Part shown: in pieces, positions 1 through 64,000 of the stretch | Layout: every line of letters begins with the position of its first letter | Position numbering within the stretch: the first letter of the stretch is position 1 | Made by a program: the position numbers and the translations under genes | The notes under the pieces: model-generated | What the model was told of the DNA's origin: nothing | Database searches by the model: none | What the model saw: the letters and a program-made list of their open reading frames with translations, nothing else | Assembly (NCBI GenBank): GCA_023265925.1 | Contig: JAHFSD010000001.1 | Coordinates: 3,309 to 67,308 of the forward strand | Source: an archaeon | GTDB lineage: Archaea; Nanobdellota; Nanobdellia; Woesearchaeales; GW2011-AR9 | DNA length: 64,000 bases | Direction: 5' to 3'

Positions 1-1338
1 GGTTTTTTCTCAGCGGCTAATGGTAAAGCTACTATCGTATCACCAGATTTAAGCTCTAATCATTTGCGAATTTTAGCCGAGGTCGGCTTAGCAGACTGTT
101 TTTATGATCCCGCCCATTTTGAAGCAGTAATGGTGCGGAGAAGGAGGAAGAGTTTTCCTTATGGTTTCCATATCATCTCCGAAAATGAAACGTTCTCAAC
201 AAAAAGAGAGAGTGACATCTCAGGATTAGAGGAATATGCCGGAAGGTTTTCCAATGGATTTCTACCAGTGGAACGGCACGATTTACAACACTTTCAAGCT
301 TTGAGTAAAAGACTGCTGCCCGATAAATTGGTAAAATACTTAGAAGCTGAAGTAGAATCTCCCGGGTCAACAGGGAAAGAACACCCCTTTTTCGAGTCGG
401 TTGCGGAAGAGGAGAAGAAAGGGCTTATCAGCACTTTTTTGGAAAGAATGGGCGTAAGGCGCAGTAAGCCTGAGCCTGCCCGACGCCGGTACAAGAGCCT
501 CATTGATGCTTTGGCGCAGGTTGAGGGGACGGGACCAGATGTCGCCTTTTTAAGGAGTACGAAAAGATACTTAAAAATTTTCACTGGCACGTTGGGGGGT
601 GAGCCTACTTACCCCATTAGGGGGATTGCCGGGCCGCTGGCGTTAGAAGAGGCACTCAAAAGGGAAATCACCGTTGAGATTTTATTTGGCCCCTATTTTG
701 CTCTTGGCAGAAGAGAAGAACATAAATTGGAGGAGTATTTTGGGGAAGTCTACCCCTTACAGAAGGGAGCATCAGTAAGATTAGAATTAACCGGCGGGGA
801 CACACAGAGAAGTAATGGCACTGCCTACATCAATCCGGAACAGGTAGATGCTTCAGCACAATTGCTGTATCAGTTAGCAGAAGAAGGAGATACCGTTTCA
901 CCTATCTTATCCGATCCGGCCAGAATTATGCTAGAAAGAGCGTTTGGGCAAACGCATAATCCCGAGTATGTAATAGCACTGAATAGGGTTTTAATGTATA
1001 GGGGATTCTATAGAGGGGCTGCGAAGGTTTTGGAGACGTTTAGGGATACATTTGAGGAAGTTGATAGCCCTCCTGTAAAATCAGAATTTTTTCTATATTT
1101 GGGTGATGCCTATTTCAGGTCAGGAGAATTAGACAAAGCAGCAGAAGTTGTCGGTGCAGCTATTAAAGTACAATCGGAAAATCATGTTGCTTATCTCTTA
1201 TCAGGAGCCATCCATCAAGTCCAGGGGGATTATACTGCTGCCCAACTGAGTCTGGAAAAATCATTGGATTTGGCACCAGATGTAAAGATTACGCAACGGT
1301 TTCTGGAGAGGACAAGAAGAGTTCAGCAATTAATGTAA
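1..1338 (+). CDS. hypothetical protein with C-terminal TPR-like repeats; 5' end lies outside the window
   Basis: The frame is open from base 1, with no stop before the ORF-track start at 64. The last ~110 aa show TPR-like spacing (YLGDAYFRSGELDKAAEV, AYLLSGAIHQVQGDYTAAQLSLEKSL). Confidence 0.55.
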   Translation, partial: GFFSAANGKATIVSPDLSSNHLRILAEVGLADCFYDPAHFEAVMVRRRRKSFPYGFHIISENETFSTKRESDISGLEEYAGRFSNGFLPVERHDLQHFQALSKRLLPDKLVKYLEAEVESPGSTGKEHPFFESVAEEEKKGLISTFLERMGVRRSKPEPARRRYKSLIDALAQVEGTGPDVAFLRSTKRYLKIFTGTLGGEPTYPIRGIAGPLALEEALKREITVEILFGPYFALGRREEHKLEEYFGEVYPLQKGASVRLELTGGDTQRSNGTAYINPEQVDASAQLLYQLAEEGDTVSPILSDPARIMLERAFGQTHNPEYVIALNRVLMYRGFYRGAAKVLETFRDTFEEVDSPPVKSEFFLYLGDAYFRSGELDKAAEVVGAAIKVQSENHVAYLLSGAIHQVQGDYTAAQLSLEKSLDLAPDVKITQRFLERTRRVQQLM

Positions 1339-1451
1339 GAATTATTTTCACTACCGCCATTTTGCTTTGAGGTCACCAAACCTTTATAAAAACCTCCCCC
1401 CTTTCTTCCTGTTAAGATGGTGGATGATACAATAAAGAGGATTGGTTAATT

Positions 1452-3164
1452 ATGGTAGGTGTCACCAGCGACCTGTTCTTACAGCTCGGCATCGTCGTCG
1501 GCATCGCCGCCGGAGTAGCTTTTCTGCTGAGACTGCTGAAGCAGCCACAAATCTTTGCCTATGTCATCGCCGGAATACTGATTACCCCGGTCTTCAGCCT
1601 GATCACCGACACCAGCCTCATCCAATCCATGTCCATCCTGGGAATAGCCTTCCTGCTCTTCCTGGTGGGGTTAGAGATGGATCTGAAAGCGCTGAAAAGT
1701 GTTGCCCACGTCTCGCTGATCGGCGGGGCAATCCAGATGACGATCTTGTTTGTGCTGGGCTACCTGATCGCCCTGCTGCTGGGCTATCTTTCCCTGGAAG
1801 CAGCTTATGTGGGCTTGATGATTGCTTTCTCGTCCACGATGGTGGTGATGAAACTGCTGTCGGATAAGAGAGAACTTAACACGCTGCATGGCCGATTGGT
1901 CGTAGGCATTCTGCTGATGGAAGATATCGTCGCCATCTTTGCCATTTCCCTGTTAAGTTCGGTCAACGAATTCAGCCTGTCCCTGTTGGGCCTTGCCTTC
2001 CTGAAATTCCTCTCTGTTTTTGTCATCGCCTTCCTGTTGAGCAAATATGTTTTCCCGGTGCTGTTCCGCTATGCCGCCAAGCATCAGGAATTATTATTGA
2101 TTCTTTCGCTGGCGGTCTGTTTCCTGTTCGGGCTGGGCTTCTATAAGCTGGGCTTTTCGATTGCCATCGGCGCCTTTGTCGCCGGCGTGGCCCTTGGCAA
2201 CCTGGACTACAGCCTGGAAATCATCGGCAAGGTGAAAAGCCTGCGTGACTTCTTTGCCCTGCTCTTTTTTGTTTCGTTAGGCATGGGCTTATCGTTCAGC
2301 GCCTTGAAAGGGATCTGGCTGCCGCTCGTGGTGCTGCTGGCAGTCATCCTGCTCGCCAAGCCGCTGGTGACAATGACCATCTGTTCCCTGTTCCGCTACA
2401 CCAAAAAACCTTCCTTTCTCACGGCCCTGTCGCTGACGCAAATCGGCGAATTTTCGTTAATTATTGCGGCACAGGGGCTGGTTCTTGGCCACCTTTCCCA
2501 GGAATTATTTTCCATCATTGTATTGGTTACCCTGATTACCATCATGCTGACATCCTATTTCATCAAGTATGATCATTGGTTCTATGGGCTGCTGGAACGG
2601 CCGTTAAAAATCTTTGACTTTTTTACGACGGAAGGCTTAGAGTACCTGCCGACGGAAATCAAGCCGCGCATCATTCTCTGCGGCTATAACCGCATTGGTT
2701 ACAGCGTACTGCAGTCCCTGCAGCATCTCAAGAAAAAAATACTGGTAGTGGATTACAACCCGGAAATCATCGCTCAGTTGGTGAAGGAAGGGTATCATTG
2801 CCTCTACGGCGACGTGGCCGATGAAGAGATCATTGAGCGGATGAACCTGCCGCAGGTGCAGATGCTGATTTCCACCGTGCCGGAATTGTCGGACAACCAG
2901 CTGCTGATCAAGAAAGTGCAGGACATTACTAAGCGCGCTAAAATCATTGTCACCGCCTCGGACATTGACGATGCCCTCAAGCTGTATCATGCCGGAGCGG
3001 ACTACGTCATTCTGCCGCATTTCTTAGGCGGGGAGCATGTCTCGCAATTGATAAGCGAAGTGCAGGATGGCAAAAGAACCTTGCATGAAGAGAAGAAGAA
3101 ACATATCCACCATCTGCATGAGCGCAAGGGGATTGGGCACCGGCATCCGAGGCATGAACGGTAA
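1452..3164 (+). CDS. Kef-type monovalent cation:proton antiporter (CPA2) with C-terminal TrkA-N/RCK domain
   Basis: The first ~380 aa are highly hydrophobic and multi-spanning. They are followed by a Rossmann-like segment (IILCGYNRIGYSVLQSL..VVDYNPE..GDVADEE). Confidence 0.85.
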   Translation: MVGVTSDLFLQLGIVVGIAAGVAFLLRLLKQPQIFAYVIAGILITPVFSLITDTSLIQSMSILGIAFLLFLVGLEMDLKALKSVAHVSLIGGAIQMTILFVLGYLIALLLGYLSLEAAYVGLMIAFSSTMVVMKLLSDKRELNTLHGRLVVGILLMEDIVAIFAISLLSSVNEFSLSLLGLAFLKFLSVFVIAFLLSKYVFPVLFRYAAKHQELLLILSLAVCFLFGLGFYKLGFSIAIGAFVAGVALGNLDYSLEIIGKVKSLRDFFALLFFVSLGMGLSFSALKGIWLPLVVLLAVILLAKPLVTMTICSLFRYTKKPSFLTALSLTQIGEFSLIIAAQGLVLGHLSQELFSIIVLVTLITIMLTSYFIKYDHWFYGLLERPLKIFDFFTTEGLEYLPTEIKPRIILCGYNRIGYSVLQSLQHLKKKILVVDYNPEIIAQLVKEGYHCLYGDVADEEIIERMNLPQVQMLISTVPELSDNQLLIKKVQDITKRAKIIVTASDIDDALKLYHAGADYVILPHFLGGEHVSQLISEVQDGKRTLHEEKKKHIHHLHERKGIGHRHPRHER

Positions 3165-3183
3165 AGGGATATAGTAACAAAAA

Positions 3184-3453
3184 TCACCCAATATCCCGAT
3201 GGGTCGCGTACAGGAAGGCAGCATCTTTGTTCCATTTCCGCAATTCTGCCGCCACTTGCCGCGCGATGGAAAGGGACGTAATTTTATTTCTTACTTTCAC
3301 CCATTTGCTGACTATGCTGCTGATGTGGGCAGCGATTTTCGCACAGCGCTCGTCCGCCATCCCACCGGCAAATAAAGCGGCATAGACCGAGCCGTAAACT
3401 TTCCGCGCATCATAGTGCTGTTTTGTGCCGTTATTTTTAATGACGATGGTCAT
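3184..3453 (-). CDS. stand-alone ATP-cone domain protein
   Basis: The 89-aa product shows the ATP-cone pattern (VIKNNGTKQHYDARKVYGSV..A....A..I...V). Confidence 0.6.
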   Translation of the reverse strand: MTIVIKNNGTKQHYDARKVYGSVYAALFAGGMADERCAKIAAHISSIVSKWVKVRNKITSLSIARQVAAELRKWNKDAAFLYATHRDIG

Positions 3454-3489
3454 GATTCACTTGTTCCAATGAATTACCTTCATTTTTTC

Positions 3490-4209
3490 TCATCCTAAAT
3501 TAATCGTCCCATTCGCTATGAATATCAACAGCCAGCCCAGATAGACGAGCAGCAGACCCATCCCTAGGCGCATATAATGCCGCGTGCGCTGCTTCCAGGC
3601 TTTGATTTCATGGAGTTTCTTGCCGACAGCAACCAGGATGAGGATAATGATGAGTGGCAGTATAAAGATTATGTTGTACAGCACCAGCAATAAAAAAGCA
3701 GTAAAATCAAAGTACTGCGATAATAAAGTTATGATTGCCAGATAGGGAGCGCCCGTGCAGGGTAGTTCTACCGCAGATACGAACGCGCCCAGCAGCAGCA
3801 CGCCCGGAATGGTGGCCTTACTTGACATTACGTGAACTTTCTTGACAAACCGTCCTGGAATTGTCAGCGAAAACCAGCGGCCATACCAGAAGAAATCCTT
3901 AATTTCCAATAATCCTGCTGCCACCATCAGCAGGCCGACGGTAATGGAGAGATATTCGGTCAGCCATAACGGAATCGTCGAGAGGAAATAAAGTAATCCC
4001 AATCCGGCCAGCAGGTAGATGGTAAAGACGGATACTATATATAACCCCCCCAGCAGCAGCATCCGGGAGGTTGACTGCCGCGCGGCCAGCAGCACTGAAA
4101 CCATCAAAATCAAGACGCCAATCGCACAAGGATTGATGGCATCAATCGCTGCCGTAGCCACAACTGTCCCCAGCATTGGTAATAAGGCTTCAACGGCCAC
4201 AGAAATCAC
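3490..4209 (-). CDS. CcdA/DsbD-family thiol-disulfide transmembrane electron transporter
   Basis: There are six or more hydrophobic helices. Conserved Cys residues sit in membrane helices (AINPCAIGVL, ELPCTGAPYL). Confidence 0.75.
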   Translation of the reverse strand: MISVAVEALLPMLGTVVATAAIDAINPCAIGVLILMVSVLLAARQSTSRMLLLGGLYIVSVFTIYLLAGLGLLYFLSTIPLWLTEYLSITVGLLMVAAGLLEIKDFFWYGRWFSLTIPGRFVKKVHVMSSKATIPGVLLLGAFVSAVELPCTGAPYLAIITLLSQYFDFTAFLLLVLYNIIFILPLIIILILVAVGKKLHEIKAWKQRTRHYMRLGMGLLLVYLGWLLIFIANGTINLG

Positions 4210-4391
4210 CCCCTATGATTTCTGGGGCGTCAATCGCAAATCGCCCACCACCGGTCACAGACCGGTGGCCTGCTCGTTTCGCTCGGAGCGATTTGCTCTG
4301 ACCCTGCTTTTTCCAATCAACACAGTCTCGCTGACTAACCACCAGTGAGACACTGGTGGAAAAAGCAGATTCCAAAAATCCACGATTTTTG

Positions 4392-5210
4392 TTAGCCATG
4401 CAGCTCACCCCGCGCTATTGCTGTTTTATAGGATGCACAGAGCTTGTCGGTCTTTTCTTTTTCAGCGGCAAATTCAATGATGAGGCAATCGCCGGGAGGA
4501 ACCAGGCTGGAAGGGGAAAGGACGTAATCGGCATTAGCCTTGAATTGTTCATACTTTCTTCCTTCCGTCTTATAGACAAACACCTGTACCTTTCCAGGAA
4601 AGCCATTACAGGATCCTCCATTACCTGCTTCCACAACGCCGTTATTGGTGGGAACAACTAATTTTTCAGCGGTTAATGTTCCCCCGATAAATTCAAAAAA
4701 GCGGTGCAAGTTGGCATCACCCCGATTCAATACAACTCCCTCGACATGGATGCGGTTGTCGCCGTGCTCATGGAAGACCGGGCTGCCAATGCGGTTAGAT
4801 AAGCCGGTGGGATCACGCAGATCAATCTGTTCCCCGCAGTTCCAGAGCTCAAAATCAGCATGCCAATGGACCGGGCCGCCGGTATGCGAGGTCAGGTTGA
4901 GGTAGATGGTTGTGCCAGCTACATAAAGTGTGACCGCGGCAATCGGCAGGGCCAGGCCGAGGAAGAACAGCCATTTTTGCCGTTCGGTGAACCTTTCCTG
5001 GTAACGCAGGGCGGTAAGCAGAAGAATGATCACAAACAATCCTACTCCGATGGTGACATTCAGTGTCTGCTGTTTCAGGTTGACACCGTGATCAGAGAGA
5101 GCATTGTCGGTAAGATCATTGATCTCTTCAGGAACCTCTTCATGGGCGAGAACACTGAAAAGAACGTTAAAAGTAAGGAGAGCTATAATGAGCAGATATG
5201 ATGCTTTCAT
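4392..5210 (-). CDS. membrane-anchored exported protein with HxH...HEHG...H motifs (function unknown)
   Basis: It has an N-terminal signal and TM helices. The C-terminal domain reads HWHADFELWNCGEQIDL...VFHEHGDNRIHVEG. It lies upstream of, and co-oriented with, the CcdA-like gene. Confidence 0.5.
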   Translation of the reverse strand: MKASYLLIIALLTFNVLFSVLAHEEVPEEINDLTDNALSDHGVNLKQQTLNVTIGVGLFVIILLLTALRYQERFTERQKWLFFLGLALPIAAVTLYVAGTTIYLNLTSHTGGPVHWHADFELWNCGEQIDLRDPTGLSNRIGSPVFHEHGDNRIHVEGVVLNRGDANLHRFFEFIGGTLTAEKLVVPTNNGVVEAGNGGSCNGFPGKVQVFVYKTEGRKYEQFKANADYVLSPSSLVPPGDCLIIEFAAEKEKTDKLCASYKTAIARGELHG

Positions 5211-5381
5211 GCGCTGACCTCTTTTTGTGGAGGAAAATGACGGTAAGGTATATATAATTTGCGTGGGAAAGGAGATTAAATTGCTGGTGGTGGCAGGGTA
5301 AAGCCGCTCCGAAAAGTCACTAATTCGCTGGTCTCGTAGTTACACAAGATTTTTATACTTATTGTCATTACTAATATTAAA

Positions 5382-5948
5382 ATGGTTAATCCGGGATTAG
5401 TAAAGCAATTATTACAAGAATTGGAAGCAGAGAAAGGTTGTCCAGTGGAATTAAGAGCAGATACCCCTGAATCTAAATACTGTGAAGATGGGGAAATTTT
5501 TGGTTTGTTCTCTGAAAGAGGCGTTATTGTAAAAAGAGTGGATAGTTTAGATAAAAAATATCTCCCTGATGTGGAATTAATTGAGGGGAAATATGAAAGT
5601 CTGGCCCATTTAGTAAGAAGAATTCAAGAACTTAATGCCCTGTATGACACCCCCCTAAAAGGAAATTTAGCGGAGAGAGTATATCTATTAGTTAAAGAAA
5701 AAACAGGAGCAGGTGATCTTGTTGTTAATAATCTAGCTATGAATTTTAAAGAAGGAATGAGAGGCAAGCATGGAAGAATCTCTGCAGATAAAGTTTATAA
5801 AATTCTTGATAGGGCCGGATTAACTTACTTAAAGCACAATATTGTCGCCAGACCAGATGGGGTATACGATGACAGAACTGTAGGAGGGTCAATAAGTGTG
5901 ATTGATGAGACTAAAGTTGCCGATATTTCTCTAAAATTAATTGAATAA
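5382..5948 (+). CDS. hypothetical protein
   Basis: 188-aa AT-rich ORF. A TATA-like tttatact sits ~25 nt upstream of the ATG. No recognised motif. Confidence 0.5.
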   Translation: MVNPGLVKQLLQELEAEKGCPVELRADTPESKYCEDGEIFGLFSERGVIVKRVDSLDKKYLPDVELIEGKYESLAHLVRRIQELNALYDTPLKGNLAERVYLLVKEKTGAGDLVVNNLAMNFKEGMRGKHGRISADKVYKILDRAGLTYLKHNIVARPDGVYDDRTVGGSISVIDETKVADISLKLIE

Positions 5949-6217
5949 TTCCTTCCTGTTAGGACTTTTAGCGAATGGTAGGGGGAGTTTCCATTTCTCC
6001 AATGGGGCATTTACTCTGATATTGAACCTTATCTTTTTGGCAATTTCGTCAATCGCAAATCACCCAACACAGCAAATCATAGACGAGGTTGACGAAGGCC
6101 ATGATTGAATTAGTGACTTTTCTCGCGGACACCTACGAGTGTTAAGCAATACTTTCTCAGCGCAATCTTTAATCTCTTACCACAATCCTTTTAAAATCAG
6201 CTGGTTCTTAGAATTCC

Positions 6218-6730
6218 ATGCGCTCCGTTCATTATAATCCTACAACCTTAGATTCCTACGACTTTCTTGATGCCCTGTTATACTTCTCTCTCGCACCGGG
6301 CGATCGGCGCTTTACCAGCCAGCCTCAAGTGCTCTACCAACAGCTCTGTGACACTGTAGTAGAATACGTCACGGAGAGCGAGCCGCGGTTTGAGCCGTCT
6401 TACCGGGAAAAGGCGCTGGGCTACCTGTGGGAGCAGCTCAAAGAAACGCTCGCAGTGCACCGCCTGCAGCCGCGCCTGACGGATGCGCTCGAGAACCTGC
6501 TGGCCGTTTCATCGCTGAAATCAGTTCAGGGCTGTGAATATGTCTATCGCTATTGGGACCATTATTCGACACAGGCTATCACGGACGAAAAACCGGCCCG
6601 GATGAAACCGGAAACGCAGGAGTATGTTACTAAGAAAGTAGTGCCTGCTCTCTCGGCAGCGGAACAGCAGGAATTACTGTCGCTAGGAAGGTTGTTGAGG
6701 AAATACATTAAACGGAGTGAAGAGTGGTAG
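6218..6730 (+). CDS. hypothetical protein
   Basis: 170-aa ORF with no recognised motif. Confidence 0.5.
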   Translation: MRSVHYNPTTLDSYDFLDALLYFSLAPGDRRFTSQPQVLYQQLCDTVVEYVTESEPRFEPSYREKALGYLWEQLKETLAVHRLQPRLTDALENLLAVSSLKSVQGCEYVYRYWDHYSTQAITDEKPARMKPETQEYVTKKVVPALSAAEQQELLSLGRLLRKYIKRSEEW

Positions 6731-6790
6731 ATGTTTTTAACCGATTGCTTTAAATAATTCCCATTCTTTTCTCCGATAAAAAGAGGTTCC

Positions 6791-8155
6791 ATGAAATCTT
6801 TTGACCTAATAGTTATCGGTGCCGGTTCGGGATTAGATGTAGCCGTCGGCGCAGCGGAGCAAGGCCTTAAGACTGCTATCATCGAGGAAGGGCCTTTGGG
6901 AGGAACCTGCCTCAATCGCGGCTGCATTCCCAGCAAGATGATCATTTATTCAGCAGAAGTTGCCGACCTGATTCAGCAGGCCGGAAAGTTTGGCCTTGCT
7001 GCCTCGCTTACAAAAGTTGATTTTAAACAAGTGACCGAACGAGCCAGTAAAACTGTTGATGCTGATGCCCGTTCCATTGAGCAATCCTTACGGCAAGGAA
7101 AAAATCCAGTTTTGTTCAAAGGCCGGGCAAAATTTATCGGCCCACGAATGGTGCAGGTCAATGGAGAAACACTGCAGGGAAGGAAAATCCTTCTGGCTGC
7201 CGGTGCCCGTCCATCTATTCCACCCATTGAAGGATTGGATAAAGTACCTTATCTCACCAGCAAGGAAGCCTTGCGCCTGACCAGATTACCAAAAAGCATG
7301 ATCATTCTGGGTGGGGGATATATTGCCGCGGAGCTGGGTTATTTCTATGCGGCGCTAGGGTGTAAGACTACCATTATCCAGCGCGGCCCCTTGCTGATTC
7401 CCCGGGAAGATCGGGATATCTCAAAATTATTCACCTCGTTGTGGAAGAAGAAATATACGGTGCTGTTAAATGCCTCGGCTACGAAGGTGGAAGGAAATAA
7501 AGACAGCATCACTGTTCAGGTTACTGCCAATAATTCTGTGCGGAAAGTTACGGCAGAAAAATTGTTAGTCGTGACGGGAATCCGCCCTAACAGTGATACG
7601 CTGAATCTGGAAAAAACTGGTGTGAAAACAAATAAAAATGGCTTTGTAGTTGTCAATAAATATCTGGAAACTTCTGCTAAGAACATCTGGGCACTGGGCG
7701 ATCTGGCTGGCGTTTACCTGTTTAAGCATTCCGCCAATCTGGAAGCGGAATATGTGCTAAATAATATCCTGGACAGGAAAAAGCCGGTTGATTATTATCC
7801 GATGCCTCATGCGATCTTTACTAACCCGCAAATCGCCGGCGTGGGCTTGACCGAGCAGGAGGTTATCAGGCAGAAGAAAAAGTATGTGGTGGGGAAATAT
7901 TATTACCAGCACACCGGGATGGGCGCCGCGATGGAAGAGAAAGATGGCTTTGTGAAACTTATTGTCGATAAAAGAAGCAAGGAAATTCTCGGCTGCCACC
8001 TCCTGGGACCGGAAGCCTCGATTTTATCGCATGAAGTGGTGGTGGCAATGAAGGCAAATAGAAGAAAAGCATTGGAAATTCTGAGGAGTGCTGTACATGT
8101 CCATCCGGCCTTGAGTGAAGTGGTGCACCGGGCGGCACTGAGTGTTCCACTATAA
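6791..8155 (+). CDS. class I FAD-dependent pyridine nucleotide-disulfide oxidoreductase (dihydrolipoamide dehydrogenase / glutathione-mycothione reductase-like)
   Basis: It has the FAD motif DLIVIGAGSG, the redox-active disulfide GGTCLNRGCIPSK, a second Rossmann segment IILGGGYIAAE, and a C-terminal dimerisation HP motif (VHVHPALSE). Confidence 0.85.
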   Translation: MKSFDLIVIGAGSGLDVAVGAAEQGLKTAIIEEGPLGGTCLNRGCIPSKMIIYSAEVADLIQQAGKFGLAASLTKVDFKQVTERASKTVDADARSIEQSLRQGKNPVLFKGRAKFIGPRMVQVNGETLQGRKILLAAGARPSIPPIEGLDKVPYLTSKEALRLTRLPKSMIILGGGYIAAELGYFYAALGCKTTIIQRGPLLIPREDRDISKLFTSLWKKKYTVLLNASATKVEGNKDSITVQVTANNSVRKVTAEKLLVVTGIRPNSDTLNLEKTGVKTNKNGFVVVNKYLETSAKNIWALGDLAGVYLFKHSANLEAEYVLNNILDRKKPVDYYPMPHAIFTNPQIAGVGLTEQEVIRQKKKYVVGKYYYQHTGMGAAMEEKDGFVKLIVDKRSKEILGCHLLGPEASILSHEVVVAMKANRRKALEILRSAVHVHPALSEVVHRAALSVPL

Positions 8156-8263
8156 AGGAATGTACCCCTTCCCGTACTGGAGAGCCGTCGCGGGCGTAAT
8201 GATCCTGGAGGAGAAGAATACTGGTGAGGAAAAATGGTCAAAAAAAATTAAAAAAAAGAGATT

Positions 8264-8485
8264 TTACTTCTTCTTTGCTGATGTTCCTTGCAGCGCCGCA
8301 CAATTCGGGCATTTATTGGGCACCAACAATTTCACTAATCCACCCAGCACCAGCAGCACCGCCAGCCAGGAAACCCAGCCGTCAATCCCCAGCCATTCCG
8401 GCCAGAGATAGGCATTCACCAATAATAACGCGCCGAACACGATCTTATAGATTCCGTGACAGCGGCTACACAGATGGCATCCCAT
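8264..8485 (-). CDS. small membrane protein with terminal Cys pairs
   Basis: The 73-aa product has two hydrophobic helices flanked by CHLCSRC and CPNC. Confidence 0.45.
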   Translation of the reverse strand: MGCHLCSRCHGIYKIVFGALLLVNAYLWPEWLGIDGWVSWLAVLLVLGGLVKLLVPNKCPNCAALQGTSAKKK

Positions 8486-8530
8486 GATTAATCACCTCAT
8501 TCTAGGAGAAAGAAGTGGGGGTTTAAAAAG

Positions 8531-9124
8531 CTATTCCCCAAACAATTTCTGTCGGCGGGCAATTTCCTCGTCGCCTTTCTCGACCTGCATCACTACCTTC
8601 CACTGCGGCAGGATGCGCCTATTGACAAATTCCATCAGATAGTAAAACAGTGGAAAGAACAGCAGTATCGCCAGCACATTCTGCCAGCTCAGCGCCAGCT
8701 CGCCATAGATGACCGGCGTGAACATCAGCATTACATAGGTTGTCTCCCGCACCCTTCCCAGCTTAGTGACAATGTCATGCCCGCGCAATCCTTCAATCAG
8801 GATCATCAGGCCGTACATGAAAACTAAGCCGATGATCACAAACTGTACGACCAAGGCCCAGCTAAACTGCCCCATGCTGGAAATGACTGTCCGGGTCCAA
8901 TCGATGCTGACCCAGAAGACGACTACCCCGTTGGCGATGGCATTGCCAATCGACGTTCCCTTGCGCTCCTGGAAGAAGTCAGTGAAAATCCAGCTGAGGT
9001 AGATAGGAATGATGATCCATAACATCTGCGGCTCCCGGAACGGGGCGGCAAAAATGCCCAGCCAGGTGGCTAACAGGCTGAAGAAAAAGGCGATGCCGGT
9101 CCAGATTGCGCTCCACCAGGACAT
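8531..9124 (-). CDS. integral membrane protein (unknown function)
   Basis: 197 aa with five to six hydrophobic segments. Confidence 0.6.
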   Translation of the reverse strand: MSWWSAIWTGIAFFFSLLATWLGIFAAPFREPQMLWIIIPIYLSWIFTDFFQERKGTSIGNAIANGVVVFWVSIDWTRTVISSMGQFSWALVVQFVIIGLVFMYGLMILIEGLRGHDIVTKLGRVRETTYVMLMFTPVIYGELALSWQNVLAILLFFPLFYYLMEFVNRRILPQWKVVMQVEKGDEEIARRQKLFGE

Positions 9125-9202
9125 TGTTTACCTCTCTTTTTTTACAGATTATTTTCTCAACAGTTACGCCATGAATTTCTACTCATTGCCCATTGCCGTA
9201 AT

Positions 9203-9469
9203 TTACGATAACTGCTCAATGGCCTCGATGATCTTTTTCATGTGGCGTGAGGAACGTGAGACGATGAAGAGGCAGCTAACCCCGAATAGTGCCAATATTG
9301 CCAGAACACTGAAAAGATGGGTACTGTTTGACCACTGAAGCTGGTTGGTAACAAATGCTACTGTTAAACCGACAACAATGGTAAAAAAGACAATCACCGA
9401 AGCAGTAGCAATTTGGAGATGCTTTTGATAGGTTAAATCCAGAATATTCTTCCTGCGCTGTGCATCCAT
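9203..9469 (-). CDS. small membrane protein
   Basis: 88 aa with two hydrophobic helices. Confidence 0.45.
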   Translation of the reverse strand: MDAQRRKNILDLTYQKHLQIATASVIVFFTIVVGLTVAFVTNQLQWSNSTHLFSVLAILALFGVSCLFIVSRSSRHMKKIIEAIEQLS

Positions 9470-9471
9470 CT

Positions 9472-9642
9472 TTAATCACCGAGTCCAATGGCTATAAGAA
9501 TTATTCCCAAGACCAGAAATCCGGTTCCCGCGATGGCCAGCCCGTAATTCCCCGCAGCAAAGGAAGGTATTGCCGCAACAATGCCTACTAATGAACTAAT
9601 CACTCCCGCCACCATCAGCACATTTTTTTGAGCGTGTTTCAT
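9472..9642 (-). CDS. small membrane protein (start moved to an internal ATG)
   Basis: The upstream 45 codons of ORF 9472..9777 overlap the tRNA 3' exon and intron. An ATG at 9642 begins MKHAQKNVLMVAGV followed by two TM helices. Confidence 0.4.
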   Translation of the reverse strand: MKHAQKNVLMVAGVISSLVGIVAAIPSFAAGNYGLAIAGTGFLVLGIILIAIGLGD

Positions 9643-9688
9643 GATAGAGGCAAGGTTTTTCTCTATGCTTAAAAACCTTCCTCTCTGC

Positions 9689-9693
9689 AAAAA
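9689..9693 (-). terminator. oligo-T tract just downstream of the tRNA
   Basis: The minus strand reads A73-TAC-TTTTT-G immediately after the acceptor 3' strand. Confidence 0.4.
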
Positions 9694-9696
9694 GTA

Positions 9697-9918
9697 TACG
9701 GCTGCCGGGATTTTCTGATCAGTTACACTATTTTGATAGTATCGTGGGGTCTCTGAACGGAGTGAGGAGTACCCCACTTGAGCACGACTTGCATAGTGTA
9801 ACTTGCTATCGAACCCGGATCACAAGCTTTCTCCGCAAAGACAGACAGTCTTTTTGATGCAACTTTTTCTTAAAAAGGTGCGTGGGAAGCTCGGATCATG
9901 CCACTAGACCACAGCCGT
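9697..9918 (-). tRNA. tRNA-Gly(CCC) interrupted by two introns (54 nt in the anticodon loop, 97 nt in the T-loop)
   Basis: I folded this by hand on the minus strand. Acceptor ACGGCTG (9918-9912) pairs with CAGCCGT (9704-9698), then A73. The D-arm is GTCT/AGTGGCA/TGAT. Anticodon stem CGAGC (9893-9889) pairs with GCTTG (9827-9823). The loop is TTCCCAC with anticodon CCC at 9886-9884. T-stem CCGGG (9818-9814) pairs with CCCGG (9709-9705). T-loop TTCGA + AT rejoins to the canonical TTCGAAT. The spliced length is 71 nt. Confidence 0.75.
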
Positions 9919-9942
9919 ATGAACACGAAGAATTGCATCAGA

Positions 9943-9950
9943 TTTTTAAA
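9943..9950 (-). promoter_or_regulatory. TATA box for the tRNA gene
   Basis: TTTAAAAA on the minus strand sits 25-32 nt upstream of tRNA position 1. Confidence 0.45.
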
Positions 9951-9964
9951 CTTAACCCTGAAAC

Positions 9965-10561
9965 TTAGGGATGGTGTGGTTGTAAACGGCACCATTCCTG
10001 TTCCCGATCAGCATATCCCTCTTTCGTCGACAACATCGAACGGTTAAATCCAGCTATTCTTCTCCTCTTTTCAAATCCCGCTCGCGCGGCTAAGATGCTT
10101 ACGACCAAGTCTAAACCATTCTTCAAGGAAGTTCTCGTGTCAGAACTCAATTCTTCCTGCAACTGCTCGTATTCTTCTGAAGAGATTTCACAGAGCGCGT
10201 ACGGTTCCCGGGAGGGCAGGGGTAGAATGAATTGACTTGATACTCCCGAGGTAACAACAATGAAATCATCTCGACGAACTATTTCTGTGGAGTTCAATGA
10301 GAATCGGATCGGTCGTAAGGATGGTCGAAGTGAAAATTCGTACAACAGTGATTTGCCCGTCCGGAAATATTCAACTCCACCAAGATATAATGCCGATTTG
10401 CCATTCACATAGTTGGCCGATAGAAGAAATCCAAAATATTTTGAAGTATTCTCGATCGGCAGGAGGGCAGGGGTGTCACAATCTACTGTGGTCTTAGAGA
10501 GGGGGAAAATTCTGGCTAAGCCCTGATCAACAGTATCTATATACTGGGACTCACTGGTCAT
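9965..10561 (-). CDS. hypothetical protein
   Basis: 198-aa ORF with no recognised motif. Confidence 0.5.
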   Translation of the reverse strand: MTSESQYIDTVDQGLARIFPLSKTTVDCDTPALLPIENTSKYFGFLLSANYVNGKSALYLGGVEYFRTGKSLLYEFSLRPSLRPIRFSLNSTEIVRRDDFIVVTSGVSSQFILPLPSREPYALCEISSEEYEQLQEELSSDTRTSLKNGLDLVVSILAARAGFEKRRRIAGFNRSMLSTKEGYADREQEWCRLQPHHP

Positions 10562-10818
10562 CGCTATTTCTTAGGCCATTCTCTTTAAATAATTTACGGT
10601 TCTCAGATCATTTAGGGAGAGAATATCGAAAGGGTTATTTTGGTGGAAGGCCAGAAAAATTCATTATTGCCTACCACTCGTTGGTGTTCGCGTGTCCTTA
10701 TGATCAAGGTAGTTTAATCAAGATAGGAATAAAGCAAACGAAACGAGAAAATCCATCCAGGATCATTCAGTTAACAAGAGCTTTTCCCTGTGGAAACGAG
10801 CGAGAATCTTCTCTACCT

Positions 10819-11319
10819 TTATTTTTCCCCTTCCTCTTCCGCACCTTCCCGCCTGATAACTTTCACTGCATCCATCTTAACGGTAATGGGGATGGGAACA
10901 GCAGCTTCTAACAACTCAACGACGATTTCTTCTTTAGTGCGATTGATGCGGACAACTTTGGCATTCTCCCTCTTGAACGGGCCGGAAATGATCTCGACGA
11001 TGTCACTCTTGTGGATGTTCATCTCCACTTTAACCTGCTCCAGCATGTGCTCAATTTCCTTGTAGGGAATTTCCCGCTCCAGAATGCCGCGGGCATAGGG
11101 CACGCCCTGCAGGACGGATTCGGCGTCTTCCTTGTTCCCCACTTCCACAAAGATGTAGCCGCGCATCCCATGCGGGCGAATCACGCTGAAGAAATCAACC
11201 TTCACGCCCCGGCGCAACTTGCTGACTAAGTAATCAACGACCTGATCCTCCCGGTTGGCAGCGGTGCGCACGCCAAAAATCTTTGGTCCTGATGGTTCTT
11301 TCGTTGTTTCTGCCGTCAT
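10819..11319 (-). CDS. spt5: transcription elongation factor Spt5 (archaeal NusG)
   Basis: It has an NGN domain (IFGVRTAANREDQV) and a KOW motif (EIISGPFKRENAKVVRI). It lies immediately downstream of secE, as in archaeal operons. Confidence 0.9.
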   Translation of the reverse strand: MTAETTKEPSGPKIFGVRTAANREDQVVDYLVSKLRRGVKVDFFSVIRPHGMRGYIFVEVGNKEDAESVLQGVPYARGILEREIPYKEIEHMLEQVKVEMNIHKSDIVEIISGPFKRENAKVVRINRTKEEIVVELLEAAVPIPITVKMDAVKVIRREGAEEEGEK

Positions 11320-11321
11320 GG

Positions 11322-11531
11322 TCAGCGGAATAACAGTTGTTTCAGCAGGAAGAGGACAAAGCCAATGGCGCCAATGATGGCGGCCCCAATGCTCGTCACC
11401 TTGAGCGTAGTGATGAACTCCTCTCGATTGGGCTTCTTGGTTACCCTTAATACCCTGATGGTTTCTTTTATAAACCTTTTTACTTTACCCGGCGGCCGGA
11501 CTTCTTCCGTGGTGGGCTGCTGCTCTTCCAT
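11322..11531 (-). CDS. secE: preprotein translocase subunit SecE / Sec61-gamma
   Basis: The 69-aa product has the basic motif VLRVTKKPNREEF followed by a single C-terminal TM helix. Confidence 0.85.
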   Translation of the reverse strand: MEEQQPTTEEVRPPGKVKRFIKETIRVLRVTKKPNREEFITTLKVTSIGAAIIGAIGFVLFLLKQLLFR

Positions 11532-11647
11532 GGGACGGGAAAACCGGCTGGCGATTTATAAAGGTTTGTGGCCTTTTCTGCAAATTAGAACTGATTTCTT
11601 GCCCTTCCGGCACCAGCAGGACATCCCTACCTGCTCTTTACCTGCAC

Positions 11648-12808
11648 CTACCTACTCTTAACTTGCATATATTCAATCCCTAACTCCTCTTCCATCGCAC
11701 TCTTCCGCTTCAGGAAGAATTTGTTGCCTTCGCCAAAGATCTGCTCGGATTTCACTCCCGTAATGATCAGCATCGTTCTGATCGTTTTGTCTAAATCCTT
11801 GTAAATCTGCGCGCCCCAGATGATCTTCGCTTTCTTATCCAGCCGCTCAGCCACGGTTTCCACAATCTTTCTTGATTCATCCAGCGTCAGGCTTTCCCCG
11901 CCGGAAATGTTGATCAACGCTCCGGTCGCATTGCTTACATCCACGTCAATCAGCGGATTATCCAGCGCTTTCTGCACCGAATCATCAGCCCGGTTTTCCG
12001 CATCGGATTCGCCCATGCCTATCAGGGCTACCCCTCCTTCAGCCATGATCGCTTTAACATCGGCAAAATCAAGGTTGACTAATCCAGCTTTGGTCACCAG
12101 TTCAGCGATTCCCTTGACAGCATTGGTTAAAATCTCATCAGCGACTTTGAAGGCGGTCTGTAATGGCAGGTGGGGAGCCAATTCCAGCAGCTTTTCATTG
12201 GGAATAAGAATCAGCGTGTTAATGCTCTGTTCTAATTTTTCCAGCCCGATCATCGCATTTTCCTGGCGGTGCGAGCCTTCCATCATGAACGGCATGGTTA
12301 CAATGGCGACGCTCAGCACACCCATCCGCTTGGCCATATTGGCAAGATAGGGAGCGCTTCCTGTCCCCGTCCCGCCACCCAGGCCACAGGTAATGAAAAC
12401 CATGTCCGCCCCTTCCAGTGCTTTTTTCAGTTCCGGCTCGCTTTCTTTGGCTGCTTCTTCCCCAATCTTGGGATTAGCGCCGGCTCCTAATCCGTGCGTC
12501 AGTTCCCGGCCGATCAGAACTTTTCGGTCAGAACTGGTATAAAGCAGATCCTGCGCATCGGTATTCACGGCGACGGTCTCAATGCCTTTAATCCCCACTT
12601 CCGAGATGCGGTTGATGGTATTATTACCGGCACCACCACAGCCAATGACGCGAATCCTGGTTTTCTGGCTGGCTAACAGTTTTTCCAGTTCGGCGTCAAT
12701 CTCCAGATTACTGCGCCGGGTCAGCTCTTTATGGGTAAGAACTTCCGTTTGCACTTTAGGCGGGCTGGCAGTGGAAGGATATTGTGTCCGAAAAGCAGGA
12801 TAATCCAT
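11648..12808 (-). CDS. ftsZ: cell division GTPase FtsZ
   Basis: It carries [12 protein letters not shown], the tubulin signature GLGGGTGTG, and the NLDFADV T7 region. Confidence 0.95.
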
Positions 12809-12883
12809 AAAGCACCTTTTTTTTCTGTAGCACAGAACGCCATTCAGTTTATAAAGATTATTATGATGAAAAGGTAAGATACA

Positions 12884-13546
12884 TTATGAACTTACTTTTC
12901 CCCATTCCACGCCCTTCAACCCCGTCAATTCCGCCAGTTTCTTCCCCAATTCTTCCGTAAAAGGAGCCGGCAACTGAAATGGCAACTGAATGGTCGCTTT
13001 TCCTTCCGCAATTTCCACATTTATCTTATCCTCAGGAATTCGCAGGCCCATGTTCAGGAAGGCAGTGATCTGCTCTTTCTGGTCGGTCACCTGGCGGAGA
13101 ATTCTGATTTCATACACCACCTCTTTTCCGGCCAGAGGATGGTTGAAATTGACCATCACTCTCCCGCCGGAGACTCTCGCGACGGTTCCCATCTCGCCAT
13201 CCACGTCAATCTGCAATCCCGGCTGGGGCTCCGTCTGATGCTCGCGGAAGGTGCCCATCGGGATAATTTTCATTTTTTTGATATCTCTTTTGCCAAAAGC
13301 CTGTTCCGGTAGAAGTTTGATGGTGTATTCTTTTCCCACTTCTTTTCCCACCAGCTGCGCATCCAGCCCGGGAAGAATCTGCTGTTCTCCGACGCAGATG
13401 ACCACGGAACCGAATTTCTTGTTAGCGGTAGGCAGGTTATGCTGCTTTGCCACTTTTTCACTGGTGGTGTCAAACAACGGGCCATCAGCCAGTCTGCCAG
13501 TGTAATCGAGTTCGATGAAGTCGTGATGCTGAATGTGGTTGGGCAT
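12884..13546 (-). CDS. FKBP-type peptidyl-prolyl cis-trans isomerase (long archaeal SlyD/FKBP26-like)
   Basis: It has the FKBP core (IELDYTGRL.DG..FDTT, ..HPLAGKEVVYEIRIL) with an insert-in-flap region and a C-terminal domain. Confidence 0.85.
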   Translation of the reverse strand: MPNHIQHHDFIELDYTGRLADGPLFDTTSEKVAKQHNLPTANKKFGSVVICVGEQQILPGLDAQLVGKEVGKEYTIKLLPEQAFGKRDIKKMKIIPMGTFREHQTEPQPGLQIDVDGEMGTVARVSGGRVMVNFNHPLAGKEVVYEIRILRQVTDQKEQITAFLNMGLRIPEDKINVEIAEGKATIQLPFQLPAPFTEELGKKLAELTGLKGVEWGKVSS

Positions 13547-13570
13547 TTTCTGAGCATTCCAGATAATTCT

Positions 13571-14155
13571 TTATAAGCTTTTCTTCTCTGCTGTTTTCAC
13601 AAAATCGAGAATTCTCTGTGCCGCCTCTTCCGCCATAATTTTGGTCGTATCCACCACCAGGTCATACTGCGACTCGTCATAGGGATCGATGCTATAATAT
13701 TTCTGATACCGCTCGGTGTCATTCTGTTGCCGGCGCCGAATGTCTCGCCGGGCATCCTCTAAAGAATTGATGTTCCCTTCATTGCGTTCAGCCCGCGCGA
13801 CGGCGTTTTGCAGATCCTTCCAGATGCGCCTCGCGCCTTCGTCAAAATCACACTTGATATAAATCTTGATGGACTCCGGAAGGAAATGATATTGTGTCCG
13901 GCCTTCCACAATAACAGTTTTTCCCTGCTGATGTAACTGGCGGGCAGACGCTGCTGCTTTCTGATCAACATCGACATCCGTCTCCGGGTGCGTTTGGGCA
14001 TACTCATTCAACTCTTCCAGAGTCATTCCTTTTTCTTTAGCCAATTCCCGCCGGATGCCACCGACATAAATCCGTTCGGCCTGCAGCCGTTCCACCAGGC
14101 TCTTGGCAACCGTGCTTTTCCCACTGCCGGGCGTGCCGGAGATGGTCAGGATCAT
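13571..14155 (-). CDS. cmk: archaeal-type cytidylate (CMP) kinase
   Basis: It has the P-loop ISGTPGSGKST. Its length (~190 aa) and pattern (RELAKEKGMTLEEL..., YDLVVDT) match archaeal cmk. Confidence 0.8.
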   Translation of the reverse strand: MILTISGTPGSGKSTVAKSLVERLQAERIYVGGIRRELAKEKGMTLEELNEYAQTHPETDVDVDQKAAASARQLHQQGKTVIVEGRTQYHFLPESIKIYIKCDFDEGARRIWKDLQNAVARAERNEGNINSLEDARRDIRRRQQNDTERYQKYYSIDPYDESQYDLVVDTTKIMAEEAAQRILDFVKTAEKKSL

Positions 14156-14215
14156 GCTTGGTGAAATCTTAAGCTGGTGAGGAACTTTCCAATAATCCCC
14201 GGTCTCCCCAAAAAC

Positions 14216-14374
14216 CTATTTATTTAAATCATTAATTATCATGTTTATTAATGAGACAATGGCGGTAATAATCCCGTTGGTGAGAGCTTCTACCGTATTG
14301 GGCAATGTTGTTAAAGTATAAACTAACCAGGCTATACTTGATAAATAGACAAACACTTTTAATGTTTTGTTCAT
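14216..14374 (-). CDS. possible small hydrophobic protein (52 aa)
   Basis: Hand-translated ATG..TAG ORF (MNKTLKVFVYLSSIAWLVYTL...). It is below the ORF-track cut-off and has no other support. Confidence 0.25.
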   Translation of the reverse strand: MNKTLKVFVYLSSIAWLVYTLTTLPNTVEALTNGIITAIVSLINMIINDLNK

Positions 14375-14375
14375 C

Positions 14376-14459
14376 TTAGACCACTTTAAGAATCTTTAAA
14401 ATCAATAATACAAAAGCCGCGATAACGACCACCCAACCTACAGCTTCATACCATTTCAT
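14376..14459 (-). CDS. possible micro-protein (27 aa, single TM helix)
   Basis: Hand-translated MKWYEAVGWVVVIAAFVLLILKILKVV*. Its stop lies 1 nt before the next ATG. Confidence 0.25.
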   Translation of the reverse strand: MKWYEAVGWVVVIAAFVLLILKILKVV

Positions 14460-14624
14460 TGTATTCACCCACTTTATGTTTACTCTTTCCTTCTTGATCG
14501 AACTATAACGAAGGAACTTAAAAGTTGAACAAGTCCCTTCGAATATAGCAATGAAGATTAAATGTTAATTGCTCAATTGTTTAGTTTCGTCGCTATACTT
14601 TATAAACTTTACCAATAAAAAAGA

Positions 14625-14781
14625 CGGCTGCAATCGCGAGATCGTTTCAGTAGAACTCTTTTGTCCTGCCGTCCAAGCCAATTTGATCCTGTGGGGAAAA
14701 TAGAATGTACGGTAGGGAATCTGCTGTTTTAATAATGTAGGAGAGAGCTAACGCCTACTTCCTTTGGGCAGCCTCTTTTTT
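14625..14781 (+). ncRNA. candidate small structured RNA (class unknown)
   Basis: TATA-like ctttataaac (14599-14608) sits ~20-25 nt upstream. The ends can pair: 5' GGCTGC (14625-14630) with 3' GCAGCC. Internal stems are GACGGC/GCCGTC and GTAGG/CCTAC. It ends in T6 (14776-14781). Confidence 0.25.
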
Positions 14782-14805
14782 GATGAAAATTCTCAGAAAA
14801 TATGG

Positions 14806-14988
14806 AGAACTGCGCAACTTATATCTTATTTGTGCGCAGTTCTAATCTGGTAAACTGCGTATCAAAGTCTACACTTTTGCGTTTCTGAGAGAATCAATCG
14901 CCGCAAAAGTGTAGATTACGAGGCTTTTGCCTAATCAGATCTAAAACGCAAAAGTCGAGGAAGTGTGCTATATGCTACGCAGTTTACC
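14806..14988. other. nested inverted-repeat domain (candidate structured RNA or protein-binding array)
   Basis: Hairpin AGAACTGCGCA (14806-14816) pairs with TGCGCAGTTCT (14833-14843). Outer stem GGTAAACTGCGTA (14849-14861) pairs with TACGCAGTTTACC (14976-14988). It encloses the 14-bp stem TCTACACTTTTGCG (14868-14881) / CGCAAAAGTGTAGA (14902-14915). Confidence 0.35.
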
Positions 14989-15071
14989 ATACCTACAAAG
15001 TAGGGTTATTCCCAGTCTTCTATCTATTCTGCTACCTACAAATTTAAATAGGTTCTCTCATTAATTCCTCC

Positions 15072-15623
15072 ATGGGCAAAGCAGAGATAGAAGTTGAAGT
15101 CAAAGCAGAAATAACTAATATTTTACTCATCAAAGAAAAAATTCTCCGTCAAGGTGCCCAGTTTCAGGAAACAAAATACCAGCACGATATTCTGTTGGAT
15201 CCGCCTCAAGCAGACTTTTCTAAAACAGATCAGGTGTTGCGAATCCGTAATTCCAACGGGAACTGGAAACTTGATTATAAAAGCCCCCGGCTCGATACGG
15301 AAACTAAAAGCCGGAGAGAATATTCCTTAAAGATTGAGGATGGGCATCAACTCAAAGATATTTTTAGCTGGATGAATTTTAAGATTGTGGGGGAGATTGA
15401 GAAGCATTGCGAGACCTATAGTTACAAAGAGTTGAAAATTCATCTGGATTCTGTAACTCGTCTTGGCACGTTTATTGAAGTGGAAGTGATGGCGGAAGAA
15501 ACCAATTTTAGTCAGATGAAAGAAGAGATCTTTGCCTTTCTTACTGAACTTGGCATTACCAACACTATAAAAAAGGATTATCTGGAGCTGATGTGGGAAC
15601 GGGGTATTATTCAGAAACAGTGA
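15072..15623 (+). CDS. CYTH-domain protein (class IV adenylate cyclase CyaB / triphosphatase family)
   Basis: It has an N-terminal ExExK signature (EIEVEVK) and the pattern of beta-strand acidic/basic residues typical of CYTH. Confidence 0.8.
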   Translation: MGKAEIEVEVKAEITNILLIKEKILRQGAQFQETKYQHDILLDPPQADFSKTDQVLRIRNSNGNWKLDYKSPRLDTETKSRREYSLKIEDGHQLKDIFSWMNFKIVGEIEKHCETYSYKELKIHLDSVTRLGTFIEVEVMAEETNFSQMKEEIFAFLTELGITNTIKKDYLELMWERGIIQKQ

Positions 15624-15662
15624 TCTTACTTCGCTTTACTTTATGTTTAACCCCCCATAACC

Positions 15663-16355
15663 CTACCTCACCATCTCATACTCTTTCCCTTTCAACTCAC
15701 CCATCTTATCATTCACCCACTGCTTCGTCCAGAACCACAATAATTTCATCAGTCCCCACTGCTGGTAGCGGCGCATGCTGGTAGTAACGGACGTGTTCAG
15801 GCAGGCGTAGCCGCCCAATTCTTTCAATTTCAGGATCAGTTTGCGATGCTCTTTAACCATCAGTTCCGGATGATAGCCTCCGACTTTCTGGAAATCGTCT
15901 TTGTGGCAGATCAAAGCCCCGCTGCAGCCCTGATACAATTTTAACGTGTTGTAGATATTCTTCAGCGTTAAGGCCAATTGGAATTTCCATCCGGGCCTGT
16001 CCGGACTCGCTTTGGTCGTCGCCACCGCTAACCCATTCCGGAACTGGCTGTGGATGGCGTGCAGGCTGTCGGGAGCCAGTTGCGTGTCGGCATCCAGAAA
16101 CAGCAGCAGGTTGGCTTGGGCATTGATGGCGCCGGCATTGCGGGCCACGCTGACATTAGCTTTGGGAAGGGAAAGGTAACGAACGTTGTGGTCGGCCTGC
16201 TGTTTCAGGATTTCTTCCGTTTCATCTGTACAACCGTTGGCAACGACGATAACTTCATAATCCTGGAAAGCCTGGGCATAAACGGATTGCAGGGTTTTTT
16301 CAATATACCTCTCTTCATTATAGGCAGGGATGATGACCGAGATTTCCGGCGGCAT
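15663..16355 (-). CDS. family 2 glycosyltransferase
   Basis: It has the N-terminal VIIPAYNEERYIEKTL motif and the DxD-like LFLDADT. Confidence 0.85.
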   Translation of the reverse strand: MPPEISVIIPAYNEERYIEKTLQSVYAQAFQDYEVIVVANGCTDETEEILKQQADHNVRYLSLPKANVSVARNAGAINAQANLLLFLDADTQLAPDSLHAIHSQFRNGLAVATTKASPDRPGWKFQLALTLKNIYNTLKLYQGCSGALICHKDDFQKVGGYHPELMVKEHRKLILKLKELGGYACLNTSVTTSMRRYQQWGLMKLLWFWTKQWVNDKMGELKGKEYEMVR

Positions 16356-16409
16356 ACCAGAACAAGAGCAGGATTGTTTTTAAAGGATTGTGGTAGTGGA
16401 AGAGATAGA

Positions 16410-17849
16410 TCATCGATGTGTTCTCTCCTCTACCATTTTCACTAAAAAAGGAAGCACGAGGGTCGCATCAGCATGAATCTCGGCAAACTGCATTTGTGGA
16501 TGCATCTTTCGCCAACTCATCCCTTCCGAATAAGTGCTGCCCGAGAGGTGGCCATACCACATCTTATCGGGGCAAATTCGAACACCGTAGGCAAATTTAT
16601 GTTCCGGTAAGTCCAATCCCAGCCGGAGATTGATTAATTCAACTAACGGGCAGACATTCTGCGTGTAATTCCGGGGAACGCCGCCACCAATGGTTAAGAT
16701 ACCTATTCTCTTTGCTTTCGTTACCAGCCTGATTAATTCCTCAGTATCCTGTTCCAGATCCATCACGATGCGTTTCTTCAATTCCCTGATTCTTTTCTGG
16801 TTGATGAGATAGATATCATTTCCAATCTCTGAGTCAACAAACGCGGGCACCAAGACGGGAATCTTTTTCTCATAGGCAGACTTCAGAATGCCCCGTTCCT
16901 GTGGGTAGTGCTCGGCCAGGTATTTTCCAAGATGGTAATGAAAGATTCGCGGACTGATCAGCTCGTCACCGCTGAACGAATCAGCAACCAGCTCGACGAC
17001 TTCTTCCACTTTATCCAAATTCGTTTCGGGCTCCAGCGTATCACTCACCCGATTAAGTTTCTGTGCTGCCAACACGGCATCATCATGGACTGGATCGTAT
17101 TTATAATGCTTTAACCCAACACTTTCCACTAACCCGTGAGCCATCAAGGCGCCGGTGCTAGTGATGGATTGAACCACGCCGTCATCAATCAAATCGCCGA
17201 TGATTAAGCCCATCTTTGCCACGGTCATTGCACCACTGAGGGTCAGGAAGACAGTGCAGTCAGGGTCATTGGCCATGGCCTCCAGCGTCTGTGCTCCCCG
17301 ATAGACTTCCTGGGCAACGCCGTCGTATTTCTCTAATTGCCGGATGAATTGGGTTACTGTTGTGCTCTTCCCCTCCAGCCGCTGTTCTAAAGCGTAATAC
17401 AGTGCAGGCAGGACAAATCGTGGATCGGCAAAAATAGCATCGGGAAAGTAACCGTCCTGCACGTGCTTGGCTTTGCCCTGTTCGTTAATGAAAATAGATT
17501 TATCTTGTTCTTTATATAATCCGCTTTCATGGCGCTCAGAAAAATCGCCCACGACTAAGATGTTATTCCCGTTGCTCATGCCCTGAGCATACATTTCCGG
17601 CAGAAGCAAGCGCTTAAACCATTTCTTGTTTTCCACCATCTCCCACAGCAATTTTCCTAAAGCCGTATCCTTCTTTCCATCATAAATCAGCAGCGGCTCA
17701 TTTCTGTCCTGGATCCATTGGGTAAGCGTATCGGCCACTTCCCCCAGCATTCGGGCGCCAAAAGAACAGTACTTCATGCTGCGGACAAGGTCGTCCACGG
17801 TCTGGCACTGCTGCAGATCAAGCGGATGAAGAGGCTCAAAATCAGGCAT
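16410..17849 (-). CDS. deoxyhypusine synthase-like protein with a ~150-aa N-terminal extension
   Basis: Its DHS-family motifs are TVFLTLSGAMTVAKMG, ITSTGALMAHG, ILTIGGGVPRNY, and SGSTYSEGMSWRKM (compare SGARPDEAVSWGKI). The product is 479 aa. Confidence 0.75.
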   Translation of the reverse strand: MPDFEPLHPLDLQQCQTVDDLVRSMKYCSFGARMLGEVADTLTQWIQDRNEPLLIYDGKKDTALGKLLWEMVENKKWFKRLLLPEMYAQGMSNGNNILVVGDFSERHESGLYKEQDKSIFINEQGKAKHVQDGYFPDAIFADPRFVLPALYYALEQRLEGKSTTVTQFIRQLEKYDGVAQEVYRGAQTLEAMANDPDCTVFLTLSGAMTVAKMGLIIGDLIDDGVVQSITSTGALMAHGLVESVGLKHYKYDPVHDDAVLAAQKLNRVSDTLEPETNLDKVEEVVELVADSFSGDELISPRIFHYHLGKYLAEHYPQERGILKSAYEKKIPVLVPAFVDSEIGNDIYLINQKRIRELKKRIVMDLEQDTEELIRLVTKAKRIGILTIGGGVPRNYTQNVCPLVELINLRLGLDLPEHKFAYGVRICPDKMWYGHLSGSTYSEGMSWRKMHPQMQFAEIHADATLVLPFLVKMVEERTHR

Positions 17850-17893
17850 TTCCCGTGGGGAGGTGGAGAGATATATAAAGATTTGGCGAGTGG

Positions 17894-18057
17894 GTAATAC
17901 TTTAGCTTCCTAAAGTGAAGCTCTACCATCTTCTCGCCTCTCGTTGTATTTATCGAGGGCAGACACCCCCGGATGGGACAACCCCCCGTCTGCTTGCTGT
18001 AGCGCCCGAGGAGGCTCGACCTGAGGATGGTAGAGCTTCACAAAGCTAAAGTATTAC
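17894..18057. mobile_element. MITE-like non-autonomous element with terminal inverted repeats and 8-bp target-site duplication
   Basis: The TIRs are GTAATACTTTAGCTT...GTGAAGCTCTACCATC (17894-17930) and its reverse complement (18026-18057). They share 15 + 16 identical nt around a small indel. The flanking direct repeat GCGAGTGG occurs at 17886-17893 and 18058-18065. The element has no coding capacity. Confidence 0.6.
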
Positions 18058-18146
18058 GCGAGTGGGGAAGACGTGAAGCAGAGCCCACAGCAGCGAAACT
18101 TTTATTAAGTTCGTCTTCTTTCGTACTTATTCGTAGGTGTTTACAC

Positions 18147-18359
18147 TTGGTAACCATAGACCAATTATGGATTACGAAACATGCCGGAGATAAGATGGTC
18201 GTGGAAGGTCTTACTGCTCAACAGGTCTGTACTGCTATCGAGCGAGGATCCCGCTTTGAGCAAACAGAGGGGTACCTGAGTGTCTACACGTACTTTTCCA
18301 TCGCCTGGAAGAAAGTAGGCGATAAATACAAAATAAAAACAGTTTATATCAATAAATGA
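18147..18359 (+). CDS. DUF4258-like toxin (start moved to TTG downstream of the MITE)
   Basis: Pattern ITKHAGDKMVVEGLTAQQV..AIERG.....G......V..VGDKYKIKTVY. The first 40 codons of track ORF 18027.. are MITE sequence. Confidence 0.6.
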   Translation: MVTIDQLWITKHAGDKMVVEGLTAQQVCTAIERGSRFEQTEGYLSVYTYFSIAWKKVGDKYKIKTVYINK

Positions 18360-18703
18360 TGAAAATCGTGGAGCAGTGCGACGAATGCGGTAAAGGAACG
18401 ATGCAGGAAAAGAAAGTAGATTATGTTCTCCTTGGCCAGAATCTCGGAAAGTTCGCGGCCTTGGTATGTAATCACTGTGCTGAAACTGTTTTTGGAGGTG
18501 ATACCTTCCAAATCATTGAGAAGAAGGCCAGGAAAAAAGGTTTGTGGGGAATAGCCGCAAAGACACGAATTGGAACGTCCGGAAATGCTTTAGATGTAAA
18601 ACTACCTAAACTGATCGTAGAATTTATGCATCTCCAGAAAGGACAGGAAGTTCTCATTGAGCCTATGGATAAGAAGCGGTTTCAGGTGAATGTAGTGGGT
18701 TAA
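18356..18703 (+). CDS. antitoxin: MqsA/YgiT-type zinc ribbon fused to an AbrB/SpoVT DNA-binding domain
   Basis: The zinc ribbon is CDECG...x27...CNHCAE. The C-terminal segment SGNALDVKLPKLIVEFMHLQKGQEVLIEP matches the AbrB/SpoVT pattern. It overlaps the toxin gene by 4 bp. Confidence 0.7.
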   Translation: MMKIVEQCDECGKGTMQEKKVDYVLLGQNLGKFAALVCNHCAETVFGGDTFQIIEKKARKKGLWGIAAKTRIGTSGNALDVKLPKLIVEFMHLQKGQEVLIEPMDKKRFQVNVVG

Positions 18704-18712
18704 AACTCACTC

Positions 18713-18720
18713 TTTTTTTT
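18713..18720 (+). terminator. oligo-T (T8) tract
   Basis: TTTTTTTT lies 10 nt after the stop of the antitoxin gene. Confidence 0.4.
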
Positions 18721-18760
18721 GCTTCCAACTTCTCTGTCTCCTGGCGGAGTGAAGAGAACG

Positions 18761-19450
18761 TCAATTCCTATCCGCAGGCTCCCGGCGTTGGGCAGCAACA
18801 ATCCAGGCCATAAAACGTCTAGGAGTATAAATGAATTTTGCCGGCCCGACGATTAGCTCTCCTATTTCTTTCGGCAGTTTGTAGTCAATCGATTCCCGGT
18901 CCTTCACAAAGCCATAGGAAGGATGATCACGGTCAATATGGCTGTAATCGAGTTCCACCGGTTCCAGATGAAAGGTACGCAGGGATTCCTCCAACTGCTC
19001 CGTTTCCGGCTGATAATACATCAGCTCGTCTCCAAACTCAGCCATCACTGCTTTTTCTATTCCCCGCAGATGCAGCATCCGATTGATTTCCTGAGGAGTG
19101 TATTGTTTCAGACTCTTCTCGGTCCTCCAGGAACTGTTCCGCTCGACCATCCTGACGAAAGCAGTTTTGCCGTCTTTATATAAGACCGGGGCGACGTACA
19201 CGCCACTTTGCCGGTTCACCCTGGAGGTGACCTCAAATACGCCGATCGTCTCAAAGTTAGAGATGAGAACTCGGATGGTCCTAGGCTGCGTTCCAGACTG
19301 TTCTCGCGGTTCTAGCCGTTCCCGCGTTTCCGGTTTTTCCCGGAGGTTCACCTGCCGTTCGTCCCGGCTGAGAATCTGATATAAGCCCGAATCTTCCAGC
19401 CGCTCGGCGAGGTATTGGGTACAGCGAAGTTTTTGTTGGTGGGAGACCAT
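18761..19450 (-). CDS. hypothetical protein (second gene of a two-gene operon)
   Basis: 229 aa. Its ATG lies 1 nt after the stop of the upstream gene. No recognised motif. Confidence 0.5.
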   Translation of the reverse strand: MVSHQQKLRCTQYLAERLEDSGLYQILSRDERQVNLREKPETRERLEPREQSGTQPRTIRVLISNFETIGVFEVTSRVNRQSGVYVAPVLYKDGKTAFVRMVERNSSWRTEKSLKQYTPQEINRMLHLRGIEKAVMAEFGDELMYYQPETEQLEESLRTFHLEPVELDYSHIDRDHPSYGFVKDRESIDYKLPKEIGELIVGPAKFIYTPRRFMAWIVAAQRREPADRN

Positions 19451-19451
19451 G

Positions 19452-20087
19452 TTAAGGAGCTACGTTTGGTGGGTTTAGCTGTTGGCTTTGGTTTGGATTT
19501 ATATCTCGTTGATTTAAGTATCGTTTCCACTCTTCCGCTTCTGCCGGGAAGAGCAACCCATTCCTGATGATGATCTCTAGGCTTTCTGGACGCGTGGGAA
19601 GACTTTTCCAGGACAGTGAACGCAATGCCGAGGAGCCTAGGCTTACTGAATCGTCTGCAAGACTGCTTAAGCCATGATCAAAGGCCTGCCAATACACACA
19701 GGCTCCTGGCTGAAGTCCGTAACAGTAAATGCTTTTAAACAGCTTCGGCTCTTCCTGATGAGAAAAAGGAAAAATTCTCTCTTCCACATTGAAGATGAAA
19801 GCGAGCGCTCTTCGATGCGATCCTTCAGACCCCCGGACAAATCGCTCTGACCACTGGTAGTAGCGCTGGCCAAGCAGCTTGGCGGCAGAGTTTTCTAAAT
19901 CGGTAATCTCAGGACGTTTTCCTCGTGCTCCTGTTTCCACCAGCGCGGTATGCTGCTCATAGGAAAGAAGCTCAATGAATTCGCCCCATTCACGAAGAAT
20001 CTGCTCGTCTACAGGAGCAAAGTCCGGGTGAACCCAGAGATACAAATCCGTGATTTGATTTTGAGGGAGGGTCATCGGCAGGATCAT
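19452..20087 (-). CDS. hypothetical protein (first gene of a two-gene operon)
   Basis: 211 aa with no recognised motif. Confidence 0.5.
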   Translation of the reverse strand: MILPMTLPQNQITDLYLWVHPDFAPVDEQILREWGEFIELLSYEQHTALVETGARGKRPEITDLENSAAKLLGQRYYQWSERFVRGSEGSHRRALAFIFNVEERIFPFSHQEEPKLFKSIYCYGLQPGACVYWQAFDHGLSSLADDSVSLGSSALRSLSWKSLPTRPESLEIIIRNGLLFPAEAEEWKRYLNQRDINPNQSQQLNPPNVAP

Positions 20088-20221
20088 TTTTGAGGTTTGT
20101 TTTTAGGTTTGAGGGTGATTATAGTGATGAGGCGATCGGTTGGAGGGGGGATCGTTTTTCTGGGGTGGATTATCTGTTATTTATAAATCTTTCTATAATA
20201 GTAACTATTTAGTAATTATTA

Positions 20222-21505
20222 TTATGGCCACGCCACCTTCCCCACAAACACATTATGCTTATCCCGGACAATTTTTACTGTAATCTTTTTATCCTTCCTA
20301 AATTCACAATTTGGCACGGAAATAGTCCTGTTCTGAGCGACCGCAATCACCGACCGGGGAAAGCGGTCAATACTTTTTATTGTTGCCCTGACCACCTCCC
20401 CTTCCCGAAACGGCCGGGGTAATTCCTTCGTTTCTTTGACGTTAAAATCGTTCTTCCCCAATTTCAGCTTGATCTCATGTTTCTGTTCCAGCTGTTCCAG
20501 CAGGGCATAAAAATCCTTCCAGGGCAGTTCTTGGCTGGGCGTTCTTCCGGTTTTATACTGCAGAAAATTCTGGATTCCTAAAATTGGCTGTCGGGGTAAT
20601 GATTTGATAAACAGAATGATTTTTTCCAGTTCCTGCTCATTGTATCCTGAAGTAAGAACCGGCGCCACAATTGGGCTCCGGGGCATTTTTGCCGCTGCCG
20701 AGGCAATCACGTCCTTGATGTGATTAACGTTGTAGCTTTTTGTCCCCGCCATAATTTTGGCCGTACCTTCATCAATGGCATCCAAGGAAAGGTTAAGCTG
20801 CAGTTTACTAAATCTGGAAAGGCGATCAATTCGTTCCCGGTTTAGCAGCGTGCCATTGGTATCAATAGAGACCGTATGCACCGCTGGCAGCTCTTCCAGA
20901 TCGGCAAACAGGTTCTCGATGTCCGTATACAAAAACGGCTCGCCCTGCACGCCGATATGCACTTCCACCGGTTCGGCGACAAAGTCAATTAATGTTTTCA
21001 GCTCTTCCACCAGATAATCCTTTTCCACGATGAAATCATTCTTGGTGGAAGAGAGCCCTTCGGAAATCGAGCAATAAACGCAATCTAAATTGCAGGACGT
21101 GGCCGGCTTGATCTCGATAATTGAGGAATTACGGTAGACGATGCCAAAAGCCACGTTGCCGATTAACGGAAGGCCTGAATTTTTGTGAACGTAGGTTGCT
21201 TTATTCCCGGTGATTTTAGTTTTCAGGGTATCAAAATATTTTTCCAGGAGAAAGGAAAATTTAGTTTCTGCTTTTTCCTGCGGGAGGGAAGGAAAGGTAA
21301 TCGTGTGGGCAGTAGGAAAGTCAAATTTTCCGATCTGTTCCAGTTCTTCTTGGGGGATGGAGGTAGTAAACCCCTGCAATAAATCAACCCCTACTGCCGT
21401 TCCATTAGGGCGGAAAGTCAGGGTTTCGAAGGTGAGGGTGGCCATCAAACTTTTTTTGAAATGGCACTTTATAAAACTTATGGGCTGATATAGAGATTCG
21501 GGCAT
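20222..21505 (-). CDS. radical SAM protein (NifB/MoaA-like core with N- and C-terminal extra domains)
   Basis: It has the CxxxCxxC cluster motif SCNLDCVYCS, GQGEPFLY, and a C-terminal beta-rich TRAM/PDZ-like tail. An alternative start is the ATG at 21445 (MATLTFETL). Confidence 0.8.
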   Translation of the reverse strand: MPESLYQPISFIKCHFKKSLMATLTFETLTFRPNGTAVGVDLLQGFTTSIPQEELEQIGKFDFPTAHTITFPSLPQEKAETKFSFLLEKYFDTLKTKITGNKATYVHKNSGLPLIGNVAFGIVYRNSSIIEIKPATSCNLDCVYCSISEGLSSTKNDFIVEKDYLVEELKTLIDFVAEPVEVHIGVQGEPFLYTDIENLFADLEELPAVHTVSIDTNGTLLNRERIDRLSRFSKLQLNLSLDAIDEGTAKIMAGTKSYNVNHIKDVIASAAAKMPRSPIVAPVLTSGYNEQELEKIILFIKSLPRQPILGIQNFLQYKTGRTPSQELPWKDFYALLEQLEQKHEIKLKLGKNDFNVKETKELPRPFREGEVVRATIKSIDRFPRSVIAVAQNRTISVPNCEFRKDKKITVKIVRDKHNVFVGKVAWP

Positions 21506-21550
21506 CTACCCACTCCACCAGCAATAACTTTTAAAACTCCCCAACCTTTA

Positions 21551-22258
21551 ATGCCAATGGTAGCCATGGCTGACATCAAAATCACGTTAGAAACTTTGTA
21601 TGACCTGCTGCGCAACGAGAAAAAGCGGGAGGACCTGCAGAAGCTGGACGGCACTTTCTTCCTTGATGCCGTGCTCTATCTCCGGGAAAAGCAGGCCTTG
21701 CTGGAAAGCAAACAGAAGTCCAATGAGTTGTTTGCTGCCGGCGAACGGGACAAGCTCGAATATGAATTGCGCAGCATCAAACGCATCCTGAAAGAATTTT
21801 ATGACCGGCGGGAGAAGAAGATCCTGGACATCGCCCTGAACAAAAGCCGGACCGGGTCAGAGATCATTGACACCAGCGCCATGCTCTCGTTAGAGCGGGA
21901 ATTTTATAACCGCGTCCTGAAAACCCTGGACGATTTCCGGCGGGGGATATTGCAGGCGATGTTCCTGGGGGAGTTGCCCAATCTGCCGGATCAGAAGAAA
22001 CTGGAAGTAGAGATAAAAAAGGAATTGCCGGCAGTCCAATTACAGCAGTCTGGGCAGCATCACCTGGCTTCCGCCACTGCAGCAGTAGTTGCTTCATCCT
22101 CCGATCGGACCAAAATCAAAATCATCCATCCGCTGCCGCAATTCGTCTGGAAAGACCTGAAAGCCTATGGGCCGTATGAGGAAGGCGAGGAGATTGAAAT
22201 GTTTCCGGAAGTCGCCGAATTGATGGTGAGGAAGGGAAGGGCAGTTAAAATTATGTAA
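21551..22258 (+). CDS. possible GINS (Gins51-like) replication protein
   Basis: The N-terminal helical A-domain pattern is LYDLLRNEKK...L..L...F. The C-terminal B-domain-like segment is IKIIHPLPQFVWKDLKAYGPYEEGEEIEMFPEVAELMVRKGRAVKI. The assignment is from memory of the family pattern. Confidence 0.5.
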   Translation: MPMVAMADIKITLETLYDLLRNEKKREDLQKLDGTFFLDAVLYLREKQALLESKQKSNELFAAGERDKLEYELRSIKRILKEFYDRREKKILDIALNKSRTGSEIIDTSAMLSLEREFYNRVLKTLDDFRRGILQAMFLGELPNLPDQKKLEVEIKKELPAVQLQQSGQHHLASATAAVVASSSDRTKIKIIHPLPQFVWKDLKAYGPYEEGEEIEMFPEVAELMVRKGRAVKIM

Positions 22259-22299
22259 GGTTTATTTTGTACTACGTAAGCGATTGGTGTTAATCCTCC

Positions 22300-22623
22300 T
22301 TATTGCGAAAGAATCTCTAATGGTTGTTGCAGTTCACCAAGTTTTGTTAACAGCAACTGGTCGTACAGTATCATAAGTTGCCGGGCAGTTTCATTCTGCC
22401 GGTTGATTTTATAGAGCGTTGCCCGACCAATTTTTCTTGTCTTGAACACAATCCCTAATTCCAGAAGTGTGGGAAGGAGCTGATTCAGCGTCCCCCAACT
22501 TACGCCAGCGTTAAGCAAATCAGTAAGGGTATAATCAAAGTCCCGACCTTCAATTAAATACTGTAACACTCTCATTCGCGGACTGTCCCCGAGATGTTCC
22601 AAAAATAAGGATTGTTCATCCAT
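22300..22623 (-). CDS. winged-helix transcriptional regulator
   Basis: 107 aa with wHTH pattern LQYLIEG..FDYTLTDLLNAGVSWGTLNQLLPTLLELGIV..TRKIGRATLYKIN. Confidence 0.6.
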   Translation of the reverse strand: MDEQSLFLEHLGDSPRMRVLQYLIEGRDFDYTLTDLLNAGVSWGTLNQLLPTLLELGIVFKTRKIGRATLYKINRQNETARQLMILYDQLLLTKLGELQQPLEILSQ

Positions 22624-22725
22624 TCCAACTCGAAGAACACACCACTATTTAAACCTTTTGTTTTATACATCAATGTATAATTAAGGAAGGGAAGATTATT
22701 AAGAGCGGGCCTAGTTTGTTCGAGG

Positions 22726-23028
22726 ATGGAAGAGACTGATGTGCTCAAGAGACTTATTCTCCAGAAATTAGTCAACAAAAATATGTGGGGTGGGAAGCAT
22801 ACCCCGTTAGATTTTGTGGTAAAGGGGGTGCCAGAGCATTATCGAATGACGCCGTCAGGCAGACGAGAAGTTGAGAAAGCGATAAAAGAGTTGATGAACG
22901 CCGAATGGATCATCATCACCGTGAAGCGAACGGGAAAAGGTGCTAGTGAGCATCTCTCATTGAATCCACGCCAGGTAGGGGGAATTCGCAGGTTTTTGGA
23001 AGGGACGATTGAACAGAAAGGACTATGA
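22726..23028 (+). CDS. small putative wHTH protein
   Basis: 100 aa, diverging from the regulator at 22300-22623. It contains VEKAIKELMNAEWII..KRTGKGASEHLSLNP. Confidence 0.45.
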   Translation: MEETDVLKRLILQKLVNKNMWGGKHTPLDFVVKGVPEHYRMTPSGRREVEKAIKELMNAEWIIITVKRTGKGASEHLSLNPRQVGGIRRFLEGTIEQKGL

Positions 23029-23702
23029 ACAAAAATAAGATCATGAAAAAAATCCTTACCGCTGATAACACGGAAACCTTTCTCAATGAGGAAGTGGGCG
23101 AGAGTTACCATTCGCAGACCGGGGCAGTCGAGGAAGCGCTGAAGAAATATGCGCTCCCTTGCAATATTAAAGAGTTAGCAAAAACCGGAAGGATTAAAAT
23201 TCTGGACGTTTGTTTTGGGTTGGGATATAATTCAGCGATGGCAATTTCAGTGGCGTTACAGGAAAATCAGCGGTGTGAAATTGAAGTGGTGGGATTGGAG
23301 AATGATGCCGCTATTTTAGAGAAAATTCAGGAAGTTTCTCCACCAATCCTGTTTTACAAACACTATCAACGACTTCATCCTGGAAGATTGGAGTTCTACG
23401 AGAGAACGGTGCATGTTCAGGTTATTCTAGGTGATGCCCGGGAGACTGTCAAGAAATTGCTGGATGAGCATTTTGACGCCATCTTTTTTGATCCTTTTTC
23501 CCCCAAAACTGCGCCGGCAATGTGGTCCATAAATCTGTTTCAGGAAATGGCCCGGGTGATGAAGAGTACGGCGGTTTTAGCCACTTATTCCTGTGCCCGG
23601 ATGGTCCGGGAGAACATGAGCGCAGCGGGATTAATTTATGACGAAGGGCCGATCGTGGGGAGACGAGGGCCGGGGACGGTTGCTACTAAGTGGAAGTACT
23701 GA
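23025..23702 (+). CDS. MnmC-C-terminal-like SAM-dependent methyltransferase (DUF752 type)
   Basis: It has ILDVCFGLGYN (SAM motif I) and FDAIFFDPFSPKTAPAMWS, the signature of the MnmC methyltransferase domain. Confidence 0.7.
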   Translation: MNKNKIMKKILTADNTETFLNEEVGESYHSQTGAVEEALKKYALPCNIKELAKTGRIKILDVCFGLGYNSAMAISVALQENQRCEIEVVGLENDAAILEKIQEVSPPILFYKHYQRLHPGRLEFYERTVHVQVILGDARETVKKLLDEHFDAIFFDPFSPKTAPAMWSINLFQEMARVMKSTAVLATYSCARMVRENMSAAGLIYDEGPIVGRRGPGTVATKWKY

Positions 23703-23741
23703 AGGAAAGATTTATAAAGGAGCCGGGCTTATGAGCGGGTT

Positions 23742-24689
23742 ATGACCCTTAATGTTATTGTCCAAAATATGGTTGCGGTGGATAGCGAAGTGAGCTATCA
23801 ACATACGCAAAGGACAACGGATGATGCTGAAAAAAGTGAACTGTTTCAGCGAAGTAATTACCACGGGATTCTTATCGGAAATGGCAGTTCTTATAATATA
23901 CGAGATGCGATGTTGTTTGTGCGTAAATCATCTGAAGGAGAACTGGAAAATATGCTGCACAATCTTAAAGAATACCTTTTCAAAAAAGAAAAAGAAATGT
24001 ACAAAAAGCATTTGGATGAAGTTGAGGAAAAAATTAGAACAAAATATAGTTTAATCTCTGATCCGGCTAAACGAGAAGAGGCTGTTCACAAGGATTTTGC
24101 CGCAGCTACTGACCAAATGAGAGAACAGATTGAAAAAGCACCACACAACGGGACTTTGCATATTGTTGCCTACGACAAACAACAAAAGGACATCAGAAAA
24201 TTCTTACTAGTATTACGACCGATTACAGGAGCAGTTCTCCACGAGGTGTATCTACAAAATATCACCGCTGATGGTTCTGGTGGAGACTTGGCCGGAGCAT
24301 ATCTCGCTACACAAACTTCGGGAATACAATGGGATAAAGTCACGCCGGAATACAACTTTTATCTCACCGTCCTCGCCTGTGCTGCAGCCACGGCCAACGA
24401 CGGTGTTGGTGGATTTATGCAATTGGCAGTAATCAAGCCAGAAAGTGTCAACTATATAGAACCTGAAAGAGTCAACGCTGCGGTACGAGTTACCAGTAAG
24501 CAAATCGCCGGGGAAATCGGTAAAAAAGAAGCCATGGGATATATACATCAAATTTACAACGGTGAAGCCAATTTTCACGACGTGGCGCAAGCTTTAGATA
24601 TTACAGAAAATGATCTGCTTTATGCTCCCTGCCGGTTACATCAAGATGTTTCTAAATTCAATAGGATGCTCGTCTTGGCAAAAAAATAG
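23742..24689 (+). CDS. hypothetical protein, possibly a divergent Ntn-hydrolase/HslV-proteasome-like fold
   Basis: 315 aa. The segment LHIVAYDKQ....ITADGSGGDLAGAYLA resembles the GSGG..A.A..L helix-start motif of HslV/proteasome beta. No N-terminal Thr is evident. A Lys/Glu-rich helical insert is present. Confidence 0.45.
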   Translation: MTLNVIVQNMVAVDSEVSYQHTQRTTDDAEKSELFQRSNYHGILIGNGSSYNIRDAMLFVRKSSEGELENMLHNLKEYLFKKEKEMYKKHLDEVEEKIRTKYSLISDPAKREEAVHKDFAAATDQMREQIEKAPHNGTLHIVAYDKQQKDIRKFLLVLRPITGAVLHEVYLQNITADGSGGDLAGAYLATQTSGIQWDKVTPEYNFYLTVLACAAATANDGVGGFMQLAVIKPESVNYIEPERVNAAVRVTSKQIAGEIGKKEAMGYIHQIYNGEANFHDVAQALDITENDLLYAPCRLHQDVSKFNRMLVLAKK

Positions 24690-24691
24690 TC

Positions 24692-24970
24692 ACTTCCCCT
24701 TATTCCGGCCCCTTCTGCGTACTTCCTGTAACCGCTCCAGAACCTTCCCAGCATCGGTATTTGCAGCATACCGTTATGGTAATGGAAGAAACGGTTGCTG
24801 CAATTGCCGGGCTTGAATCATCCGATAGTCAAAAGTACACGTTCTCCGCGCTATCGCCTCCAATCCACTCTGCACCACCCATTCTAAAGCAGTTTCGGGG
24901 GAATAATTTCGGGAAATGAGATGATGTACTCTCCCACCTAAAACCATCCCTTCGTTCAGCTTCGTTTCCT
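24692..24970 (-). pseudogene. decayed partial duplicate of the HAD-hydrolase 3' region fused to the last ~80 nt of bud32
   Basis: The minus strand of 24692-24775 translates to ..DAGKVLERLQEVRRRGRNKGK*, against intact Bud32 ..DAGKVLERLQEVRKRGRNKGK*. By eye, 24795-24970 aligns with 26790-26965 (..gaatcatccgatagtc.., ..cccattcta.., ..agatgatg.actctcc.accta..). Confidence 0.65.
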
Positions 24971-25037
24971 GCCGCCAACGCTAGTTATCACTACAAAAAA
25001 CAAAAGATTTAAATATTTGTAGTACTAACCAGGGCTC

Positions 25038-26012
25038 ATGTCACCCGTTACCATCAAAACCATCAAAGGAAAGAAATATGCGTATTTGGAAAAATCAGTA
25101 CGTCTGGGTGCTACGGTGAGAAAAGTATCTCATTATCTAGGCCCGGCCCCGCCTTTCTCCAGATGGAAAGTAGCGGAAGCAACCGCCGAATACCAAGAGG
25201 AATTTCTACAGAAAGAGGTCGTGTTGCGAATGCAGCAAATTCAGGCTACGATAACCAGCACTTTTCCTCTCACGGAAGAAGAAATAAAGAAGATAGAAGA
25301 GATGAATGTTAAATACCGACAGATCATGAAGAATCTTCATCCTAAAAGCAGAGAGGATCTCAACAAACGCTTCGTGGCCAATTATGTCTTTGAAAGTAAT
25401 GCTCTGGAAGGGAATACTCTAACCCTTAAGAATGTTGCCGAAATTGTCTTTGAGAAGCGGATCAGTTCCGGCCAGGATCTTCGGGAAATCTATGATGCCC
25501 AGAATTCCTATAACTTGTACTTATACCTCCAGAAAACCAGGCAGGAAATAAATTCCGATTTTATCATTAAAATTCATGCCTTGCTGATGGATAAAATAGA
25601 TGATCGGCTGGGGTTTCGAAAAGTTCCCATCATGCTGGTGGGGAAGCCCATGACGCTCCTCAGTAAGCCAGAAGAGGTGGAAAAAGAGATGGACAATTTA
25701 GTTAAGTGGTATCGAAAACAGAAGGGAAGATCATACCCCTTAGAACTAGCTTTTAAGTTTCACGCTAAATTTGAAAAAATTCACCCGTTCTGTGATGGCA
25801 ATGGGCGGGTAGGGCGATTTTTGTTGAATTATATCCTGCTAAGAAAAAAGTATTTTCCGATCATTATCCGGAAAACAACCCGGAATAGTTACCTGAACGC
25901 GCTGGAAGCCGCTGATCAGGGGGCCTGGATCGTGCTGATGAGATTTGCGCTGAAACATTATAAAGAAACGTTCCGCAAGTTCTTTGAAGTTTATTATCAA
26001 TATGCCAAATAA
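25038..26012 (+). CDS. Fic-family protein (AMPylase class with N-terminal intramolecular inhibitory helix)
   Basis: It has the Fic motif HPFCDGNGRVGR. The upstream SNALEGN fits the (S/T)xxxE(G/N) inhibitory motif. Confidence 0.9.
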   Translation: MSPVTIKTIKGKKYAYLEKSVRLGATVRKVSHYLGPAPPFSRWKVAEATAEYQEEFLQKEVVLRMQQIQATITSTFPLTEEEIKKIEEMNVKYRQIMKNLHPKSREDLNKRFVANYVFESNALEGNTLTLKNVAEIVFEKRISSGQDLREIYDAQNSYNLYLYLQKTRQEINSDFIIKIHALLMDKIDDRLGFRKVPIMLVGKPMTLLSKPEEVEKEMDNLVKWYRKQKGRSYPLELAFKFHAKFEKIHPFCDGNGRVGRFLLNYILLRKKYFPIIIRKTTRNSYLNALEAADQGAWIVLMRFALKHYKETFRKFFEVYYQYAK

Positions 26013-26058
26013 GTTAGTACTACATAAAATAGGAATAATGAAAAGATGTAGTGGTAAC

Positions 26059-26667
26059 TCACTTCCCTTTATTCCTTCCCCTTTTTCTTACTTCCTGTAA
26101 CCGCTCCAGAACCTTCCCAGCATCGGAATATGCTTCTTTGTATCCTTCCACTACCTTTTCAAACAGCTCGGGATGCTGGTGATGTGCGCTCTCCAAAGCC
26201 CGCTCTAACAAGTACAAATCTACCGCCTTGTCTTCCACTTTCCCGGAAAAAGAGGACAAGCCAAAGTCAAGAAAATGCAGCTGTCCCGTCTCAGCGTGCT
26301 GAATCATGTTAGACGTGGTCAGATCACCGTGGATGATATCGTTCTGATGGAGTTTTCCCACATTGTTCCCCATTGCTGCGGCCAGCTGGGTATGGTCATC
26401 CCCTTGCTGTAAGACGCTTTTCAATTTCTCTCCCGGCACCACGTCCATGATGAGAGACATCCGTTTATCAGAAAATTCCCGCAGGTGCGGAGCAGGGAAA
26501 TTCAGCTCTTCCAGTCTTTGCAGCACTTTGGCTTCCCTTCTGGTGCGGAATTTCCGCAAGGCCTCGTCGAGATGAGGAAGACGATAAGCTTTACTCAATC
26601 GTTCTTTGATGATGGTGCCTCGGTCCTCATAGAGTACTGCTTCGGCGCCATGGGAAATCTTGATCAT
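26059..26667 (-). CDS. bud32: Kae1-associated kinase Bud32 (KEOPS subunit)
   Basis: It is a small RIO-like kinase: GAEAVLY, catalytic IIHGDLTTSNMI, and DFGLS. The start was moved to the ATG at 26667 (MIKISHG). Confidence 0.85.
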   Translation of the reverse strand: MIKISHGAEAVLYEDRGTIIKERLSKAYRLPHLDEALRKFRTRREAKVLQRLEELNFPAPHLREFSDKRMSLIMDVVPGEKLKSVLQQGDDHTQLAAAMGNNVGKLHQNDIIHGDLTTSNMIQHAETGQLHFLDFGLSSFSGKVEDKAVDLYLLERALESAHHQHPELFEKVVEGYKEAYSDAGKVLERLQEVRKRGRNKGK

Positions 26668-26698
26668 AGAGTGGGAGAATACCTGGACTATAAATACT

Positions 26699-27628
26699 TT
26701 ACCCCCAAATCTGCGTCGGCCGGCTGCGCTCCTGGCAGTCACCACAATTCTGAAGGTGCCGGGAATATAGCTCGATCTGCTCCTGATTCCGCAAATGCTG
26801 CAGCTGCAGGGCCTGAATCATCCGATAGTCTAACGTGCAGGTCCTCTTCGCTATTGCTTCCAATCCTCCCTGTACTACCCATTCTATGGCCGAGTTGGCA
26901 GAATAGTCCCGCGGCACCAGATGATGCACTCTCCTACCTAAATCCCGCTGCGCACGAGCCAAATCGGCTTCATTTCCCTTCTCATAGACGCCAATCGCCA
27001 GTCCGCCCCGTTCACGAACGAAATTAAACTTTCGCTTATCCGATTTACCATCGCCAAAGACAATGACGTTCTCGTACATGAATTTATATTGATCAATCGG
27101 CAGATCTTCATGAACATCTTTCCCCTTGCAGATTTTAATGATTTCTTCGCGCTTATTATTGGGGTCAACAATGGTTTTAATGCGGTCAAGGTCTCTTGCT
27201 CCTTCCAAAAATGTCCCGGAACGAAGGGAGGCCAAGTACGGTGCAATCATCGTCCCTTGAATCAGTGGCGTAAATCCGGCACTGACGACGTGATGTTCCA
27301 AATCCAATCCCTGTTGTTCTGCATAAGCGGTGATGCGGGGGAACCAGTCCGGCAATCCCGGCGCTAACCTGATTTGTGGGGCATAGACCGTTCTCATCGA
27401 TTCGTTGCTGATATCAGTAAAAATATCCCGGCAATCAATCAGGATCTGCTGCATGGCGCCCACGCCGATATCGATGCCTTGGCCACTACAGAGTTTACCA
27501 AAATAATCATCAATTTTGGTGATGCCGTGCTTTTGCTCAATCTCCCTGGCAAACTGGCGCAGGATAGGAAATTGCTGGTATTCCTCGGTCAAGGTCAGGT
27601 CAAAGTCGTAGATGCAGGCGACGTTCAT
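26699..27628 (-). CDS. HAD-superfamily phosphatase
   Basis: It has motif I IYDFDLTLT, motif II HVVSAGF, and motif IV GDGKSD. The start was moved to the ATG at 27628 (MNVACIYDFD). Confidence 0.75.
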   Translation of the reverse strand: MNVACIYDFDLTLTEEYQQFPILRQFAREIEQKHGITKIDDYFGKLCSGQGIDIGVGAMQQILIDCRDIFTDISNESMRTVYAPQIRLAPGLPDWFPRITAYAEQQGLDLEHHVVSAGFTPLIQGTMIAPYLASLRSGTFLEGARDLDRIKTIVDPNNKREEIIKICKGKDVHEDLPIDQYKFMYENVIVFGDGKSDKRKFNFVRERGGLAIGVYEKGNEADLARAQRDLGRRVHHLVPRDYSANSAIEWVVQGGLEAIAKRTCTLDYRMIQALQLQHLRNQEQIELYSRHLQNCGDCQERSRPTQIWG

Positions 27629-27806
27629 GAAATCATTTCGCCCCAGGGCTGGTATATAAAAGTAGTGAAGGTACCAGGCCGGGCGTAATGTTCGCGGGCC
27701 GAATGATCCAGAAAGAAAAAGTAGTCGTGGGAAAATTAATAGATGTTGGGCAAATCTAAATACCAATTCTCTGTGCATAATCCTGTTCTTCAATCATTTT
27801 TATTTT

Positions 27807-28592
27807 TCATTGATGGAACCATCGCACCAACGTGAGTTTATCATTACTGGGTATTCCCTGCGCTCCACCTTGAGGTTCTGGCGCATCAATGGGCAGGCCA
27901 AGATAGGCGAGCAGATGACCCTGATATTGTCTAAGCTCTTTCTGATAAGTACTGGGAGTAACTTCTTTGGCAAGGCGAGTGCATTCTATTAACTGTCTTA
28001 GCTCTTTTTGAAGTTGCCGCGTGGTGTCTTCCAATTCCAATGTTGCGGGCGTGAGATTATGGAAATACCCCAAACTGTTATTGATCGCCTGCTTGATTTC
28101 ATCTATCTTCTCTTTTCGTGCACGCAATCGGTTACGTTCGTTTTGAATTCCCAAAGGCAGGTCACTAAATGGAACAAGGTACTTTTTCCCCCCATACGAC
28201 CCGATTAAAAGATGGCCTACCGCTTCCCAATGGCCTCCTAGCCCCTTTCGCTTGTACTCATTTTTGGGTGCAGTCCAACTAGTCCAATGACCAACACCAG
28301 TAAAAGAAGTTCTTAATCCTGATTCGTGATTGACAAATGCTTCCTGCAACAGTTTATACTCATTCCAATCCTCAATCGGTTCCGGAAAGGGGAGTTGGCT
28401 TTCCCATCTCCCTTCATATGTTAAGGAAACTTCAATGATGCTATCATCCAAATTCCACCCATCCCGTTCCTGTACCGGGTTCTGTACAAACCAGTGCAGT
28501 CCAGCATGGACTTGTTGGAGAGGAAGAGCTCTTCCAGATCTTAGATAACCACGGGCCAAGGTTTGAATCAGCTCTGAATGCACGTTCGTCAT
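27807..28592 (-). CDS. hypothetical protein
   Basis: 261 aa with a coiled-coil-like C-terminal third. No recognised motif. Confidence 0.5.
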   Translation of the reverse strand: MTNVHSELIQTLARGYLRSGRALPLQQVHAGLHWFVQNPVQERDGWNLDDSIIEVSLTYEGRWESQLPFPEPIEDWNEYKLLQEAFVNHESGLRTSFTGVGHWTSWTAPKNEYKRKGLGGHWEAVGHLLIGSYGGKKYLVPFSDLPLGIQNERNRLRARKEKIDEIKQAINNSLGYFHNLTPATLELEDTTRQLQKELRQLIECTRLAKEVTPSTYQKELRQYQGHLLAYLGLPIDAPEPQGGAQGIPSNDKLTLVRWFHQ

Positions 28593-28751
28593 AGCATATC
28601 AAAAGACCAGTTGTTTATAAATTTTGCGTCATTCTGTAGTGGTTCTTAGAATTCCATGGCCGCCGGCAGTCCCCTTCCTCTCGCTTTCCTTTAAATAAGA
28701 GCCGGGTTGCCGATATATAGGTAATATTTATATACAACCACATTTACCTAT

Positions 28752-29324
28752 ATGAAAATGAGAGGAGAAAAGCGGGAACGGATTCTTCGGATACTGCTGG
28801 CTGAAAAGAGACCACTTTCGAAATATCGCCTGGCCAAGTTAGCAGGCTGCAGCTTTCCTTGGGTTCATGAATTTCTCCAGTTACTGGAACAAAAGAAACT
28901 CGCTTCTGGGATCAAGGTGGCGAATAAAAAAAAACTGTTTGACTATTGGCTGAGCATTCATCATCAGCCCAAGTACCGGGAATATATGGTTCAGAGACCG
29001 TTAGAATTCCTCAAAAGCACCAGGCTCGACTATGCCCTTACCACTTACCAAGGGGATAACCTGATTCAGCATTTTCTGTTTCCCTCGAGAACTGATGTAT
29101 ACATTCGCAAGAATGATCTGCAGAAATGGCACATGGTGCTGTTGAAAAAAGGACTGTATGGAAAAGGGAATTTCCGGATTCTTCTGGAGGATGAGCAGGT
29201 CTTTTATAAAAGAAGGAAAATAAATGGTTTTACCGTGGTATGCTTGCCTCAACTCATTCTTGACCTCAAACAGGAAGGCGGTGTTTGTGGAGAAGCAGCG
29301 GAGCGATTGCTGGAGAGTCTGTAA
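28752..29324 (+). CDS. AbiEi-like antitoxin / wHTH protein
   Basis: It has an N-terminal wHTH (RILRILLAEKRPLSKYRLAKLAG). The C-terminal VVCLPQLILDLKQEGGVCGEAAERLLESL resembles the AbiEi C-terminal pattern. Confidence 0.45.
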   Translation: MKMRGEKRERILRILLAEKRPLSKYRLAKLAGCSFPWVHEFLQLLEQKKLASGIKVANKKKLFDYWLSIHHQPKYREYMVQRPLEFLKSTRLDYALTTYQGDNLIQHFLFPSRTDVYIRKNDLQKWHMVLLKKGLYGKGNFRILLEDEQVFYKRRKINGFTVVCLPQLILDLKQEGGVCGEAAERLLESL

Positions 29325-29326
29325 GT

Positions 29327-29677
29327 ATGTATGACGACTTTGAAACAAAGACCTCGTACACGTATCTCCAAACCGTTGTAGAAGCGCTTCAGGAACCCAT
29401 CTGTATGCCCAAACCGGAATTGCTCGTAGCCACAAAACTTCTTTCCATTGGTGAAAGGGATAAACGAGACAAGAAAGTGAAGGACATCTGTGACCTGTTT
29501 TCACTATTATGGTATGGGGGAGAAACACCTGCAGGGATAAGATTAAAAGTCAGGCAATTTCTCCCTGATGAGGCTATTAAGAAAGGATTTTCTTCCATAA
29601 CCGCCGAAGATTTCTACAATGCTTCTATCCCTTTACAACATAACGTTGAAGAAATCAGGAAAGTGGTATCTGTTTAA
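29327..29677 (+). CDS. short protein resembling only the C-terminal half of AbiEii/DUF-type nucleotidyltransferases
   Basis: Its ATG lies 3 nt after the previous stop. The motif PELLVATKLLSIGERDKRDKKVKDICDLFSLL matches the pe.li..Kl.a...R.kD..Di..L pattern. No GSxxxDxD catalytic N-terminal part is present. Confidence 0.4.
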   Translation: MYDDFETKTSYTYLQTVVEALQEPICMPKPELLVATKLLSIGERDKRDKKVKDICDLFSLLWYGGETPAGIRLKVRQFLPDEAIKKGFSSITAEDFYNASIPLQHNVEEIRKVVSV

Positions 29678-29678
29678 T

Positions 29679-29714
29679 GTGAACGTATATAAACGACAGT
29701 GAACATATATAAAC
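29679..29714 (+). promoter_or_regulatory. tandemly duplicated TATA-box element upstream of the helicase gene
   Basis: GTGAACGTATATAAAC (29679-29694) and GTGAACATATATAAAC (29699-29714) repeat with a 20-bp period. The proximal TATA is 24-31 nt upstream of the ATG at 29736, so the mRNA is probably leaderless. Confidence 0.45.
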
Positions 29715-29735
29715 CACGATAAATAACAAGGCACC

Positions 29736-31652
29736 ATGCAATTCAAAACCTTCACCCTCGACCCCTTCCAGGAAGAGGCCATCGCCGCGATTGAAAACAA
29801 TTATAGCGTCGTCGTTTCGGCTCCCACCGGCTCGGGAAAAACTTTAATAGCGGATTTTATCATTGAAAAGCATAAAGACGACCCGCAGCGGATCATTTAC
29901 ACCGCGCCGATCAAAGCGTTAAGCAACCAGAAGTACCGCGATTTCGCCAAGGAGTACGGGGAAGACACCATCGGGCTGATGACCGGCGACCTGGTGATTA
30001 ACCCTCACGCCAAAGTGCTGATCATGACGACGGAGATCTACCGCAACATGGCCGTCAGCAACGATCCCGACTTAAACAATGTCGCCTACGTCATTTTCGA
30101 TGAGATCCATTTCATCAACGACCGCGAACGGGGCTATGTCTGGGAAGAGTCAATCATCTACAGCTCCGAGAAAGTTCGTTTTTTATGTCTGTCGGCGACT
30201 ATCCCTAATGCCGTAGAATTCAGCAACTGGATCCAGAGCATCAAGCGGCATACCGTTAAGACAGTCATGGCCGGCAAACGCAACGTGCCGCTGCGACAAT
30301 TTTTCTACGATTACGAATACGGCCTGACCAATCCCGAGAAGTTGTCAGGAATAGTGCACTCCCCGGACTTTCGCCGGCACCGCAAGGGAAAGCGTGAAAA
30401 GATTCCCGCCCCCAGCCACCTGGAACTGATCAAAGACTTGTTTCCCGACAAATTGCCCTGCTTTTACTTCGTCTTTTCCCGGCGGGAGACGCAGGAAAAA
30501 GCCCGGGAGCTGGCGAAATTAAATTTGTTCCCGAAAGATCCGCGGCTACTGCAATTTCTTAACTCTAAATTACAGACTGCGCCCTCTGACATCAATCAAC
30601 TGCAATCGACGCGAGTTCTGAAAGAGGTGCTTCCTCAAGGCATCGCATTTCATCATGGCGGCCTGCTGCCCGTCATCAAAGAAGTGGTGGAAGAGTTGTT
30701 TGCCCAAGGCTTGATCAAAGTTCTTTACGTCACCGAGACCTTTGCCGTCGGCATCAACATGCCCGCTAAAACTGTCTGTTTTGACAGCCTGCGGAAATTT
30801 GACGGGTATGGCTTCCGCAACCTGAACAGCAAGGAGTTCTTCCAGATTGCCGGCCGGGCCGGAAGGAGAGGAATTGACACTGAAGGCTATGTGGTGGTAA
30901 TGCTCTACCGCCCGGCGTTTAGGTATGAGGAAGTGCATGCGATTACCTCCCGCGACATTGAGCCGATCCGCTCGCAGTTTCGCCTGGGAGTGAATACCGT
31001 CCTGAATCTTATCAACCTGCATCCTCCCCGCGAGATTGAGAGGCTGTTGCGCCTCAGCTTCTTTTCCTACCAGAAATTTGGCGAGAGGTATAAAGAGATG
31101 CCGACCATTGTGCTGCTGGCGCGGTATTACAGCATTGTGAGCAACCTGAAACGGTATGGTTATGTGCAGGATGGCCGGCTGACCGAGAAAGGGCTGTTTT
31201 CGTCCAAAATCTATGCCGATGAAATTACCATTGGCGAAATCTTTGCCACCGATTTTGCCGACGCATTGAATGAGTATCAGATTTTGCTGATAGTAGCCTG
31301 TTTAGTGTATGAAGAGCGGGAGAGAACCAAATTCAAGCCGCAGCCGGGTGATGGGGAAGTCAGCACCGTACGCAGCCTGCTGCAGCGTCATCCTTACCTG
31401 TCCCGGGAAAAGAAATTTAACCACCTCAGCAGCATGACCATTTTCATCAAGCCGATCCTGGACGGGCAAAGTTTCTTTGACGTGCTGGAGCAGGCCGAGA
31501 TGGTGGAAGGGGATCTGATTCGCATCTATGCGCAGATCCTCGACCGGGTGGGGCAGATCAAGAAAGCGACGGCCAGCTTTACCCTGCGGAACAAGATGAT
31601 CAATGGTGAAGGGATCATCAAGAAAGCATTGGAAGGGATTTATGGAGTGTGA
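29736..31652 (+). CDS. Ski2-like superfamily 2 DExH helicase
   Basis: It has Walker A APTGSGKT, the DExH box FDEIH, TATIPN, helicase C motifs (HHGGLLP, TETFAVGINMPA, QIAGRAGRRG), and a C-terminal helical domain. Confidence 0.9.
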   Translation: MQFKTFTLDPFQEEAIAAIENNYSVVVSAPTGSGKTLIADFIIEKHKDDPQRIIYTAPIKALSNQKYRDFAKEYGEDTIGLMTGDLVINPHAKVLIMTTEIYRNMAVSNDPDLNNVAYVIFDEIHFINDRERGYVWEESIIYSSEKVRFLCLSATIPNAVEFSNWIQSIKRHTVKTVMAGKRNVPLRQFFYDYEYGLTNPEKLSGIVHSPDFRRHRKGKREKIPAPSHLELIKDLFPDKLPCFYFVFSRRETQEKARELAKLNLFPKDPRLLQFLNSKLQTAPSDINQLQSTRVLKEVLPQGIAFHHGGLLPVIKEVVEELFAQGLIKVLYVTETFAVGINMPAKTVCFDSLRKFDGYGFRNLNSKEFFQIAGRAGRRGIDTEGYVVVMLYRPAFRYEEVHAITSRDIEPIRSQFRLGVNTVLNLINLHPPREIERLLRLSFFSYQKFGERYKEMPTIVLLARYYSIVSNLKRYGYVQDGRLTEKGLFSSKIYADEITIGEIFATDFADALNEYQILLIVACLVYEERERTKFKPQPGDGEVSTVRSLLQRHPYLSREKKFNHLSSMTIFIKPILDGQSFFDVLEQAEMVEGDLIRIYAQILDRVGQIKKATASFTLRNKMINGEGIIKKALEGIYGV

Positions 31653-31834
31653 TTCTGCTCACTGGGAATCCCACCACTGCCGGATTCCTGCCATTTTCCT
31701 GCACTACACTGCCGGATTTTTGCCATTTTCCGGACCGTCTCTGTTCTTATCAAGAACAAGCAAGTTAAATTTATAATAATATGTTACTATAAAGAACAGA
31801 AAAGCTTAAATACAACTACATTGTTATTAATAGA

Positions 31835-32179
31835 ATGAAAGAGCAGGAACAGCTTTTAGAGGAGAATATTCGCGAATTTTACACCCAAGGAGAGGAATCG
31901 CTCACCAAGCAGAAATATAATGCCGCCGTGAGTCTCTTCTTCAAGGCGCTCGCGGTACTGGCAGATTGGCATCTGCTTAAAACAAAAGGGAGAATTCCTA
32001 AAAGCCACTCGGAACGATTTCGTATTTTAGAAGAAAAATACCCTGAACTCTATGAGCTTCTCGACAAGGATTTCCCTGTTTATCAGGACAGTTATCAAAT
32101 TAAAATAAGCAAAGAAATTGCGGTGGTGTTAGAAAATGATGTTCGAACCGTTGCACAAAAAGTTGGCTTCTCACTCTGA
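31835..32179 (+). CDS. HEPN-domain protein
   Basis: 114-aa helical protein with KYNAAVSLFFKALAVLADWHLL and an Rx4H-type motif (GRIPKSH). It is adjacent to a nucleotidyltransferase gene. Confidence 0.6.
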   Translation: MKEQEQLLEENIREFYTQGEESLTKQKYNAAVSLFFKALAVLADWHLLKTKGRIPKSHSERFRILEEKYPELYELLDKDFPVYQDSYQIKISKEIAVVLENDVRTVAQKVGFSL

Positions 32180-32690
32180 ACTTCTCCTGGGGGTGTGGGA
32201 TGTTGTCGTGTATGGATCCGCAGTTCGCGGAAAATCAAAGCCGAGAGATATTGATATTGCTGTGCTCATGGCCGGGAAAATCATTGCCAGTAAGAAATTA
32301 TATCTCGCCCAGCAGTTTCGGAAAAATCTGGGAGGTGATGTTAAAGTTGTTGATCTGGACGACTTTCTCAATCCGGGATTCCTGGCACGACAGGCTATTC
32401 TCGCCGAAGGCTACTCGCTGTTAAAAAAAGATTATTTGGCAGAACGATTTGGTTATTCGGCCCTTGCTCTCATCACCTACACCTTAAAAAGCCTGCCTTT
32501 ATCCAAGCAGAAATTATTATACTATGCTCTGCAAGGCCGGAAACGCGGTACGGGAGTATTAGCAAAATTAGGCGGAAAAATAATAGGTAAAAGCCTCTTG
32601 GCCGTGCCGACAAAACATTTCGAGAAACTTAAAGACTTGCTGCAGCAACATCAGGTAGAGTTTGAAACCAGCTTTACTCTTCAATATTAA
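32136..32690 (+). CDS. nucleotidyltransferase (MNT-like) with C-terminal extension
   Basis: It has the Pol-beta NTase motif VVVYGSAVRGKSKPRDIDIAVLM. The track ORF overlaps the HEPN gene by 44 nt, so a later start is possible. Confidence 0.75.
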   Translation: MMFEPLHKKLASHSELLLGVWDVVVYGSAVRGKSKPRDIDIAVLMAGKIIASKKLYLAQQFRKNLGGDVKVVDLDDFLNPGFLARQAILAEGYSLLKKDYLAERFGYSALALITYTLKSLPLSKQKLLYYALQGRKRGTGVLAKLGGKIIGKSLLAVPTKHFEKLKDLLQQHQVEFETSFTLQY

Positions 32691-32709
32691 ACTAGGGTAA
32701 ACTGTGGAA

Positions 32710-33756
32710 TTATCGCTTCCTCACCTTCATCCCCACATTTTTCACCCCATTCCAGACTAAGCCAGGATTCGCTTTCAGTCTCCGTATCATATAATTCAAC
32801 CCCTCCCCCGGCGTCAATTCCACCGGCATGTAATCCCGCACGACACAGCCTAGTTCGCGGAACTGTTTTCCCATTATTTCTCCCCACCGGACGCCGCGGA
32901 GGAACTGGAATTCATACCGCTGGGGAGGAATGCCGTTGCCATAAATAATTTTGTGCTGGATGTAGTTCAGTACCATCGGATCATGGGTGGCAATTTCCAC
33001 ATAAATGCCGGCCCGCAGCAAGGTTTCCACCTGCTGCACTAACCGTGCCTTCATTTTCAGCTTATTTCTGATGGCAATTTCTTTGGGCTCATTATAGGCG
33101 CCAATACAGATGCGGACACGCAGCTCTCCCTTGTGGAAAGGATAGGTGCTGTCGAGAAGGTAATGCTGAATATCCTGTTCAGTCCGATAGAGGCGGGATT
33201 GCAAAACTATGCCCAGATTTTCTGCACCCTTTCTCCAGAGTTGCTGGGCGGCATCCAGGGAAGCAGTGGTCCAGCAATGGTCTTCCATGTCGAGCGTCAC
33301 GTCCATGTTGTTGTTATAGGCAGAGGTCACAATCTTTTCCAGCTGGCTGGACAGGGAAGTGCTTTCGTCCACCTGCAACACCGGATTTCGTTCGGTAACG
33401 ACGCAGATGCTGGAGGGTTTGACGGAGACTGATGCCGGACGTTGATGAGGATGATCGGCTGTTTCGTACTGATCTTTAAACTGCTCGTAGAGGCGCCGGA
33501 TGGCCTGTTTGTAGATATGGATATACATCTGTGCTTCCGTTGCTGTCTTTGCTTCTTCGCCCAGAATGTCAAAAGTGGAGTAACGTTGCCGCCGCTGGTA
33601 ACTGTGCCGGATCGCTTCCAGGCCTTCATGCAGGGTATGGCCGGCCAGGTACGGCTCGCCCAGAGTGGTAAGAATTTTCCGGGTGTACTTATTGGAGTTG
33701 AGCAGGGAAATAAACAGCGAGTTTATTCCACCGATGAGCGGTTCCCAGATGGCCAT
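32710..33756 (-). CDS. proline dehydrogenase family protein
   Basis: The PRODH barrel C-terminal signature is FQFLRGVRWGE....GCVVRDYMPVE......YMIRRLKANP. Confidence 0.8.
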   Translation of the reverse strand: MAIWEPLIGGINSLFISLLNSNKYTRKILTTLGEPYLAGHTLHEGLEAIRHSYQRRQRYSTFDILGEEAKTATEAQMYIHIYKQAIRRLYEQFKDQYETADHPHQRPASVSVKPSSICVVTERNPVLQVDESTSLSSQLEKIVTSAYNNNMDVTLDMEDHCWTTASLDAAQQLWRKGAENLGIVLQSRLYRTEQDIQHYLLDSTYPFHKGELRVRICIGAYNEPKEIAIRNKLKMKARLVQQVETLLRAGIYVEIATHDPMVLNYIQHKIIYGNGIPPQRYEFQFLRGVRWGEIMGKQFRELGCVVRDYMPVELTPGEGLNYMIRRLKANPGLVWNGVKNVGMKVRKR

Positions 33757-33955
33757 ACTGCCGGTGAGCAGCGGGACATTTTAAAAGTTTCTGGAACATA
33801 TCTTGGTTTCCTGCTCTTGGCGCACCACACCGGTCAGCTCACGCTGGTTATAGCTGTGAGTACCGGGCACGACCATCACGTGCTCGTTTCTTTCTTTTTA
33901 TTTCATAGAATAAGAACTTTACCTTACACTGCGTTCGATTCCTGCTTTCATCCAC

Positions 33956-34008
33956 CGAGTTTCGCTGCGGCTCAACTCGAGGGGTTCAGCAGGCGCCGTG
34001 TACTAAAA
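33956..34008 (+). repeat. 53-bp direct repeat, copy A (left boundary of the 34.1-38.7 kb islet)
   Basis: CGAGTTTCGCTGCGGCTCAACTCGAGGGGTTCAGCAGGCGCCGTGTACTAAA matches 38761-38813 at 52/53 positions in the same orientation. Confidence 0.9.
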
Positions 34009-34107
34009 CAATTAATTTTTTATAAACTTTCTGTTCATTTTACTTTAGAGTAATAAAATATCCAATGATATGTTTAAATATCAGCGTGGTTCTTCTAGCA
34101 TTTCTCA

Positions 34108-36333
34108 ATGAAAAAAAGAGTAGTAAACCCCTCTAAGTACATTATCATTTCTGTAGTGCTGATTTTCATTTTATTGGTCATTGGCTTATTGTCTTTGGGG
34201 CCTTTCTTGGACAAAGTAGCAGCCCAGGTAAAAACAGTAATAAAAGCAAAGACCCCAACATCGGAAGTGGATATAGCTCTTTCTCCTATCCCTGACAAAA
34301 CCTATGTTACGACGGCAAAACTATTACGTCCTCGTTTTGCCAGCGGGGTTCATGTTCGCAATGAGTTAAAAAGTTACCTTACCAGTTTTACCGCAGGAAA
34401 ATATGATGAAGCTGTACATAAAATAATCTCTTTTCAGGGAGAGATCAATCCCTTTGATTTATCCACCCTTCTAGAAATAGATACAGCCCTTGCCGATTCC
34501 ATTGCCAAAGCAGCAGGTACCGTAAAATTAGCTAAGGATTTTAGTACTGAGCGTAAATCCTGTGAAGCTTTCAATGGTCTCCTTAATCCTTCTCTTCTCA
34601 TCATGGATCTTACGTTATGGAGCGGAAAATCGGAACTATATCTAGCTTTACAACAGAATAGAGATGTAGGAATGCAATGCTTATTCTACTATCCTCAGCT
34701 CAGCCACGGGATGGTGACGTATGATGTGAGAACGGGAAGGATTGTGCAAAGAAGTGCCTTCTGCGATCCTTCCGAAACGAAAAGCAAATGCTTCGGCGTT
34801 TGGGATTACTTCTGGAAGTTTGCGGTTGATCCGAGGGAGGGACCAATCAATTATGGTGTGGGATGTAGTCTAACCGACTGGATGAATCAGGGGTTTATCT
34901 GTACGCACGGGGTTGATATTCGAAATAATACAATGATGATGAACACTATCTTCTCCCTCGATGGCACTGCACTGCTCCACATTGACGTCAAAGATGAATT
35001 TCAGAATGCCTTAGGCGCCAGCGGAAAAATGATCATTGACAACGTCAAACAGAAATGCGCCAAAGTGAAGGAAAAATCATCCAAATACGGCAGTATTGTT
35101 CCTGCATTAACGGGAGCAGGGAGTTCTCTGACGGGCGGAGTTATTTCCACAGCTACAGCTGCCACCGGCACGGGAGAAGGCCTCAAGGAGGAATACGAGA
35201 AAGCGATGCTGTTTGCCTCGTTGTTCTCAGAAGCTTGTACAGCAAACCCGAGCGATTTAGCCAAGGATTTAGCCGGTGGAGGAGGAGCAGGACAGTTTGG
35301 GTTAAATAAACCGAATGCCTGTATTTTATCGGACGTGAAAGAGGTTAGTTCCAATGGATTACAAGCAGAAAAAGCCTGTCTTGATCATTTCTTTGGTCCC
35401 AGAGGACTGGAACAGGTGCAGAATCTGGATGGGCTTCCTGACAATTGGTGTATGCCTTCTGCTTCGCAAAGTGGTTCGCAATGTACTGATATCTCCTGTT
35501 TGCTCCCCGGAGGAGATAAGGGGTGTGGTTCTGACGGCACCAAATGCGGCAGGGAACCAACCAAACAGGAAGAACAATATCTGAAAAATGCTGGTGCGGG
35601 AGCAGTGGGGGAAAAATGGCGCGTCGTGGATACACGAAAAGAGATCGACGAAATTTGTGGAAGAAAACTGGGAGCGAGCGCCGCAGCTTGTTCTAGTCAG
35701 AGCACGAAAACAGCGTACGTTCTTAAAGAGAATATTAAAGCTAGTCCCAAGGATCCAACCACCGCACCTTCGCCAAAAGGTGGCGGAAAAGTTTACACTT
35801 TTCAAGCTTTGGTAAAGCATGAACAGAATCATATTACTAAAGATGATCCTAAAAAATCGGTTGATGAGAATGATCAAGTTCGAAAAGAGGAGGATAAAAA
35901 AAATTCTAAGAATTTTGTCAATCCTCCCAAAGGAGAGCCTGCCCCCGATGGCTTGGAACCGGATGAATGCTCCGCCCAGGCTCAAAAAGTGAATGCTTTC
36001 GCCGATTGCCTGGACAAATCCCAGTTAAAAAATATTGAACAGCCTAATGGTCTTGCCCCTGCTAGGGGTGGGTCAGCACCTGATCCTGCTCCACCCGGAG
36101 AGGAAGTTGGTGGTACAACTGTGCCAAAATGCGATGAAACGAGTAAAAGTGGTGGAGCAGGCGGATATTTTGGAACAAAAGAGAATTCGGCAGATGATTG
36201 CATTATTGGCGATTTCTGTGATTTTGGCGGTTCTGTATTGGGCGGTCGAATGGGAACACCAAAAATCTGCCAGCAGGTCGAAAGTACTGGAGAAGGAAAA
36301 GAACCTCCCTGTCCGGGCTTAGGCAATGACTAA
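34108..36333 (+). CDS. large secreted/signal-anchored Cys-rich protein of unknown family
   Basis: 741 aa with an N-terminal TM/signal anchor (IIISVVLIFILLVIGLLSLG) and many Cys throughout. The last ~115 aa form a Cys-rich module that recurs at 37369-37692. Confidence 0.7.
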   Translation: MKKRVVNPSKYIIISVVLIFILLVIGLLSLGPFLDKVAAQVKTVIKAKTPTSEVDIALSPIPDKTYVTTAKLLRPRFASGVHVRNELKSYLTSFTAGKYDEAVHKIISFQGEINPFDLSTLLEIDTALADSIAKAAGTVKLAKDFSTERKSCEAFNGLLNPSLLIMDLTLWSGKSELYLALQQNRDVGMQCLFYYPQLSHGMVTYDVRTGRIVQRSAFCDPSETKSKCFGVWDYFWKFAVDPREGPINYGVGCSLTDWMNQGFICTHGVDIRNNTMMMNTIFSLDGTALLHIDVKDEFQNALGASGKMIIDNVKQKCAKVKEKSSKYGSIVPALTGAGSSLTGGVISTATAATGTGEGLKEEYEKAMLFASLFSEACTANPSDLAKDLAGGGGAGQFGLNKPNACILSDVKEVSSNGLQAEKACLDHFFGPRGLEQVQNLDGLPDNWCMPSASQSGSQCTDISCLLPGGDKGCGSDGTKCGREPTKQEEQYLKNAGAGAVGEKWRVVDTRKEIDEICGRKLGASAAACSSQSTKTAYVLKENIKASPKDPTTAPSPKGGGKVYTFQALVKHEQNHITKDDPKKSVDENDQVRKEEDKKNSKNFVNPPKGEPAPDGLEPDECSAQAQKVNAFADCLDKSQLKNIEQPNGLAPARGGSAPDPAPPGEEVGGTTVPKCDETSKSGGAGGYFGTKENSADDCIIGDFCDFGGSVLGGRMGTPKICQQVESTGEGKEPPCPGLGND

Positions 36334-36341
36334 AAGAATAC

Positions 36342-37301
36342 TTAAAACATCATTAGAGGATAGTTCTTGGCAGGAACATGAGTTCGTACCTCCCTGAGGC
36401 ATTTCTTATTCTTTCCACATAACTCTTTCATAATTTCTTTATAGAATGGTATTAAATCTCCCCAAAGGTTCTGTACCGCATCATAATATTTACCTTCTTT
36501 AACAGATTCTTTAGACTCTTTCACCAATCTTTGATATTCTGGCGATTGCATAATGAGGCTTCTCCCTCTTTCTTTATTTCCCAAATACCATTCAATCTTG
36601 CCGGCACTCCAGTAATTTCCCTTTTGTAGGTTCTCATCCCGTATGGCAGCAAGCTCTTCCAGTGGCGTTAGTTTAATAATCTCTTCAGCAGCATTCCACC
36701 TTTTACGAAAATATTCACGAGCTTTGTTCAGGTATTCCTTAGACTTTTCAGCATTTTTATTAGAGTAATATTCTGATAAATGGTAATAGATCCGGGCTGT
36801 CCCGGCAAATCTTCCCCGCTTTTTATAATGCTCAGCACTATCTTCCATCAGCTCTTGGTATTTCTCTGAATCATTTTTATATTTACAATTGGCAAGATTG
36901 ACATCCAAGTAAATTAAATCATCCGTCGTGCTCCATACTACATGAATCATTCCCGTGGTTGTGGCAGTAGGAAGAGCTGCCTCCGCCATGGCAAGCCATT
37001 TTAGGAGTTCTGCATGTTCTTTCTTTATTTCCCCCTCATCACATACCTTTTTTATTCCTTCTACTTTGATATTTTTCTTGTTGATAAATGGCTGGGCAAT
37101 TTCAAGCGTATTGATGTAGTGCCAATAAGGGTCTCTCTTAAGGAGTTGTCTTTGCTTGCTTTCTTCCGTTTGATGTTCTCGTGCTGGCTGCAGTTCGACT
37201 GTTTCTGAACGCTGAGTTTCATAGCTACAGTGCTGAGCAGCAAGGGAACTCAGACCAATCAGCCCGGCCAACGTTAAGGAAAGGGATAATTCCTTCATCA
37301 T
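36342..37301 (-). CDS. exported helical-repeat (TPR/Sel1-like) partner protein, paralogue 1
   Basis: It has a signal/lipobox-like N-terminus (MMKELSLSLTLAGLIGLSSLAAQHC) from the ATG at 37301. It is convergent with, and 8 bp from, the stop of the 741-aa gene. It is paralogous to 37696-38646 (LANCKY, AEHY, SAGK.EW..GNKER blocks). Confidence 0.65.
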   Translation of the reverse strand: MMKELSLSLTLAGLIGLSSLAAQHCSYETQRSETVELQPAREHQTEESKQRQLLKRDPYWHYINTLEIAQPFINKKNIKVEGIKKVCDEGEIKKEHAELLKWLAMAEAALPTATTTGMIHVVWSTTDDLIYLDVNLANCKYKNDSEKYQELMEDSAEHYKKRGRFAGTARIYYHLSEYYSNKNAEKSKEYLNKAREYFRKRWNAAEEIIKLTPLEELAAIRDENLQKGNYWSAGKIEWYLGNKERGRSLIMQSPEYQRLVKESKESVKEGKYYDAVQNLWGDLIPFYKEIMKELCGKNKKCLREVRTHVPAKNYPLMMF

Positions 37302-37368
37302 AGTGATAACTGGAAGTGTGCAGTTTATATAAATATTTTGGTTCATTATTCGCAATGACAGAATAGGG

Positions 37369-37692
37369 GAATCGGATGAATGCTCAACCCAGACACAGAA
37401 AGTGGATGCAGTTGCTAATTGCTTAGAACAGTCTCAACTGAAGGATTTATTCGAGAAAGAAGGAAGAAAGCCTGTACCTGACCCCTTTCCACCAGGAGAT
37501 GAAGTTGGTGGCGTTTCCGTGCCAGGCTGTGGACAGCAAGGGCACAAAACCAGCCTTAAAGATGGGGTTACTGACTGCCTGACTGAAGACGTATGCCTAC
37601 AACCTATGGGACTCGTTTCAGGGGGTATGATAAATCCCAAATGCCAGGCGGTGCAAGGTGCAGAAGAAGGACTGCAGTGCCCGTTTAAGTAA
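37369..37692 (+). pseudogene. orphan, start-less copy of the C-terminal ~110-aa module of the 741-aa protein
   Basis: Its translation is ESDECSTQTQKVDAVANCLEQSQLK...PPGDEVGGVSVPGC...PKCQAV..EEGLQCP. The gene end at 35950-36333 reads PDECSAQAQKVNAFADCLDKSQLK...PPGEEVGGTTVPKC...PKICQQV..GKEPPCP. Homology begins 33 nt upstream of the only candidate start (GTG 37402), and an in-frame stop lies at 37330. Confidence 0.6.
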
Positions 37693-37695
37693 ACG

Positions 37696-38646
37696 TTAAA
37701 ATTCCTCTAATTTGTATGATAAGAGCTGGATACGGCAGTGCTGATTAGGGCATAATTCCTCAACAAGTTCCCGATAGAATGGAATTTTTAATTTATTCCA
37801 CAAACAGTGGAAGGCTGGTTCGTACCTCTGATCAGCAATAGCACTTTTAGCTAGTTCTAATTCGCGCCTAAACTCTCCTGATTGTCTCATTAATTCTTTT
37901 GCTCTCTCTTTATTTCCCATAACCCATTCTGCTTTTCCTGCGCTTAAGAGATCACCGCGCTTCAAATAGGAGTCTCTCAGTGCTGGCAGTTCCTCTGCCA
38001 TCGTGTAGGCAATTGCTCCTTCGGTGCTGTACGTCCACTGGGCGAAGAAATCACGAGCACACTGCTTATCGCCTGCAGCCAGGCAGGCCCGGCCAGCATC
38101 ATCAAATGCTTCCACAAGGGCATAATGCTCGGCAATTTCATGGAGGAAATCGTTCCATTTCTGAGTGCCGGAATATTTACAGTTCGCTAGTTTTCTATCA
38201 AGATCAACCAGTTCGTCAATAAGGTCAAACAGTGAATGAATCTCGCTGGTAACTCGAACATCAGCAGCTCGTACCGCTATCTTTCGCCGTGCCAGCACCT
38301 CAGAAAGTTCTCGATGCTTATCTCTAATTTCCTCTTCGTCGCAGTCACTTTTAAGATTATGAAGATCCGGATTAGCATTAAAAAAAACGAGATTATAGTC
38401 GGGAGTATCAAGGAGAAAATTCAAGTGGTTGGTATAATCATCAATAAACTGTTCTTTAACAATGGGATCAGGTCTGTTCTTTTTAGTTGCTGGTGGCGTG
38501 ATGTAATCTTGTCTCCCTGAATTTTCCAAAAGTTGACGTGGAGAAACAACGTGAGCAGTGGAACCTATTGACTTATTCCGAAAATAAAGATAGCCACTTA
38601 ATAATCCTACCAGTCCTAATCCTGCCAGCAGATACTGTTTTTTCAT
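37696..38646 (-). CDS. exported helical-repeat partner protein, paralogue 2
   Basis: It has an N-terminal TM anchor from the ATG at 38646 (MKKQYLLAGLGLVGLLSGYLYF). It is convergent with, and 3 bp from, the orphan module stop. It aligns with 36342-37301 over most of its length. Confidence 0.65.
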   Translation of the reverse strand: MKKQYLLAGLGLVGLLSGYLYFRNKSIGSTAHVVSPRQLLENSGRQDYITPPATKKNRPDPIVKEQFIDDYTNHLNFLLDTPDYNLVFFNANPDLHNLKSDCDEEEIRDKHRELSEVLARRKIAVRAADVRVTSEIHSLFDLIDELVDLDRKLANCKYSGTQKWNDFLHEIAEHYALVEAFDDAGRACLAAGDKQCARDFFAQWTYSTEGAIAYTMAEELPALRDSYLKRGDLLSAGKAEWVMGNKERAKELMRQSGEFRRELELAKSAIADQRYEPAFHCLWNKLKIPFYRELVEELCPNQHCRIQLLSYKLEEF

Positions 38647-38760
38647 GGGGTCCCGTCTCCCTAGCACATACCCTGTCTCTATCGATGGAAGTCTGCTTCT
38701 CTCCAAGGCTTTCTTATATTTATAACTTTGCCCCACCTGCCTCTCTCTTGTGAACTACCA

Positions 38761-38813
38761 CGAGTTTCGCTGCGGCTCAACTCGGGGGGTTCAGCAGGCG
38801 CCGTGTACTAAAA
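38761..38813 (+). repeat. 53-bp direct repeat, copy B (right boundary of the islet)
   Basis: It matches 33956-34008 at 52/53 positions (one A/G difference) in the same orientation. It lies between the thrS stop and the start of 37696-38646. Confidence 0.9.
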
Positions 38814-38872
38814 TTAGCTTTAATTATCCACTGGAAAGATGAGGATTGGCGAGAACATCGACTCTTTTCAGC

Positions 38873-40798
38873 TTACCCCGTAAAACTAATCCTTTTGCTC
38901 AGCAACACGGGAAGAGGCAGCGTATCGTAGGGCATCCCTTTGGTCTTTTTCCTGATCAGATCCACCACTTCATCAAAGCGCATCTTTTCTTCGGTCTTCT
39001 TTTCCCGCTCGCGGACAGCCAATTTCTTAAATTTGTCTTTCAGTTCCGTATCGCCCACCACCAAGATGTAGGGCACCCATTCCATCTCGGCTTCGCGGAT
39101 GCGTTTGCCGACGCTTTCCACCCGGTCATCCACGTCCGCCCGGATCTGTAATTTTGAAAATTCTTCCTGTACACCCTTACAAAATTCTAAATGCCGTTCA
39201 ATGGAGACGGGAATCAAACGCACTTGAGTGGGAGATAGCCAGAGGGGAAAGGTGGGAACTCTGCCTGCTTTTTCATCCATCCCGGCCCGTTCCAGCAAGG
39301 CATAGAGCACCCGTTCTACCGCTCCACTGGGAGAGAGATGCAAAATCAGCGGATGTTTTTTCTTACCCTGCTCATCCACATAGGTTATATCATATCTCTG
39401 CGCGTTTTCGACATCAATCTGATCCGTGGTGAGAGCCGAGGCTTTCTCCTGGGCATCGACAAAATTCCATTCGTATTTCATGCTGTAATAAAAGAACTGT
39501 TTCTCCCACATCTCCAGTAAAGCAGGCTTGCCCCAGTTCTTCACCAGCGTTTTGACAAAATCCTGATTTTTAACCCAAAACTCTTTGGTGACGCGGATTG
39601 CTAACTCCAGACTTTCCGGCAGGGAAAACCCGATGCCTTCCTGAACTTCTTTGGCCAGCTGGAAACGGCGCAGCAGTTCGCTTTTAGCTTGCTGCTCATC
39701 AGCACAAAAGGCGTGGCAATCGGGCATGGTAAAAGCCCGTAAGCGGCGCAATCCGGTCAATTCGCCATGCTGTTCGACCCGGAAACTGTAACGGGTCAGT
39801 TCATACAGCCAGACCGGAAGCTGTTTATAACTCACCTGGGCATCATGCATCTGCAGAAATTGGCCAAAACAGGCCGCAAACCGCAGAAAGACTTTTTTGT
39901 TAGGAGTTTGAATGGCATATTGCCGGGCTGGAAAACGGTTCAGGTAACTTTTTAACGAGGGATGCTCATAATCATACATGATCGGCGATTCCATTTCCAT
40001 CCCGCCAGATTCCTTGACCTTCTGGGTAACCCAGCGCTCAATCAAGCCTTTGATCAACCGCCCTTTGGGGTAGAACCGTAAATTGCCGGGATCAGAACCG
40101 GGCTCATAATCAACTAATTCCAGCTTTTTCATCAATTTGACGTGCAGTGGCTCTTCCTGGGCAACCCGGCTTTTAGCCAATTCATAGGCCGCAAATTTCT
40201 GCAGGTTAACATCTTTTTTAAAATCGTAGCCGGCAAATCGGCGTTTTTCCTTATCATAGGAAATCTCATTGAGTTTTCCGTCCAGATCCAGAATGTGCCA
40301 GTGGGAAATTAATTTTTCTTCGGCCTGAACGGCGGCGCTGACCTCAGTCTCTTTTTTCCTGAGTTCTCTTACTTCTCCCTTCCCGACTGAAAATTCCCGG
40401 CTTAACTCAGATAAGGGATGGCCCTTGCAGGATAACGTAAACGATTTATACCAGCCAAAGGGAGCGCGGGTGACTTTGAAATCCTTGACAAGCAGCTTTT
40501 CTGCATCAATGAGGACCTGCTCGGCTTTCCTGGGGGCAGCTAACGCTGAACTGAGATGAGCATAAGGATACAGCACCAGCACTTTAGCTTTTACCTGCGA
40601 GGCAATATCCTTGATTTCCTGGACGTAACGCCCGGTGATTCCGGGAAGATTCTCTTCATCCCTTTTTTCCACGGCGGTAAAGACTACTAAACACTCTTCG
40701 ACTCTCTTTTTTCCTTCCTTAACTTCTTCTGCTTCCTTAAGCGCCTTTTTCCTGGCTTCAAATTCGATGAAGTCAGCGTGAATGGTCAGGATTTTCAT
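38873..40798 (-). CDS. thrS: threonyl-tRNA synthetase, archaeal type with N-terminal DTD-like editing domain
   Basis: It has the archaeal editing-domain N-terminus (MKILTIHADFIEFE), class II core motifs, and a C-terminal anticodon-binding domain (YILVVGDTELK). Confidence 0.95.
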   Translation of the reverse strand: MKILTIHADFIEFEARKKALKEAEEVKEGKKRVEECLVVFTAVEKRDEENLPGITGRYVQEIKDIASQVKAKVLVLYPYAHLSSALAAPRKAEQVLIDAEKLLVKDFKVTRAPFGWYKSFTLSCKGHPLSELSREFSVGKGEVRELRKKETEVSAAVQAEEKLISHWHILDLDGKLNEISYDKEKRRFAGYDFKKDVNLQKFAAYELAKSRVAQEEPLHVKLMKKLELVDYEPGSDPGNLRFYPKGRLIKGLIERWVTQKVKESGGMEMESPIMYDYEHPSLKSYLNRFPARQYAIQTPNKKVFLRFAACFGQFLQMHDAQVSYKQLPVWLYELTRYSFRVEQHGELTGLRRLRAFTMPDCHAFCADEQQAKSELLRRFQLAKEVQEGIGFSLPESLELAIRVTKEFWVKNQDFVKTLVKNWGKPALLEMWEKQFFYYSMKYEWNFVDAQEKASALTTDQIDVENAQRYDITYVDEQGKKKHPLILHLSPSGAVERVLYALLERAGMDEKAGRVPTFPLWLSPTQVRLIPVSIERHLEFCKGVQEEFSKLQIRADVDDRVESVGKRIREAEMEWVPYILVVGDTELKDKFKKLAVREREKKTEEKMRFDEVVDLIRKKTKGMPYDTLPLPVLLSKRISFTG

Positions 40799-40881
40799 GC
40801 TGAAATAGGAGGAATGGGAAAGGGTTTAAAAAGTAATCGGAAGTTGGTGGGCAATAGTTTCAGGATACTGCCAGAACCAAA

Positions 40882-41172
40882 TTATTCTTCTGCCGTTGGC
40901 TGCCATTGATAGACAACATCGTGATGGCCGTAATACCACAGCTCGATAACGTGGCGTTGATGATCCACCTTGAAAATGAGCACGAACGAGTTATCGATAT
41001 GGACCCGATTAAATCCCGACAACGGAGCTCTCAGGAATTTATAGCCAACAGGAGTTTCCCGAATCTTTTTTACCTTGTTATTGATTATCTGCAACTGTTT
41101 CTGATTCTTCTTGGCCAATTTTGCAAAAATCTTATCGGCCTCGGGCTTAATCTCCAGGTCGTACATCAGCAA
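40882..41172 (-). CDS. RelE/YafQ-family toxin
   Basis: 96 aa matching the RelE-fold family pattern: ..AKKNQKQLQIINNKVKKI...P......L..PL.G..RVHI...FVLIF.VD......I.L..YGHHD. Confidence 0.75.
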   Translation of the reverse strand: MLMYDLEIKPEADKIFAKLAKKNQKQLQIINNKVKKIRETPVGYKFLRAPLSGFNRVHIDNSFVLIFKVDHQRHVIELWYYGHHDVVYQWQPTAEE

Positions 41173-41185
41173 TCATCTCTTTACA

Positions 41186-41425
41186 CTAAAAACTTTTGAA
41201 TCCATACCGCTTCACAAAATCATCTACCCGGATACTTTTCTGCTTGCCGATTTCCTTCATTTTTTGGCAAAATTCCGGCCGCAGTTCGGGTTCCTCTTCC
41301 AGTTCGATATACTCAGCTACCACCAGTTTTATCGCCTCACTTTTATCTTTGAGTGCATACTTCGCTTTTACCACATTAAGTACCCGATTAGTGCTTTCAT
41401 CCAGTTCGACCAGTGCCTGAACCAT
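41186..41425 (-). CDS. cognate antitoxin (archaeal DUF2683-like)
   Basis: The 79-aa gene lies directly upstream of the RelE-like gene. Its N-terminus is VELDESTNRVLNVVKAKYALKDKSEAI. Confidence 0.6.
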   Translation of the reverse strand: MVQALVELDESTNRVLNVVKAKYALKDKSEAIKLVVAEYIELEEEPELRPEFCQKMKEIGKQKSIRVDDFVKRYGFKSF

Positions 41426-41637
41426 AGTATCTCACCTTAGTCCAGATAATCCCGGCTTACTTATAAATCTTTTGCTCAAAAAACGGCTGAAGAACAAGAG
41501 TAGGTCTTCGCCTGCCCCTGGTAATCTTCCACCTGGATCATGCGGATAACGCCCCCTTCTACAGAGCAAGGGCTGATTAAATATCTATTTTCTTCAGCAG
41601 CCAAATGTTTTTATAGGGGTACACGTTCAACGATGGT

Positions 41638-42036
41638 ATGGCTGTACGCTGTAGCTTGGATGATTTTATCCGAAGCAATACCCATGAAGTCCGTGTCAGT
41701 CCCTATTCTAAGTCAGTAAAATTTCCTGGGATTGGCTACCTAGTCCCCCCCGAAGCACTTTACGATTTATCTGTATTACAAGGACGGGGTTTTCAACTGG
41801 AAAAAGATGTACCAAAGGGGACAGACATCAGTAAGGATCCCGGCTTGGCCTACATTCTCGATAAAGAGGGTAAACCAACTGGCTATCGCCTATGCTCTTC
41901 GGGAGGAATTGGTGCCGATGGAAAAGTACATACCAGTTATTTCCTGGAAGACGATATACCGCTGAAAGGAACACGTCAAGAACGATTCCGGCGGCATAAA
42001 CAATATATGAAAAGAATGGATTTAAGAAGAAGATAA
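41638..42036 (+). CDS. hypothetical protein
   Basis: 132 aa with a basic C-terminus. No recognised motif. Confidence 0.45.
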   Translation: MAVRCSLDDFIRSNTHEVRVSPYSKSVKFPGIGYLVPPEALYDLSVLQGRGFQLEKDVPKGTDISKDPGLAYILDKEGKPTGYRLCSSGGIGADGKVHTSYFLEDDIPLKGTRQERFRRHKQYMKRMDLRRR

Positions 42037-42095
42037 ATGGGTAGTGGACAACAATAACCTTTTTTCTTCTGCCTGATCGTTACACTGTTGCTTCC

Positions 42096-43076
42096 TCACA
42101 GCCCCCACACCAGCCAGCCAAAATAAACAAGATAGGTAAGCAGTAACACTATGCCCGCCCAGCGCTCAATCTTCCCATAGCGGGCAGCGAACAATAAAAA
42201 CAGCAGAGAAACAAAGATCATCACCATCCCATCCACGGCAATCATCGCCGGGCTGGCTGCTAATGGTTTAATGACACTGACCACGCCCAGGATAAATAAG
42301 ATGTTGAAGATATTGCTTCCCACAATATTGCCCACGGCCAGGTCCCCTTCTTTTTTCCAGGCAGCGACAGCCGAAGTAAATAATTCCGGCAGGGAAGTGC
42401 CAATGGCCGCGATGGTTAAGCCAATAAAAGCTTCGCTCAACCCGGCAATGCTGGCTAAGCGCACGGCTGCATAGGTAAATAATCTCCCGCCAATAACTAA
42501 TGCAACTAACCCGCCAATGATGTACACACCGTTCTTCCAGGTGGGATTTTTATGCTTAAACGCCTTTTTCATCAATCGCCCGTCTCGTTGCCGGTCTTTC
42601 CGCGCGGAGAAGTAGATGTAACCGAGGAAAATGGCAAAAGCCAGAAGGAAAATCAGCCCATCAATCCTTCCCAGAGAATAGCTGCTTTGCTGAAAAATAT
42701 ACAGGTCGTTCGCCAGAATCAGTAACAGAAAGGCGGAGATGATCATTATGGGAAATTCGTACATTAATGTCTTAGAAGTGATCACCAGCGGCATGATTAA
42801 CGCTGAGATGCCGATGACACCGGCAATGTTGAAAATGTTGCTGCCAATGATGTTGCCGATGGATAAGTCAGTATTGCCAGTCAATCCCGAAAACAGGCTG
42901 ACCATCAGTTCCGGAAGGGACGTACCGAAGGCGACTACTGTTAATCCTATCAACATCGGCCTTACTCTCAGCCAGCGGGCGGTGTCCGAAGCGCCATTGA
43001 CGAGATAATCGGCGCCTTTGACTAAGGCGAACAAGCTGGTTACAATCAGGAAAATGATGAACAGCAGTTCGAGCAT
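42096..43076 (-). CDS. Ca2+/cation antiporter (CaCA family, YrbG-like)
   Basis: It has two alpha-repeat signatures (GTSLPELMVS and GTSLPELFTS) and ~10 TM helices. Confidence 0.9.
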   Translation of the reverse strand: MLELLFIIFLIVTSLFALVKGADYLVNGASDTARWLRVRPMLIGLTVVAFGTSLPELMVSLFSGLTGNTDLSIGNIIGSNIFNIAGVIGISALIMPLVITSKTLMYEFPIMIISAFLLLILANDLYIFQQSSYSLGRIDGLIFLLAFAIFLGYIYFSARKDRQRDGRLMKKAFKHKNPTWKNGVYIIGGLVALVIGGRLFTYAAVRLASIAGLSEAFIGLTIAAIGTSLPELFTSAVAAWKKEGDLAVGNIVGSNIFNILFILGVVSVIKPLAASPAMIAVDGMVMIFVSLLFLLFAARYGKIERWAGIVLLLTYLVYFGWLVWGL

Positions 43077-43172
43077 GGGTTAACCTCTTTTTTAGGGCAG
43101 AACGAAGAGGTATATTTAAATATTCGTGGCTGGTATGAGCAAGCAGTGGGGTATGAAACCCAAAGTAAACAA

Positions 43173-43451
43173 TCAAAAACCAGCAGAATATACTTCCTTG
43201 CGATGATCGAGAGCTTCCAAATAAACCGTATTAGTTCTTTCGTCAACAGAAAAAATAAGTCGAAACTTCCTGGAAAGCCTGGTTGACTTTTTTCCATGCA
43301 ACCGTCCGCCTAATTCTCCACCAATGGCAGTGGGGTCTTCCTGGAGCCGTCGTATCTTTTTATCCAATTCTCTCAACAACTCATGATTATTCTTATACTC
43401 GCGGAGAGCCGGTAAGAACGTGTCTGTCCTTTTTATGTTCCAGGTTACCAT
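43173..43451 (-). CDS. RelE/ParE-family toxin
   Basis: 92 aa with F...L..........L.K.I..L.EDP...G..L.G.L.G..S.R....RLIF.VDE..N.V.L.A..HRKEVY. Confidence 0.75.
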   Translation of the reverse strand: MVTWNIKRTDTFLPALREYKNNHELLRELDKKIRRLQEDPTAIGGELGGRLHGKKSTRLSRKFRLIFSVDERTNTVYLEALDHRKEVYSAGF

Positions 43452-43667
43452 TTATACTTCGCCCAGCAAATCGTTTACAGAATTGATCTCTTTTACTCGC
43501 TGATTTTTAATATCCTCTTCACTTCCCAGTATTTGTCTCATCGTGTCTGGATTACTCAGGATTGAGAAAGTTTCCAACATCATGTCCATGTCCTTCTTTG
43601 TAACCATTTCCTGTTCAATCTTCCTGACTTCCCGATACACTTGTTCCAGTGAGACTGTTTCTGCCAT
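43452..43667 (-). CDS. cognate antitoxin
   Basis: The 71-aa gene abuts the toxin start with no gap. Confidence 0.55.
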   Translation of the reverse strand: MAETVSLEQVYREVRKIEQEMVTKKDMDMMLETFSILSNPDTMRQILGSEEDIKNQRVKEINSVNDLLGEV

Positions 43668-43828
43668 TTTTGATAAAATAACGAGCTACTATTTATACTT
43701 TGCGGCAACAGGGGGCTGTGGGACAGTAAAACTATCTGCCTACCCAAAAGAGATTATTCCCTAGAATTGTGAAGCTGTACACCGTGTCAATCTTCCTGTT
43801 CTTCACTTTTTTACTTCCACCGGAAAAT

Positions 43829-45718
43829 TCATCTCCTTCTAAACTTCCTTTCCAGCTCTACCGCCGTCGTCTTGATGATCGTCGGCCGACCATGCGGACA
43901 GGTGTACGGCAGCTCCGTCTCCGCTAACTGCTGTAAAATAATTTCCATCTGCGGGATGGTCAATTCTTCACCGGCCATCACCGCTGAGCGGCAGGCCATT
44001 CTGGTGATGATCATTTCCTGAAACTCTGAGGCTTTCAGCTTGCCCTCTTTAAGTCCTGAAATAAGATCATAGATCATCTCTTTCGGCTGTACCCGCCCCA
44101 GGAGGGAAGGAATCGTCGTGATTTTCATGGCCGTGCCACCAAACGGCTCTAACCCAAAGCCCAGCTGTTCCAGCACGCCCTGGAACTGCTGCAGCACCAC
44201 CATCTCGGCAGCGGTAAATTCAATGATGTCCGGCTGTAATAAAGCTTGCACGGCCTTCTTCCTGTTCAGCAGTTGCCCCCGGAATTTTTCATATAACACC
44301 CGCTCATGGGCAGCGTGCTGGTCAATGAAGACGACGCCAGCTTCCATTTCCGCAATAAAGAAGGTTTTATGGATCTGCCCCAGAAGTCTGAGGGGCGGAA
44401 TTTTTAATTGCCGGGATGATTCTTCCGATTCTTCCGGCAGGGTAACGTGAGTCTCAATGGAAGCGATCTCGTTCACCTGCTCTTCTTCCTGGAATGCGGG
44501 CGTCACGCTCAGCTGTTCCAGGCTAAAGCCCGCTTCCTTCATTTCAAAAATCAGTTGCGTGCTCGGCTCAAAGGCATAGTGAGCGTGCCCAGGCTTTCCT
44601 GGTTGAGGGATTTTTTTCGTTTTTTCCGTGCCTCCCGCTGTTGCTATCTCTTCCGCTGCTGCGATCTCTTCTTTCATGATCTCTTCGTTCATCAGCGTTT
44701 GCTGCCTTATCTCTACTTCCGGAATCAAATTATTCCTCCTTAGCGTTTCCCGGACAGCACTCTGAACTGCAGCACACACCTTTTCCTTCTGCTCAAATCT
44801 AATCAGCGATTTGGTGGGATGAACGTTCACGTCAATCCGGCGGGGATTGATGTTCAGATGCAGGACAAAGACCGGATGCCGGTTGACGAACAGCAGGGAA
44901 TGATAGGCTTCATAGACGGCCGCGCTAATTTCCTCATTCCTGACCCACCTTTCATTCACGAACAGGGCTTGCTGGCTTTTATCGTTGCGCACCTGGTAAG
45001 GGGGAGCGATAAAGCCCTGGATGCTAAGCAATTCATCCTGATGATGTACTTCCAGCAGATCTTTGGCGATGGCGATTCCATAGATGGAAGCAATATTGCT
45101 GCGCCGGTCAGGCACGGCCGGAGAATTTAACACTTCTTTCCCCTCTTGGATCAGGCGGAACGCGATTGCCGGATGAGCCAACGCATACTGTTGCACGACA
45201 TCAATGATATGCCGCAATTCCACTGCATCGGTCTTCAGGAATTTCTTCCGTGCCGGCGTGTTGAAAAACAGGTTGCGCACTTCCAGCACTGTTCCGGGCT
45301 CGGCAGCGGCATAGCTGGATTGAACAATTTTACCGCCTTCAATGACAATAGTGTATCCTTCCAGTTTATCCTTGGTCTTGGTGGTTATCGACAGCCGGGA
45401 GACGGCCGCGATACTGGCTAACGCTTCACCACGAAAACCCAGCGTGCTTATCGAAAATAAATCTTCTGCATACTTGATTTTGCTGGTGCTGTGGCGGAGG
45501 AAGCAGAGTTTAGCGTCTTCTTCACTCATCCCCAGGCCATTGTCAGAAACTTTGATTAATTCCTTCCCATAATCTTTAATTTCCACCAGAATTTTGGCTG
45601 CTTTGGCATCCAGGGCATTTTCCACTAATTCCTTGATGACGGAAGCGGGCCGTTCAATGACTTCTCCCGCAGCGATTTTGTTGATGAGGTCTTCGCTCAG
45701 AATCGTGATGGTGGGCAT
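43829..45718 (-). CDS. mutL: DNA mismatch repair protein MutL
   Basis: It has GHKL ATPase motifs (AAGEVIERPASVIKELVENALDA, DNGLGM, GFRGEALASI) and a C-terminal dimerisation/endonuclease domain (DQHAAHERVLYE, CPHGRP). Confidence 0.95.
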   Translation of the reverse strand: MPTITILSEDLINKIAAGEVIERPASVIKELVENALDAKAAKILVEIKDYGKELIKVSDNGLGMSEEDAKLCFLRHSTSKIKYAEDLFSISTLGFRGEALASIAAVSRLSITTKTKDKLEGYTIVIEGGKIVQSSYAAAEPGTVLEVRNLFFNTPARKKFLKTDAVELRHIIDVVQQYALAHPAIAFRLIQEGKEVLNSPAVPDRRSNIASIYGIAIAKDLLEVHHQDELLSIQGFIAPPYQVRNDKSQQALFVNERWVRNEEISAAVYEAYHSLLFVNRHPVFVLHLNINPRRIDVNVHPTKSLIRFEQKEKVCAAVQSAVRETLRRNNLIPEVEIRQQTLMNEEIMKEEIAAAEEIATAGGTEKTKKIPQPGKPGHAHYAFEPSTQLIFEMKEAGFSLEQLSVTPAFQEEEQVNEIASIETHVTLPEESEESSRQLKIPPLRLLGQIHKTFFIAEMEAGVVFIDQHAAHERVLYEKFRGQLLNRKKAVQALLQPDIIEFTAAEMVVLQQFQGVLEQLGFGLEPFGGTAMKITTIPSLLGRVQPKEMIYDLISGLKEGKLKASEFQEMIITRMACRSAVMAGEELTIPQMEIILQQLAETELPYTCPHGRPTIIKTTAVELERKFRRR

Positions 45719-45830
45719 GAAACGATCGTCTGTCTAGGAATTTATAAAGAAAGTGGTGCTGGAAAAGCCATTAATTTTCCTTCCTTTGCGCTCATTTTTC
45801 CCGCTCTTCCGCTACTCCTGCCAACAGCCC

Positions 45831-46571
45831 CTATTTCTCTTTCCCCTCTTTTTTCTTGAGGTAAGGGTGGCCTTCTTTTTCGATGAGACCTTTGCGGAGC
45901 GCCAGCAAATCACCGAAGTCAGCAGTGGCATAGCCCAATTTGTCCTCGATTTCATAGCCTGCTTTTTCGAGTTTTGGTTTAAGGTAGGCGGCGATTGCCG
46001 TTTTGTGAAATTTATTAAAGTGGTGGCTAAGATGTTGGTTCTGGAGAAGGGCCAGGGCACCACCGATATGCTTTGTTTTTTGTTCGTACAGGTGCCTCTT
46101 CACGTGACCCACGGTCTTTCTCTTATCTTTGGCGTAATCCACCAGTGCAGTAATACTCTGTAAGTCTTTTATCTTTCCTACGCCAACATGCTCATCATAC
46201 ATTTGAGTAAGGAAATCGTACTGCTCCCCTTCATCCATCTTCATATCGTTCAGGATTTTAGTCAAAGAAGGCTGGGTTTTATCAAAGTATTTCCTAAGCC
46301 CTTGGGCAATTGCTTTCTTGATTTGCTCTTTTTTACCGTGAACTTTGGCCTCATCCCCCTCAAAGGCTTTATCCAGTTCCGATTTAATGGCTCCATACAG
46401 CTCATCCTGCGCCGGGGAAAAGATATTGTTATAAAGATGGTTCTGGTGCTCCTCTTTCATAAAAGCATCACTGGCTTTAAAAGCAGCATCGAGGTCTTTA
46501 CTGTGCCCTTTCTGTAAGTCGGCAAGAACATCATCTATGCTCGTTGGTTTCTTCTCCTTCTTTTTCGCCAT
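45831..46571 (-). CDS. hypothetical Lys-rich protein
   Basis: 246 aa. TATA-like TTTATATA (minus strand, 46595-46602) sits ~25-30 nt upstream of the ATG. No recognised motif. Confidence 0.55.
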   Translation of the reverse strand: MAKKKEKKPTSIDDVLADLQKGHSKDLDAAFKASDAFMKEEHQNHLYNNIFSPAQDELYGAIKSELDKAFEGDEAKVHGKKEQIKKAIAQGLRKYFDKTQPSLTKILNDMKMDEGEQYDFLTQMYDEHVGVGKIKDLQSITALVDYAKDKRKTVGHVKRHLYEQKTKHIGGALALLQNQHLSHHFNKFHKTAIAAYLKPKLEKAGYEIEDKLGYATADFGDLLALRKGLIEKEGHPYLKKKEGKEK

Positions 46572-46685
46572 ATCACCAAGAAGAACCCCTATCCTATATA
46601 AACATTTGGCTTGCCGGTAGGTGCATAGCGAGAGGCAAGAAATTACTGGCTGGCCGGGACATCCTGATTAGTCCGTGATTTCGGT

Positions 46686-46796
46686 AAAAAAAACATTCCA
46701 CAAACTACTCGCCTAGTAAGTGTCGTGGGGCTTTATGCCCCACCTGAGTACGACTCGCCTAGTGTAACTGGCTGACCAAAACGCCCCACCTACCAG
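46686..46796 (-). ncRNA. candidate ~100-nt small RNA carrying a module homologous to the tRNA-Gly T-loop intron
   Basis: Plus-strand 46738-46772 matches 9772-9806 at 30/35 positions. It has a GTGGGGC/GCCCCAC hairpin. A TATA-like ATTTATAAT (minus strand, 46804-46812) lies upstream, and T8 on the minus strand (46686-46693) lies downstream. Confidence 0.3.
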
Positions 46797-46887
46797 AGAA
46801 AGTATTATAAATGGCAGATATATATACTCCAGTAGGGAAATGGAACGTCACACTGTAATTTAATGTATCCAGTAAGGAGAATGTAAA

Positions 46888-48843
46888 ATGAGTAAACAGT
46901 CAAAAACCATCCAACCTAAACAGATTTCAGCAGTCAAGCCCGCTCAGGGAGCTGCTCTGGAATCAACATCAGGGGTAGAAAGTTCCTTTCCCACCGAACA
47001 GCCTTTACCGCCCGGCGCGCCCAAGCTGCCACCCGAACTGGAAAAGAAACTCAAAGCCCTCAAGGAAAAGCTCGATTCATTCAAAGACAAGATTCTGGAA
47101 AAATTTGGTGATTACATCGTGGGTATCGCCTTACTGCCTCCGGAAAAGCCGCCCGCCAAGGAGGGGAAGGACGGGAAAGATGGAAAAGACGGGAAGGAAG
47201 GCGAAAAGCCGGAACAGCCTAAAGAGGAGCAGAAAATCAACGTCCTGGTGATTGTGGACGATACCACCAGCCAGAAGATGACCAAGGACGAGCTGCACCA
47301 TAAATTCTCCACGATTATCGGCAAGATGGCTGAAGAAGTGGACAAAAACATTGCCTCACAGAGCATCCTGTTGACCGATTTATGGCAGAATTGTTATGAC
47401 GGGAAGTATGAAATGAATGGGCTGATCTCCGTCTCGGCTCCGATTTACGACAGTGGCATGCTGGCTGCTATTAAAATAGCTGAAATCCATAAAAGCATGG
47501 TGCTCAAGAAATTTGAGAAGTATATCATGAGTTACGTTCTGGCCGGTTCGCTTGTTCAAGGAAGAGCAACGCCCACTTCTGACATTGACGTCTGGATCGT
47601 GATTGATGACACTGACGTCAAGAAAATGACGCGGGTGGAGCTGAAAGACAAGCTTCGTGCCATCATCATCGGTATGGGTGTGGAAGCAGGGGAGATGACT
47701 GGCATCAGAAACAAGCTGAACATTCAGGTCTATATCGTCACTGATTTCTGGGAATCGCTGAAAGAAGCTAATCCGATTATTTTCACTCTGCTGCGGGATG
47801 GCGTGCCGTTCTATGACCGCGGCATTTTCATGCCCTGGAAGCAGTTGCTGCGCATGGGCCGAATCAAGCCCAGCCGGGAAGCGATTGACCTGTTTATGAG
47901 TACCGGCGAGCAAAGTGTCAGCAGGATCAAGTTCCGCCTGAAGGACATGGGCATGGAAGACTGTTATTATGCGATTTTAACACCCAGCCAGGCAGCGATC
48001 ATGTTATACGGCCTGCCGCCGCCCACGCCGCGGGAAACGCCCGACGTGCTGGAAGAGATTTTTGTCAAGAAAGAAAAGATGCTGGAGAAAGAGTACGTTG
48101 ATATCCTGAAAAAGAACGTCGAGCTGCGCAAGAAAATCGAGCATGGGGAGAAGAAAGAGCTTACCGGGACGGAACTGGATGAGTATATCAGGAACGCTGA
48201 GAAATTCCTGAAACGCATCCGCGAATTATTTGAAGAGATTGACAAGCGCTATGATGAGAAAAGCATCATCATGCTCTATGATGAGATTGTGACCATTATC
48301 CGTGACGTCCTCAAGCTGGAAGGGATTGAGCGGGCCCGGGATGAAGATATCATCAACCTGTTTGAGAAAGAGCTGATTGCTACCGGCAAGGTGCCGGCGC
48401 GCTACCTGCGCGACTTGCAGGAAATCGTTGACGCCAAGAAAAAACAGGATCAGAAAAAGCTGGACAAGACTGATATCGAGAAAGCGCGTAAGGGCAGCAG
48501 CGGCCTGATCAGGTTTCTGATTGAATACCTGCAGCGCAAGCGGGGAAGGGAACTGGAACGGGCTAAAATCAGGATCAAGCACGGCGAGAAGTTTGGGGAA
48601 GTGCTGCTATTGGATAAAGTTGCTTTCATCATCCATGACATTGACGCCAAGGAGCAACGGATTGAGAAAGCGCCCCTGAATGCCGATGGCAGCCTCGGCA
48701 GCCTGAAGGAAAGCAGTCTGGAAGAGCTGGAGAAAGAGGTGTCGCAGCTGAAATTTCCGCCCCGTGTCTTTATCAAGGAGCCGATCTTTGAGGATTTAAA
48801 GAATCTGTTTGGCCGGGACGTGGAAGTGCTGGTGAATTATTGA
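46888..48843 (+). CDS. large nucleotidyltransferase-domain protein with helical (HEPN-like) and coiled-coil C-terminal regions
   Basis: It has the NTase motif GSLVQGRATPTSDIDVWIVIDD, a degenerate earlier copy (INVLVIVDD), a low-complexity KEGKDGKDGKDGKEGEK stretch, and the SD-like AAGGAG 8 nt upstream of the ATG. Confidence 0.65.
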   Translation: MSKQSKTIQPKQISAVKPAQGAALESTSGVESSFPTEQPLPPGAPKLPPELEKKLKALKEKLDSFKDKILEKFGDYIVGIALLPPEKPPAKEGKDGKDGKDGKEGEKPEQPKEEQKINVLVIVDDTTSQKMTKDELHHKFSTIIGKMAEEVDKNIASQSILLTDLWQNCYDGKYEMNGLISVSAPIYDSGMLAAIKIAEIHKSMVLKKFEKYIMSYVLAGSLVQGRATPTSDIDVWIVIDDTDVKKMTRVELKDKLRAIIIGMGVEAGEMTGIRNKLNIQVYIVTDFWESLKEANPIIFTLLRDGVPFYDRGIFMPWKQLLRMGRIKPSREAIDLFMSTGEQSVSRIKFRLKDMGMEDCYYAILTPSQAAIMLYGLPPPTPRETPDVLEEIFVKKEKMLEKEYVDILKKNVELRKKIEHGEKKELTGTELDEYIRNAEKFLKRIRELFEEIDKRYDEKSIIMLYDEIVTIIRDVLKLEGIERARDEDIINLFEKELIATGKVPARYLRDLQEIVDAKKKQDQKKLDKTDIEKARKGSSGLIRFLIEYLQRKRGRELERAKIRIKHGEKFGEVLLLDKVAFIIHDIDAKEQRIEKAPLNADGSLGSLKESSLEELEKEVSQLKFPPRVFIKEPIFEDLKNLFGRDVEVLVNY

Positions 48844-48869
48844 ATTATAACTTCTTGTAAGTAATCACT

Positions 48870-49721
48870 GTGGGAAGGCTTATAAATATTGAAACTTCTG
48901 TTCCGGTAATGGCCACCATCAACTTGAAGCAGGAGGATTTAGAACAAGTGCTCATAAAAACTAATGTTTCCCCGGAGCTGGAAGCTGTACTCAGAGCAGA
49001 AATTCAGTACTACGATGAATACTATCTTATTGTACCTCAACAGAAAATTGTCAAAGCTTTTCGCCAGGAATTTGTTAAAGACCCCCATATTGGCTTGTCT
49101 TCTATTCCCGAGATTCGTTTGGTCAATTATGATGAAGGAACTCCTTTCTCAGCACTAGAAGAAATTTTTGCTTTAGCAAACCTGCCGATCATAACCAGGG
49201 ATCAGGAGAAAGCAACGCTGTCGGGATTCCGACCGATCTATAATAGGGATGGCGCTGAAACCTGGCTAGTAGCTGTTGCTGTACCAATTCCCCGGGTCGC
49301 TTTAAACCATTTCAATCCTCATGTTCGCCCGATGGCTGAAGAGAATCTTCGTTTCATTAGCGAATTGTTTAGGAAAGAATATTCCCTACGCTACCGTCTC
49401 GTTGAAACTTTATGGAGAGCCTGTCCACCGGCCTGTTTTGTGTATGAACAGAAAGGCCAGATAGAAGGAGTAAGCTTTAACGCCGTCACCGGTGATGAGC
49501 TGTCTATGCGGCAACTTTTCGTGCGGGAAGGCCGTAGAGGACGAGGAATAGGAAAAGCTTTGTATGAAACAAGATTAGAATTTGCTCGCCAGTCTGGCCT
49601 GGCAAGGGCAAAGGCAGCTGTCCGCTGGGAGTCCTTGCAGTTTCATCAGTTGTTTGGAGCAAAAAAAGAAGATGTGATTCAAAAATATGTAATTCGCAAT
49701 TTTCCACCGAAAAGTTATTAA
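48870..49721 (+). CDS. GNAT-family N-acetyltransferase with N-terminal extension
   Basis: It has the acetyl-CoA motif A, FVREGRRGRGIGKALYE. An alternative ATG start lies at 48909. Confidence 0.7.
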   Translation: MGRLINIETSVPVMATINLKQEDLEQVLIKTNVSPELEAVLRAEIQYYDEYYLIVPQQKIVKAFRQEFVKDPHIGLSSIPEIRLVNYDEGTPFSALEEIFALANLPIITRDQEKATLSGFRPIYNRDGAETWLVAVAVPIPRVALNHFNPHVRPMAEENLRFISELFRKEYSLRYRLVETLWRACPPACFVYEQKGQIEGVSFNAVTGDELSMRQLFVREGRRGRGIGKALYETRLEFARQSGLARAKAAVRWESLQFHQLFGAKKEDVIQKYVIRNFPPKSY

Positions 49722-49744
49722 AGAATCGAGCCTTTAGAGACCTA

Positions 49745-50101
49745 ATGGTAGAACCAGCTGACCAACGATTGGAAGAGAGATTATCAGTATTGATAGACAA
49801 GGTCATCAGACTTATGCCAAAAAAAGGGAGGGCTGTCTCTCTTTATGCTACCAGTAACGGATCATACGATATCTTTGAGAGTGGTATCATGCAATTGTGG
49901 AAAAGTCGCTACGAAAATGGAGATCCAGTCACGAGATGGAAAAAACTCAGCAAACAAGAATTTCTTAGCTGGGTATATAGCCAACCTCAAGAAGTGCAAG
50001 AACGAGTCTCCCAAAACATTTCAGATTATATTACTAACGAAACTCCCCAAGAGCGGGGGGAAGTAGAATTTCCACGATCGAGACACCTTTTCGGGTATTA
50101 A
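49745..50101 (+). CDS. hypothetical protein
   Basis: 118 aa with no recognised motif. Confidence 0.45.
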   Translation: MVEPADQRLEERLSVLIDKVIRLMPKKGRAVSLYATSNGSYDIFESGIMQLWKSRYENGDPVTRWKKLSKQEFLSWVYSQPQEVQERVSQNISDYITNETPQERGEVEFPRSRHLFGY

Positions 50102-50132
50102 AGCCTATTTAGATTCTTATTGGAATAGGTAA

Positions 50133-51074
50133 TTATTTTTTTACCACATAAAACAATTCATTCTTAAACTCCAGAAGGGTGTACTGATATCCCCGCCGCC
50201 GACAGAGCCAGTCCATCCAGTTCCTTTTGGGAGCAGTCATCCTCTTCCCGCTCATCGTTTTGGTAGGAAAACTGACTACGACCCAGCGGGCTGGAACACT
50301 GTGAATCACTGCTTCCGTCGCCGTATGCCCTTTCCCCCGGTCCAGGACGTCAGTCATCTTGAACAGGAAACAGATGTCAACTTTCTTCAAATCAAGCAGA
50401 GCGGCAAAGTGCAGCGCATCAAGGACTTTGGCAGATCCTTTAAAGTTCCGATCTAAAGAATGGAGATGCTCAAAAAATTCCTGCAGCAGGGCAATTTCAT
50501 CTTCATTGAGATCAAAGGCCTGGTACGTTAGCTTCTGTCCGGGCCAAGGTGCCGGCAGCAGCGGAATCGAGAAAGGATTAATTCCGCAACCCAGATCGAT
50601 GATGCTCCTGGGCCTTCCTGTAATCTTAAATAATTGCTCATAGAGCTCCTCATAGCAGGGCAACCGTTCCCGGGTAGAAGAATTCGTTGCCAGTATCGTT
50701 CGAATCAAGGCTTGGTCAATTACCTTTCTTCCCCCCTTTCTTTCCACCAGCATTTCTACCAGTTCATGGAGGCGCTGGGAGTCCTCGCTGCGGCGATAGA
50801 GCCCGTACCATTTCCGTAGCCGGGCGCGGAGCTGCTTGATGATGGATTTATACCTGACCGAGCGCCGGGAATAGGTGTCCGCTAAGAATGTGGCTGCTTT
50901 CCGGTCCTGCTGCAGGAATTGGGAGAGTTGCTCGCGGATGAAATCCTCACTCAGGTTTTGCAGCTCTTTTTTTTTCTTGATATCTTTCAATAGCTGCAGA
51001 ACGTTTTCTTCATCAATCATCGTGTTGCCGATGAGTACGTTGCCGATGAGCATGTTCCCTGAAACCAGAGCCAT
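50133..51074 (-). CDS. ArmA/Rmt (FmrO) family 16S rRNA (guanine-N7)-methyltransferase homologue
   Basis: Block-wise resemblance to ArmA as I recall it: RARLRKWYGLY / KKLHQIWGSYY, NSSTRERL / HSSTNERV, IIDLGCGINPFSI / ILDFGCGFNPLAL, YQAFDLNEDEIALL / YHAYDIDRAEIAFL, DICFLFKMTDVL / DVVFLLKMLPVL, VVVSFPTKTMSGK / FVISFPIKSLSGK. The start is likely an internal ATG (51074, 51053 or 51020). The track ORF start at 51320 would overlap the divergent signal peptidase gene. Confidence 0.8.
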   Translation of the reverse strand: MALVSGNMLIGNVLIGNTMIDEENVLQLLKDIKKKKELQNLSEDFIREQLSQFLQQDRKAATFLADTYSRRSVRYKSIIKQLRARLRKWYGLYRRSEDSQRLHELVEMLVERKGGRKVIDQALIRTILATNSSTRERLPCYEELYEQLFKITGRPRSIIDLGCGINPFSIPLLPAPWPGQKLTYQAFDLNEDEIALLQEFFEHLHSLDRNFKGSAKVLDALHFAALLDLKKVDICFLFKMTDVLDRGKGHTATEAVIHSVPARWVVVSFPTKTMSGKRMTAPKRNWMDWLCRRRGYQYTLLEFKNELFYVVKK

Positions 51075-51113
51075 TATAAAAAGCTTTTTAAACCAACCGG
51101 CAATGTCTCCGTC

Positions 51114-51773
51114 ATGGCAGACGGGAAACGAATCAGAGAGATAGCCAAAAAAGTCTGGCATTTCCTGTGGGTGGATGACAGCGCCTGGAGCTGGATTGCC
51201 AATATTGTGATTGCTTTTGTGGTGATCCGCTTTATCTTTTATCCGCTCCTTGGCCTTCTTCTCGGCACGAGTTACCCGATCGTTGCCGTGGTCAGTGAAA
51301 GCATGGAACATGGGCTGCATCAGGGCGTGCTGTGTGGAGAAGGATTCCGGGATTTTAAAGATTCGTTTGACAATTACTGGCAGGCTTGTGGCAGCTGGTA
51401 CAGCAGCCGGGAAATTTCCCGGGAACAGTTTGAGGGCTTTCCCTTCCGCGACGGGTTTGACAAGGGCGATGTGATCGTTTTATGGAGGGCCAACCGGAAT
51501 AATCTCAATGTTGGCGACATCCTGGTCTTTCGCGGCAATCGTCCGCAGCCGCTGATTCACCGCCTCGTTAAAATCTATGAGGAAAACGAAGACACCTACT
51601 ACCAAACCAAGGGTGACCATAACAGCAACAGCATTGAAGGTGAGTTTGGAGAAACCAAGATCGGAAAGGAGCGCATTATTGGCAAAGGTCTGGTGCGCAT
51701 ACCTTATTTAGGTTGGATTAAAATCCTGTTCGTGGAAGCGCTCCGGCCATTAGGGATTAATATCCAGAGGTAA
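51114..51773 (+). CDS. signal peptidase I, archaeal/Sec11 type (S26B)
   Basis: It has an N-terminal TM helix, the catalytic Ser box VVSESMEH, GDILVF, HRLVKI, and KGDHN. Confidence 0.85.
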   Translation: MADGKRIREIAKKVWHFLWVDDSAWSWIANIVIAFVVIRFIFYPLLGLLLGTSYPIVAVVSESMEHGLHQGVLCGEGFRDFKDSFDNYWQACGSWYSSREISREQFEGFPFRDGFDKGDVIVLWRANRNNLNVGDILVFRGNRPQPLIHRLVKIYEENEDTYYQTKGDHNSNSIEGEFGETKIGKERIIGKGLVRIPYLGWIKILFVEALRPLGINIQR

Positions 51774-51881
51774 AGTCATACTCACTTCGTTTGTTTCCGC
51801 AGGAAACCAGGGAACGCTAGTGACCCTGGTAGCTTTCCCCACAGAAAGTATATAAACCCCCAGCTTTCTCCCTGCTTTAAA

Positions 51882-52199
51882 ATGTTTTGCCCCAAATGCG
51901 GTTCGATCCTGCGGCCGAGAGACCGGGCCGGTAAACGCGTTCTTTATTGTAATTGCGGCTTCACCAAGACGCCCGGCGAGGAAGAAACTTCGATGGAATT
52001 GCGGGAAATTGTCAAAAGCGGCAAGAAAATTGAAGTGATGGAAACGATTGAAACCAATCCCAAGATCAAGATCACCTGCGACAAATGTGGCAACAAATCA
52101 GCTTATTTCTGGACGCAGCAGACCAGGGGGGCCGATGAGCCTGAAACGAGATTCTTTAAGTGCACCAAATGTAACCATACCTGGAGAGAGTACGCATGA
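51882..52199 (+). CDS. tfs: transcription factor S (TFS) / RNA polymerase subunit M paralogue
   Basis: It has two zinc ribbons (CPKCGS...CNCG and CDKCGN...CTKCNHTW) with an acidic loop QTRGADEPET. Confidence 0.9.
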   Translation: MFCPKCGSILRPRDRAGKRVLYCNCGFTKTPGEEETSMELREIVKSGKKIEVMETIETNPKIKITCDKCGNKSAYFWTQQTRGADEPETRFFKCTKCNHTWREYA

Positions 52200-52693
52200 A
52201 GCCGGCCGAACTGCTCCAGGAGTTGTCGAAAGATGAACTATATCGACAGTGGATTGCTCACCATTCCCCAGCTTACCTCTCCCACTTCTTCTGCCCGATT
52301 GATGCTGATTATCATGAGAAAGCTCAGTGGGAGATTGGCTTCTATGATCCGGCAGCGAAAAAGATAACGGTGTTTGTGCCCCGGCCGGGAACGGTAGAAA
52401 TCAAGCCAGCTGACGATGTCTTTCAGAAGGAACCGGCAGCAATTGAACGATTGGAAGTGGAGAAAGTAACGATTGATCTGGAGCAAGCCATTCCTCTCTG
52501 CCAGCAGGCGCTGCAGGATTATTTTCCCAATGAGCCGTTGGTGGAAGGCTTTCTGATTTTACAGACGTTTCAGGATACCATTCTCTGGAATTTTACTTTT
52601 ATGGCCAAGACGTTTCGCTTTGTGAATGTGAAGATTGACGCGCAAACGGGCAGCGTGGTTACCCATCAGCAGGTTGATCTGGTGGAGAAATGA
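52196..52693 (+). CDS. hypothetical protein
   Basis: 165 aa overlapping the tfs stop by 4 bp. No recognised motif. Confidence 0.5.
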   Translation: MKPAELLQELSKDELYRQWIAHHSPAYLSHFFCPIDADYHEKAQWEIGFYDPAAKKITVFVPRPGTVEIKPADDVFQKEPAAIERLEVEKVTIDLEQAIPLCQQALQDYFPNEPLVEGFLILQTFQDTILWNFTFMAKTFRFVNVKIDAQTGSVVTHQQVDLVEK

Positions 52694-52851
52694 TGGTGGA
52701 AAGATGATGAACACTTCCGCAACGCCCCCCCTTTATTCACCCCAGTGGTATTCCCAACGCAGACTAGAGGTTGCAGGTCAATAGTCTTTATATAGCCCAA
52801 ACTTTTTCCCAAAATAGGATAGATGTTTGACAAAAAAGGGGTGGTAGATAT

Positions 52852-53529
52852 TTATTTTTCTTTCTTGTCGTAGCCCAACAACTCATCCACTTCTTTCTGT
52901 ATCGCCTTAGCCACCTCTTCCACCGTTCCTGAACCATCCACCACCACAATCTTTTCTTCTTTATCCCAATAATGATGACGCAGCGCTGCCAATCTCTCCG
53001 CAGCAGCCAGATAATTTTCCTGTACTTTCTGCTGGAATTCCAATCGGTCAAAATATTCCGGCTTTCGTCCCGCCTGCCGGGCGCGCTCCCGGGCCACATC
53101 GAGGGGAACAGTCAGAATGAGGGTAAGATCGGGCCCATACATTTTCTGATGGCGGCGAATGAGCTCATCCATATCTGCTCCTTGTGCCGACTGGTAGGCA
53201 ATGGTTGACAATTTATGCCGGTCAGAAATGACCTGCTGCCCGGAATAGACAGCAGGAACAACAATATGGTCCAGATGCCATTGCCGGTCGCGGATGAAGA
53301 GGTTGGCCCAATATTCGGGATCGTCGCTAACGTTCTCCCCGGGAAGAAGTTTCCCTTCCAACCGTCGCCGGATCTCCTGCCCCTCCAGGGAAAGTTTGGT
53401 GGGCTCTCTGGTCAAAGTCACAATGTTCTTCTTATCCTTTTCAAACAGGTATTTGCCTAAGAGGATAGATTCCGTTGTCGTTCCTGAGCCATCAATCCCT
53501 TCCAGGACGATGAATTTGCCGGGATCCAT
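52852..53529 (-). CDS. tmk: thymidylate kinase
   Basis: It has the P-loop LEGIDGSGTTT, the DR(H/Y) motif ISDRH, and a LID region. Confidence 0.9.
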   Translation of the reverse strand: MDPGKFIVLEGIDGSGTTTESILLGKYLFEKDKKNIVTLTREPTKLSLEGQEIRRRLEGKLLPGENVSDDPEYWANLFIRDRQWHLDHIVVPAVYSGQQVISDRHKLSTIAYQSAQGADMDELIRRHQKMYGPDLTLILTVPLDVARERARQAGRKPEYFDRLEFQQKVQENYLAAAERLAALRHHYWDKEEKIVVVDGSGTVEEVAKAIQKEVDELLGYDKKEK

Positions 53530-54039
53530 TTATTTCCTCCGGTAAGTTACAAAGCTGTAATTCCCGCGGGAAACACGGGACTTTTCTTTCCACTCTTCCG
53601 TGGAAAAAGCAGGAAAATAGGCATCGCCCTGATATCGTTGATGCAGTTCAGTAATTTCCAGCTGCTGCGCTAAGGGCAGAGCCTGCTCATACACCTGCTG
53701 GCCGCCAATGACAAAAGCAGGGCTGTACTTTATCTCGCCCGAGACCGGATTGACAGCTTCCACTCCCCGAACATATTCCAATGCATCCTCCAGTGAAGAA
53801 AATGCCGCTGCCCCTTCAGCCCGGTATCCAGCTTGTCTTGTCAGCACAATATTTAATCGCTCAGGCAAGGGGCGATATTTCTGGGGGATGGATTCCCAGG
53901 TCTTCCTGCCCATGATAACCGGATGATGTAGCGTCAATTGCTTAAACCGCTGTAAATCTTCAGAGATGTGCCAGGGCACTTTACCGTCTCTCCCGATTAC
54001 GCGGTTTTCTGCCACTGCGGCAATGATGATGAGTTCCAT
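53530..54039 (-). CDS. folA: dihydrofolate reductase
   Basis: It has IAAVAENRVIG..GK.PW....DL..FK..T....VIMGRKTWESIP and GGQQVYEQAL. Its stop abuts the tmk start. Confidence 0.9.
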   Translation of the reverse strand: MELIIIAAVAENRVIGRDGKVPWHISEDLQRFKQLTLHHPVIMGRKTWESIPQKYRPLPERLNIVLTRQAGYRAEGAAAFSSLEDALEYVRGVEAVNPVSGEIKYSPAFVIGGQQVYEQALPLAQQLEITELHQRYQGDAYFPAFSTEEWKEKSRVSRGNYSFVTYRRK

Positions 54040-54067
54040 AATTACATCCCATAGTTACGCCCTATAG

Positions 54068-55141
54068 TTAGACTGCCATAGCTCGCTTAATTGAGGGGTG
54101 AGGGTCATATCCCTCTACGATAAAATCGTCAATTGTTAAAGCATCAAATCTCTTGTTGCCGATTTTAATTTGCGGCAAGGGCCGCGGCTCCCGGGAAAGC
54201 TGCTCTAATATTGCCGTGACATGGTCTTGTCCTTCCTTACCCACTGGCTCGGAAGGAGCCTGCTGCTCGATCCACTGCGCGATGCTATGATACTCTTCCC
54301 GCGACGAGCTATAATTTATTGGCAGGATCTGCTTTCTCAAACTGTCCAGAAAACCGGCATAGAATTCGCCTCGTTTTCCTGCACCACAATAAAAATGGGC
54401 ATCGCCAAAACTGTGGACGAGCCGTCCTGGTGTCAGGGCCGCCTGCCGGGCCAGGATCTGCGTCAGCAAGGCATAGCTGGCAATGTTGAATGGCACGCCT
54501 AAAAACATATCACAGGAACGCTGGTAGAGATGAAGGTCTAATCGTCCTTCCGCGACGTTTAATTGGTAAAAGGTATGACAGGGCGGCAAGGCCATCTCCG
54601 GGATTTCTTCCGGGTTCCAGGAGGTGACAATCAGCCGCCGGGACGAGGGGCTGCGCTGTAAAAGATCAATAACATCCGCTAACTGGTCAATCTCTTTTCC
54701 CGTAGAAGTTTTCCAGTGCCGCCACTGCGCGCCATAGACTTCGCCCAGGCTGCCGTGCTGCTGCGCAAAGTCAGCATCCTCATTAATTTTCTGGACGTAT
54801 TCTTCCTTGGCCTTGAGCCAATCGGCAGAATACATCGGTAGTTGCTGATGTAATCCTTGCCGTTTCAGGTAATGTTGGAAAGCATTGCCATCCCAGATAT
54901 GGACACCATTGTCAACGAGAGATTTAATATTCGTCTCACCGCGCAAAAACCAGAGCAGCTCCTGGGCCACACTTTTCCAGGGGATTCTCTTGCTCGTAAG
55001 CAGGGGAAAGCCAGCTGCTAAATCATATTCGTTCTGGTAGCCAAACCGGGAGATGCTGTCAATCCCGGTACGATTCGGCTTGTGGACAGAGTATTTGTCT
55101 GTCAGAATAAATTTTGCATGAGTCAGATATTGCTCTACCAC
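54068..55141 (-). CDS. thyA: thymidylate synthase ThyA (long form with insertions)
   Basis: It has RTGIDSISRFG, ELLWFLRGETN, IWDGNAF, the catalytic LPPCHTFYQLNV, and YQRSCDMFLGVPFNIASYALLT. It uses a GTG start and is 357 aa. Confidence 0.95.
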   Translation of the reverse strand: MVEQYLTHAKFILTDKYSVHKPNRTGIDSISRFGYQNEYDLAAGFPLLTSKRIPWKSVAQELLWFLRGETNIKSLVDNGVHIWDGNAFQHYLKRQGLHQQLPMYSADWLKAKEEYVQKINEDADFAQQHGSLGEVYGAQWRHWKTSTGKEIDQLADVIDLLQRSPSSRRLIVTSWNPEEIPEMALPPCHTFYQLNVAEGRLDLHLYQRSCDMFLGVPFNIASYALLTQILARQAALTPGRLVHSFGDAHFYCGAGKRGEFYAGFLDSLRKQILPINYSSSREEYHSIAQWIEQQAPSEPVGKEGQDHVTAILEQLSREPRPLPQIKIGNKRFDALTIDDFIVEGYDPHPSIKRAMAV

Positions 55142-55255
55142 GTGTACACCCTCCTTTCCCCTGCCAGAATGGTTTTACCCGGCTTTAAATAGATTTGGAT
55201 GGTAACAGCTAACGATTGCAGTGGCAGTATTGGAAAAGAAGGGCCGGCGGGAAAT

Positions 55256-55495
55256 TTATTCCCGTTCAGAAAGAGTTAAAGCCGGTAATTCCACGGCGAT
55301 ATCGAGCGGCTGCTCCTGCCTTCGAGCCAGAACGTTGAAGAGCGCATACCCTTTTACTGAACCAGTCTGTTCATCCCGGCGCTCAAAGACATCATCGCCG
55401 CGGTCTTCGTAGTACGAAGCAGTAGGCTCGCCGAATCTGATCTCTAAAAAGTCGCCCTCTTGGTCCCAATGGATAAACATTTTCTCTTTCATCAT
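55256..55495 (-). CDS. DUF2283-family small protein (antitoxin-like)
   Basis: 79 aa with pattern WDQEGDFLEIRFGE.......E...DDVF.RRDE.TG.V.GYAL. Confidence 0.6.
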   Translation of the reverse strand: MMKEKMFIHWDQEGDFLEIRFGEPTASYYEDRGDDVFERRDEQTGSVKGYALFNVLARRQEQPLDIAVELPALTLSERE

Positions 55496-55797
55496 AGGTT
55501 CCTCACATAATAGGCAGTTACTACAAAGCCCTCACCATTTAAATATCTTACGGCGGCAAACAGATACTTTCCCTTTTCTTTATTGAATCTGTAATAATAG
55601 CGGACATTTTGGGGATTGTACTTGCTCGGCTTTATTACCGTAGGATTCATCAGAACGTCTTTTAATTCCTCAATATTCTGAACAGCAGGATGCTCTTGGG
55701 CAATATGTTTCCAGCGTTCAACGGTCAGACGAATGACTCGTCCCGTCTGGTCTCTAATCTCGAACAGGTGTCGCATCAAAAATAGGAAAAGGGTCAC
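55492..55797 (-). CDS. small toxin-like protein paired with DUF2283
   Basis: It overlaps the DUF2283 gene by 4 bp. Its pattern is I.LT.ERW.HI...HP.......L...L..P..I........R.YY.........YLFAAVRYLNGEGFVVTAYY. The ATG at 55776 is a likely start. Confidence 0.45.
   Translation of the reverse strand: MTLFLFLMRHLFEIRDQTGRVIRLTVERWKHIAQEHPAVQNIEELKDVLMNPTVIKPSKYNPQNVRYYYRFNKEKGKYLFAAVRYLNGEGFVVTAYYVRNL

Positions 55798-64000: not shown

Follow-up and report, generated by a model that had tools for sequence, protein, structure and literature searches.

On the minus strand (9918..9697) of the 64,000-nucleotide stretch of archaeal DNA analysed here (hereafter the window; C5:3309-67308), we identified a tRNA-Gly(CCC) gene that is split into three exons (36, 21 and 14 nt) by two introns of 54 and 97 nt (Table 1). 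We consider it very likely that the gene encodes a functional tRNA of a DPANN archaeon, interrupted by two EndA-type introns, the second of which is a copy of a structured intron family that we call R1. The window belongs to a 1.2-Mb assembly of 57 contigs with 47% GC and a completeness of about 86%. Judged by the ORF translations, neighbouring genes resemble FtsZ, SecE and NusG/Spt5. As the nearest relatives of the FtsZ come from MAGs labelled Candidatus Nanoarchaeia or Woesearchaeota, we assign the host to the DPANN archaea.

Table 1. Features of the tRNA-Gly(CCC) locus. Coordinates are window positions; tRNA positions follow the standard numbering.
Feature	Position	Strand	Description
tRNA-Gly(CCC) gene	9697..9918	-	222 nt unspliced, 71 nt mature, without encoded CCA; ARAGORN and orthologue
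Exon 1	9883..9918	-	36 nt, positions 1-37; acceptor 5' strand ACGGCTG, D-arm, anticodon stem 5' strand, loop UUCCCA
Intron 1	9829..9882	-	54 nt, canonical 37/38 position, strict hBHBh' motif
Exon 2	9808..9828	-	21 nt, positions 38-59; A38, anticodon stem 3' strand, variable loop, T-stem 5' strand, T-loop UUCGAU
Intron 2	9711..9807	-	97 nt, T-loop 59/60 position, member of the structured R1 intron family
Exon 3	9697..9710	-	14 nt, positions 60-73; U60, T-stem 3' strand CCCGG, acceptor 3' strand CAGCCGT, discriminator A73
TATA-like box TTTAAAAA	9943..9950	-	its centre lies about 28 nt 5' of tRNA position 1; read directly
T5 run	9689..9693	-	3 nt past the discriminator; read directly
Small membrane-protein gene, probable extent	9472..9642	-	56 aa, start ATG 9642; tblastn

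An earlier note on this DNA had proposed a tRNA-Gly(CCC) with one intron in the anticodon loop and another in the T-loop, and had argued that the cloverleaf forms only after two segments are removed. Both proposals are borne out. Neither ARAGORN nor Rfam (gathering-threshold and E-value searches) detected a tRNA in the raw unspliced DNA, as is expected for a gene with two long introns. Removal of 54 nt and 97 nt in silico left a 71-mer, starting with ACGGCTG-T-G-GTCT and ending in the 3' exon TCCCGG-CAGCCGT-A, which ARAGORN called as tRNA-Gly(ccc) with all four stems. When only intron 2 was removed, ARAGORN misplaced intron 1 and called Ser(aga); the intron options of this program alone are therefore unreliable for this gene. 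The spliced exons are identical at 68 of 71 positions, and in the same order, to the intronless tRNA-Gly(CCC) of a relative (L001:5563-5633). This orthologue, ACGGCTGTGGTCTAGTGGTATGATCCGAGCTTCCCAAGCTTGTAGTCCGGGTTCGATTCCCGGCAGCCGTA, was found downstream of ftsZ and scores 61.3 bits on RF00005, for which the gathering score is 29. A second tRNA-Gly(CCC) was not found in the present assembly, which is about 86% complete.

The first acceptor pair of the gene, A1-U72, had been flagged as atypical for a tRNA-Gly. The pair is real, and A1-U72, C2-G71, G3-C70 and A73 are kept in all tRNA-Gly(CCC) orthologues seen. Considering this conservation, and that tRNA-Gly(UCC) of the same genome has G1-C72, we regard A1-U72 as a lineage trait of the Gly(CCC) isoacceptor and not as an error. 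tRNA-Gly(CCC) is perhaps dispensable, as tRNA-Gly(UCC) could in principle read GGG.

The flanks of the gene contain candidate expression signals. The A/T box upstream of exon 1 may act as a promoter, and comparable boxes are found at about -26 to -35 in the orthologues from G001, G005, G018 and G040. The T5 run is likely an archaeal terminator; T-runs also lie 3' of the G001, G005, G018 and G037 orthologues, and are not present at those from G008, G040 and G051. On the far side of the gene, the predicted ORF 9472..9777 crosses exon 3 and part of intron 2. It had been suspected of being over-extended, and tblastn supports this: residues 1-30 match only translated R1 copies, and residues 45-101 match a paralogue on contig C4. 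ATG 9642 is thus the most likely start of the protein-coding gene, which leaves it clear of the tRNA gene.

A long intron in the T-loop was thought to be unusual, but in this genome it is not, as about two thirds of the detectable tRNA genes have a 59/60 intron. We scanned the whole genome with a heuristic pattern consisting of a T-stem, TTCRAN, an insert, N60 and the complementary T-stem. The scan also demanded a matching acceptor stem, U8 and a D-loop GG, and hits were filtered by hand for G+C-rich stems. This resulted in about 23 tRNA genes with a 59/60 intron and 12 with an intact T-loop, where the former count, heuristic like the latter, comprises about 20 credible genes and three whose 5' parts carry further introns. 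That 59/60 is the dominant non-canonical intron site of the genome is not in doubt. Helix H of the splice motif has four base pairs in 15 of the 20 scored introns (one uncertain case excluded) and three in the remainder and in intron 2. The intron 3' end reads YGAAAR and pairs with U54-U55-C56(-R57) of the T-loop in 15 of the 20, and in intron 2 as well. ARAGORN predicted only 13 tRNAs in the whole genome (3 intronless and 10 with a single intron) and the Rfam tRNA model gave 7 above threshold, so most tRNAs of this archaeon must contain introns and be processed.

Intron 2 belongs to R1, a family of structured introns of about 80-140 nt. It folds at -29.7 kcal/mol (z = -4.3), a stability that none of 200 shuffled sequences reached, and both internal pairings that had been read from the sequence earlier, AGTTACACTAT with ATAGTGTAACT and GTGGGGT with ACCCCAC, are present. 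BLAST against the genome identified about ten full-length R1 copies in other tRNA genes, at 75-84% identity, plus several partial ones; compared over their length, the full-length copies are 72-83% identical to intron 2. The copies align from GCMAGTTACACTAKGCRAGTCGTACTCARGTGGGR via a variable loop to YCCCACGAYACTGGCAAAATRRTGTAAC and a variable tail. Their consensus fold is a long irregular hairpin composed of P1, P2, an ACUCAR bulge and P3. Covariation is seen at two P3 pairs within the family and at P1 between subfamilies (GUUACAC/GUGUAAC versus GUAACC/GGUUAC, read directly). Intron 2 matches the R1 covariance model with an E-value of 3e-20. The same model has 14-17 matches in the present genome, five in G001 from the same genus and one to five in each of seven other genera of the family; there were none in G002, also from the same genus, and none in 24 genomes from other families of the order.

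To assign the R1 copies to their hosts, we used a brute-force splice solver that allows multiple introns. It returned host tRNAs for most copies, with several anticodons ambiguous, and for such ambiguous hosts the isotype was left unassigned (e.g., C55:14421 and C37:3362). The clearest hosts by in silico splicing are Arg(CCU), Asp(GUC), Val(UAC), Ser(UGA) and Gly(UCC). One further copy is located at 37/38 of a gene assigned to tRNA-Ala(UGC), where the tail is adapted to the anticodon loop. R1 thus consists of similar introns at different positions in tRNAs of different isotypes, which is how copied introns are recognised. Exact matches to the R1 core in JGI metagenome contigs were all at 59/60 of tRNA genes (8 of 8), and there were no matches in viral contigs.

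R1-like cores also occur outside the 59/60 site of tRNA genes. Apart from those at 37/38, a 16S rRNA insertion and a MITE each contain such a core, and others stand alone, as at window positions 46680-46796 and at C28:39593-39687, or lie antisense beside duplicated tRNA 3' ends. The MITE is a true one, with an 8-bp duplication, located elsewhere, and one of its copies carries the R1-like core. The cores in the MITE, in the 16S rRNA insertion and beside the duplicated gene ends hint at DNA-level events. At one stand-alone copy within the window (46614-46796), no tRNA gene was recognisable by eye. Direct reading of the R1 core revealed no K-turn, C/D-box or H/ACA features, and an Rfam search of ten R1 loci at E ≤ 1 returned tRNA fragments only.

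Three other identities were considered for intron 2 and rejected. A MITE or DNA transposon might be suggested by an 11-bp inverted pair near its ends, but the flanks, TTCGAT on one side and TCCCGG on the other, contain no duplication. For a C/D-box sRNA, the consensus lacks a C box (RUGAUGA), CUGA is found only in the tail of intron 2 and is not conserved, and Rfam gave no match on the intron 2 strand. Finally, a group I or II intron is expected to be above about 200 nt, compared with 97 nt here, and no Rfam match was obtained even at E ≤ 10.

The presence of R1-like cores outside tRNA genes, including the MITE with its 8-bp target duplications, the stand-alone loci and the antisense copies by duplicated tRNA 3' ends, could also mean that a mobile R1 element hit the T-loop and killed the tRNA, leaving a pseudogene from which the 97-nt insert is never removed. 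The imperfect BHB at 59/60 and the possible reading of GGG by tRNA-Gly(UCC) would fit such a scenario, which we nevertheless find very unlikely. The exons are intact, as the 68 of 71 positions shared with the intronless orthologue testify, the promoter-like box and the T-run are retained, and the assembly has no other Gly(CCC) gene. Moreover, 59/60 introns in the same orientation, with a 3' end that pairs with the T-loop, are present in about 23 tRNA genes, and these cannot all be dead. All eight metagenome copies, and most copies in relatives, are likewise in sense orientation and exactly at 59/60.

The series of orthologues likewise favours a functional, intron-containing gene. Two relatives have a tRNA-Gly(CCC) without introns (L001 and G051), three have only a 37/38 intron (L002, G008 and G040) and two have only a 59/60 intron, which is of the R1 type in G018 (83 nt) and of unrelated sequence in G037 (31 nt). 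Both introns are present in the genome studied here, in G001 from the same genus (with an unrelated T-loop intron of 34 nt) and in G005 (47 nt, also unrelated). Introns were only ever found at 37/38 and 59/60, and the junctions are identical across the whole series.

The two sites have different occupants. At 37/38, introns related to intron 1 are found in L002, G001, G005, G008 and G040, and the site is empty in L001, G018, G037 and G051; BLAST places the exon 1 block directly next to exon 2 in every relative without intron 1. Several of the orthologues that bear intron 1 share a conserved hairpin, ACUUUUUAAGAAAAAGU. Within the present genome, intron 1 has a 37-nt block in common, at 95% identity, with the 37/38 intron of a tRNA gene on contig C44; ARAGORN calls this gene as tRNA-Phe(gaa) in one run and as Ser(tga) in another. 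At 59/60, the site is empty in L001, L002, G008, G040 and G051, so that presence and absence alternate among close relatives, as in a copied tRNA intron family. The T-loop introns of the orthologues end in GAAAG, GGAAA or GAATG and are able to pair with U54-U55-C56(-R57). The R1 intron of G018 belongs to a subfamily that differs from the copy in the present genome. Intron 2 shares 83% identity with the R1 copy in tRNA-Arg of its own genome, against only 64% with the R1 intron of the orthologous G018 gene. Since intron 2 is closer to a paralogue in the same genome, and the site is empty or differently occupied in relatives, this comparison points to recent intragenomic copying or replacement as the probable way in which intron 2 came to occupy the 59/60 site.

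The splice junctions were placed from the orthologues, because a strict scan for the BHB motif is not specific and gives many chance matches in A/T-rich stretches. In the orthologues the anticodon loop without intron reads UUCCCAA (TTCCCAA in the DNA) and the T-loop without intron UUCGAUU (TTCGATT), which sets both junctions. The T-loop TTCGATT is found in L001, G008 and G051, and the arrangement TTCRAT-intron-TCCCGG in G001, G005, G018 and G037. At intron 1, the scan finds a strict motif in which H has 4/4 base pairs (U32.G, U33-A, C34-G and C35-G), h has five and h' three. Its 3-nt bulges are CAC and AAA, with cuts after 9883 and after 9829. At intron 2, the minimum free energy fold of the T-arm plus intron contains the 5-bp T-stem, a 3-nt bulge A-A-U60 and a helix of U54-U55-C56 with G9715-A9714-A9713. 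In the scan, H consists of three Watson-Crick pairs and a G57.A mismatch, the 5-bp T-stem forms h, and A58-U59-A9807 makes up the 5' bulge. The h' helix is a single G9806-C9717 pair, beyond which lie an internal loop and a helix of 11 bp. This is a relaxed BHB. The check for BHB motifs at both junctions that the earlier note had suggested therefore returns the strict motif at intron 1, and at intron 2 no more than a relaxed one.

The earlier note had placed the junctions slightly differently, with intron 1 after C38 (9881..9828) and intron 2 at 58/59 (9808..9712), so that the rejoined T-loop would read TTCGAAT. Its intron lengths of 54 and 97 nt hold, but both junctions are one base off: intron 1 is 9882..9829, with A and not C as nt 38, intron 2 is 9807..9711 at 59/60, and the loop is TTCGATT by comparison with the L001, G008 and G051 orthologues. 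From the sequence alone there is a one-base ambiguity at each site; the cloverleaf is legal either way and ARAGORN calls Gly(ccc) for both versions. Still, it is very improbable that the shifted junctions are the correct ones, as the loops of the intron-free orthologues read UUCCCAA and UUCGAUU and a strict BHB at intron 1 exists only for a cut after A37. In addition, the usual cut after the second base of the A-A-U60 bulge puts the 3' cut before U60, and all other 59/60 introns in the genome have the form of TTCRAN followed by the insert and the T-stem.

The genome encodes the proteins that splicing of such introns calls for. An EndA gene with N-terminal and catalytic domains (PF02778 and PF01974) is located at C53:25213-25875. 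Its product has a Lys/Glu-rich N-terminal tail and aligns to the EndA of M. jannaschii (1a79) over 150 residues, essentially without insertion. From this alignment the enzyme looks like a single short α4-like EndA that may lack the L3 insertion. Pfam searches for the N- and C-domains and a relaxed tblastn search did not find a second subunit in the approximately 86% complete assembly. RtcB (PF01139) is also encoded, in two parts that lie at the ends of contigs C3 and C30. The α4-type EndA is classically regarded as strict. The pairing of a relaxed intron 2 motif with an apparently strict-type enzyme speaks against our main reading.

We propose the following course of events for this gene. The pre-tRNA would be transcribed from the A/T-box promoter and end at the T5 run. 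EndA would cut intron 1 at a textbook bulge-helix-bulge and intron 2 at a BHB-like structure in which the T-stem serves as the outer helix. In this structure, G-A-A at the 3' end of the intron would pair with the universally conserved U54-U55-C56, leaving A-A-U60 as the 3' bulge and A58-U59-A as the 5' bulge, and the long hairpin of intron 2 may itself draw the intron ends together. RtcB would then join the three exons and probably circularise the introns, and CCA would be added later. Intron 2, as a copy of R1, would have recently entered the 59/60 site or replaced its occupant. That the 97-nt segment is removed without EndA, by group I-like self-splicing or another RNase pathway, is very improbable even though the segment is highly structured (z = -4.3) and the EndA resembles the strict α4 type, because 97 nt is far under the size of group I/II ribozymes, no Rfam family matches, R1 is also found at 37/38 with a tail fitted to that loop, and the conserved layout of T-stem, 3-nt bulge and UUC-GAA resembles EndA substrates.

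Taken by itself, the gene adds another case to the multi-intron tRNAs that lie hidden in archaeal genomes. Its annotation needs correcting, and the correction is worthwhile because the ORF track crosses the gene and standard finders miss it. The lineage as a whole offers a concrete, recent and sequence-traceable case for testing how archaeal tRNA introns arrive. As the genome pairs many non-canonical introns with a minimal α4-like EndA, this enzyme is a good candidate for substrate-range biochemistry.

A more tentative reading, which we hold to be possible but rather unlikely, is that R1 is a mobile, structured RNA module of small size that can settle in any RNA gene with a splice-competent site and has its tail tuned to the host loop. 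The tail YGAAAR would then suit the universal T-loop UUCR, and the tail CAUGAG the anticodon loop of Ala. If so, the T-loop would serve as a general-purpose landing pad, and this would account for the 59/60 introns in about two thirds of the tRNA genes. Such a module could spread by reverse splicing or ligation via EndA/RtcB, followed by conversion to DNA, or alternatively by micro-homology gene conversion between near-identical T-arms. Its core (P2, the ACUCAR bulge and P3) may bind a protein or last as a stable circular RNA. On this reading, a loop-less α4 EndA that still handled such sites would also mean revising the accepted link between EndA architecture and specificity.

Position 59/60 is used by permuted and intron-containing tRNAs in Thermofilum and Cyanidioschyzon. 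tRNA genes with multiple introns, including non-canonical BHB introns, are known from the Thermoproteales (Marck & Grosjean 2003; Sugahara et al. 2007, 2008; reviewed in PMC4090602 and PMC4033280). Like the gene described here, these contain several protein-spliced introns, of which one sits at 37/38 and the rest at other positions, the T-arm among them. Their junctions lie in BHB or relaxed BHB motifs, and they escape standard tRNA finders. Unlike the Thermoproteales, the present host is not a crenarchaeon but a DPANN archaeon with an FtsZ-bearing 1.2-Mb genome, and a single position, 59/60, dominates with about 23 genes. Its EndA also differs, being single, short and α4-like, whereas the Thermoproteales have an (αβ)2 enzyme with a Crenarchaea-specific loop. 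Similar introns in different tRNAs of the Thermoproteales have been interpreted as intron transposition (Fujishima 2010, as summarised in PMC4090602 and PMC4033280). Compared with the copied introns as these summaries present them, R1 introns stand out by their length (about 80-140 nt), by a conserved hairpin core with partial covariation and by a 3' tail complementary to the universal T-loop UUC(R). R1-like cores moreover extend to a 16S rRNA insertion, a MITE and stand-alone loci.

In several DPANN lineages, within a panel that includes a Woesearchaeota genome, α4-type EndAs go with more disrupted tRNA genes, and predicted tRNA sets are incomplete and need manual curation, according to the relevant sections of Kaneta et al. 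2018 (PMC5829648). The tRNA-Gly(CCC) locus is exactly such a hidden disrupted gene. The same sections ascribe broad EndA specificity to an L3 insertion; the present EndA is instead essentially without insertion in the aligned region and may lack L3. Neither the 59/60 hot spot nor the R1 family is described in those sections. In Asgard archaea, most tRNA genes are interrupted, many introns are missed by annotators, gains are repeated and BHB-compatible sites are preferred (bioRxiv 10.64898/2026.10.13.758758). Heavy interruption, introns missed by annotation, repeated gains and a preference for BHB-compatible sites are features shared with the genome studied here. That 2026 survey saw no general way in which introns arrive, copying between tRNA genes included, whereas in the present genome one intron family has visibly been copied between them. 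Multi-intron archaeal tRNAs and the copying of introns are therefore known phenomena; what is new in this archaeon is the lineage-specific variant, with its lineage-wide hot spot at 59/60, an intron tail that pairs with the T-loop, and the R1 family.

Two units resembling R1, the structured intron family that includes the T-loop intron (59/60) of tRNA-Gly(CCC), lie in tandem with a common tail, CCCACGATAGGCGTTACATYCCCAACCCTTTCGGCA, on contig C39 of the source genome and appear to be outside any tRNA gene. A stand-alone R1 copy in the window is preceded by TATA-like boxes and followed by a T8 run; an apparent tRNA 3' fragment (TCCCGG-CCAGCCA-G) also comes after it, and attempts to assemble a tRNA gene around this copy yielded none.

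The 16S rRNA gene is interrupted by an insert directly 3' of ...GGATTAGATAC. Inside the insert is an R1-like core, AGTGCACTCAAGTGCCAC...GTGGCACGACACT (covariance-model match, E = 0.065), and the R1 module therefore seems to be present in an rRNA intron as well. An R1-like core also replaces the interior of the C55 member of a MITE-like family, whose members have terminal inverted repeats (GTAATACTTTAGCTT...) and of which further related copies occur on contigs C3, C23 and C1.

Other non-intronic R1-like copies, in this genome and in sequences from relatives (L098 and L100), have the 3' end of the adjacent gene directly duplicated at their flanks. The duplicated stretch is 17-20 bp of the T-arm and acceptor of tRNA-Ala(CGC) at one copy, the 3' part of a tRNA in genome G014, and 45 bp from the end of a gene reading as SMC-like in another, G015. 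This arrangement looks like att-type or recombination scars.

Coordinates of the features
Feature	Location	Strand	Remark
Stand-alone R1 copy	window 46680-46796	-	covariance-model E = 2.7e-10
Tandem R1-like units	C39:3990-4120	+	
16S rRNA insert	C51:36990-37110		outside the window
MITE-like family members	window 17894-18057; C55:30859-31056		8-bp target duplications
Non-intronic R1-like copies	C27:13824-13932; L098:687-779; L100:1501-1584		
tRNA gene with 37/38 intron	C44:83-254	-	ARAGORN
tRNA-Gly(CCC) orthologue	L002:3571-3696		
sR49 match	window 10006-10065	-	19 bits, E = 0.2
EndA	C53:25213-25875	-	
RtcB, two pieces	C3:7-657; C30:1-647		contig ends

A second shared intron family is suggested by a 37-nt block with 95% identity between intron 1 of tRNA-Gly(CCC) and the intron of the C44 tRNA gene, called tRNA-Phe(gaa) in one ARAGORN run and Ser(tga) in another. 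In a relative, the T-loop of the tRNA-Gly(CCC) orthologue reads TCCGATT and so has a C at position 55, which is normally invariant; misassembly or decay of this gene copy may account for it. The weak Rfam match to sR49, an archaeal C/D-box sRNA family, falls within ORF 9965..10561 and is probably due to chance.

The gene for the RNA ligase RtcB is divided between the ends of C3 and C30, and these contigs are therefore probably adjacent. The sole tRNA splicing endonuclease (EndA) found in the genome is short and alpha4-like, despite the non-canonical introns in about two thirds of the tRNA genes. Compared with the M. jannaschii EndA, it has essentially no insertion, and its N-terminal tail is rich in Lys and Glu.

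Follow-up and report, generated by a model that had tools for sequence, protein, structure and literature searches.

A repeat-bounded islet in a groundwater nano-archaeon: a membrane-anchored cysteine-rich protein, its exported partner and a start-less C-terminal cassette

Four elements between two direct repeats

The window, by which we mean the whole 64 kb stretch of DNA analysed here and to which all positions refer unless another locus is named, derives from a groundwater nano-archaeon and contains two 53-nt direct repeats that differ by one mismatch. They enclose four elements and no more, as an earlier note on this DNA had claimed: a gene for a 741-aa protein (the big gene), a convergent partner gene, a start-less C-terminal fragment of the big gene, and a second partner gene (Table 1). 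These two copies of the repeat are the only ones in the 64 kb window, and none of 100 shuffled sequences yielded such a match. No coding potential was found in the repeat, and its predicted RNA fold is no better than that of shuffled sequences (z -1.5 to +0.3); a tRNA or other structured RNA was ruled out, as ARAGORN found no tRNA and Rfam no family in the window. The archaeal origin of the host is confirmed by the archaea-specific editing domain of the flanking ThrRS. The earlier note could assign none of the four products to a known family, and searches of Pfam, NCBIfam, PADLOC and PHROGs likewise gave nothing significant, nor did comparison of the big-protein and partner families with PDB sequence profiles. 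By sequence comparison, the islet products appear to be previously undescribed protein families.

Table 1. Features of the islet and their positions in the window
Feature	Position	Strand	Basis or remark
Left 53-bp direct repeat	33956..34008	.	Non-coding, upstream of big gene; sharp boundaries, no ORF
TATA-like box TTTAAATA	34073..34080	+	28 nt 5' of big gene ATG; read from sequence
Big gene, 741-aa membrane-anchored Cys-rich ectoprotein	34108..36333	+	Homologue alignment
N-terminal transmembrane anchor, aa 11-34	34138..34209	+	KD19 3.33; AF2 helix 8-29
Conserved N-domain, aa ~50-270, motif FNxLLNPSLLVMDLTLW	34255..34917	+	Invariant columns; AF2 pLDDT 80-97
Predicted zincin-like subdomain, aa 480-600	35545..35907	+	AF2 pLDDT 70-87; sub-alignment
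HEQNH (HExxH), H571 E572 H575	35818..35832	+	Translation
Candidate third ligand D589	35872-35874	+	At least 90% conserved
C-terminal 8-Cys module, aa 617-741	35956..36330	+	Conserved Cys framework
Hypervariable tip, aa 707-741	36226..36330	+	Begins after conserved ...DDCIIGDFCDF
Partner 1, exported all-alpha TPR/SNAP-like, 319 aa	36342..37301	-	AF2 core pLDDT ~78, 16 helices
AT-rich TATA-like element	37324..37335	.	23 nt 5' of partner 1 ATG; putative function
Start-less C-terminal fragment	37333..37692	+	Homology to big gene from ~37368
Partner 2, partner 1 paralogue, 316 aa, intact ORF, signal-like N-terminus	37696..38646	-	
TATA-like element upstream of partner 2	38713..38726	-	Read from sequence; putative function
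Right 53-bp direct repeat	38761..38813	.	60 nt 3' of stop codon of (-) ThrRS gene

The big protein had been described as signal-anchored and cysteine-rich, and it does have 24 cysteines and a single strong hydrophobic segment, 24 residues long and N-terminal. It would be a type-II membrane-anchored, disulfide-rich ectoprotein in which a novel N-domain is followed by a cryptic HExxH...D zincin-like subdomain and a charged linker leads to the 8-Cys module. Judged by archaeal promoter geometry, the TTTAAATA box is probably its promoter. The N-domain fold has no Foldseek match at E<0.001; the AF2 model of the whole protein matched nothing in the PDB or BFVD at the same threshold, although a full-length model may dilute the small HExxH domain. 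For the tail (aa 633-741), AF2 confidence is so low (pLDDT <35) that the model is uninformative.

The earlier note saw no enzymatic motif in the variable module. This is correct for the tail itself, but an invariant HExxH at residues 571-575, only 45 residues upstream of the 8-Cys module, had been missed. Among 13 sequences of 15-29% identity, there is no variation at H571, E572 and H575, and D589 is conserved in at least 90%. AF2 predicts a beta-alpha-4beta-alpha(HExxH)-alpha topology in which HExxH and D589 fall on helices 565-577 and 585-598. As in zincin metallopeptidases of the gluzincin and aspzincin types, the HExxH lies on a predicted helix after a small beta-sheet, and a conserved acidic residue follows 14 residues downstream on the next helix. 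Unlike zincins, the subdomain, putatively active, sits within a Cys-rich ectoprotein, and neither sequence-profile nor fold searches link it significantly to a peptidase family: Pfam matches to families M91, M35 and M90 are below threshold and confined to individual members, the PDB profile search gave a single chance-level match (peptide deformylase, E 1.7), and Foldseek found no peptidase at E<0.001. The motif, the candidate third ligand and the medium-confidence model point to a zincin-like subdomain, which may act as a protease.

Both partners are encoded on the minus strand, convergent to the big gene and the fragment on the plus strand, and in both the N-terminus is K/R-led and runs on into 13-21 uncharged residues, resembling a signal peptide; orientation and export signals are thus as previously described. 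The helical nature ascribed to them is supported for partner 1, whose AF2 model is all-alpha. Its best Foldseek matches are alpha-SNAP and KLC-TPR proteins (E at least 4e-3, TM ~0.2), with none in the PDB at E<0.001, and a Pfam SNAP match to the partner (9.9e-5) lies below the curated cut-off. Partner 2 is indeed a paralogue of partner 1 (35% identity, E 3e-39). The partners contain conserved Cys pairs, and a word-indexed search for homologues returned 3-4 proteins only.

The fragment corresponds to residues 617-734 of the big protein (41% identity, E 5e-22), in agreement with its description as a start-less copy of the last ~110 aa. It has no in-frame ATG; the sole in-frame start, GTG 37402, lies after the first conserved Cys, and a product translated from it would be without a signal peptide. 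The open frame begins inside the TATA-like element of partner 1. Its first 47 aa are 89% identical to the homologue P0005, compared with 54% to the resident main gene, and the remainder is closest to another homologue, P0007. By these identities, the fragment is a mosaic of tails from other lineages and therefore not a diverged local copy.

A conserved two-gene module with a recombining tail

The big-protein family is very small, with 19 representatives among 1.84 billion proteins, and a homologue search gave 10 homologues of the big protein. The pair of big gene and partner occurs mostly in DPANN MAGs, one of which carries four paralogous loci, the maximum for a genome. Big gene and partner are adjacent in every locus with sequence (the window, L001, L002, L004, L008 and L013), and they constitute a conserved two-gene module. 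At a distant homologue the partner (hhalign E 4e-45) is adjacent yet divergent in orientation. Beside the most distant homologue, P0020, partner homology was rejected: the convergent neighbour is an unrelated secreted beta-rich protein.

The order of large protein, partner, start-less fragment and second partner, noticed first in the window, is real and recurs independently in L001 and L004, so that start-less C-terminal cassettes each followed by a partner of their own, as in polymorphic toxin systems, are found at all three loci. In L001, the main gene and partner are followed by two further decaying units, first a fragment (6360-6629) with its partner and then a pair of scraps. In L004, where an ion-channel protein is also encoded, a 412-codon open, 5'-truncated copy (3300-4535) is accompanied by a partner and scraps. 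The breakpoints of the start-less copies differ between these two loci, and the partner and tail scraps in both are visibly decaying.

All members of the family share one homologous 8-Cys tail framework, in which only the last ~35 aa vary. The tails are thus not a set of unrelated toxin folds, and no toxin or other effector domain was found in the tail with Pfam, NCBIfam, PADLOC, PHROGs or the PDB. Recombination between main gene and cassette was correctly anticipated: a 156-bp tract of 100% identity between main gene and fragment in L001, ending at the variable tip, is direct evidence of active gene conversion between the two. A recombination 'hinge' conserved at the DNA level was rejected, as third-position identity at ...DDCIIGDFCDF is not raised between distant loci. 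The identities of tip and body show no correlation (rho 0.00); the two parts of the protein thus follow separate evolutionary courses. Partner identity correlates with that of the body (rho 0.59), whereas the expected co-variation of module and partner did not appear in the available pairs (tip versus partner, rho 0.21, not significant). Within one pair, an exchange of the tip (43% identity) has left body and partner 75% and 72% identical. From these comparisons, the partner seems to track the body rather than the tip.

Plain tandem duplication and decay of ~1.35-1.4 kb, comprising the 3' end of the big gene and the partner, would make the fragment a pseudogene and leave the 53-bp repeat unrelated. 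The regular spacing (1333-1413 bp) of the paired similarity blocks inside the islet would suit such an origin, as would the missing start codon, the decaying scraps in L001 and L004, and synonymous sites at the 'hinge' that are not conserved between distant loci. It accounts poorly, however, for a fragment closer to P0005 than to the resident gene and P0007-like in its second half, for a frame still open across 119 codons despite 41% identity, for the same layout with different breakpoints in L001 and L004, and for the conversion tract in L001. We consider this origin quite improbable.

Flanking repeats and probable insertion at host-gene 3' ends

Direct repeats flank the module in four of five independent loci, with a different sequence each time and lengths of 53 bp (window), 48 bp (L001), 146 bp (L004) and 49 bp (L008); at L002/L009 none is detectable. 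In three of the four repeat-flanked loci, one of the two copies forms the genuine 3' terminus of a host gene. The 53-bp repeat of the window is absent from all sister loci compared. The inserts are 3.1-4.8 kb long and made of the module alone, and no recombinase is present among the ORFs of any locus. Because the target-derived repeats differ from locus to locus and no recombinase lies inside, we regard the module as a discrete insertion. Neither the derivation of the repeats from the target nor their recurrence at other loci had been noticed in the earlier reading. Elsewhere in the window, a Fic gene is flanked by repeats in the same manner. Neither an empty site nor an excised form was detected, an exact look-up of the flanking Pro_dh yielding just this contig again and one short contig that stops before reaching the repeat, so mobility is deduced from the repeats only.

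Two classes of mobile element were considered and rejected. For a transposon, there is no transposase and no terminal inverted repeat in the repeat search of the region, and the duplications measure 48, 49, 53 and 146 bp; visual inspection revealed no end motifs common to the four loci. For an integrase-mediated genomic island, there is neither a tyrosine or serine recombinase in or beside the islet nor a fixed att core. The islet resembles integrase-type islands with att repeats at gene 3' ends in being a direct-repeat-bounded insert, one copy of the repeat being the native 3' end or downstream region of a host gene. It differs from them in lacking both an integrase and a tRNA target, in repeats whose sequence and length (48-146 bp) change with the locus, and in a cargo that is the two-gene module only.

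The same repeats could be the attL and attR of an integrated virus or plasmid whose integrase has been lost, the four genes being cargo such as a receptor-binding protein. The att-like duplication of a host-gene 3' end fits this origin, and so does the G+C content of the islet (0.36-0.48), lower than that of the flanking genes (~0.50-0.53). However, genes for an integrase, capsid, terminase or replication are missing from all five loci and from their immediate surroundings, searches of PHROG and BFVD gave no match, and the small inserts contain the module only. Moreover, four loci with four repeat sequences and lengths would need four different integrases. A viral or plasmid remnant is thus a highly improbable explanation.

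Relation to known systems and proposed function

The earlier note compared the gene order with that of polymorphic toxin systems with orphan cassettes, namely CdiA-CT/CdiI and Rhs-CT/RhsI (Zhang et al. 2012, PMC3482391). Both have a large exported protein whose body is conserved and whose C-terminus recombines, and a small partner gene in close linkage with the 3' end of its gene. Start-less C-terminal fragments lie further downstream, every one with a partner gene, and a stretch of homology lets main gene and fragment exchange sequence. In addition, the predicted peptidase domain just upstream of the C-terminal module occupies the position of the 'releasing peptidases' of these systems (PMC3482391). 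Membership of the CdiA or Rhs families is nevertheless not supported. The big protein has no Pfam, NCBIfam or PADLOC match to FHA/TPS, RHS/YD repeats, PAAR or LXG and bears an N-terminal TM anchor only, so that the T5SS, T6SS and T7SS trafficking parts are missing along with FHA and RHS. Its tail is one 8-Cys module shared by the whole family and variable over a ~35-aa tip, rather than one of many unrelated toxin folds, its partners are convergent and exported, unlike typical CdiI and RhsI, and co-variation of tip and partner was not detected. Furthermore, the host is archaeal and all the islet families are unannotated.

A comparison within the archaea is the VARTIG module of Thermococcales, a locus with a large secreted protein whose C-terminal domain is made hypervariable by inter-genome recombination, in an organisation like that of polymorphic toxin systems (Makarova et al. 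2021, PMC8416519). These traits are shared by the islet. VARTIG, however, consists of Ig domains with variable downstream gene sets, whereas the islet has no Ig-type Pfam match; its partner is TPR-like and fixed, its big protein contains an HExxH domain, and start-less fragments are present along with flanking repeats derived from the target. Recognition roles have been proposed for VARTIG (PMC8416519), and the islet might similarly encode a host-attachment or recognition complex, not a weapon: an adhesin or processing protease of an episymbiotic DPANN cell acting on its host or kin, with the partner as co-receptor or chaperone. Tip variation would then serve host range, kin discrimination or virus escape, and the fragments would be debris or a reservoir for variation of the antigenic type. 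The lack of a recognisable toxin domain, a partner that follows the body and appears to be secreted rather than placed like a typical immunity protein, and the several paralogous loci in a small genome are consistent with this. On the other hand, intact extra partners beside start-less tails and the mobility of the pair fit effector/immunity logic better, the invariant HExxH suggests an enzymatic effector, and no adhesin-type repeats, Ig or lectin domains were found in the close family with Pfam. We regard a purely recognition-related role as possible, if somewhat unlikely.

We favour, with roughly even confidence, the broader reading that the islet is a mobile module for conflict or recognition at the cell surface, arranged in the manner of polymorphic toxin systems and accompanied by displaced remnant cassettes. 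In this module, the exported partner, presumably a Sec-exported TPR/SNAP-like alpha-solenoid and the constant companion of the big protein, would most likely bind the latter and neutralise or escort it outside the membrane, while recombination shuffles the last ~35 residues of the 8-Cys module. The fragment and partner 2 may be the 3' remnant of another allele, displaced when the present allele was installed upstream; partner 2, we propose, stays intact because it is still of value, like an orphan immunity gene. The fragment is probably silent, yet can serve the main gene as a sequence donor in gene conversion. Duplication of the insertion target downstream of ThrRS would have produced the 53-bp repeats on arrival of the module, through a mechanism supplied in trans or through single-crossover integration of a circle. 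A bolder version, which we offer as speculative and unlikely in its entirety, posits a hitherto unrecognised kind of recombinase-less DPANN mobile cassette that inserts at host-gene 3' ends with long variable duplications (48-146 bp). One class of its cargo would be an archaeal contact- or proximity-dependent weapon, in which a membrane-anchored zincin releases or presents the disulfide-rich tail, an exported TPR-like protein confers immunity, and silent downstream cassettes switch tail specificity.

To our knowledge, almost nothing is known of the means by which DPANN archaea compete with other cells, recognise them or attach to them, and polymorphic-toxin-like systems in archaea are known from sequence surveys only. 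The islet offers a compact and testable case. Its two-gene surface module combines a candidate catalytic motif that does not vary with a tip that recombines and with cassettes in reserve; the module occurs several times in a genome of ~1 Mb, and fresh scars of insertion border it. Should it prove to be an effector/immunity or a recognition system, the logic of cassette switching would reach episymbiotic archaea as well, there with protein families that are entirely new. The variable-length, target-derived repeats, seen also around the Fic gene, point to a hitherto undescribed route of gene gain in reduced genomes.

Anatomy of the islet and its host

The islet at 33956-38813 is an arrangement of two direct repeats with four elements between them and none beyond (see table): the gene for a 741-aa protein (the big or main gene), two convergent partner genes, and a start-less fragment that aligns with residues 617-734 of the big protein (41% identity, E 5e-22). 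The earlier note had described exactly four elements enclosed by two 53-bp repeats, and coordinates and open reading frames confirm this. The arrangement is non-random: the repeat has no further copy within the 64-kb window, and a 53-nt direct repeat pair was absent from all shuffled sequences. The neighbourhood of the islet appears to be a variable region. The host is a DPANN archaeon; its archaeal nature, claimed in the same note, is borne out by the archaea-specific editing domain of the flanking ThrRS and by relatives, which were found in 'Nanoarchaeota archaeon' MAGs from H51, a Hainich groundwater well. The window belongs to an ENA contig of 81.9 kb.

Features of the islet, the big protein, the repeats at related loci and a second islet in the window
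Feature	Position	Strand	Remarks
Direct repeat pair	33956-34008 and 38761-38813		53 nt, single-base difference (98% identity)
Big gene, 741 aa	34108-36333	+	between the repeats
Partner 1 gene	36342-37301	-	convergent
Fragment, start-less open frame	37333-37692	+	in-frame ATG absent
Partner 2 gene	37696-38646	-	35% identity to partner 1, E 3e-39
Big protein, N-domain	aa ~50-330		well conserved (alignment)
Big protein, G/S/T-rich linker	after N-domain, before aa 360-450		alignment
Big protein, second conserved block	aa 360-450		alignment
Big protein, variable region with HExxH	H571, E572, H575		alignment
Big protein, charged linker	between HExxH region and tail		alignment
Big protein, C-terminal module (tail)	aa 617-741		eight conserved cysteines (alignment); tip, aa 707-741
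Flanking repeat, L001/L007			48 bp, 94% identity; one L001 copy is the C-terminus ...DVEVLVNW* of a 683-aa gene
Flanking repeat, L004			146 bp, 98.6% identity; one copy is the last part of an ion-transport gene
Flanking repeat, L008			49 bp, 90% identity; one copy is the end of an asparaginase-like gene, stop codon included
Fic islet, direct repeat pair	24690-24764 and 26059-26133		75 bp, 89% identity
Fic islet, insert	24765-26058		
Fic-domain gene	25038-26012		
RIO1-type kinase gene	26059-26745	-	3' end is the right Fic islet repeat copy

No tRNA genes and no Rfam families at gathering threshold were found across the whole window, and the 53-nt repeat itself was rejected as a tRNA or structured RNA after negative tRNA, Rfam and RNA-fold searches. 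Two small gene pairs resembling toxin-antitoxin modules flank the islet: at 31835-32690, a 114-aa ORF that overlaps a Polbeta-type nucleotidyltransferase, and, at 40882-41425, a 79-aa DUF2683-like ORF with a neighbouring 96-aa ORF that is RelE/ParE-like by eye.

The two-gene module and its proteins

A convergent partner gene directly follows the big gene in every locus with obtainable sequence or gene calls, namely the related loci L001/L007, L002/L003/L009, L004, L008 and L013 and, by gene calls only, the contigs of the homologues P0003, P0006 and P0007, where the convergent neighbour has 262-311 aa and no Pfam match. At the distant homologue P0017 a partner homologue adjoins in divergent orientation (hhalign E 4e-45). 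The still more distant, GC-rich P0020 (L014, 5001-9905), which is probably bacterial, has extra N-terminal PA14-like regions, and its TPR-like partner is replaced by a convergent, unrelated 526-aa secreted protein, beta-rich and repeat-like by eye. Four paralogous loci occur in a single MAG, H51-bin332_1. Partners diverge faster than the conserved body of the big protein, with identities mostly of 27-42% versus 44-59% between the same genomes.

The big-protein family is very small, comprising 10 clusters among 5.8 billion proteins and 19 representatives among 1.84 billion in an exhaustive profile search. The big protein, the partners and the fragment have no match in Pfam, NCBIfam, PADLOC or PHROGs, and PDB sequence profile searches with the big-protein and partner alignments gave nothing significant. 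The big protein contains 24 cysteines and a single strongly hydrophobic N-terminal segment of 24 residues. The H, E and H of its HExxH motif are invariant in a 13-member sub-alignment of only 15-29% identity, and D589, 14 residues downstream, is kept in at least 90% of the same members. An AF2 model built from 20 sequences (mean pLDDT 59.5) reaches high confidence in the N-domain (80-97) and fair confidence in residues 480-610 (70-87), where one strand and one helix are followed by four strands, the HExxH helix and finally a helix bearing D589; this predicted arrangement is a minimal zincin layout. The tail has a pLDDT below 35, so that the model gives no fold for it. The big protein is a well-motivated candidate for a zincin-like protease, which we hold to be unproven because Foldseek and profile searches with it yielded no peptidase at a significant level; M91, M35, M90 and astacin gave sub-threshold matches only, from single members.

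The K/R-led, moderately hydrophobic N-termini of the partners are typical of signal peptides, as predicted from sequence, and conserved cysteine pairs are present as well. AF2 models partner 1 as a 16-helix alpha-solenoid (core pLDDT ~78), nearest, with weak scores, to alpha-SNAP and kinesin-light-chain TPR domains; a sub-threshold Pfam SNAP match agrees with the alpha-SNAP-like model.

The P0009 gene (L010, 9377-10852; one MAG) is an in-frame fusion of the big gene with a part that resembles, by eye, the N-terminal, voltage-sensor-like half of an ion-transport protein; at L004 an intact Ion_trans gene lies immediately upstream of the big gene; and gene calls alone place a 289-aa gene, like Ion_trans in size and with no Pfam match, upstream of it on the P0003 contig.

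Recurrent fragments and exchange of the tip

Extra orphan pairs, which the earlier note had proposed seeking in relatives, exist at L001 (fragment plus partner) and L004 (truncated copy plus partner). The L001 array has three units: the main gene with its partner, a start-less tail fragment (6360-6629) with an intact partner, and a tail scrap (7570-7686; 77% identity to the tail of a same-genome paralogue) with a partner scrap. L004 carries a 5'-truncated big gene with 412 open codons (3300-4535), its partner and further scraps. The fragment breakpoints differ among loci, and the events were therefore independent. Start-less cassettes would be displaced units that kept their partners; such a displacement model would explain two features: each fragment is a big-gene 3' end that lies against its partner's 3' end, and units are more decayed the farther they lie from the main gene. 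The window fragment is unlikely to be the product of a purely local duplication, because it is mosaic in origin: its first 47 residues share 89% identity with the P0005 tail against 54% with the main gene beside it, and P0007 is the nearest match to its second half. By sequence comparison, then, it is no diverged copy of the neighbouring main gene.

At L001, the main gene (4981-5136) and fragment (6379-6534) share a 156-bp tract of 100% identity that ends precisely at the start of the tip, the hypervariable last ~35 aa of the tail. Among nine module/partner pairs, the identity of the tip shows no correlation with that of the body (rho 0.00), whereas partner and body identities correlate (rho 0.59). 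P0002 resembles the window protein in its body (75%) and in its partner P0013 (72%; adjacency inferred), but only 43% in the tip, which is 72% identical to that of L008. We therefore conclude that recombination exchanges the tip. The conserved stretch preceding it has no unusually high DNA similarity between distant loci. As to the suggested swap of C-terminus and matching partner, partner and tip identities are not significantly correlated (rho 0.21, nine pairs), and strict adjacency-level co-variation was not seen in these pairs.

Probable insertion scars and comparison with known systems

Self-comparison of five independent loci revealed direct repeats bracketing the module, together with any fragments, in four. 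These repeats, mutually unrelated in sequence and sharply bounded, are probable insertion scars. One copy is the true 3' end of a host gene in three of the four (L001, L004 and L008), and the right copy in the window is non-coding, 60 nt beyond the ThrRS stop. The inserts (3.1-4.8 kb) have the module as their sole content and inward-facing TATA-like boxes at both ends; they contain no integrase or transposase, and neither terminal inverted repeats nor an end motif common to them were seen. Because of this content, the islet is unlikely to derive from a virus or plasmid by decay. An empty site with a single 53-bp copy, another check proposed earlier, was not found among the other loci or by exact look-up of the flanking gene. 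A trans-acting factor might insert the module at widely staggered breaks, or a circle that bears a short stretch of target sequence might integrate by a single (Campbell-type) crossover; both mechanisms agree with the repeats.

The window holds a second islet of the same geometry around a Fic-domain gene. Since this is bracketed likewise, this lineage seems to have a general way of gaining genes, by long target duplication at gene ends. Other repeats were noted. A 150-bp direct similarity (24796-24945 versus 26796-26945; 76% identity, 2 kb apart) overlaps the Fic islet region. At L008, a perfect 47-bp direct repeat resembling a tRNA 3' half (GTTCGAATC...; 13553-13599 and 13659-13705, 106 bp apart) may be the att remnant of another element. 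At L004, a 340-bp direct repeat (11799-12138 and 13063-13402; 96% identity) covers the beginning of each of two small genes that lie downstream of the module.

As in polymorphic toxin systems, the C-terminus recombines on a conserved body, the partner gene is tightly linked, and start-less cassettes, presumably displaced, retain partners; the candidate peptidase is placed like the releasing peptidases that those systems include (PMC3482391). The likeness to CdiA-CT and Rhs arrays drawn in the earlier note is upheld as an analogy of architecture; the function read from it is putative, and assignment to those families fails. In contrast to CdiA/Rhs, the tails have no alternative toxin folds, tip-partner co-variation was undetected in the nine pairs, the partners are exported, as predicted from their N-termini, and the gene order is convergent. 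The same differences would be compatible with a role in recognition or attachment, as proposed for VARTIG, the hypervariable surface module of Thermococcales (PMC8416519). By analogy, the islet fits a mobile, fast-diversifying surface module organized like a polymorphic toxin system. It is built from undescribed protein families, and adds to them an unexplained insertion signature.

What the first reader, a model, noticed from the sequence alone, without database searches (positions are those of the whole stretch)
37333..37692. Orphan C-terminal cassette whose homology starts upstream of any start codon
The frame containing track ORF 37402..37692 is open from the stop at 37330. Similarity to the 741-aa protein begins at 37369 (ESDECSTQTQKVDAVANCLEQSQLK against PDECSAQAQKVNAFADCLDKSQLK). 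That is 33 nt before the only candidate start (GTG 37402), and no ATG/GTG/TTG lies in between. The conserved stretch DECSxQxQKVxAxAxCLxxSQLK sits exactly at the junction where the two sequences become alignable. This is analogous to the conserved pre-toxin motifs (VENN, PxxxxDPxGL) that mark recombination junctions in bacterial polymorphic toxins. Downstream, the Cys positions and PPG(D/E)EVGG..VP.C and PKCQ blocks are conserved while the intervening residues diverge.
Basis: seen in the sequence. Interest (0 to 1): 0.7.

Follow-up and report, generated by a model that had tools for sequence, protein, structure and literature searches.

The report
Displaced gene tail with spare partner
A copy of the last ~108 codons of a large membrane-anchored protein gene, lacking any start codon or promoter, sits beside its own copy of the neighbouring partner gene in a DPANN-type archaeon. 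It is best read as a left-over of module shuffling in a tiny, heavily recombining gene family, not as a gene of its own.

Summary
Codons 37369-37689 align in frame to residues 617-734 of the 741-aa protein (41% identity, E 5e-22). The 33 nt before GTG 37402 match 27/33; the 33 nt before that match 4/33. No ATG/GTG/TTG lies between the stop at 37330 and 37402.

The convergent minus-strand genes after the resident tail (36342..37301) and after the orphan (37696..38646) are paralogues. The layout is [big gene][partner 1][orphan tail][partner 2].

The family is tiny: about 12 proteins among billions, all from "Nanoarchaeota" (DPANN) groundwater assemblies. Each big gene has a convergent partner. 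The same partner | start-less tail | partner layout recurs in two other assemblies, with breakpoints at residues ~562 and ~650. One of these orphans shares a 156-nt perfect tract with its resident gene. The family is strongly mosaic.

The C-terminal domain is conserved in every member, so it is not a variable toxin tip. No stand-alone ~100-aa family exists. The orphan has no promoter or ribosome-binding site of the local type.

Best reading: a displaced 3' module that serves as a recombination substrate. A selected cassette role and a toxin/immunity function are both unproven.

The parts
34108..36333 (+). Resident full-length gene (741 aa). It has an N-terminal membrane anchor, a conserved core (aa ~150-450), a hypervariable segment with an invariant HExxH (aa 451-610) and a Cys-rich C-terminal domain (aa 611-741).
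   Evidence: ORF. Family of ~10 homologues. Invariant H571/E572/H575. Conservation profile. TATA-like gtttaaatat ~33 nt upstream of the ATG.
35956..36333 (+). Resident C-terminal domain, the counterpart of the orphan.
36342..37301 (-). Partner 1 (319 aa from ATG 37301). It has a signal/anchor N-terminus and an all-helical TPR/SNAP-like solenoid, and it is convergent with the resident gene (8-nt gap).
   Evidence: Gene call of 319 aa on the source contig. Orthologues at 78% and 72% identity. AlphaFold2 pLDDT 75.6 with weak TPR/SNAP fold matches. Four invariant Cys.
37325..37336 (-). TATA box (TTTATATAAATA) with an A-rich upstream element on the minus strand, 24-35 nt before ATG 37301. It is the promoter of partner 1, not of the orphan.
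   Evidence: Comparison with 28 other gene starts in the window. These show an A-rich stretch plus a TATA box 25-35 nt upstream of the ATG. Orientation is inferred.
37364..37369 (+). Homology breakpoint. To the left is the partner-1 promoter region, unrelated to the big gene. To the right is the conserved (E)(P/S)DECSxQxQK block, entered about 6 codons into the family block PxPDxLEPDEC.
37369..37692 (+). Orphan C-terminal module: 107 codons plus stop, with an intact frame and all seven Cys. The GGxGGYFG motif is lost by a 7-codon deletion. It is mosaic: the first 48 aa are 90% identical to P0005, while the rest is closest to P0007 and P0010.
37402..37404 (+). GTG, the only candidate start. There is no TATA box at -25..-35 and no GAGG-type ribosome-binding site. 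The product would lack the first Cys of the domain and any signal peptide.
   Evidence: The gene caller did not call it on the source contig.
37696..38646 (-). Partner 2 (316 aa from ATG 38646). It is a paralogue of partner 1 (32-35% identity), convergent with the orphan (3-nt gap), and is complete with a signal/anchor N-terminus.
   Evidence: (E 3e-39). Gene call of 316 aa.
38714..38725 (-). TATA-like ttataaatataa preceded by gcaaag, ~70 nt upstream of ATG 38646. It is a likely own promoter for partner 2.
   Evidence: The function is inferred.

Best explanation
The orphan is the 3' end of a former or paralogous copy of the 741-aa gene. It was left without a 5' end, promoter or start codon when a block made of 'C-terminal tail plus convergent partner gene' was duplicated or displaced. 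The possible events are C-terminal displacement, or tandem duplication followed by 5' loss. The functional survivor of that block is partner 2. The tail itself is most likely not translated. It remains homologous DNA lying 1.4 kb downstream of the resident tail in direct orientation. It can therefore exchange sequence with full-length copies by gene conversion. A crossover in the conserved EPDECSAQAQK-coding block would fuse it to the resident gene and delete tail 1 and partner 1. What is shown: the anatomy, the paralogy of both halves of the unit, recurrence at other loci, family mosaicism, and one perfect 156-nt shared tract in a sibling locus. What is inferred: the lack of translation, the direction and frequency of exchange, and any selected 'cassette' role. 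The biochemical function of the pair is not established. The sequences suggest a membrane-anchored, Cys-rich extracytoplasmic protein carrying an HExxH motif, paired with a secreted or anchored TPR-like protein that may bind it.
For: The tail-plus-partner unit is repeated. The homology break is sharp and abuts the partner-1 promoter. Every big gene examined has a convergent partner: L001, L002, L003, L006, L009 and three no-DNA loci. The same partner | start-less tail | partner layout occurs in L001, where the tail runs from residue ~650 and a decayed third partner fragment lies distally, and in L005, where the tail runs from residue 562. The L005 tail is 79% identical to the P0010 tail, and its partner is 59% identical to P0010's partner, which is its best match. 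In L001 a 156-nt exact tract (4981-5136 = 6379-6534) is flanked by unalignable DNA. Segment identities are incongruent across the family: P0002 versus P0003 gives 84/29/74/16% for N/M/C1/C2, and P0001 versus P0002 gives 72/87/73/28%. The orphan is itself mosaic. A profile of the domain against 1.84 billion representatives finds only this family and no stand-alone small-protein family. The orphan lacks the local promoter and RBS features and was not gene-called.
Against: The orphan frame is intact over 107 codons. It keeps 17 of 20 family-conserved columns, within the range of functional members, and its frame scores best of the six frames. This would also fit a translated gene or very recent truncation. 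The longest exact match between orphan and resident in this window is 13 nt, so there is no sign of recent exchange at this locus. No recombinant variant and no RNA or read data could be obtained. The direction of the L001 event is unknown. Tandem duplication and 5' deletion of a second full-length paralogue cannot be told apart from displacement.
Confidence: 0.6

Rival explanations
1. It is a purely neutral relic: a pseudogene fragment on its way to deletion. It has no role as donor or acceptor of sequence and survives only because it abuts the 3' end of the useful partner-2 gene.
For: More decayed remnants exist. L006 holds a 26-aa tail piece with a premature stop back-to-back with a 44-aa partner piece, and L001 holds a 48-aa partner fragment. 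The orphan has lost the otherwise near-universal GGYFG motif. No recent identity tract with the resident gene is present in this window. The orphan lacks a promoter and a start.
Against: All three larger orphans (window, L001, L005) have uninterrupted frames running to the native stop. The window orphan keeps every Cys and 85% of conserved columns. Its first 48 aa are 90% identical to a full-length gene from another assembly but only 60% identical to the resident. The 156-nt perfect tract in L001 shows that such orphans do take part in recombination.
Confidence: 0.22
2. It is a polymorphic toxin/immunity system. The big protein delivers a C-terminal toxin, the partners are immunity proteins, and the orphan plus partner 2 is a spare toxin-tip/immunity module, as in Rhs and CdiA loci.
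For: The layout has a module plus an adjacent small gene and start-less orphans that begin in conserved sequence. Partners diverge fast, at about 30% identity between paralogues, while the big-gene core stays at 45-84%. There are several pairs per genome.
Against: The C-terminal domain is one homologous Cys-rich domain in all members, not a set of alternative toxin folds. There is no match to any toxin, immunity or defence family. Partners are convergent, carry signal or anchor sequences, and do not co-vary with the hypervariable last 36 residues. The AlphaFold2 model of the C-terminal domain is unconfident, with pLDDT below 35.
Confidence: 0.12
3. It is an independent small gene: a 96-aa protein translated from GTG 37402.
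For: The frame is open and scores best of the six frames. A 94-aa ORF over the L001 orphan was annotated as a hypothetical protein in a public MAG. The TATA box at 37325-37336 could in principle fire in both directions.
Against: Homology extends 33 nt upstream of the GTG, at 27/33 identity. There is no TATA box at -25..-35 and no GAGG-type RBS, unlike other genes in the window. The product would lack the first conserved Cys and any signal peptide, although the domain is extracytoplasmic in the parent protein. No stand-alone family exists among 1.84 billion representatives, and the other orphans start at different residues. It was not called on the source contig.
Confidence: 0.05
4. It is an assembly artefact: a chimeric join of strains or paralogues in a metagenome contig.
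For: The window comes from a metagenome assembly that also holds several paralogues or relatives.
Against: The junction lies between a partner promoter and the middle of a conserved block, with no shared repeat to cause a mis-join. The same architecture is seen in three independent assemblies: ENA ERZ27297570, NCBI JBBSWG01 and Logan SRR22388197.
Confidence: 0.02

Closest known systems
Orphan C-terminal modules made by 'C-terminal displacement' in bacterial Rhs / CdiA / T6SS effector loci (Jackson 2009; Koskiniemi 2014; Kirchberger 2017, PMC5361080, read)
   Same: A full-length gene is followed by 5'-truncated, start-less copies of its 3' end, each with its own adjacent small gene. The orphan begins inside a conserved block. 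More distal modules are more decayed (L001). Recombination between the orphan and the resident gene is evident in a sibling locus.
   Different: The organism is a DPANN-type archaeon and the family is uncharacterised. The tails are homologous variants of one domain rather than unrelated toxin folds. The partner gene is convergent, not co-directional, and carries a signal or anchor sequence. Orphan breakpoints are scattered (residues 562, 617, 650). No toxicity or immunity has been shown.
Silent-cassette gene conversion systems (Neisseria pilE/pilS, Borrelia vlsE/vls; from my own knowledge)
   Same: The copies are promoter-less, 5'-truncated and homologous to the variable 3' part of an expressed surface-protein gene. 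Conserved short blocks flank variable stretches. The family is mosaic, and a perfect conversion-like tract exists in L001.
   Different: There is only one cassette per locus, and each is tied to a complete partner gene. No recombination-initiating element is known. Variation within a population has not been observed.
Ordinary partial tandem duplication or pseudogene remnants of paralogous gene pairs
   Same: One illegitimate junction explains the anatomy. Decayed fragments of both genes occur at sibling loci.
   Different: The frame, the Cys pattern and the conserved columns are preserved. The first 48 aa are 90% identical to a distant full-length gene. The architecture recurs at three loci.

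Membership tests
Polymorphic toxin systems (Rhs/CdiA-like) | C-termini of homologues are alternative, unrelated toxin domains downstream of a conserved demarcating motif. | tested here: not met
   All 11 full-length members and the orphans share one homologous 7-Cys C-terminal domain. Only its last ~36 residues and the upstream segment 451-610 are hypervariable.
Polymorphic toxin systems (Rhs/CdiA-like) | A cognate immunity gene lies immediately downstream and co-varies with the toxin tip. | tested here: inconclusive
   An adjacent partner is present at every locus examined, but it is convergent. The L005 orphan tail and its partner both match the P0010 module best (79% and 59%). However, partners of P0001 and P0002 are 72% identical while their last 36 residues are 28% identical.
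Polymorphic toxin systems (Rhs/CdiA-like) | The C-terminal domain is toxic and is neutralised by the partner. | not testable with these tools
   There is no match to known toxin, immunity or defence profiles. The AlphaFold2 model of the C-terminal domain is unconfident.
Polymorphic toxin systems (Rhs/CdiA-like) | Orphan, start-less tip-plus-partner modules lie downstream of the main gene. | tested here: met
   Window, L001 and L005.
Silent-cassette antigenic variation (pilE/pilS type) | Promoter-less 5'-truncated copies are homologous to the variable part of an expressed gene. | tested here: met
   There is only one copy per locus.
Silent-cassette antigenic variation (pilE/pilS type) | Non-reciprocal transfer from cassette to expression site is seen as variants within a population. 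| not testable with these tools
Exact-protein look-ups found only the source contig. Indirect support comes from the 156-nt perfect tract in L001 and from family mosaicism.
Independent small-protein gene | It is conserved as a stand-alone ORF with its own start and expression signals. | tested here: not met
   One search finds no stand-alone family, only the non-orthologous L001 orphan ORF. Searches show no promoter or RBS and no gene call. Homology runs upstream of the start.
Zincin-type metalloprotease (for the 741-aa parent) | An HExxH motif within a recognisable zincin fold or profile. | tested here: inconclusive
   HExxH is invariant in 9 of 9 full-length proteins. It lies in a helix of the only moderately confident C-terminal part of the model, aa 470-610. 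No Pfam, PDB sequence or fold match was found.

The most novel reading that the evidence does not exclude
DPANN-type archaea carry a family of membrane-anchored, Cys-rich surface proteins whose C-terminal half is diversified by recombination with start-less cassettes. These proteins may act in host or neighbour recognition. Each cassette would be kept together with a matched secreted TPR-like partner. This would be an archaeal counterpart of bacterial C-terminal displacement or silent-cassette variation, and the window orphan would be a maintained cassette rather than debris.
Probability: 0.2. Interest if true: 0.7.

Novelty: new variant of a known kind. Interest (0 to 1): 0.45.

Why it matters
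Orphan 'tail plus partner' arrays are a hallmark of bacterial systems under diversifying selection, such as Rhs, CDI and T6SS effectors and antigenic-variation loci. Here the same genomic pattern appears in an uncharacterised, lineage-restricted pair of extracytoplasmic proteins in groundwater DPANN archaea. These organisms live attached to other cells, and their surface biology is largely unknown. If the exchange is real and selected, the family marks a fast-evolving interface worth testing for host or neighbour recognition or for antagonism. If not, it is still a clean example for annotation: the 96-aa ORF should not be called as a gene, and the unit to annotate is the partner paralogue with a 3' gene remnant.

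Tried and rejected
- A profile of the two window tails against the 5.8-billion-cluster index found nothing. This was a word-index limitation, because the exhaustive profile search later found the family.
- The look-up of encoding contigs returned no record for P0002, P0005 and P0023, and no DNA for the loci of P0003, P0006, P0007, P0022 and P0001. The closest sibling loci could therefore not be read.
- The 96-aa product is not on record. That look-up may have failed only because GTG was translated as V.
- Two metagenome scans gave a single extra short locus, L009.
- The AlphaFold2 model of the 741-aa protein was poor (pLDDT 48.8), and the Foldseek PDB search gave no hit at E <= 0.001.
- Pfam, PADLOC and a PDB sequence profile search were all empty.
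- I first counted the L006 5'-truncated copy (P0011, starting at residue ~320) as a further orphan. I rejected this. Its missing N-terminal half is P0009/L004, which ends at the complementary residue. An IS200/IS605-type transposase ORF and an MmeI-like R-M gene lie between the halves, so it is an insertion-split gene.
- dN/dS was not attempted. The only DNA available for comparison is below 50% amino-acid identity, so synonymous sites are saturated.
- The sigma-70 promoter and intrinsic-terminator scan is not informative for an archaeon.

Full report
**1. The observation**

The frame containing 37402..37692 is open from the TAA at 37330-37332. It reads IFWFIIRNDRIG-ESDECSTQTQK-V(GTG)DAVANCLEQ..., and no ATG, GTG or TTG occurs before GTG 37402.

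BLASTP aligns residues 13-117 of this 119-codon frame to residues 617-734 of the 741-aa protein encoded at 34108..36333. The alignment has 48/118 identities and E 5e-22. tblastn against the whole window finds no further copy.

At DNA level, 37369-37401 matches resident 35956-35988 at 27 of 33 positions. None of 127,776 other 33-mers of the window reaches 27; the maximum is 22. The 33 nt further upstream match at 4 of 33. Homology therefore really starts 33 nt before the only candidate start codon, at about 37364-37369.

**2.

The minus-strand gene that converges on the resident gene is partner 1 (36342..37301, 319 aa). The minus-strand gene that converges on the orphan is partner 2 (37696..38646, 316 aa). 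These two are paralogues: 35% identity over 253 residues, E 3e-39.

The locus therefore reads: big gene -> <- partner 1 | orphan tail -> <- partner 2. The gaps at the two convergent junctions are 8 and 3 nt.

The orphan's left edge abuts the partner-1 promoter. This is a TTTATATAAATA box at 37325-37336 with an A-rich element on the minus-strand side, 24-35 nt before ATG 37301. Most genes in the window show the same pattern.

GTG 37402 has neither such a box at -25..-35 nor the GAGG-type ribosome-binding site seen before leadered genes here. The gene caller used on the source contig did not call it, and it called partner 2 as 316 aa. Partner 2 has its own TATA-like element at 38714-38725.

**3. 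The organism and the family**

The window has an archaeal-type ThrRS with the archaea-specific editing domain. It belongs to an 81.9-kb contig of assembly ERZ27297570.

The 741-aa protein has only about ten relatives among 5.8 billion protein clusters. Where a name is given, they come from "Nanoarchaeota archaeon" MAGs, that is, DPANN archaea; one read locus (L006) comes from a contig labelled Hain_H51.

An exhaustive profile search with the C-terminal domain against 1.84 billion representatives returned seven proteins, all of this family. The only ~100-aa hit is the ORF over the L001 orphan described below.

No Pfam, PADLOC or PDB sequence match exists for the big protein, the orphan or the partners.

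The big protein has these parts:
- an N-terminal hydrophobic anchor;
- a conserved core at aa ~150-450, with mean column identity 0.5-0.75;
- a hypervariable segment at aa 451-610 (about 0.25) that nevertheless carries an invariant HExxH;
- a C-terminal domain with seven conserved Cys.

Its AlphaFold2 model is poor (pLDDT 48.8). The C-terminal domain is below 35, and Foldseek finds nothing.

The partners have a signal or anchor N-terminus and four invariant Cys. The partner model (pLDDT 75.6) is an all-helical solenoid with weak TPR/SNAP-like matches, the best at E 8e-3. Both proteins therefore look extracytoplasmic. That the partner binds the big protein is an inference from the fold type and the fixed gene pairing.

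**4. Related loci**

Every big gene whose neighbourhood could be seen is followed by a convergent partner. This holds for L001, L002, L003, L006 and L009, and for the gene tables of the loci of P0003, P0006 and P0007. One MAG holds four paralogous loci.

Two other loci repeat the window's architecture.
- L001 (the P0004 locus) has a big gene at 3066..5231, a partner at 5234..6211 (-), an orphan tail ORF at 6348..6632 (+), a second complete partner at 6636..7526 (-), and then a 48-residue partner fragment. The orphan's homology starts at residue ~650.
- L005 is a 1.5-kb contig from another run. It shows the 5' end of a minus-strand gene with a partner-like N-terminus (not homology-tested) and then a tail whose homology to P0010 starts abruptly at residue 562, just after the HExxH position. 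The tail is 79% identical to P0010 over 182 residues. A convergent partner follows, and its best match (59%) is P0010's own partner.

Orphans therefore recur, but their breakpoints differ: residues 562, 617 and 650.

A smaller, decayed pair of fragments lies in L006.

A fourth apparent truncated copy, P0011 in L006, turned out to be the 3' half of a gene split at residue ~320. An insertion carrying an IS200/IS605-type transposase and an MmeI-like R-M gene separates the halves. The complementary 5' half is P0009/L004.

**5. Evidence for recombination**

In L001 the orphan and the resident gene share a 156-nt exact tract (4981-5136 = 6379-6534). The tract ends precisely at the ...GDFCDF codons and is flanked on both sides by essentially unalignable DNA.

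Across the family, segment identities are incongruent:

| Pair | N (51-450) | M (451-610) | C1 (611-705) | C2 (last 36 aa) |
|---|---|---|---|---|
| P0002 vs P0003 | 84% | 29% | 74% | 16% |
| P0001 vs P0002 | 72% | 87% | 73% | 28% |
| P0002 vs L002 | 57% | 29% | 67% | 73% |

The window orphan is itself mosaic. Its first 48 residues are 90% identical to P0005 but only 60% identical to its own resident gene. Its middle and end are closest to P0007 and P0010, at 46-55%.

The EPDECSAQAQK-coding block is the most conserved DNA in the last 150 codons, with a mean pairwise identity of 0.76. It is the first conserved stretch after the hypervariable segment, which makes it a plausible homology anchor. 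The orphan begins about six codons into the wider family block PxPDxLEPDEC.

**6. Is the orphan decaying or maintained?**

It keeps all seven Cys and 17 of 20 columns that are conserved among full-length members. Leave-one-out values for the full-length members themselves range from 0.67 to 1.00. Its reading frame scores best of the six frames, and its codon score is similar to that of the resident tail.

It has lost the GGxGGYFG motif through a 7-codon deletion.

In this window the longest exact match to the resident tail is 13 nt, so nothing indicates recent exchange here.

Partners 1 and 2 are about as diverged from each other as from any other partner, at ~30% identity. The two modules are therefore old relative to each other. 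An intact tail then implies one of three things: recent orphaning of a previously full-length second gene, displacement of an older resident module by an incoming one, or maintenance by conversion or selection. I cannot separate these without the sibling contigs.

**7. Interpretation**

The most economical account is a displaced or duplicated 3' module. One illegitimate junction joins the region upstream of partner 1 to a point inside the conserved block of a big gene. This leaves a start-less tail with its own intact partner.

The gradient in L001, where the distal module is more decayed, fits sequential displacement as described for Rhs and T6SS effector arrays (PMC5361080; Jackson 2009 and Koskiniemi 2014 as cited there). 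The recurrence with different breakpoints fits as well.

The tail is very unlikely to be an independent gene, for four reasons:
- homology runs upstream of the candidate start;
- it has no local expression signals;
- the product would lose the first Cys and have no export signal;
- no stand-alone family exists.

It is a plausible recombination substrate, as the L001 tract and the family mosaicism show. Whether that role is selected remains open.

The polymorphic-toxin analogy holds for the genomic architecture only. The tails are variants of one domain. The partner is convergent and exported. The partner does not track the hypervariable last 36 residues: partners of P0001 and P0002 are 72% identical while those tails are 28% identical. 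Nothing indicates toxicity.

**8. Verdict**

- The kind of structure is known from bacteria. Here it appears as a new variant in an uncharacterised DPANN-specific gene pair.
- Interest is moderate. The architecture and the mosaicism point to a fast-evolving extracytoplasmic interface, but function and active cassette use are unproven.

Noticed in passing
window 34108-36333 (aa 571-575) and all homologues: An HExxH motif is invariant in 9 of 9 full-length family members, although it sits in the most variable segment (aa 451-610). It lies in a helix of the only moderately confident C-terminal part of the AlphaFold2 model. It may be a small zincin-like module, but no profile or fold match was found.
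   Followed up: partly
L006 1-4538 and L004 10001-10900: A family member is split at residue ~320. The 5' half (P0009) ends at ...KQKCAK plus 9 unrelated residues, at a contig end. The 3' half (P0011) starts at KEKSSKYG. Between them in L006 lie an IS200/IS605-type transposase ORF (HLHLFV motif) and a 945-aa MmeI-like restriction-modification gene. This looks like disruption of the gene by a mobile-element insertion.
   Followed up: partly
L006 5500-5704: A partner C-terminal fragment (~44 aa, minus strand) lies back-to-back with a big-gene tail fragment (KKNSADNCVIGDFCDF..., plus strand, with a premature stop). This is a strongly decayed partner | orphan junction of the same topology as in the window.
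   Followed up: partly
L006 5764-8888; P0009: An ion-transport (Ion_trans) gene lies directly upstream of the big gene P0010. In P0009 an ion-channel-like N-terminus is fused in frame to the big-protein N-domain. The significance is unknown.
   Followed up: no
window 31835-32690: Two overlapping small genes are present. One encodes a 114-aa protein with no Pfam hit. The other encodes a 184-aa Pol-beta-type nucleotidyltransferase (PF18765, E 2.6e-8). The arrangement is typical of MNT/HEPN-like toxin-antitoxin pairs.
   Followed up: partly
window 40882-41425 (minus strand): A 79-aa DUF2683 protein (E 6.5e-7) is followed by a 96-aa ORF with no Pfam hit. This compact two-gene cassette may be a toxin-antitoxin pair.
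   Followed up: no
window 1-64000: ARAGORN finds no tRNA gene in 64 kb. Most genes have a TATA box 25-35 nt upstream of the ATG, suggesting leaderless or very short-leader mRNAs. A minority have a GAGG-type ribosome-binding site.
   Followed up: partly
2.7-kb contig of sample ERZ27297570 carrying P0022 (no DNA available): Next to a 78%-identical orthologue of partner 1, an ORF on the big-gene strand starts ~140 nt beyond the partner's start. It is cut after 76 aa by the contig end. It may be an orthologue of the orphan, and the contig break there may reflect repeated sequence.
   Followed up: no

Follow-up and report, generated by a model that had tools for sequence, protein, structure and literature searches.

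In the 64-kb window analysed here (the window being the whole stretch of DNA), a 53-bp sequence stands at both edges of a four-gene islet, between a threonyl-tRNA synthetase (ThrRS) gene and a proline dehydrogenase (Pro_dh) gene. The question raised by this locus is what the repeats are, and whether they had a part in the arrival of the islet. The earlier note had read them as the attL/attR scars of a site-specific integration or as a duplication made on insertion. Our analysis indicated that the repeats are very probably the decayed end sequences of an element of the IS200 group (IS200/IS605 family), and not att scars.

Repeat Copies and Their Distribution

The repeat pair proved genuine. The segments 33956–34008 (copy A) and 38761–38813 (copy B) were identical at 52 of 53 positions, lay in direct orientation 4805 nt apart (start to start), and differed only by A/G at repeat position 25. 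No comparable pair was obtained in 100 dinucleotide shuffles. The CGAGTT...AACTCG stem described earlier was found in both copies. The statement that the flanks diverge immediately held only in part, for copy B ran 11 nt further (38750–38760, GTGAACTACCA). This extension was common to copy B, a third copy in the same genome and the copy of a congener, and was absent from copy A. The 53-mer itself was composed of 47 nt of IS sequence and 6 nt of flank (CTAAAA, the complement of the conserved TTTAG flank treated below).

The genome of this archaeon (G000; 1.2 Mb, 57 contigs, 86% complete) had been thought to hold two copies only. A pattern search with up to three mismatches indeed recovered just these two, while BLAST revealed a third on contig C28 (14229–14290), which was 95% identical. 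Over the 47 shared IS positions, copies A and B differed once, and the C28 copy differed from both by 3–4. Two congeners (G001 and G002) and a member of another genus (G015) served for comparison. It had been argued that the repeat would lose its value as an islet boundary if it turned out to be a common dispersed sequence. BLAST against the genome and its relatives found an unrelated third locus here and several loci in a congener; this bears out the objection in a mild form, the repeat being a dispersed family of low copy number and not a common one. The copy of G001 carried three substitutions, and its stem stayed paired, as G-T/G-U, only on the minus strand of the window. Moreover, every copy of the repeat lay upstream of a co-oriented gene on the minus strand. 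When copy B was compared by BLAST with 401 genomes of the order, weak and consistent matches to the hairpin part were obtained in several other families. These were typically two per genome, at or near contig ends, which is the signature of a multi-copy repeat.

Full-Length IS200 Relatives

Elements of the IS200/IS605 family encode the Y1/HUH transposase TnpA, which moves single-stranded DNA by 'peel and paste' and recognises subterminal hairpins. In this family the left end (LE) is flanked by a target tetranucleotide, which is recognised by a guide sequence 5' of the hairpin foot (PMC5027513). By analogy, TnpA of the lineage described below would act as in IS608.

A multi-copy repeat in other families of this order ended with the hairpin and GTAGTTCAC; its upstream part coded for the C-terminus of TnpA. 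In these right-end contexts (G108, G369, G047 and G050), the hairpin and TGGTAGTTCAC closed the repeated unit; the sequence upstream, reading frame included, was common to the copies, and all of them differed past GTTCAC. The left-end context was also seen in G166 (L009), where the same hairpin formed part of a longer rod-like palindrome after TTTAG. Both ends were present in L012 (from G139). There, a rod-like palindrome began right after TTTAG and was followed by a 154-aa ORF that matched Pfam Y1_Tnp ('Transposase IS200 like') at 8.7e-26; a second, similar hairpin came after the ORF stop, and the right end (RE) closed with ...GCAGTTCAC. This layout identified the unit as TTTAG / LE – tnpA – RE, that is, an IS200-group element.

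When public genomes were scanned for the LE start, two more informative loci emerged. L066 (CAZOPZ010000056.1) began with TTTAG and TACACGGCGCCTGCTGAACCCCTCGAGTT, as copy A does, was collinear with copy A for about 170 nt, and continued into a 154-aa ORF matching Pfam Y1_Tnp at 6.8e-25. L068 was a gene-less derivative of about 200 nt, composed of the LE, about 45 nt from the end of tnpA and the RE GACGCCACGAGTTGAGCGAAGCGAAACTCGTGGTAGTTCAC, and the same tail was found in copy B. In addition, a metagenome scan yielded L073, another gene-less derivative with an LE, a tnpA remnant and an RE.

In the minus-strand reading, the unit in the relatives was therefore TTTAG / LE (a compound hairpin of ~85 nt) – structured 5'-UTR – tnpA (154 aa) – RE hairpin – TGGTAGTTCAC. 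The full-length relatives were about 0.73 kb long, with the Y1_Tnp gene as their sole coding content. In the REs of L068, L006, L008 and L011, conservation stopped immediately past GTTCAC. The flanks past this terminus all differed, which indicates that no target-site duplication is made. The full-length relatives accordingly have the traits of the IS200 group: a Y1 transposase only, similar subterminal hairpins, a fixed target on the LE side, no inverted repeats and no duplication.

Structure of Copies A and B

The two copies and their parts in the window were as follows.

33832–34002, minus strand: copy A, an IS200 LE (three stacked helices) with a relic of the tnpA 5'-UTR, collinear with L066 and L012
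33956–33979, minus strand: hairpin of copy A (CGAGTT, 12-nt loop, AACTCG), a subterminal palindrome of the transposase-recognised type
34003–34007, minus strand: TTTAG beside the LE of copy A (CTAAA on the plus strand), the presumed insertion target, outside the element
38750–38807, minus strand: copy B, a 58-nt gene-less derivative with the 5' part of the LE TACACGGCGCCTGCTGAACCCC, a single hairpin and the RE tail TGGTAGTTCAC
38761–38784, minus strand: hairpin of copy B, found by stem covariation and fold
38808–38812, minus strand: TTTAG beside copy B (CTAAA on the plus strand), the target pentanucleotide

Copy A, whose lower boundary (~33832) is accurate to about 5 nt, ended just before the tnpA promoter, at the place where L066 and L012 have a TATA box and the tnpA start. 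Neither a tnpA remnant nor an RE was present in it. For the same strain, a Logan contig began at 33887, inside copy A. In copy B, 22 nt from the LE start were followed by one hairpin and an 11-nt RE tail. Its 5' 47 nt matched the LE of copy A, and its tail was equal to the RE of L068, L006, L008 and L011. Beyond the shared 47 nt, copy A ran on into the LE interior and the tnpA 5'-UTR, and copy B into the RE tail.

The LE and RE hairpins of L012 and L068 aligned with the hairpins of copies A and B. Over 15 LE, RE and fusion copies, a 9-bp stem, with the 6-bp CGAGTT/AACTCG stem as its core, was 92.6% paired, compared with at most 50% when the stem was slid. Four of the pairs changed on both sides, and none of 500 shuffles reached the observed covariation score. 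Folded as DNA, copy A gave three stacked helices with −16.3 kcal/mol (z −2.5). The intact LEs also gave three stacked helices, with −24.1 and −33 kcal/mol (z about −6). Copy A thus folds far worse than intact LEs, indicating that it is decaying.

TTTAG preceded the LE in all 12 LE-bearing copies (A, B and C28 of this genome, one of G001, and L009, L010, L012, L039, L037, L066, L068 and L073), and the sequence farther upstream differed each time. Each of the two window copies is a separate IS200-type relic with its own TTTAG flank, and neither an att site nor one half of a target duplication. The earlier idea of a mobile-DNA footprint thus holds in so far as the repeats are traces of mobile DNA, and falls as regards scars of site-specific integration. 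Copy A is the fragment of LE and 5'-UTR that remained after tnpA and the RE were deleted. For copy B, recombination between the LE and RE hairpins would have collapsed both into one, either at the present site or before arrival there.

Single-Hairpin Fusions and Other Relics

The layout of copy B, in which LE start and RE terminus enclose no coding sequence, was also found at G000:C28, G001:C145 and G296:C6, which makes three loci in this genus and one in another family of the order. The fusions were 57–58 nt long within the genus and a few nt longer in G296. The diagnostic pattern occurred in 2 of 401 sampled genomes, with no control matches, and additionally in G001. The LE and RE hairpins are near-identical in this lineage, so that recombination between them would give exactly the single-hairpin product. 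Furthermore, the junction in G296 lay at a different point of the hairpin, which suggests that the collapse occurred more than once.

The element on C28 (14229–14285; L035 2001–2057) abutted a 48-aa antitoxin-like ORF of the RHH/CopG type and provided its TGA stop. This ORF had an orthologue in G001 with 80% identity, and the homology ended exactly at the GTGAAC end of the element. In the comparison of C28 with G001:C11, the pentanucleotide fell outside the element under either plausible alignment; the RE side was exact and the LE side ambiguous. A PIN-domain gene and an AbrB-like gene also adjoin the mini-element of C28. At least three further relics were present in G001, whose copies included RE-only relics. 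The site of the G001:C145 element was unoccupied in the present genome, as judged from its contig C46, where the spacers were too diverged to align.

A second, unrelated small repeat was noticed in the same genome, in the window at 14848–14989, on C28 at 13984–14049 and on at least ten other contigs. It is an element of about 162 nt with the terminal inverted repeats TGGTAAACTGCGTA...TACGCAGTTTACCA. Near-full-length copies were found on C5, C54, C14 and C7, short forms of about 70 nt (positions 1–39 joined to 131–162) on C28, C47, C45, C44 and C14, and interior-only copies on C38, C49 and C42. Its overall appearance is that of a MITE carrying a nested insert.

Search for a Transposase Gene

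No Y1_Tnp domain was found in G000, G001 or G002, although it was present in 11 of the 41 relatives. A tblastn search of this genome with TnpA gave no match, an absence that applies to an 86%-complete assembly. Multi-copy insertion sequences are often lost from genome bins. With no tnpA in the assembly, neither copy can move on its own. Since this genome and its two congeners had no tnpA, the membership of the window copies in the family rests on the homology of their ends to elements in other genera. The Y1/HUH domain (PF01797) occurred only in those homologous elements elsewhere; the window copies are relics or derivatives and not an insertion sequence. The IS family looks extinct, or nearly so, in this genus.

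The Islet and Its Insertion Site

The neighbourhood of the two copies comprised the following features.

32710–33756, minus strand: proline dehydrogenase gene (Pfam Pro_dh, 3e-24), the ancestral right-hand neighbour of the ThrRS gene
34108–38736, no single strand: islet between the relics, with four ORFs of 741 aa (plus), 337 aa (minus), 96 aa (plus) and 346 aa (minus); not part of the IS
38873–40798, minus strand: archaeal-type threonyl-tRNA synthetase gene (Pfam tRNA-Thr_ED, tRNA-synt_2b and HGTP_anticodon)

Copy B began 60 nt past the stop codon of the ThrRS gene. The islet ORFs matched no Pfam family above the cut-off, and the 96-aa ORF was a copy of the C-terminus of the large protein. 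The G+C content of the islet (0.40–0.47) was only slightly below that of its flanks. The 337-aa and 346-aa proteins (36342–37355 and 37696–38736) were exported helical proteins, and the genes of this family often occurred as tandem pairs (C15, C41 and C48).

In G002, of the same genus, the ThrRS gene was followed after 82 nt by a degraded Pro_dh gene, with neither islet nor repeat. In G015, of another genus, the gap between the two genes was 193 nt, and islet and repeat were both absent. The adjacency of ThrRS and Pro_dh in both genomes indicates that this is the ancestral order and that the ~5-kb block of copy B, four ORFs and copy A is an insertion in the present lineage. The claim that the repeats bracket the islet was therefore borne out at this locus, where they enclose a segment inserted relative to G002 and G015. 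It did not extend to such islets in general. The 346-aa protein belongs to a genus-specific family, for which 14 loci were counted in this genome and 7 in G002; the 39 other relatives, G001 included, had none. At the other loci of the islet gene family (about 13), the repeat was found in no case, which indicates that it is not a general islet boundary. The upstream regions of the islet-gene paralogues were searched for pre-insertion sequence and gave no usable homology. Likewise, neither copy yielded an empty site exact to the nucleotide: the G002 spacer resembled their flanks only in being AT-rich, as intergenic DNA has diverged too far in the congeners.

Some peculiarities of the neighbouring genes in the relatives were also recorded. 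The Pro_dh beside ThrRS in G002 (C26, 473–961; L051) was represented by three collinear fragments (aa 1–57, 139–182 and 295–346) in a 180-aa frame, and is an internally deleted pseudogene or a remnant. The ThrRS of G001 (C122, 665–2425) shared 80% identity with the window enzyme over the N-terminal editing domain and 29% over the catalytic part, and had one TAA. Most of the family shared this pattern, and the fully archaeal type was found in G000, G002, G003, G026 and G033. The pattern could reflect domain replacement among close relatives or, in G001 (contamination 6%), a binning chimera.

The same comparison bears on whether the repeats could be attL and attR of an island integrated by a site-specific recombinase. 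This explanation predicts direct repeats around a segment that relatives lack at the orthologous site, as was observed here. However, neither the islet ORFs nor their neighbours matched a recombinase family and ARAGORN found no tRNA there, just as had been remarked in the earlier note. The repeat was homologous to the ends of tnpA-bearing IS200 elements and occurred at other, unrelated loci. In addition, single-copy empty sites had been proposed as a check, and an attB should hold one copy, yet the 82-nt spacer of G002 had no repeat and none was found anywhere in that genome. An att origin is therefore given almost no probability.

Search for RNA Genes

Covariance models for tRNA and other RNAs had been suggested as a check around copy A. 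No Rfam family was matched at E ≤ 10 over 33000–39500, and no tRNA was found. With cmscan, there was no relevant match on the window region or on 15 related loci, and ARAGORN, applied to the 64-kb window and to nine related loci, detected no tRNA. The T-loop-like string beside the 53-mer of copy A (33931–33945) was, as reported, not part of a tRNA, and the resemblance is due to chance. The string is the complement of the 3' strands of the outer helices of the LE, and it was not kept in the homologous LEs, which read GCAGGAGTAGAGCGC in L066 and GCAGGGATTAATCGC in L068. A tRNA or split tRNA was rejected on these two grounds. The minus strand resembled, by eye, helix III/loop C and loop E of 5S rRNA; this candidate was also rejected, for RF00001 gave no match in the genome or the related loci and the full-length homologues were simple rods, not three-way junctions. 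SRP RNA, RNase P RNA and riboswitches had no Rfam match. Moreover, a TnpB omega-RNA scaffold did not fit, because the adjoining coding sequence was TnpA (Y1) and not TnpB and the elements were only ~0.73 kb long.

Two observations were made in passing. RF00001 had no match at E ≤ 10 in the whole 1.2-Mb, 86%-complete genome, and the gene was found in 14 of 14 control genomes. In L011 (G047:C169, 1210–1341), which comes from a different family of the order, a tRNA gene interrupted by a 51-nt intron lay about 600 nt from an IS200 right end; it was detected by Rfam (41 bits) and missed by ARAGORN.

The copies might also have been exapted as a structured RNA or regulatory element, with copy A as a Pro_dh leader or terminator and copy B as a ThrRS 3' hairpin, or as a small RNA like the 5'tnpA RNA of Salmonella IS200. 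Copy A lies upstream of Pro_dh and copy B downstream of ThrRS, both on the coding strand, and the stem survives all three substitutions of the congener copy, as G-U pairs in the minus-strand reading. It is also known that the 5' ends of Salmonella IS200 yield regulatory RNAs (PMC4513863; bioRxiv 10.1101/2024.06.26.600842). However, G-T pairs are equally tolerated in the single-stranded DNA hairpins bound by TnpA, copy A folded much worse than the intact LEs, relatives had Pro_dh or ThrRS without the element, and Rfam gave no match. Such a function is regarded as highly unlikely.

Origin of the Bracketing Arrangement

As for how two relics came to border one islet, we prefer the reading that copies A and B arose by two separate insertions that persisted along the margins of dispensable DNA, and were not the vehicle of the islet. 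Both stand immediately 3' of TTTAG, in one orientation, and now form the edges of a 4.7-kb variable islet inserted between ThrRS and Pro_dh. Under separate insertions, few sites would tolerate insertions in this very compact genome. Two of the three genome copies lay within 4.8 kb of each other, for which random placement gives a probability of about 0.02 (3 pairs × 2 × 4.8 kb / 1.2 Mb). This proximity hints at a link with the islet that independent insertions do not explain, unless tolerated sites are few. The shared orientation of the copies adds little, since insertion in the IS200/IS605 family is biased to the lagging-strand template and thus tied to replication (PMC5027513).

A bolder proposal is that the 57–58-nt fusion is itself mobile, as a near-minimal Y1 substrate acted on in trans, and/or that two IS200 copies carried the 4.7-kb surface-protein islet as a composite single-strand transposon. 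Taken as a whole, this proposal is doubtful. Its composite part, considered for itself, is unlikely. In that case two direct full-length copies would have moved IS, islet and IS as one unit. Excision by TnpA would have started at the LE of the upstream copy, today's B, and reached as far as the RE of the downstream one, today's A, and the unit would have landed 3' of TTTAG in the spacer between ThrRS and Pro_dh. Later, copy B would have collapsed and copy A would have lost tnpA and its RE. The common orientation of the relics, the intact LE boundary and TTTAG at the outer left edge, and the joint absence of the islet and both relics from G002 and G015 are consistent with such an event. The improbable closeness of two of the three copies (~0.02), and the single difference between A and B as against 3–4 for C28, point in the same direction. 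However, the outer RE that a composite requires is missing, as copy A stops short of tnpA, and the repeat was found at none of the ~13 other loci of the islet gene family. No second unit of IS, islet and IS was present in any collection scanned, and the same orientation is expected anyway from the strand bias noted above. Furthermore, we know of no described composite IS200/IS605 transposon.

The arrangement could also have arisen by a Campbell-type capture, in which the ThrRS/Pro_dh spacer already contained an IS relic, and circular or incoming DNA that bore the islet and one further relic recombined with it. The 47 nt would then have been duplicated as direct repeats with hybrid flanks; equivalently, gene conversion would keep A and B alike. 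A single crossover in the core predicts what was seen, namely identity of the core only, with the RE tail beyond it in one copy and the LE interior in the other, and the near-perfect identity (52/53) also agrees with it. In contrast, a shared stretch of 47 nt is short for homologous recombination, there is no known donor locus or circular form, and each copy had its own TTTAG flank, as expected of independent IS insertion. We consider this capture quite unlikely, and separate insertions remain the preferred origin of copies A and B.

Comparison with Known Systems

The full-length relatives were compared with the IS200 group proper (IS200 of Salmonella and E. coli, with the mechanism taken from IS608 and ISDra2). 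The two were alike in that a Y1_Tnp of about 154 aa was present alone in an element of ~0.73 kb, which had no terminal inverted repeats and whose two ends carried subterminal hairpins resembling each other in sequence. Moreover, the LE abutted a fixed short target, and the RE ended about 11 nt past the hairpin foot. A structured LE and 5'-UTR upstream of tnpA is likewise shared with IS200 (PMC4513863; PMC5027513). However, the host here is a DPANN (Woesearchaeota-type) archaeon, and the target is TTTAG in place of TTAC. The LE is a rod of ~85 nt with three stacked helices, and the window copies have no transposase. It is an ordinary element in a little-studied lineage.

PATEs and MITE-like derivatives of the IS200/IS605 family have been described in Haloquadratum walsbyi (PMC3119063) and Halanaerobium (PMC7290912), and consist of the IS ends without a gene. 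L068 and L073 are classical cases of this kind and copy B is an extreme one. Copy B and the elements at C28, G001:C145 and G296:C6 can all be assigned here, whereas copy A, which has no RE, is a truncated relic. Copy B and its three look-alikes differ from the described derivatives in having one hairpin, half LE and half RE, instead of two end hairpins, and in being low-copy. The REP/REPIN sequences associated with RAYT (TnpA-REP) are also short, single intergenic hairpins related to IS200/IS605 ends, with no internal transposase (PMC8266576). In contrast to them, there were three copies here instead of tens to hundreds, no RAYT/Y1 gene and no inverted doublets. Finally, the attL/attR sites of integrase-mobilised islands resemble the present case in that direct repeats stand at both edges of a strain-specific segment. 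The differences are that recombinase and tRNA target were absent here, that the empty site had no attB, and that the repeats are parts of transposable elements with target flanks of their own.

Implications

With the repeats identified, the 'att site' argument drops out of the reading of the islet. What remains is a true four-gene insertion, with nothing pointing to an integrase-driven island. The only likely present-day effect of copies A and B is that the islet could be deleted between their 47-nt stretches of direct homology, which is a plausible route to islet loss. The analysis also documents a Woesearchaeota-type IS200 lineage, with a TTTAG target, a three-helix left end and a GTTCAC terminus. 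This lineage is seen to decay by truncation, by internal deletions that leave MITEs, and by fusion of its two end hairpins into a single one. This should aid the annotation of hairpin repeats in DPANN genomes, which may be mistaken for RNA genes or att sites. If the composite reading were true, there would be a link between IS200 elements and the way in which a fast-evolving gene family, specific to one genus, spreads in a DPANN archaeon.
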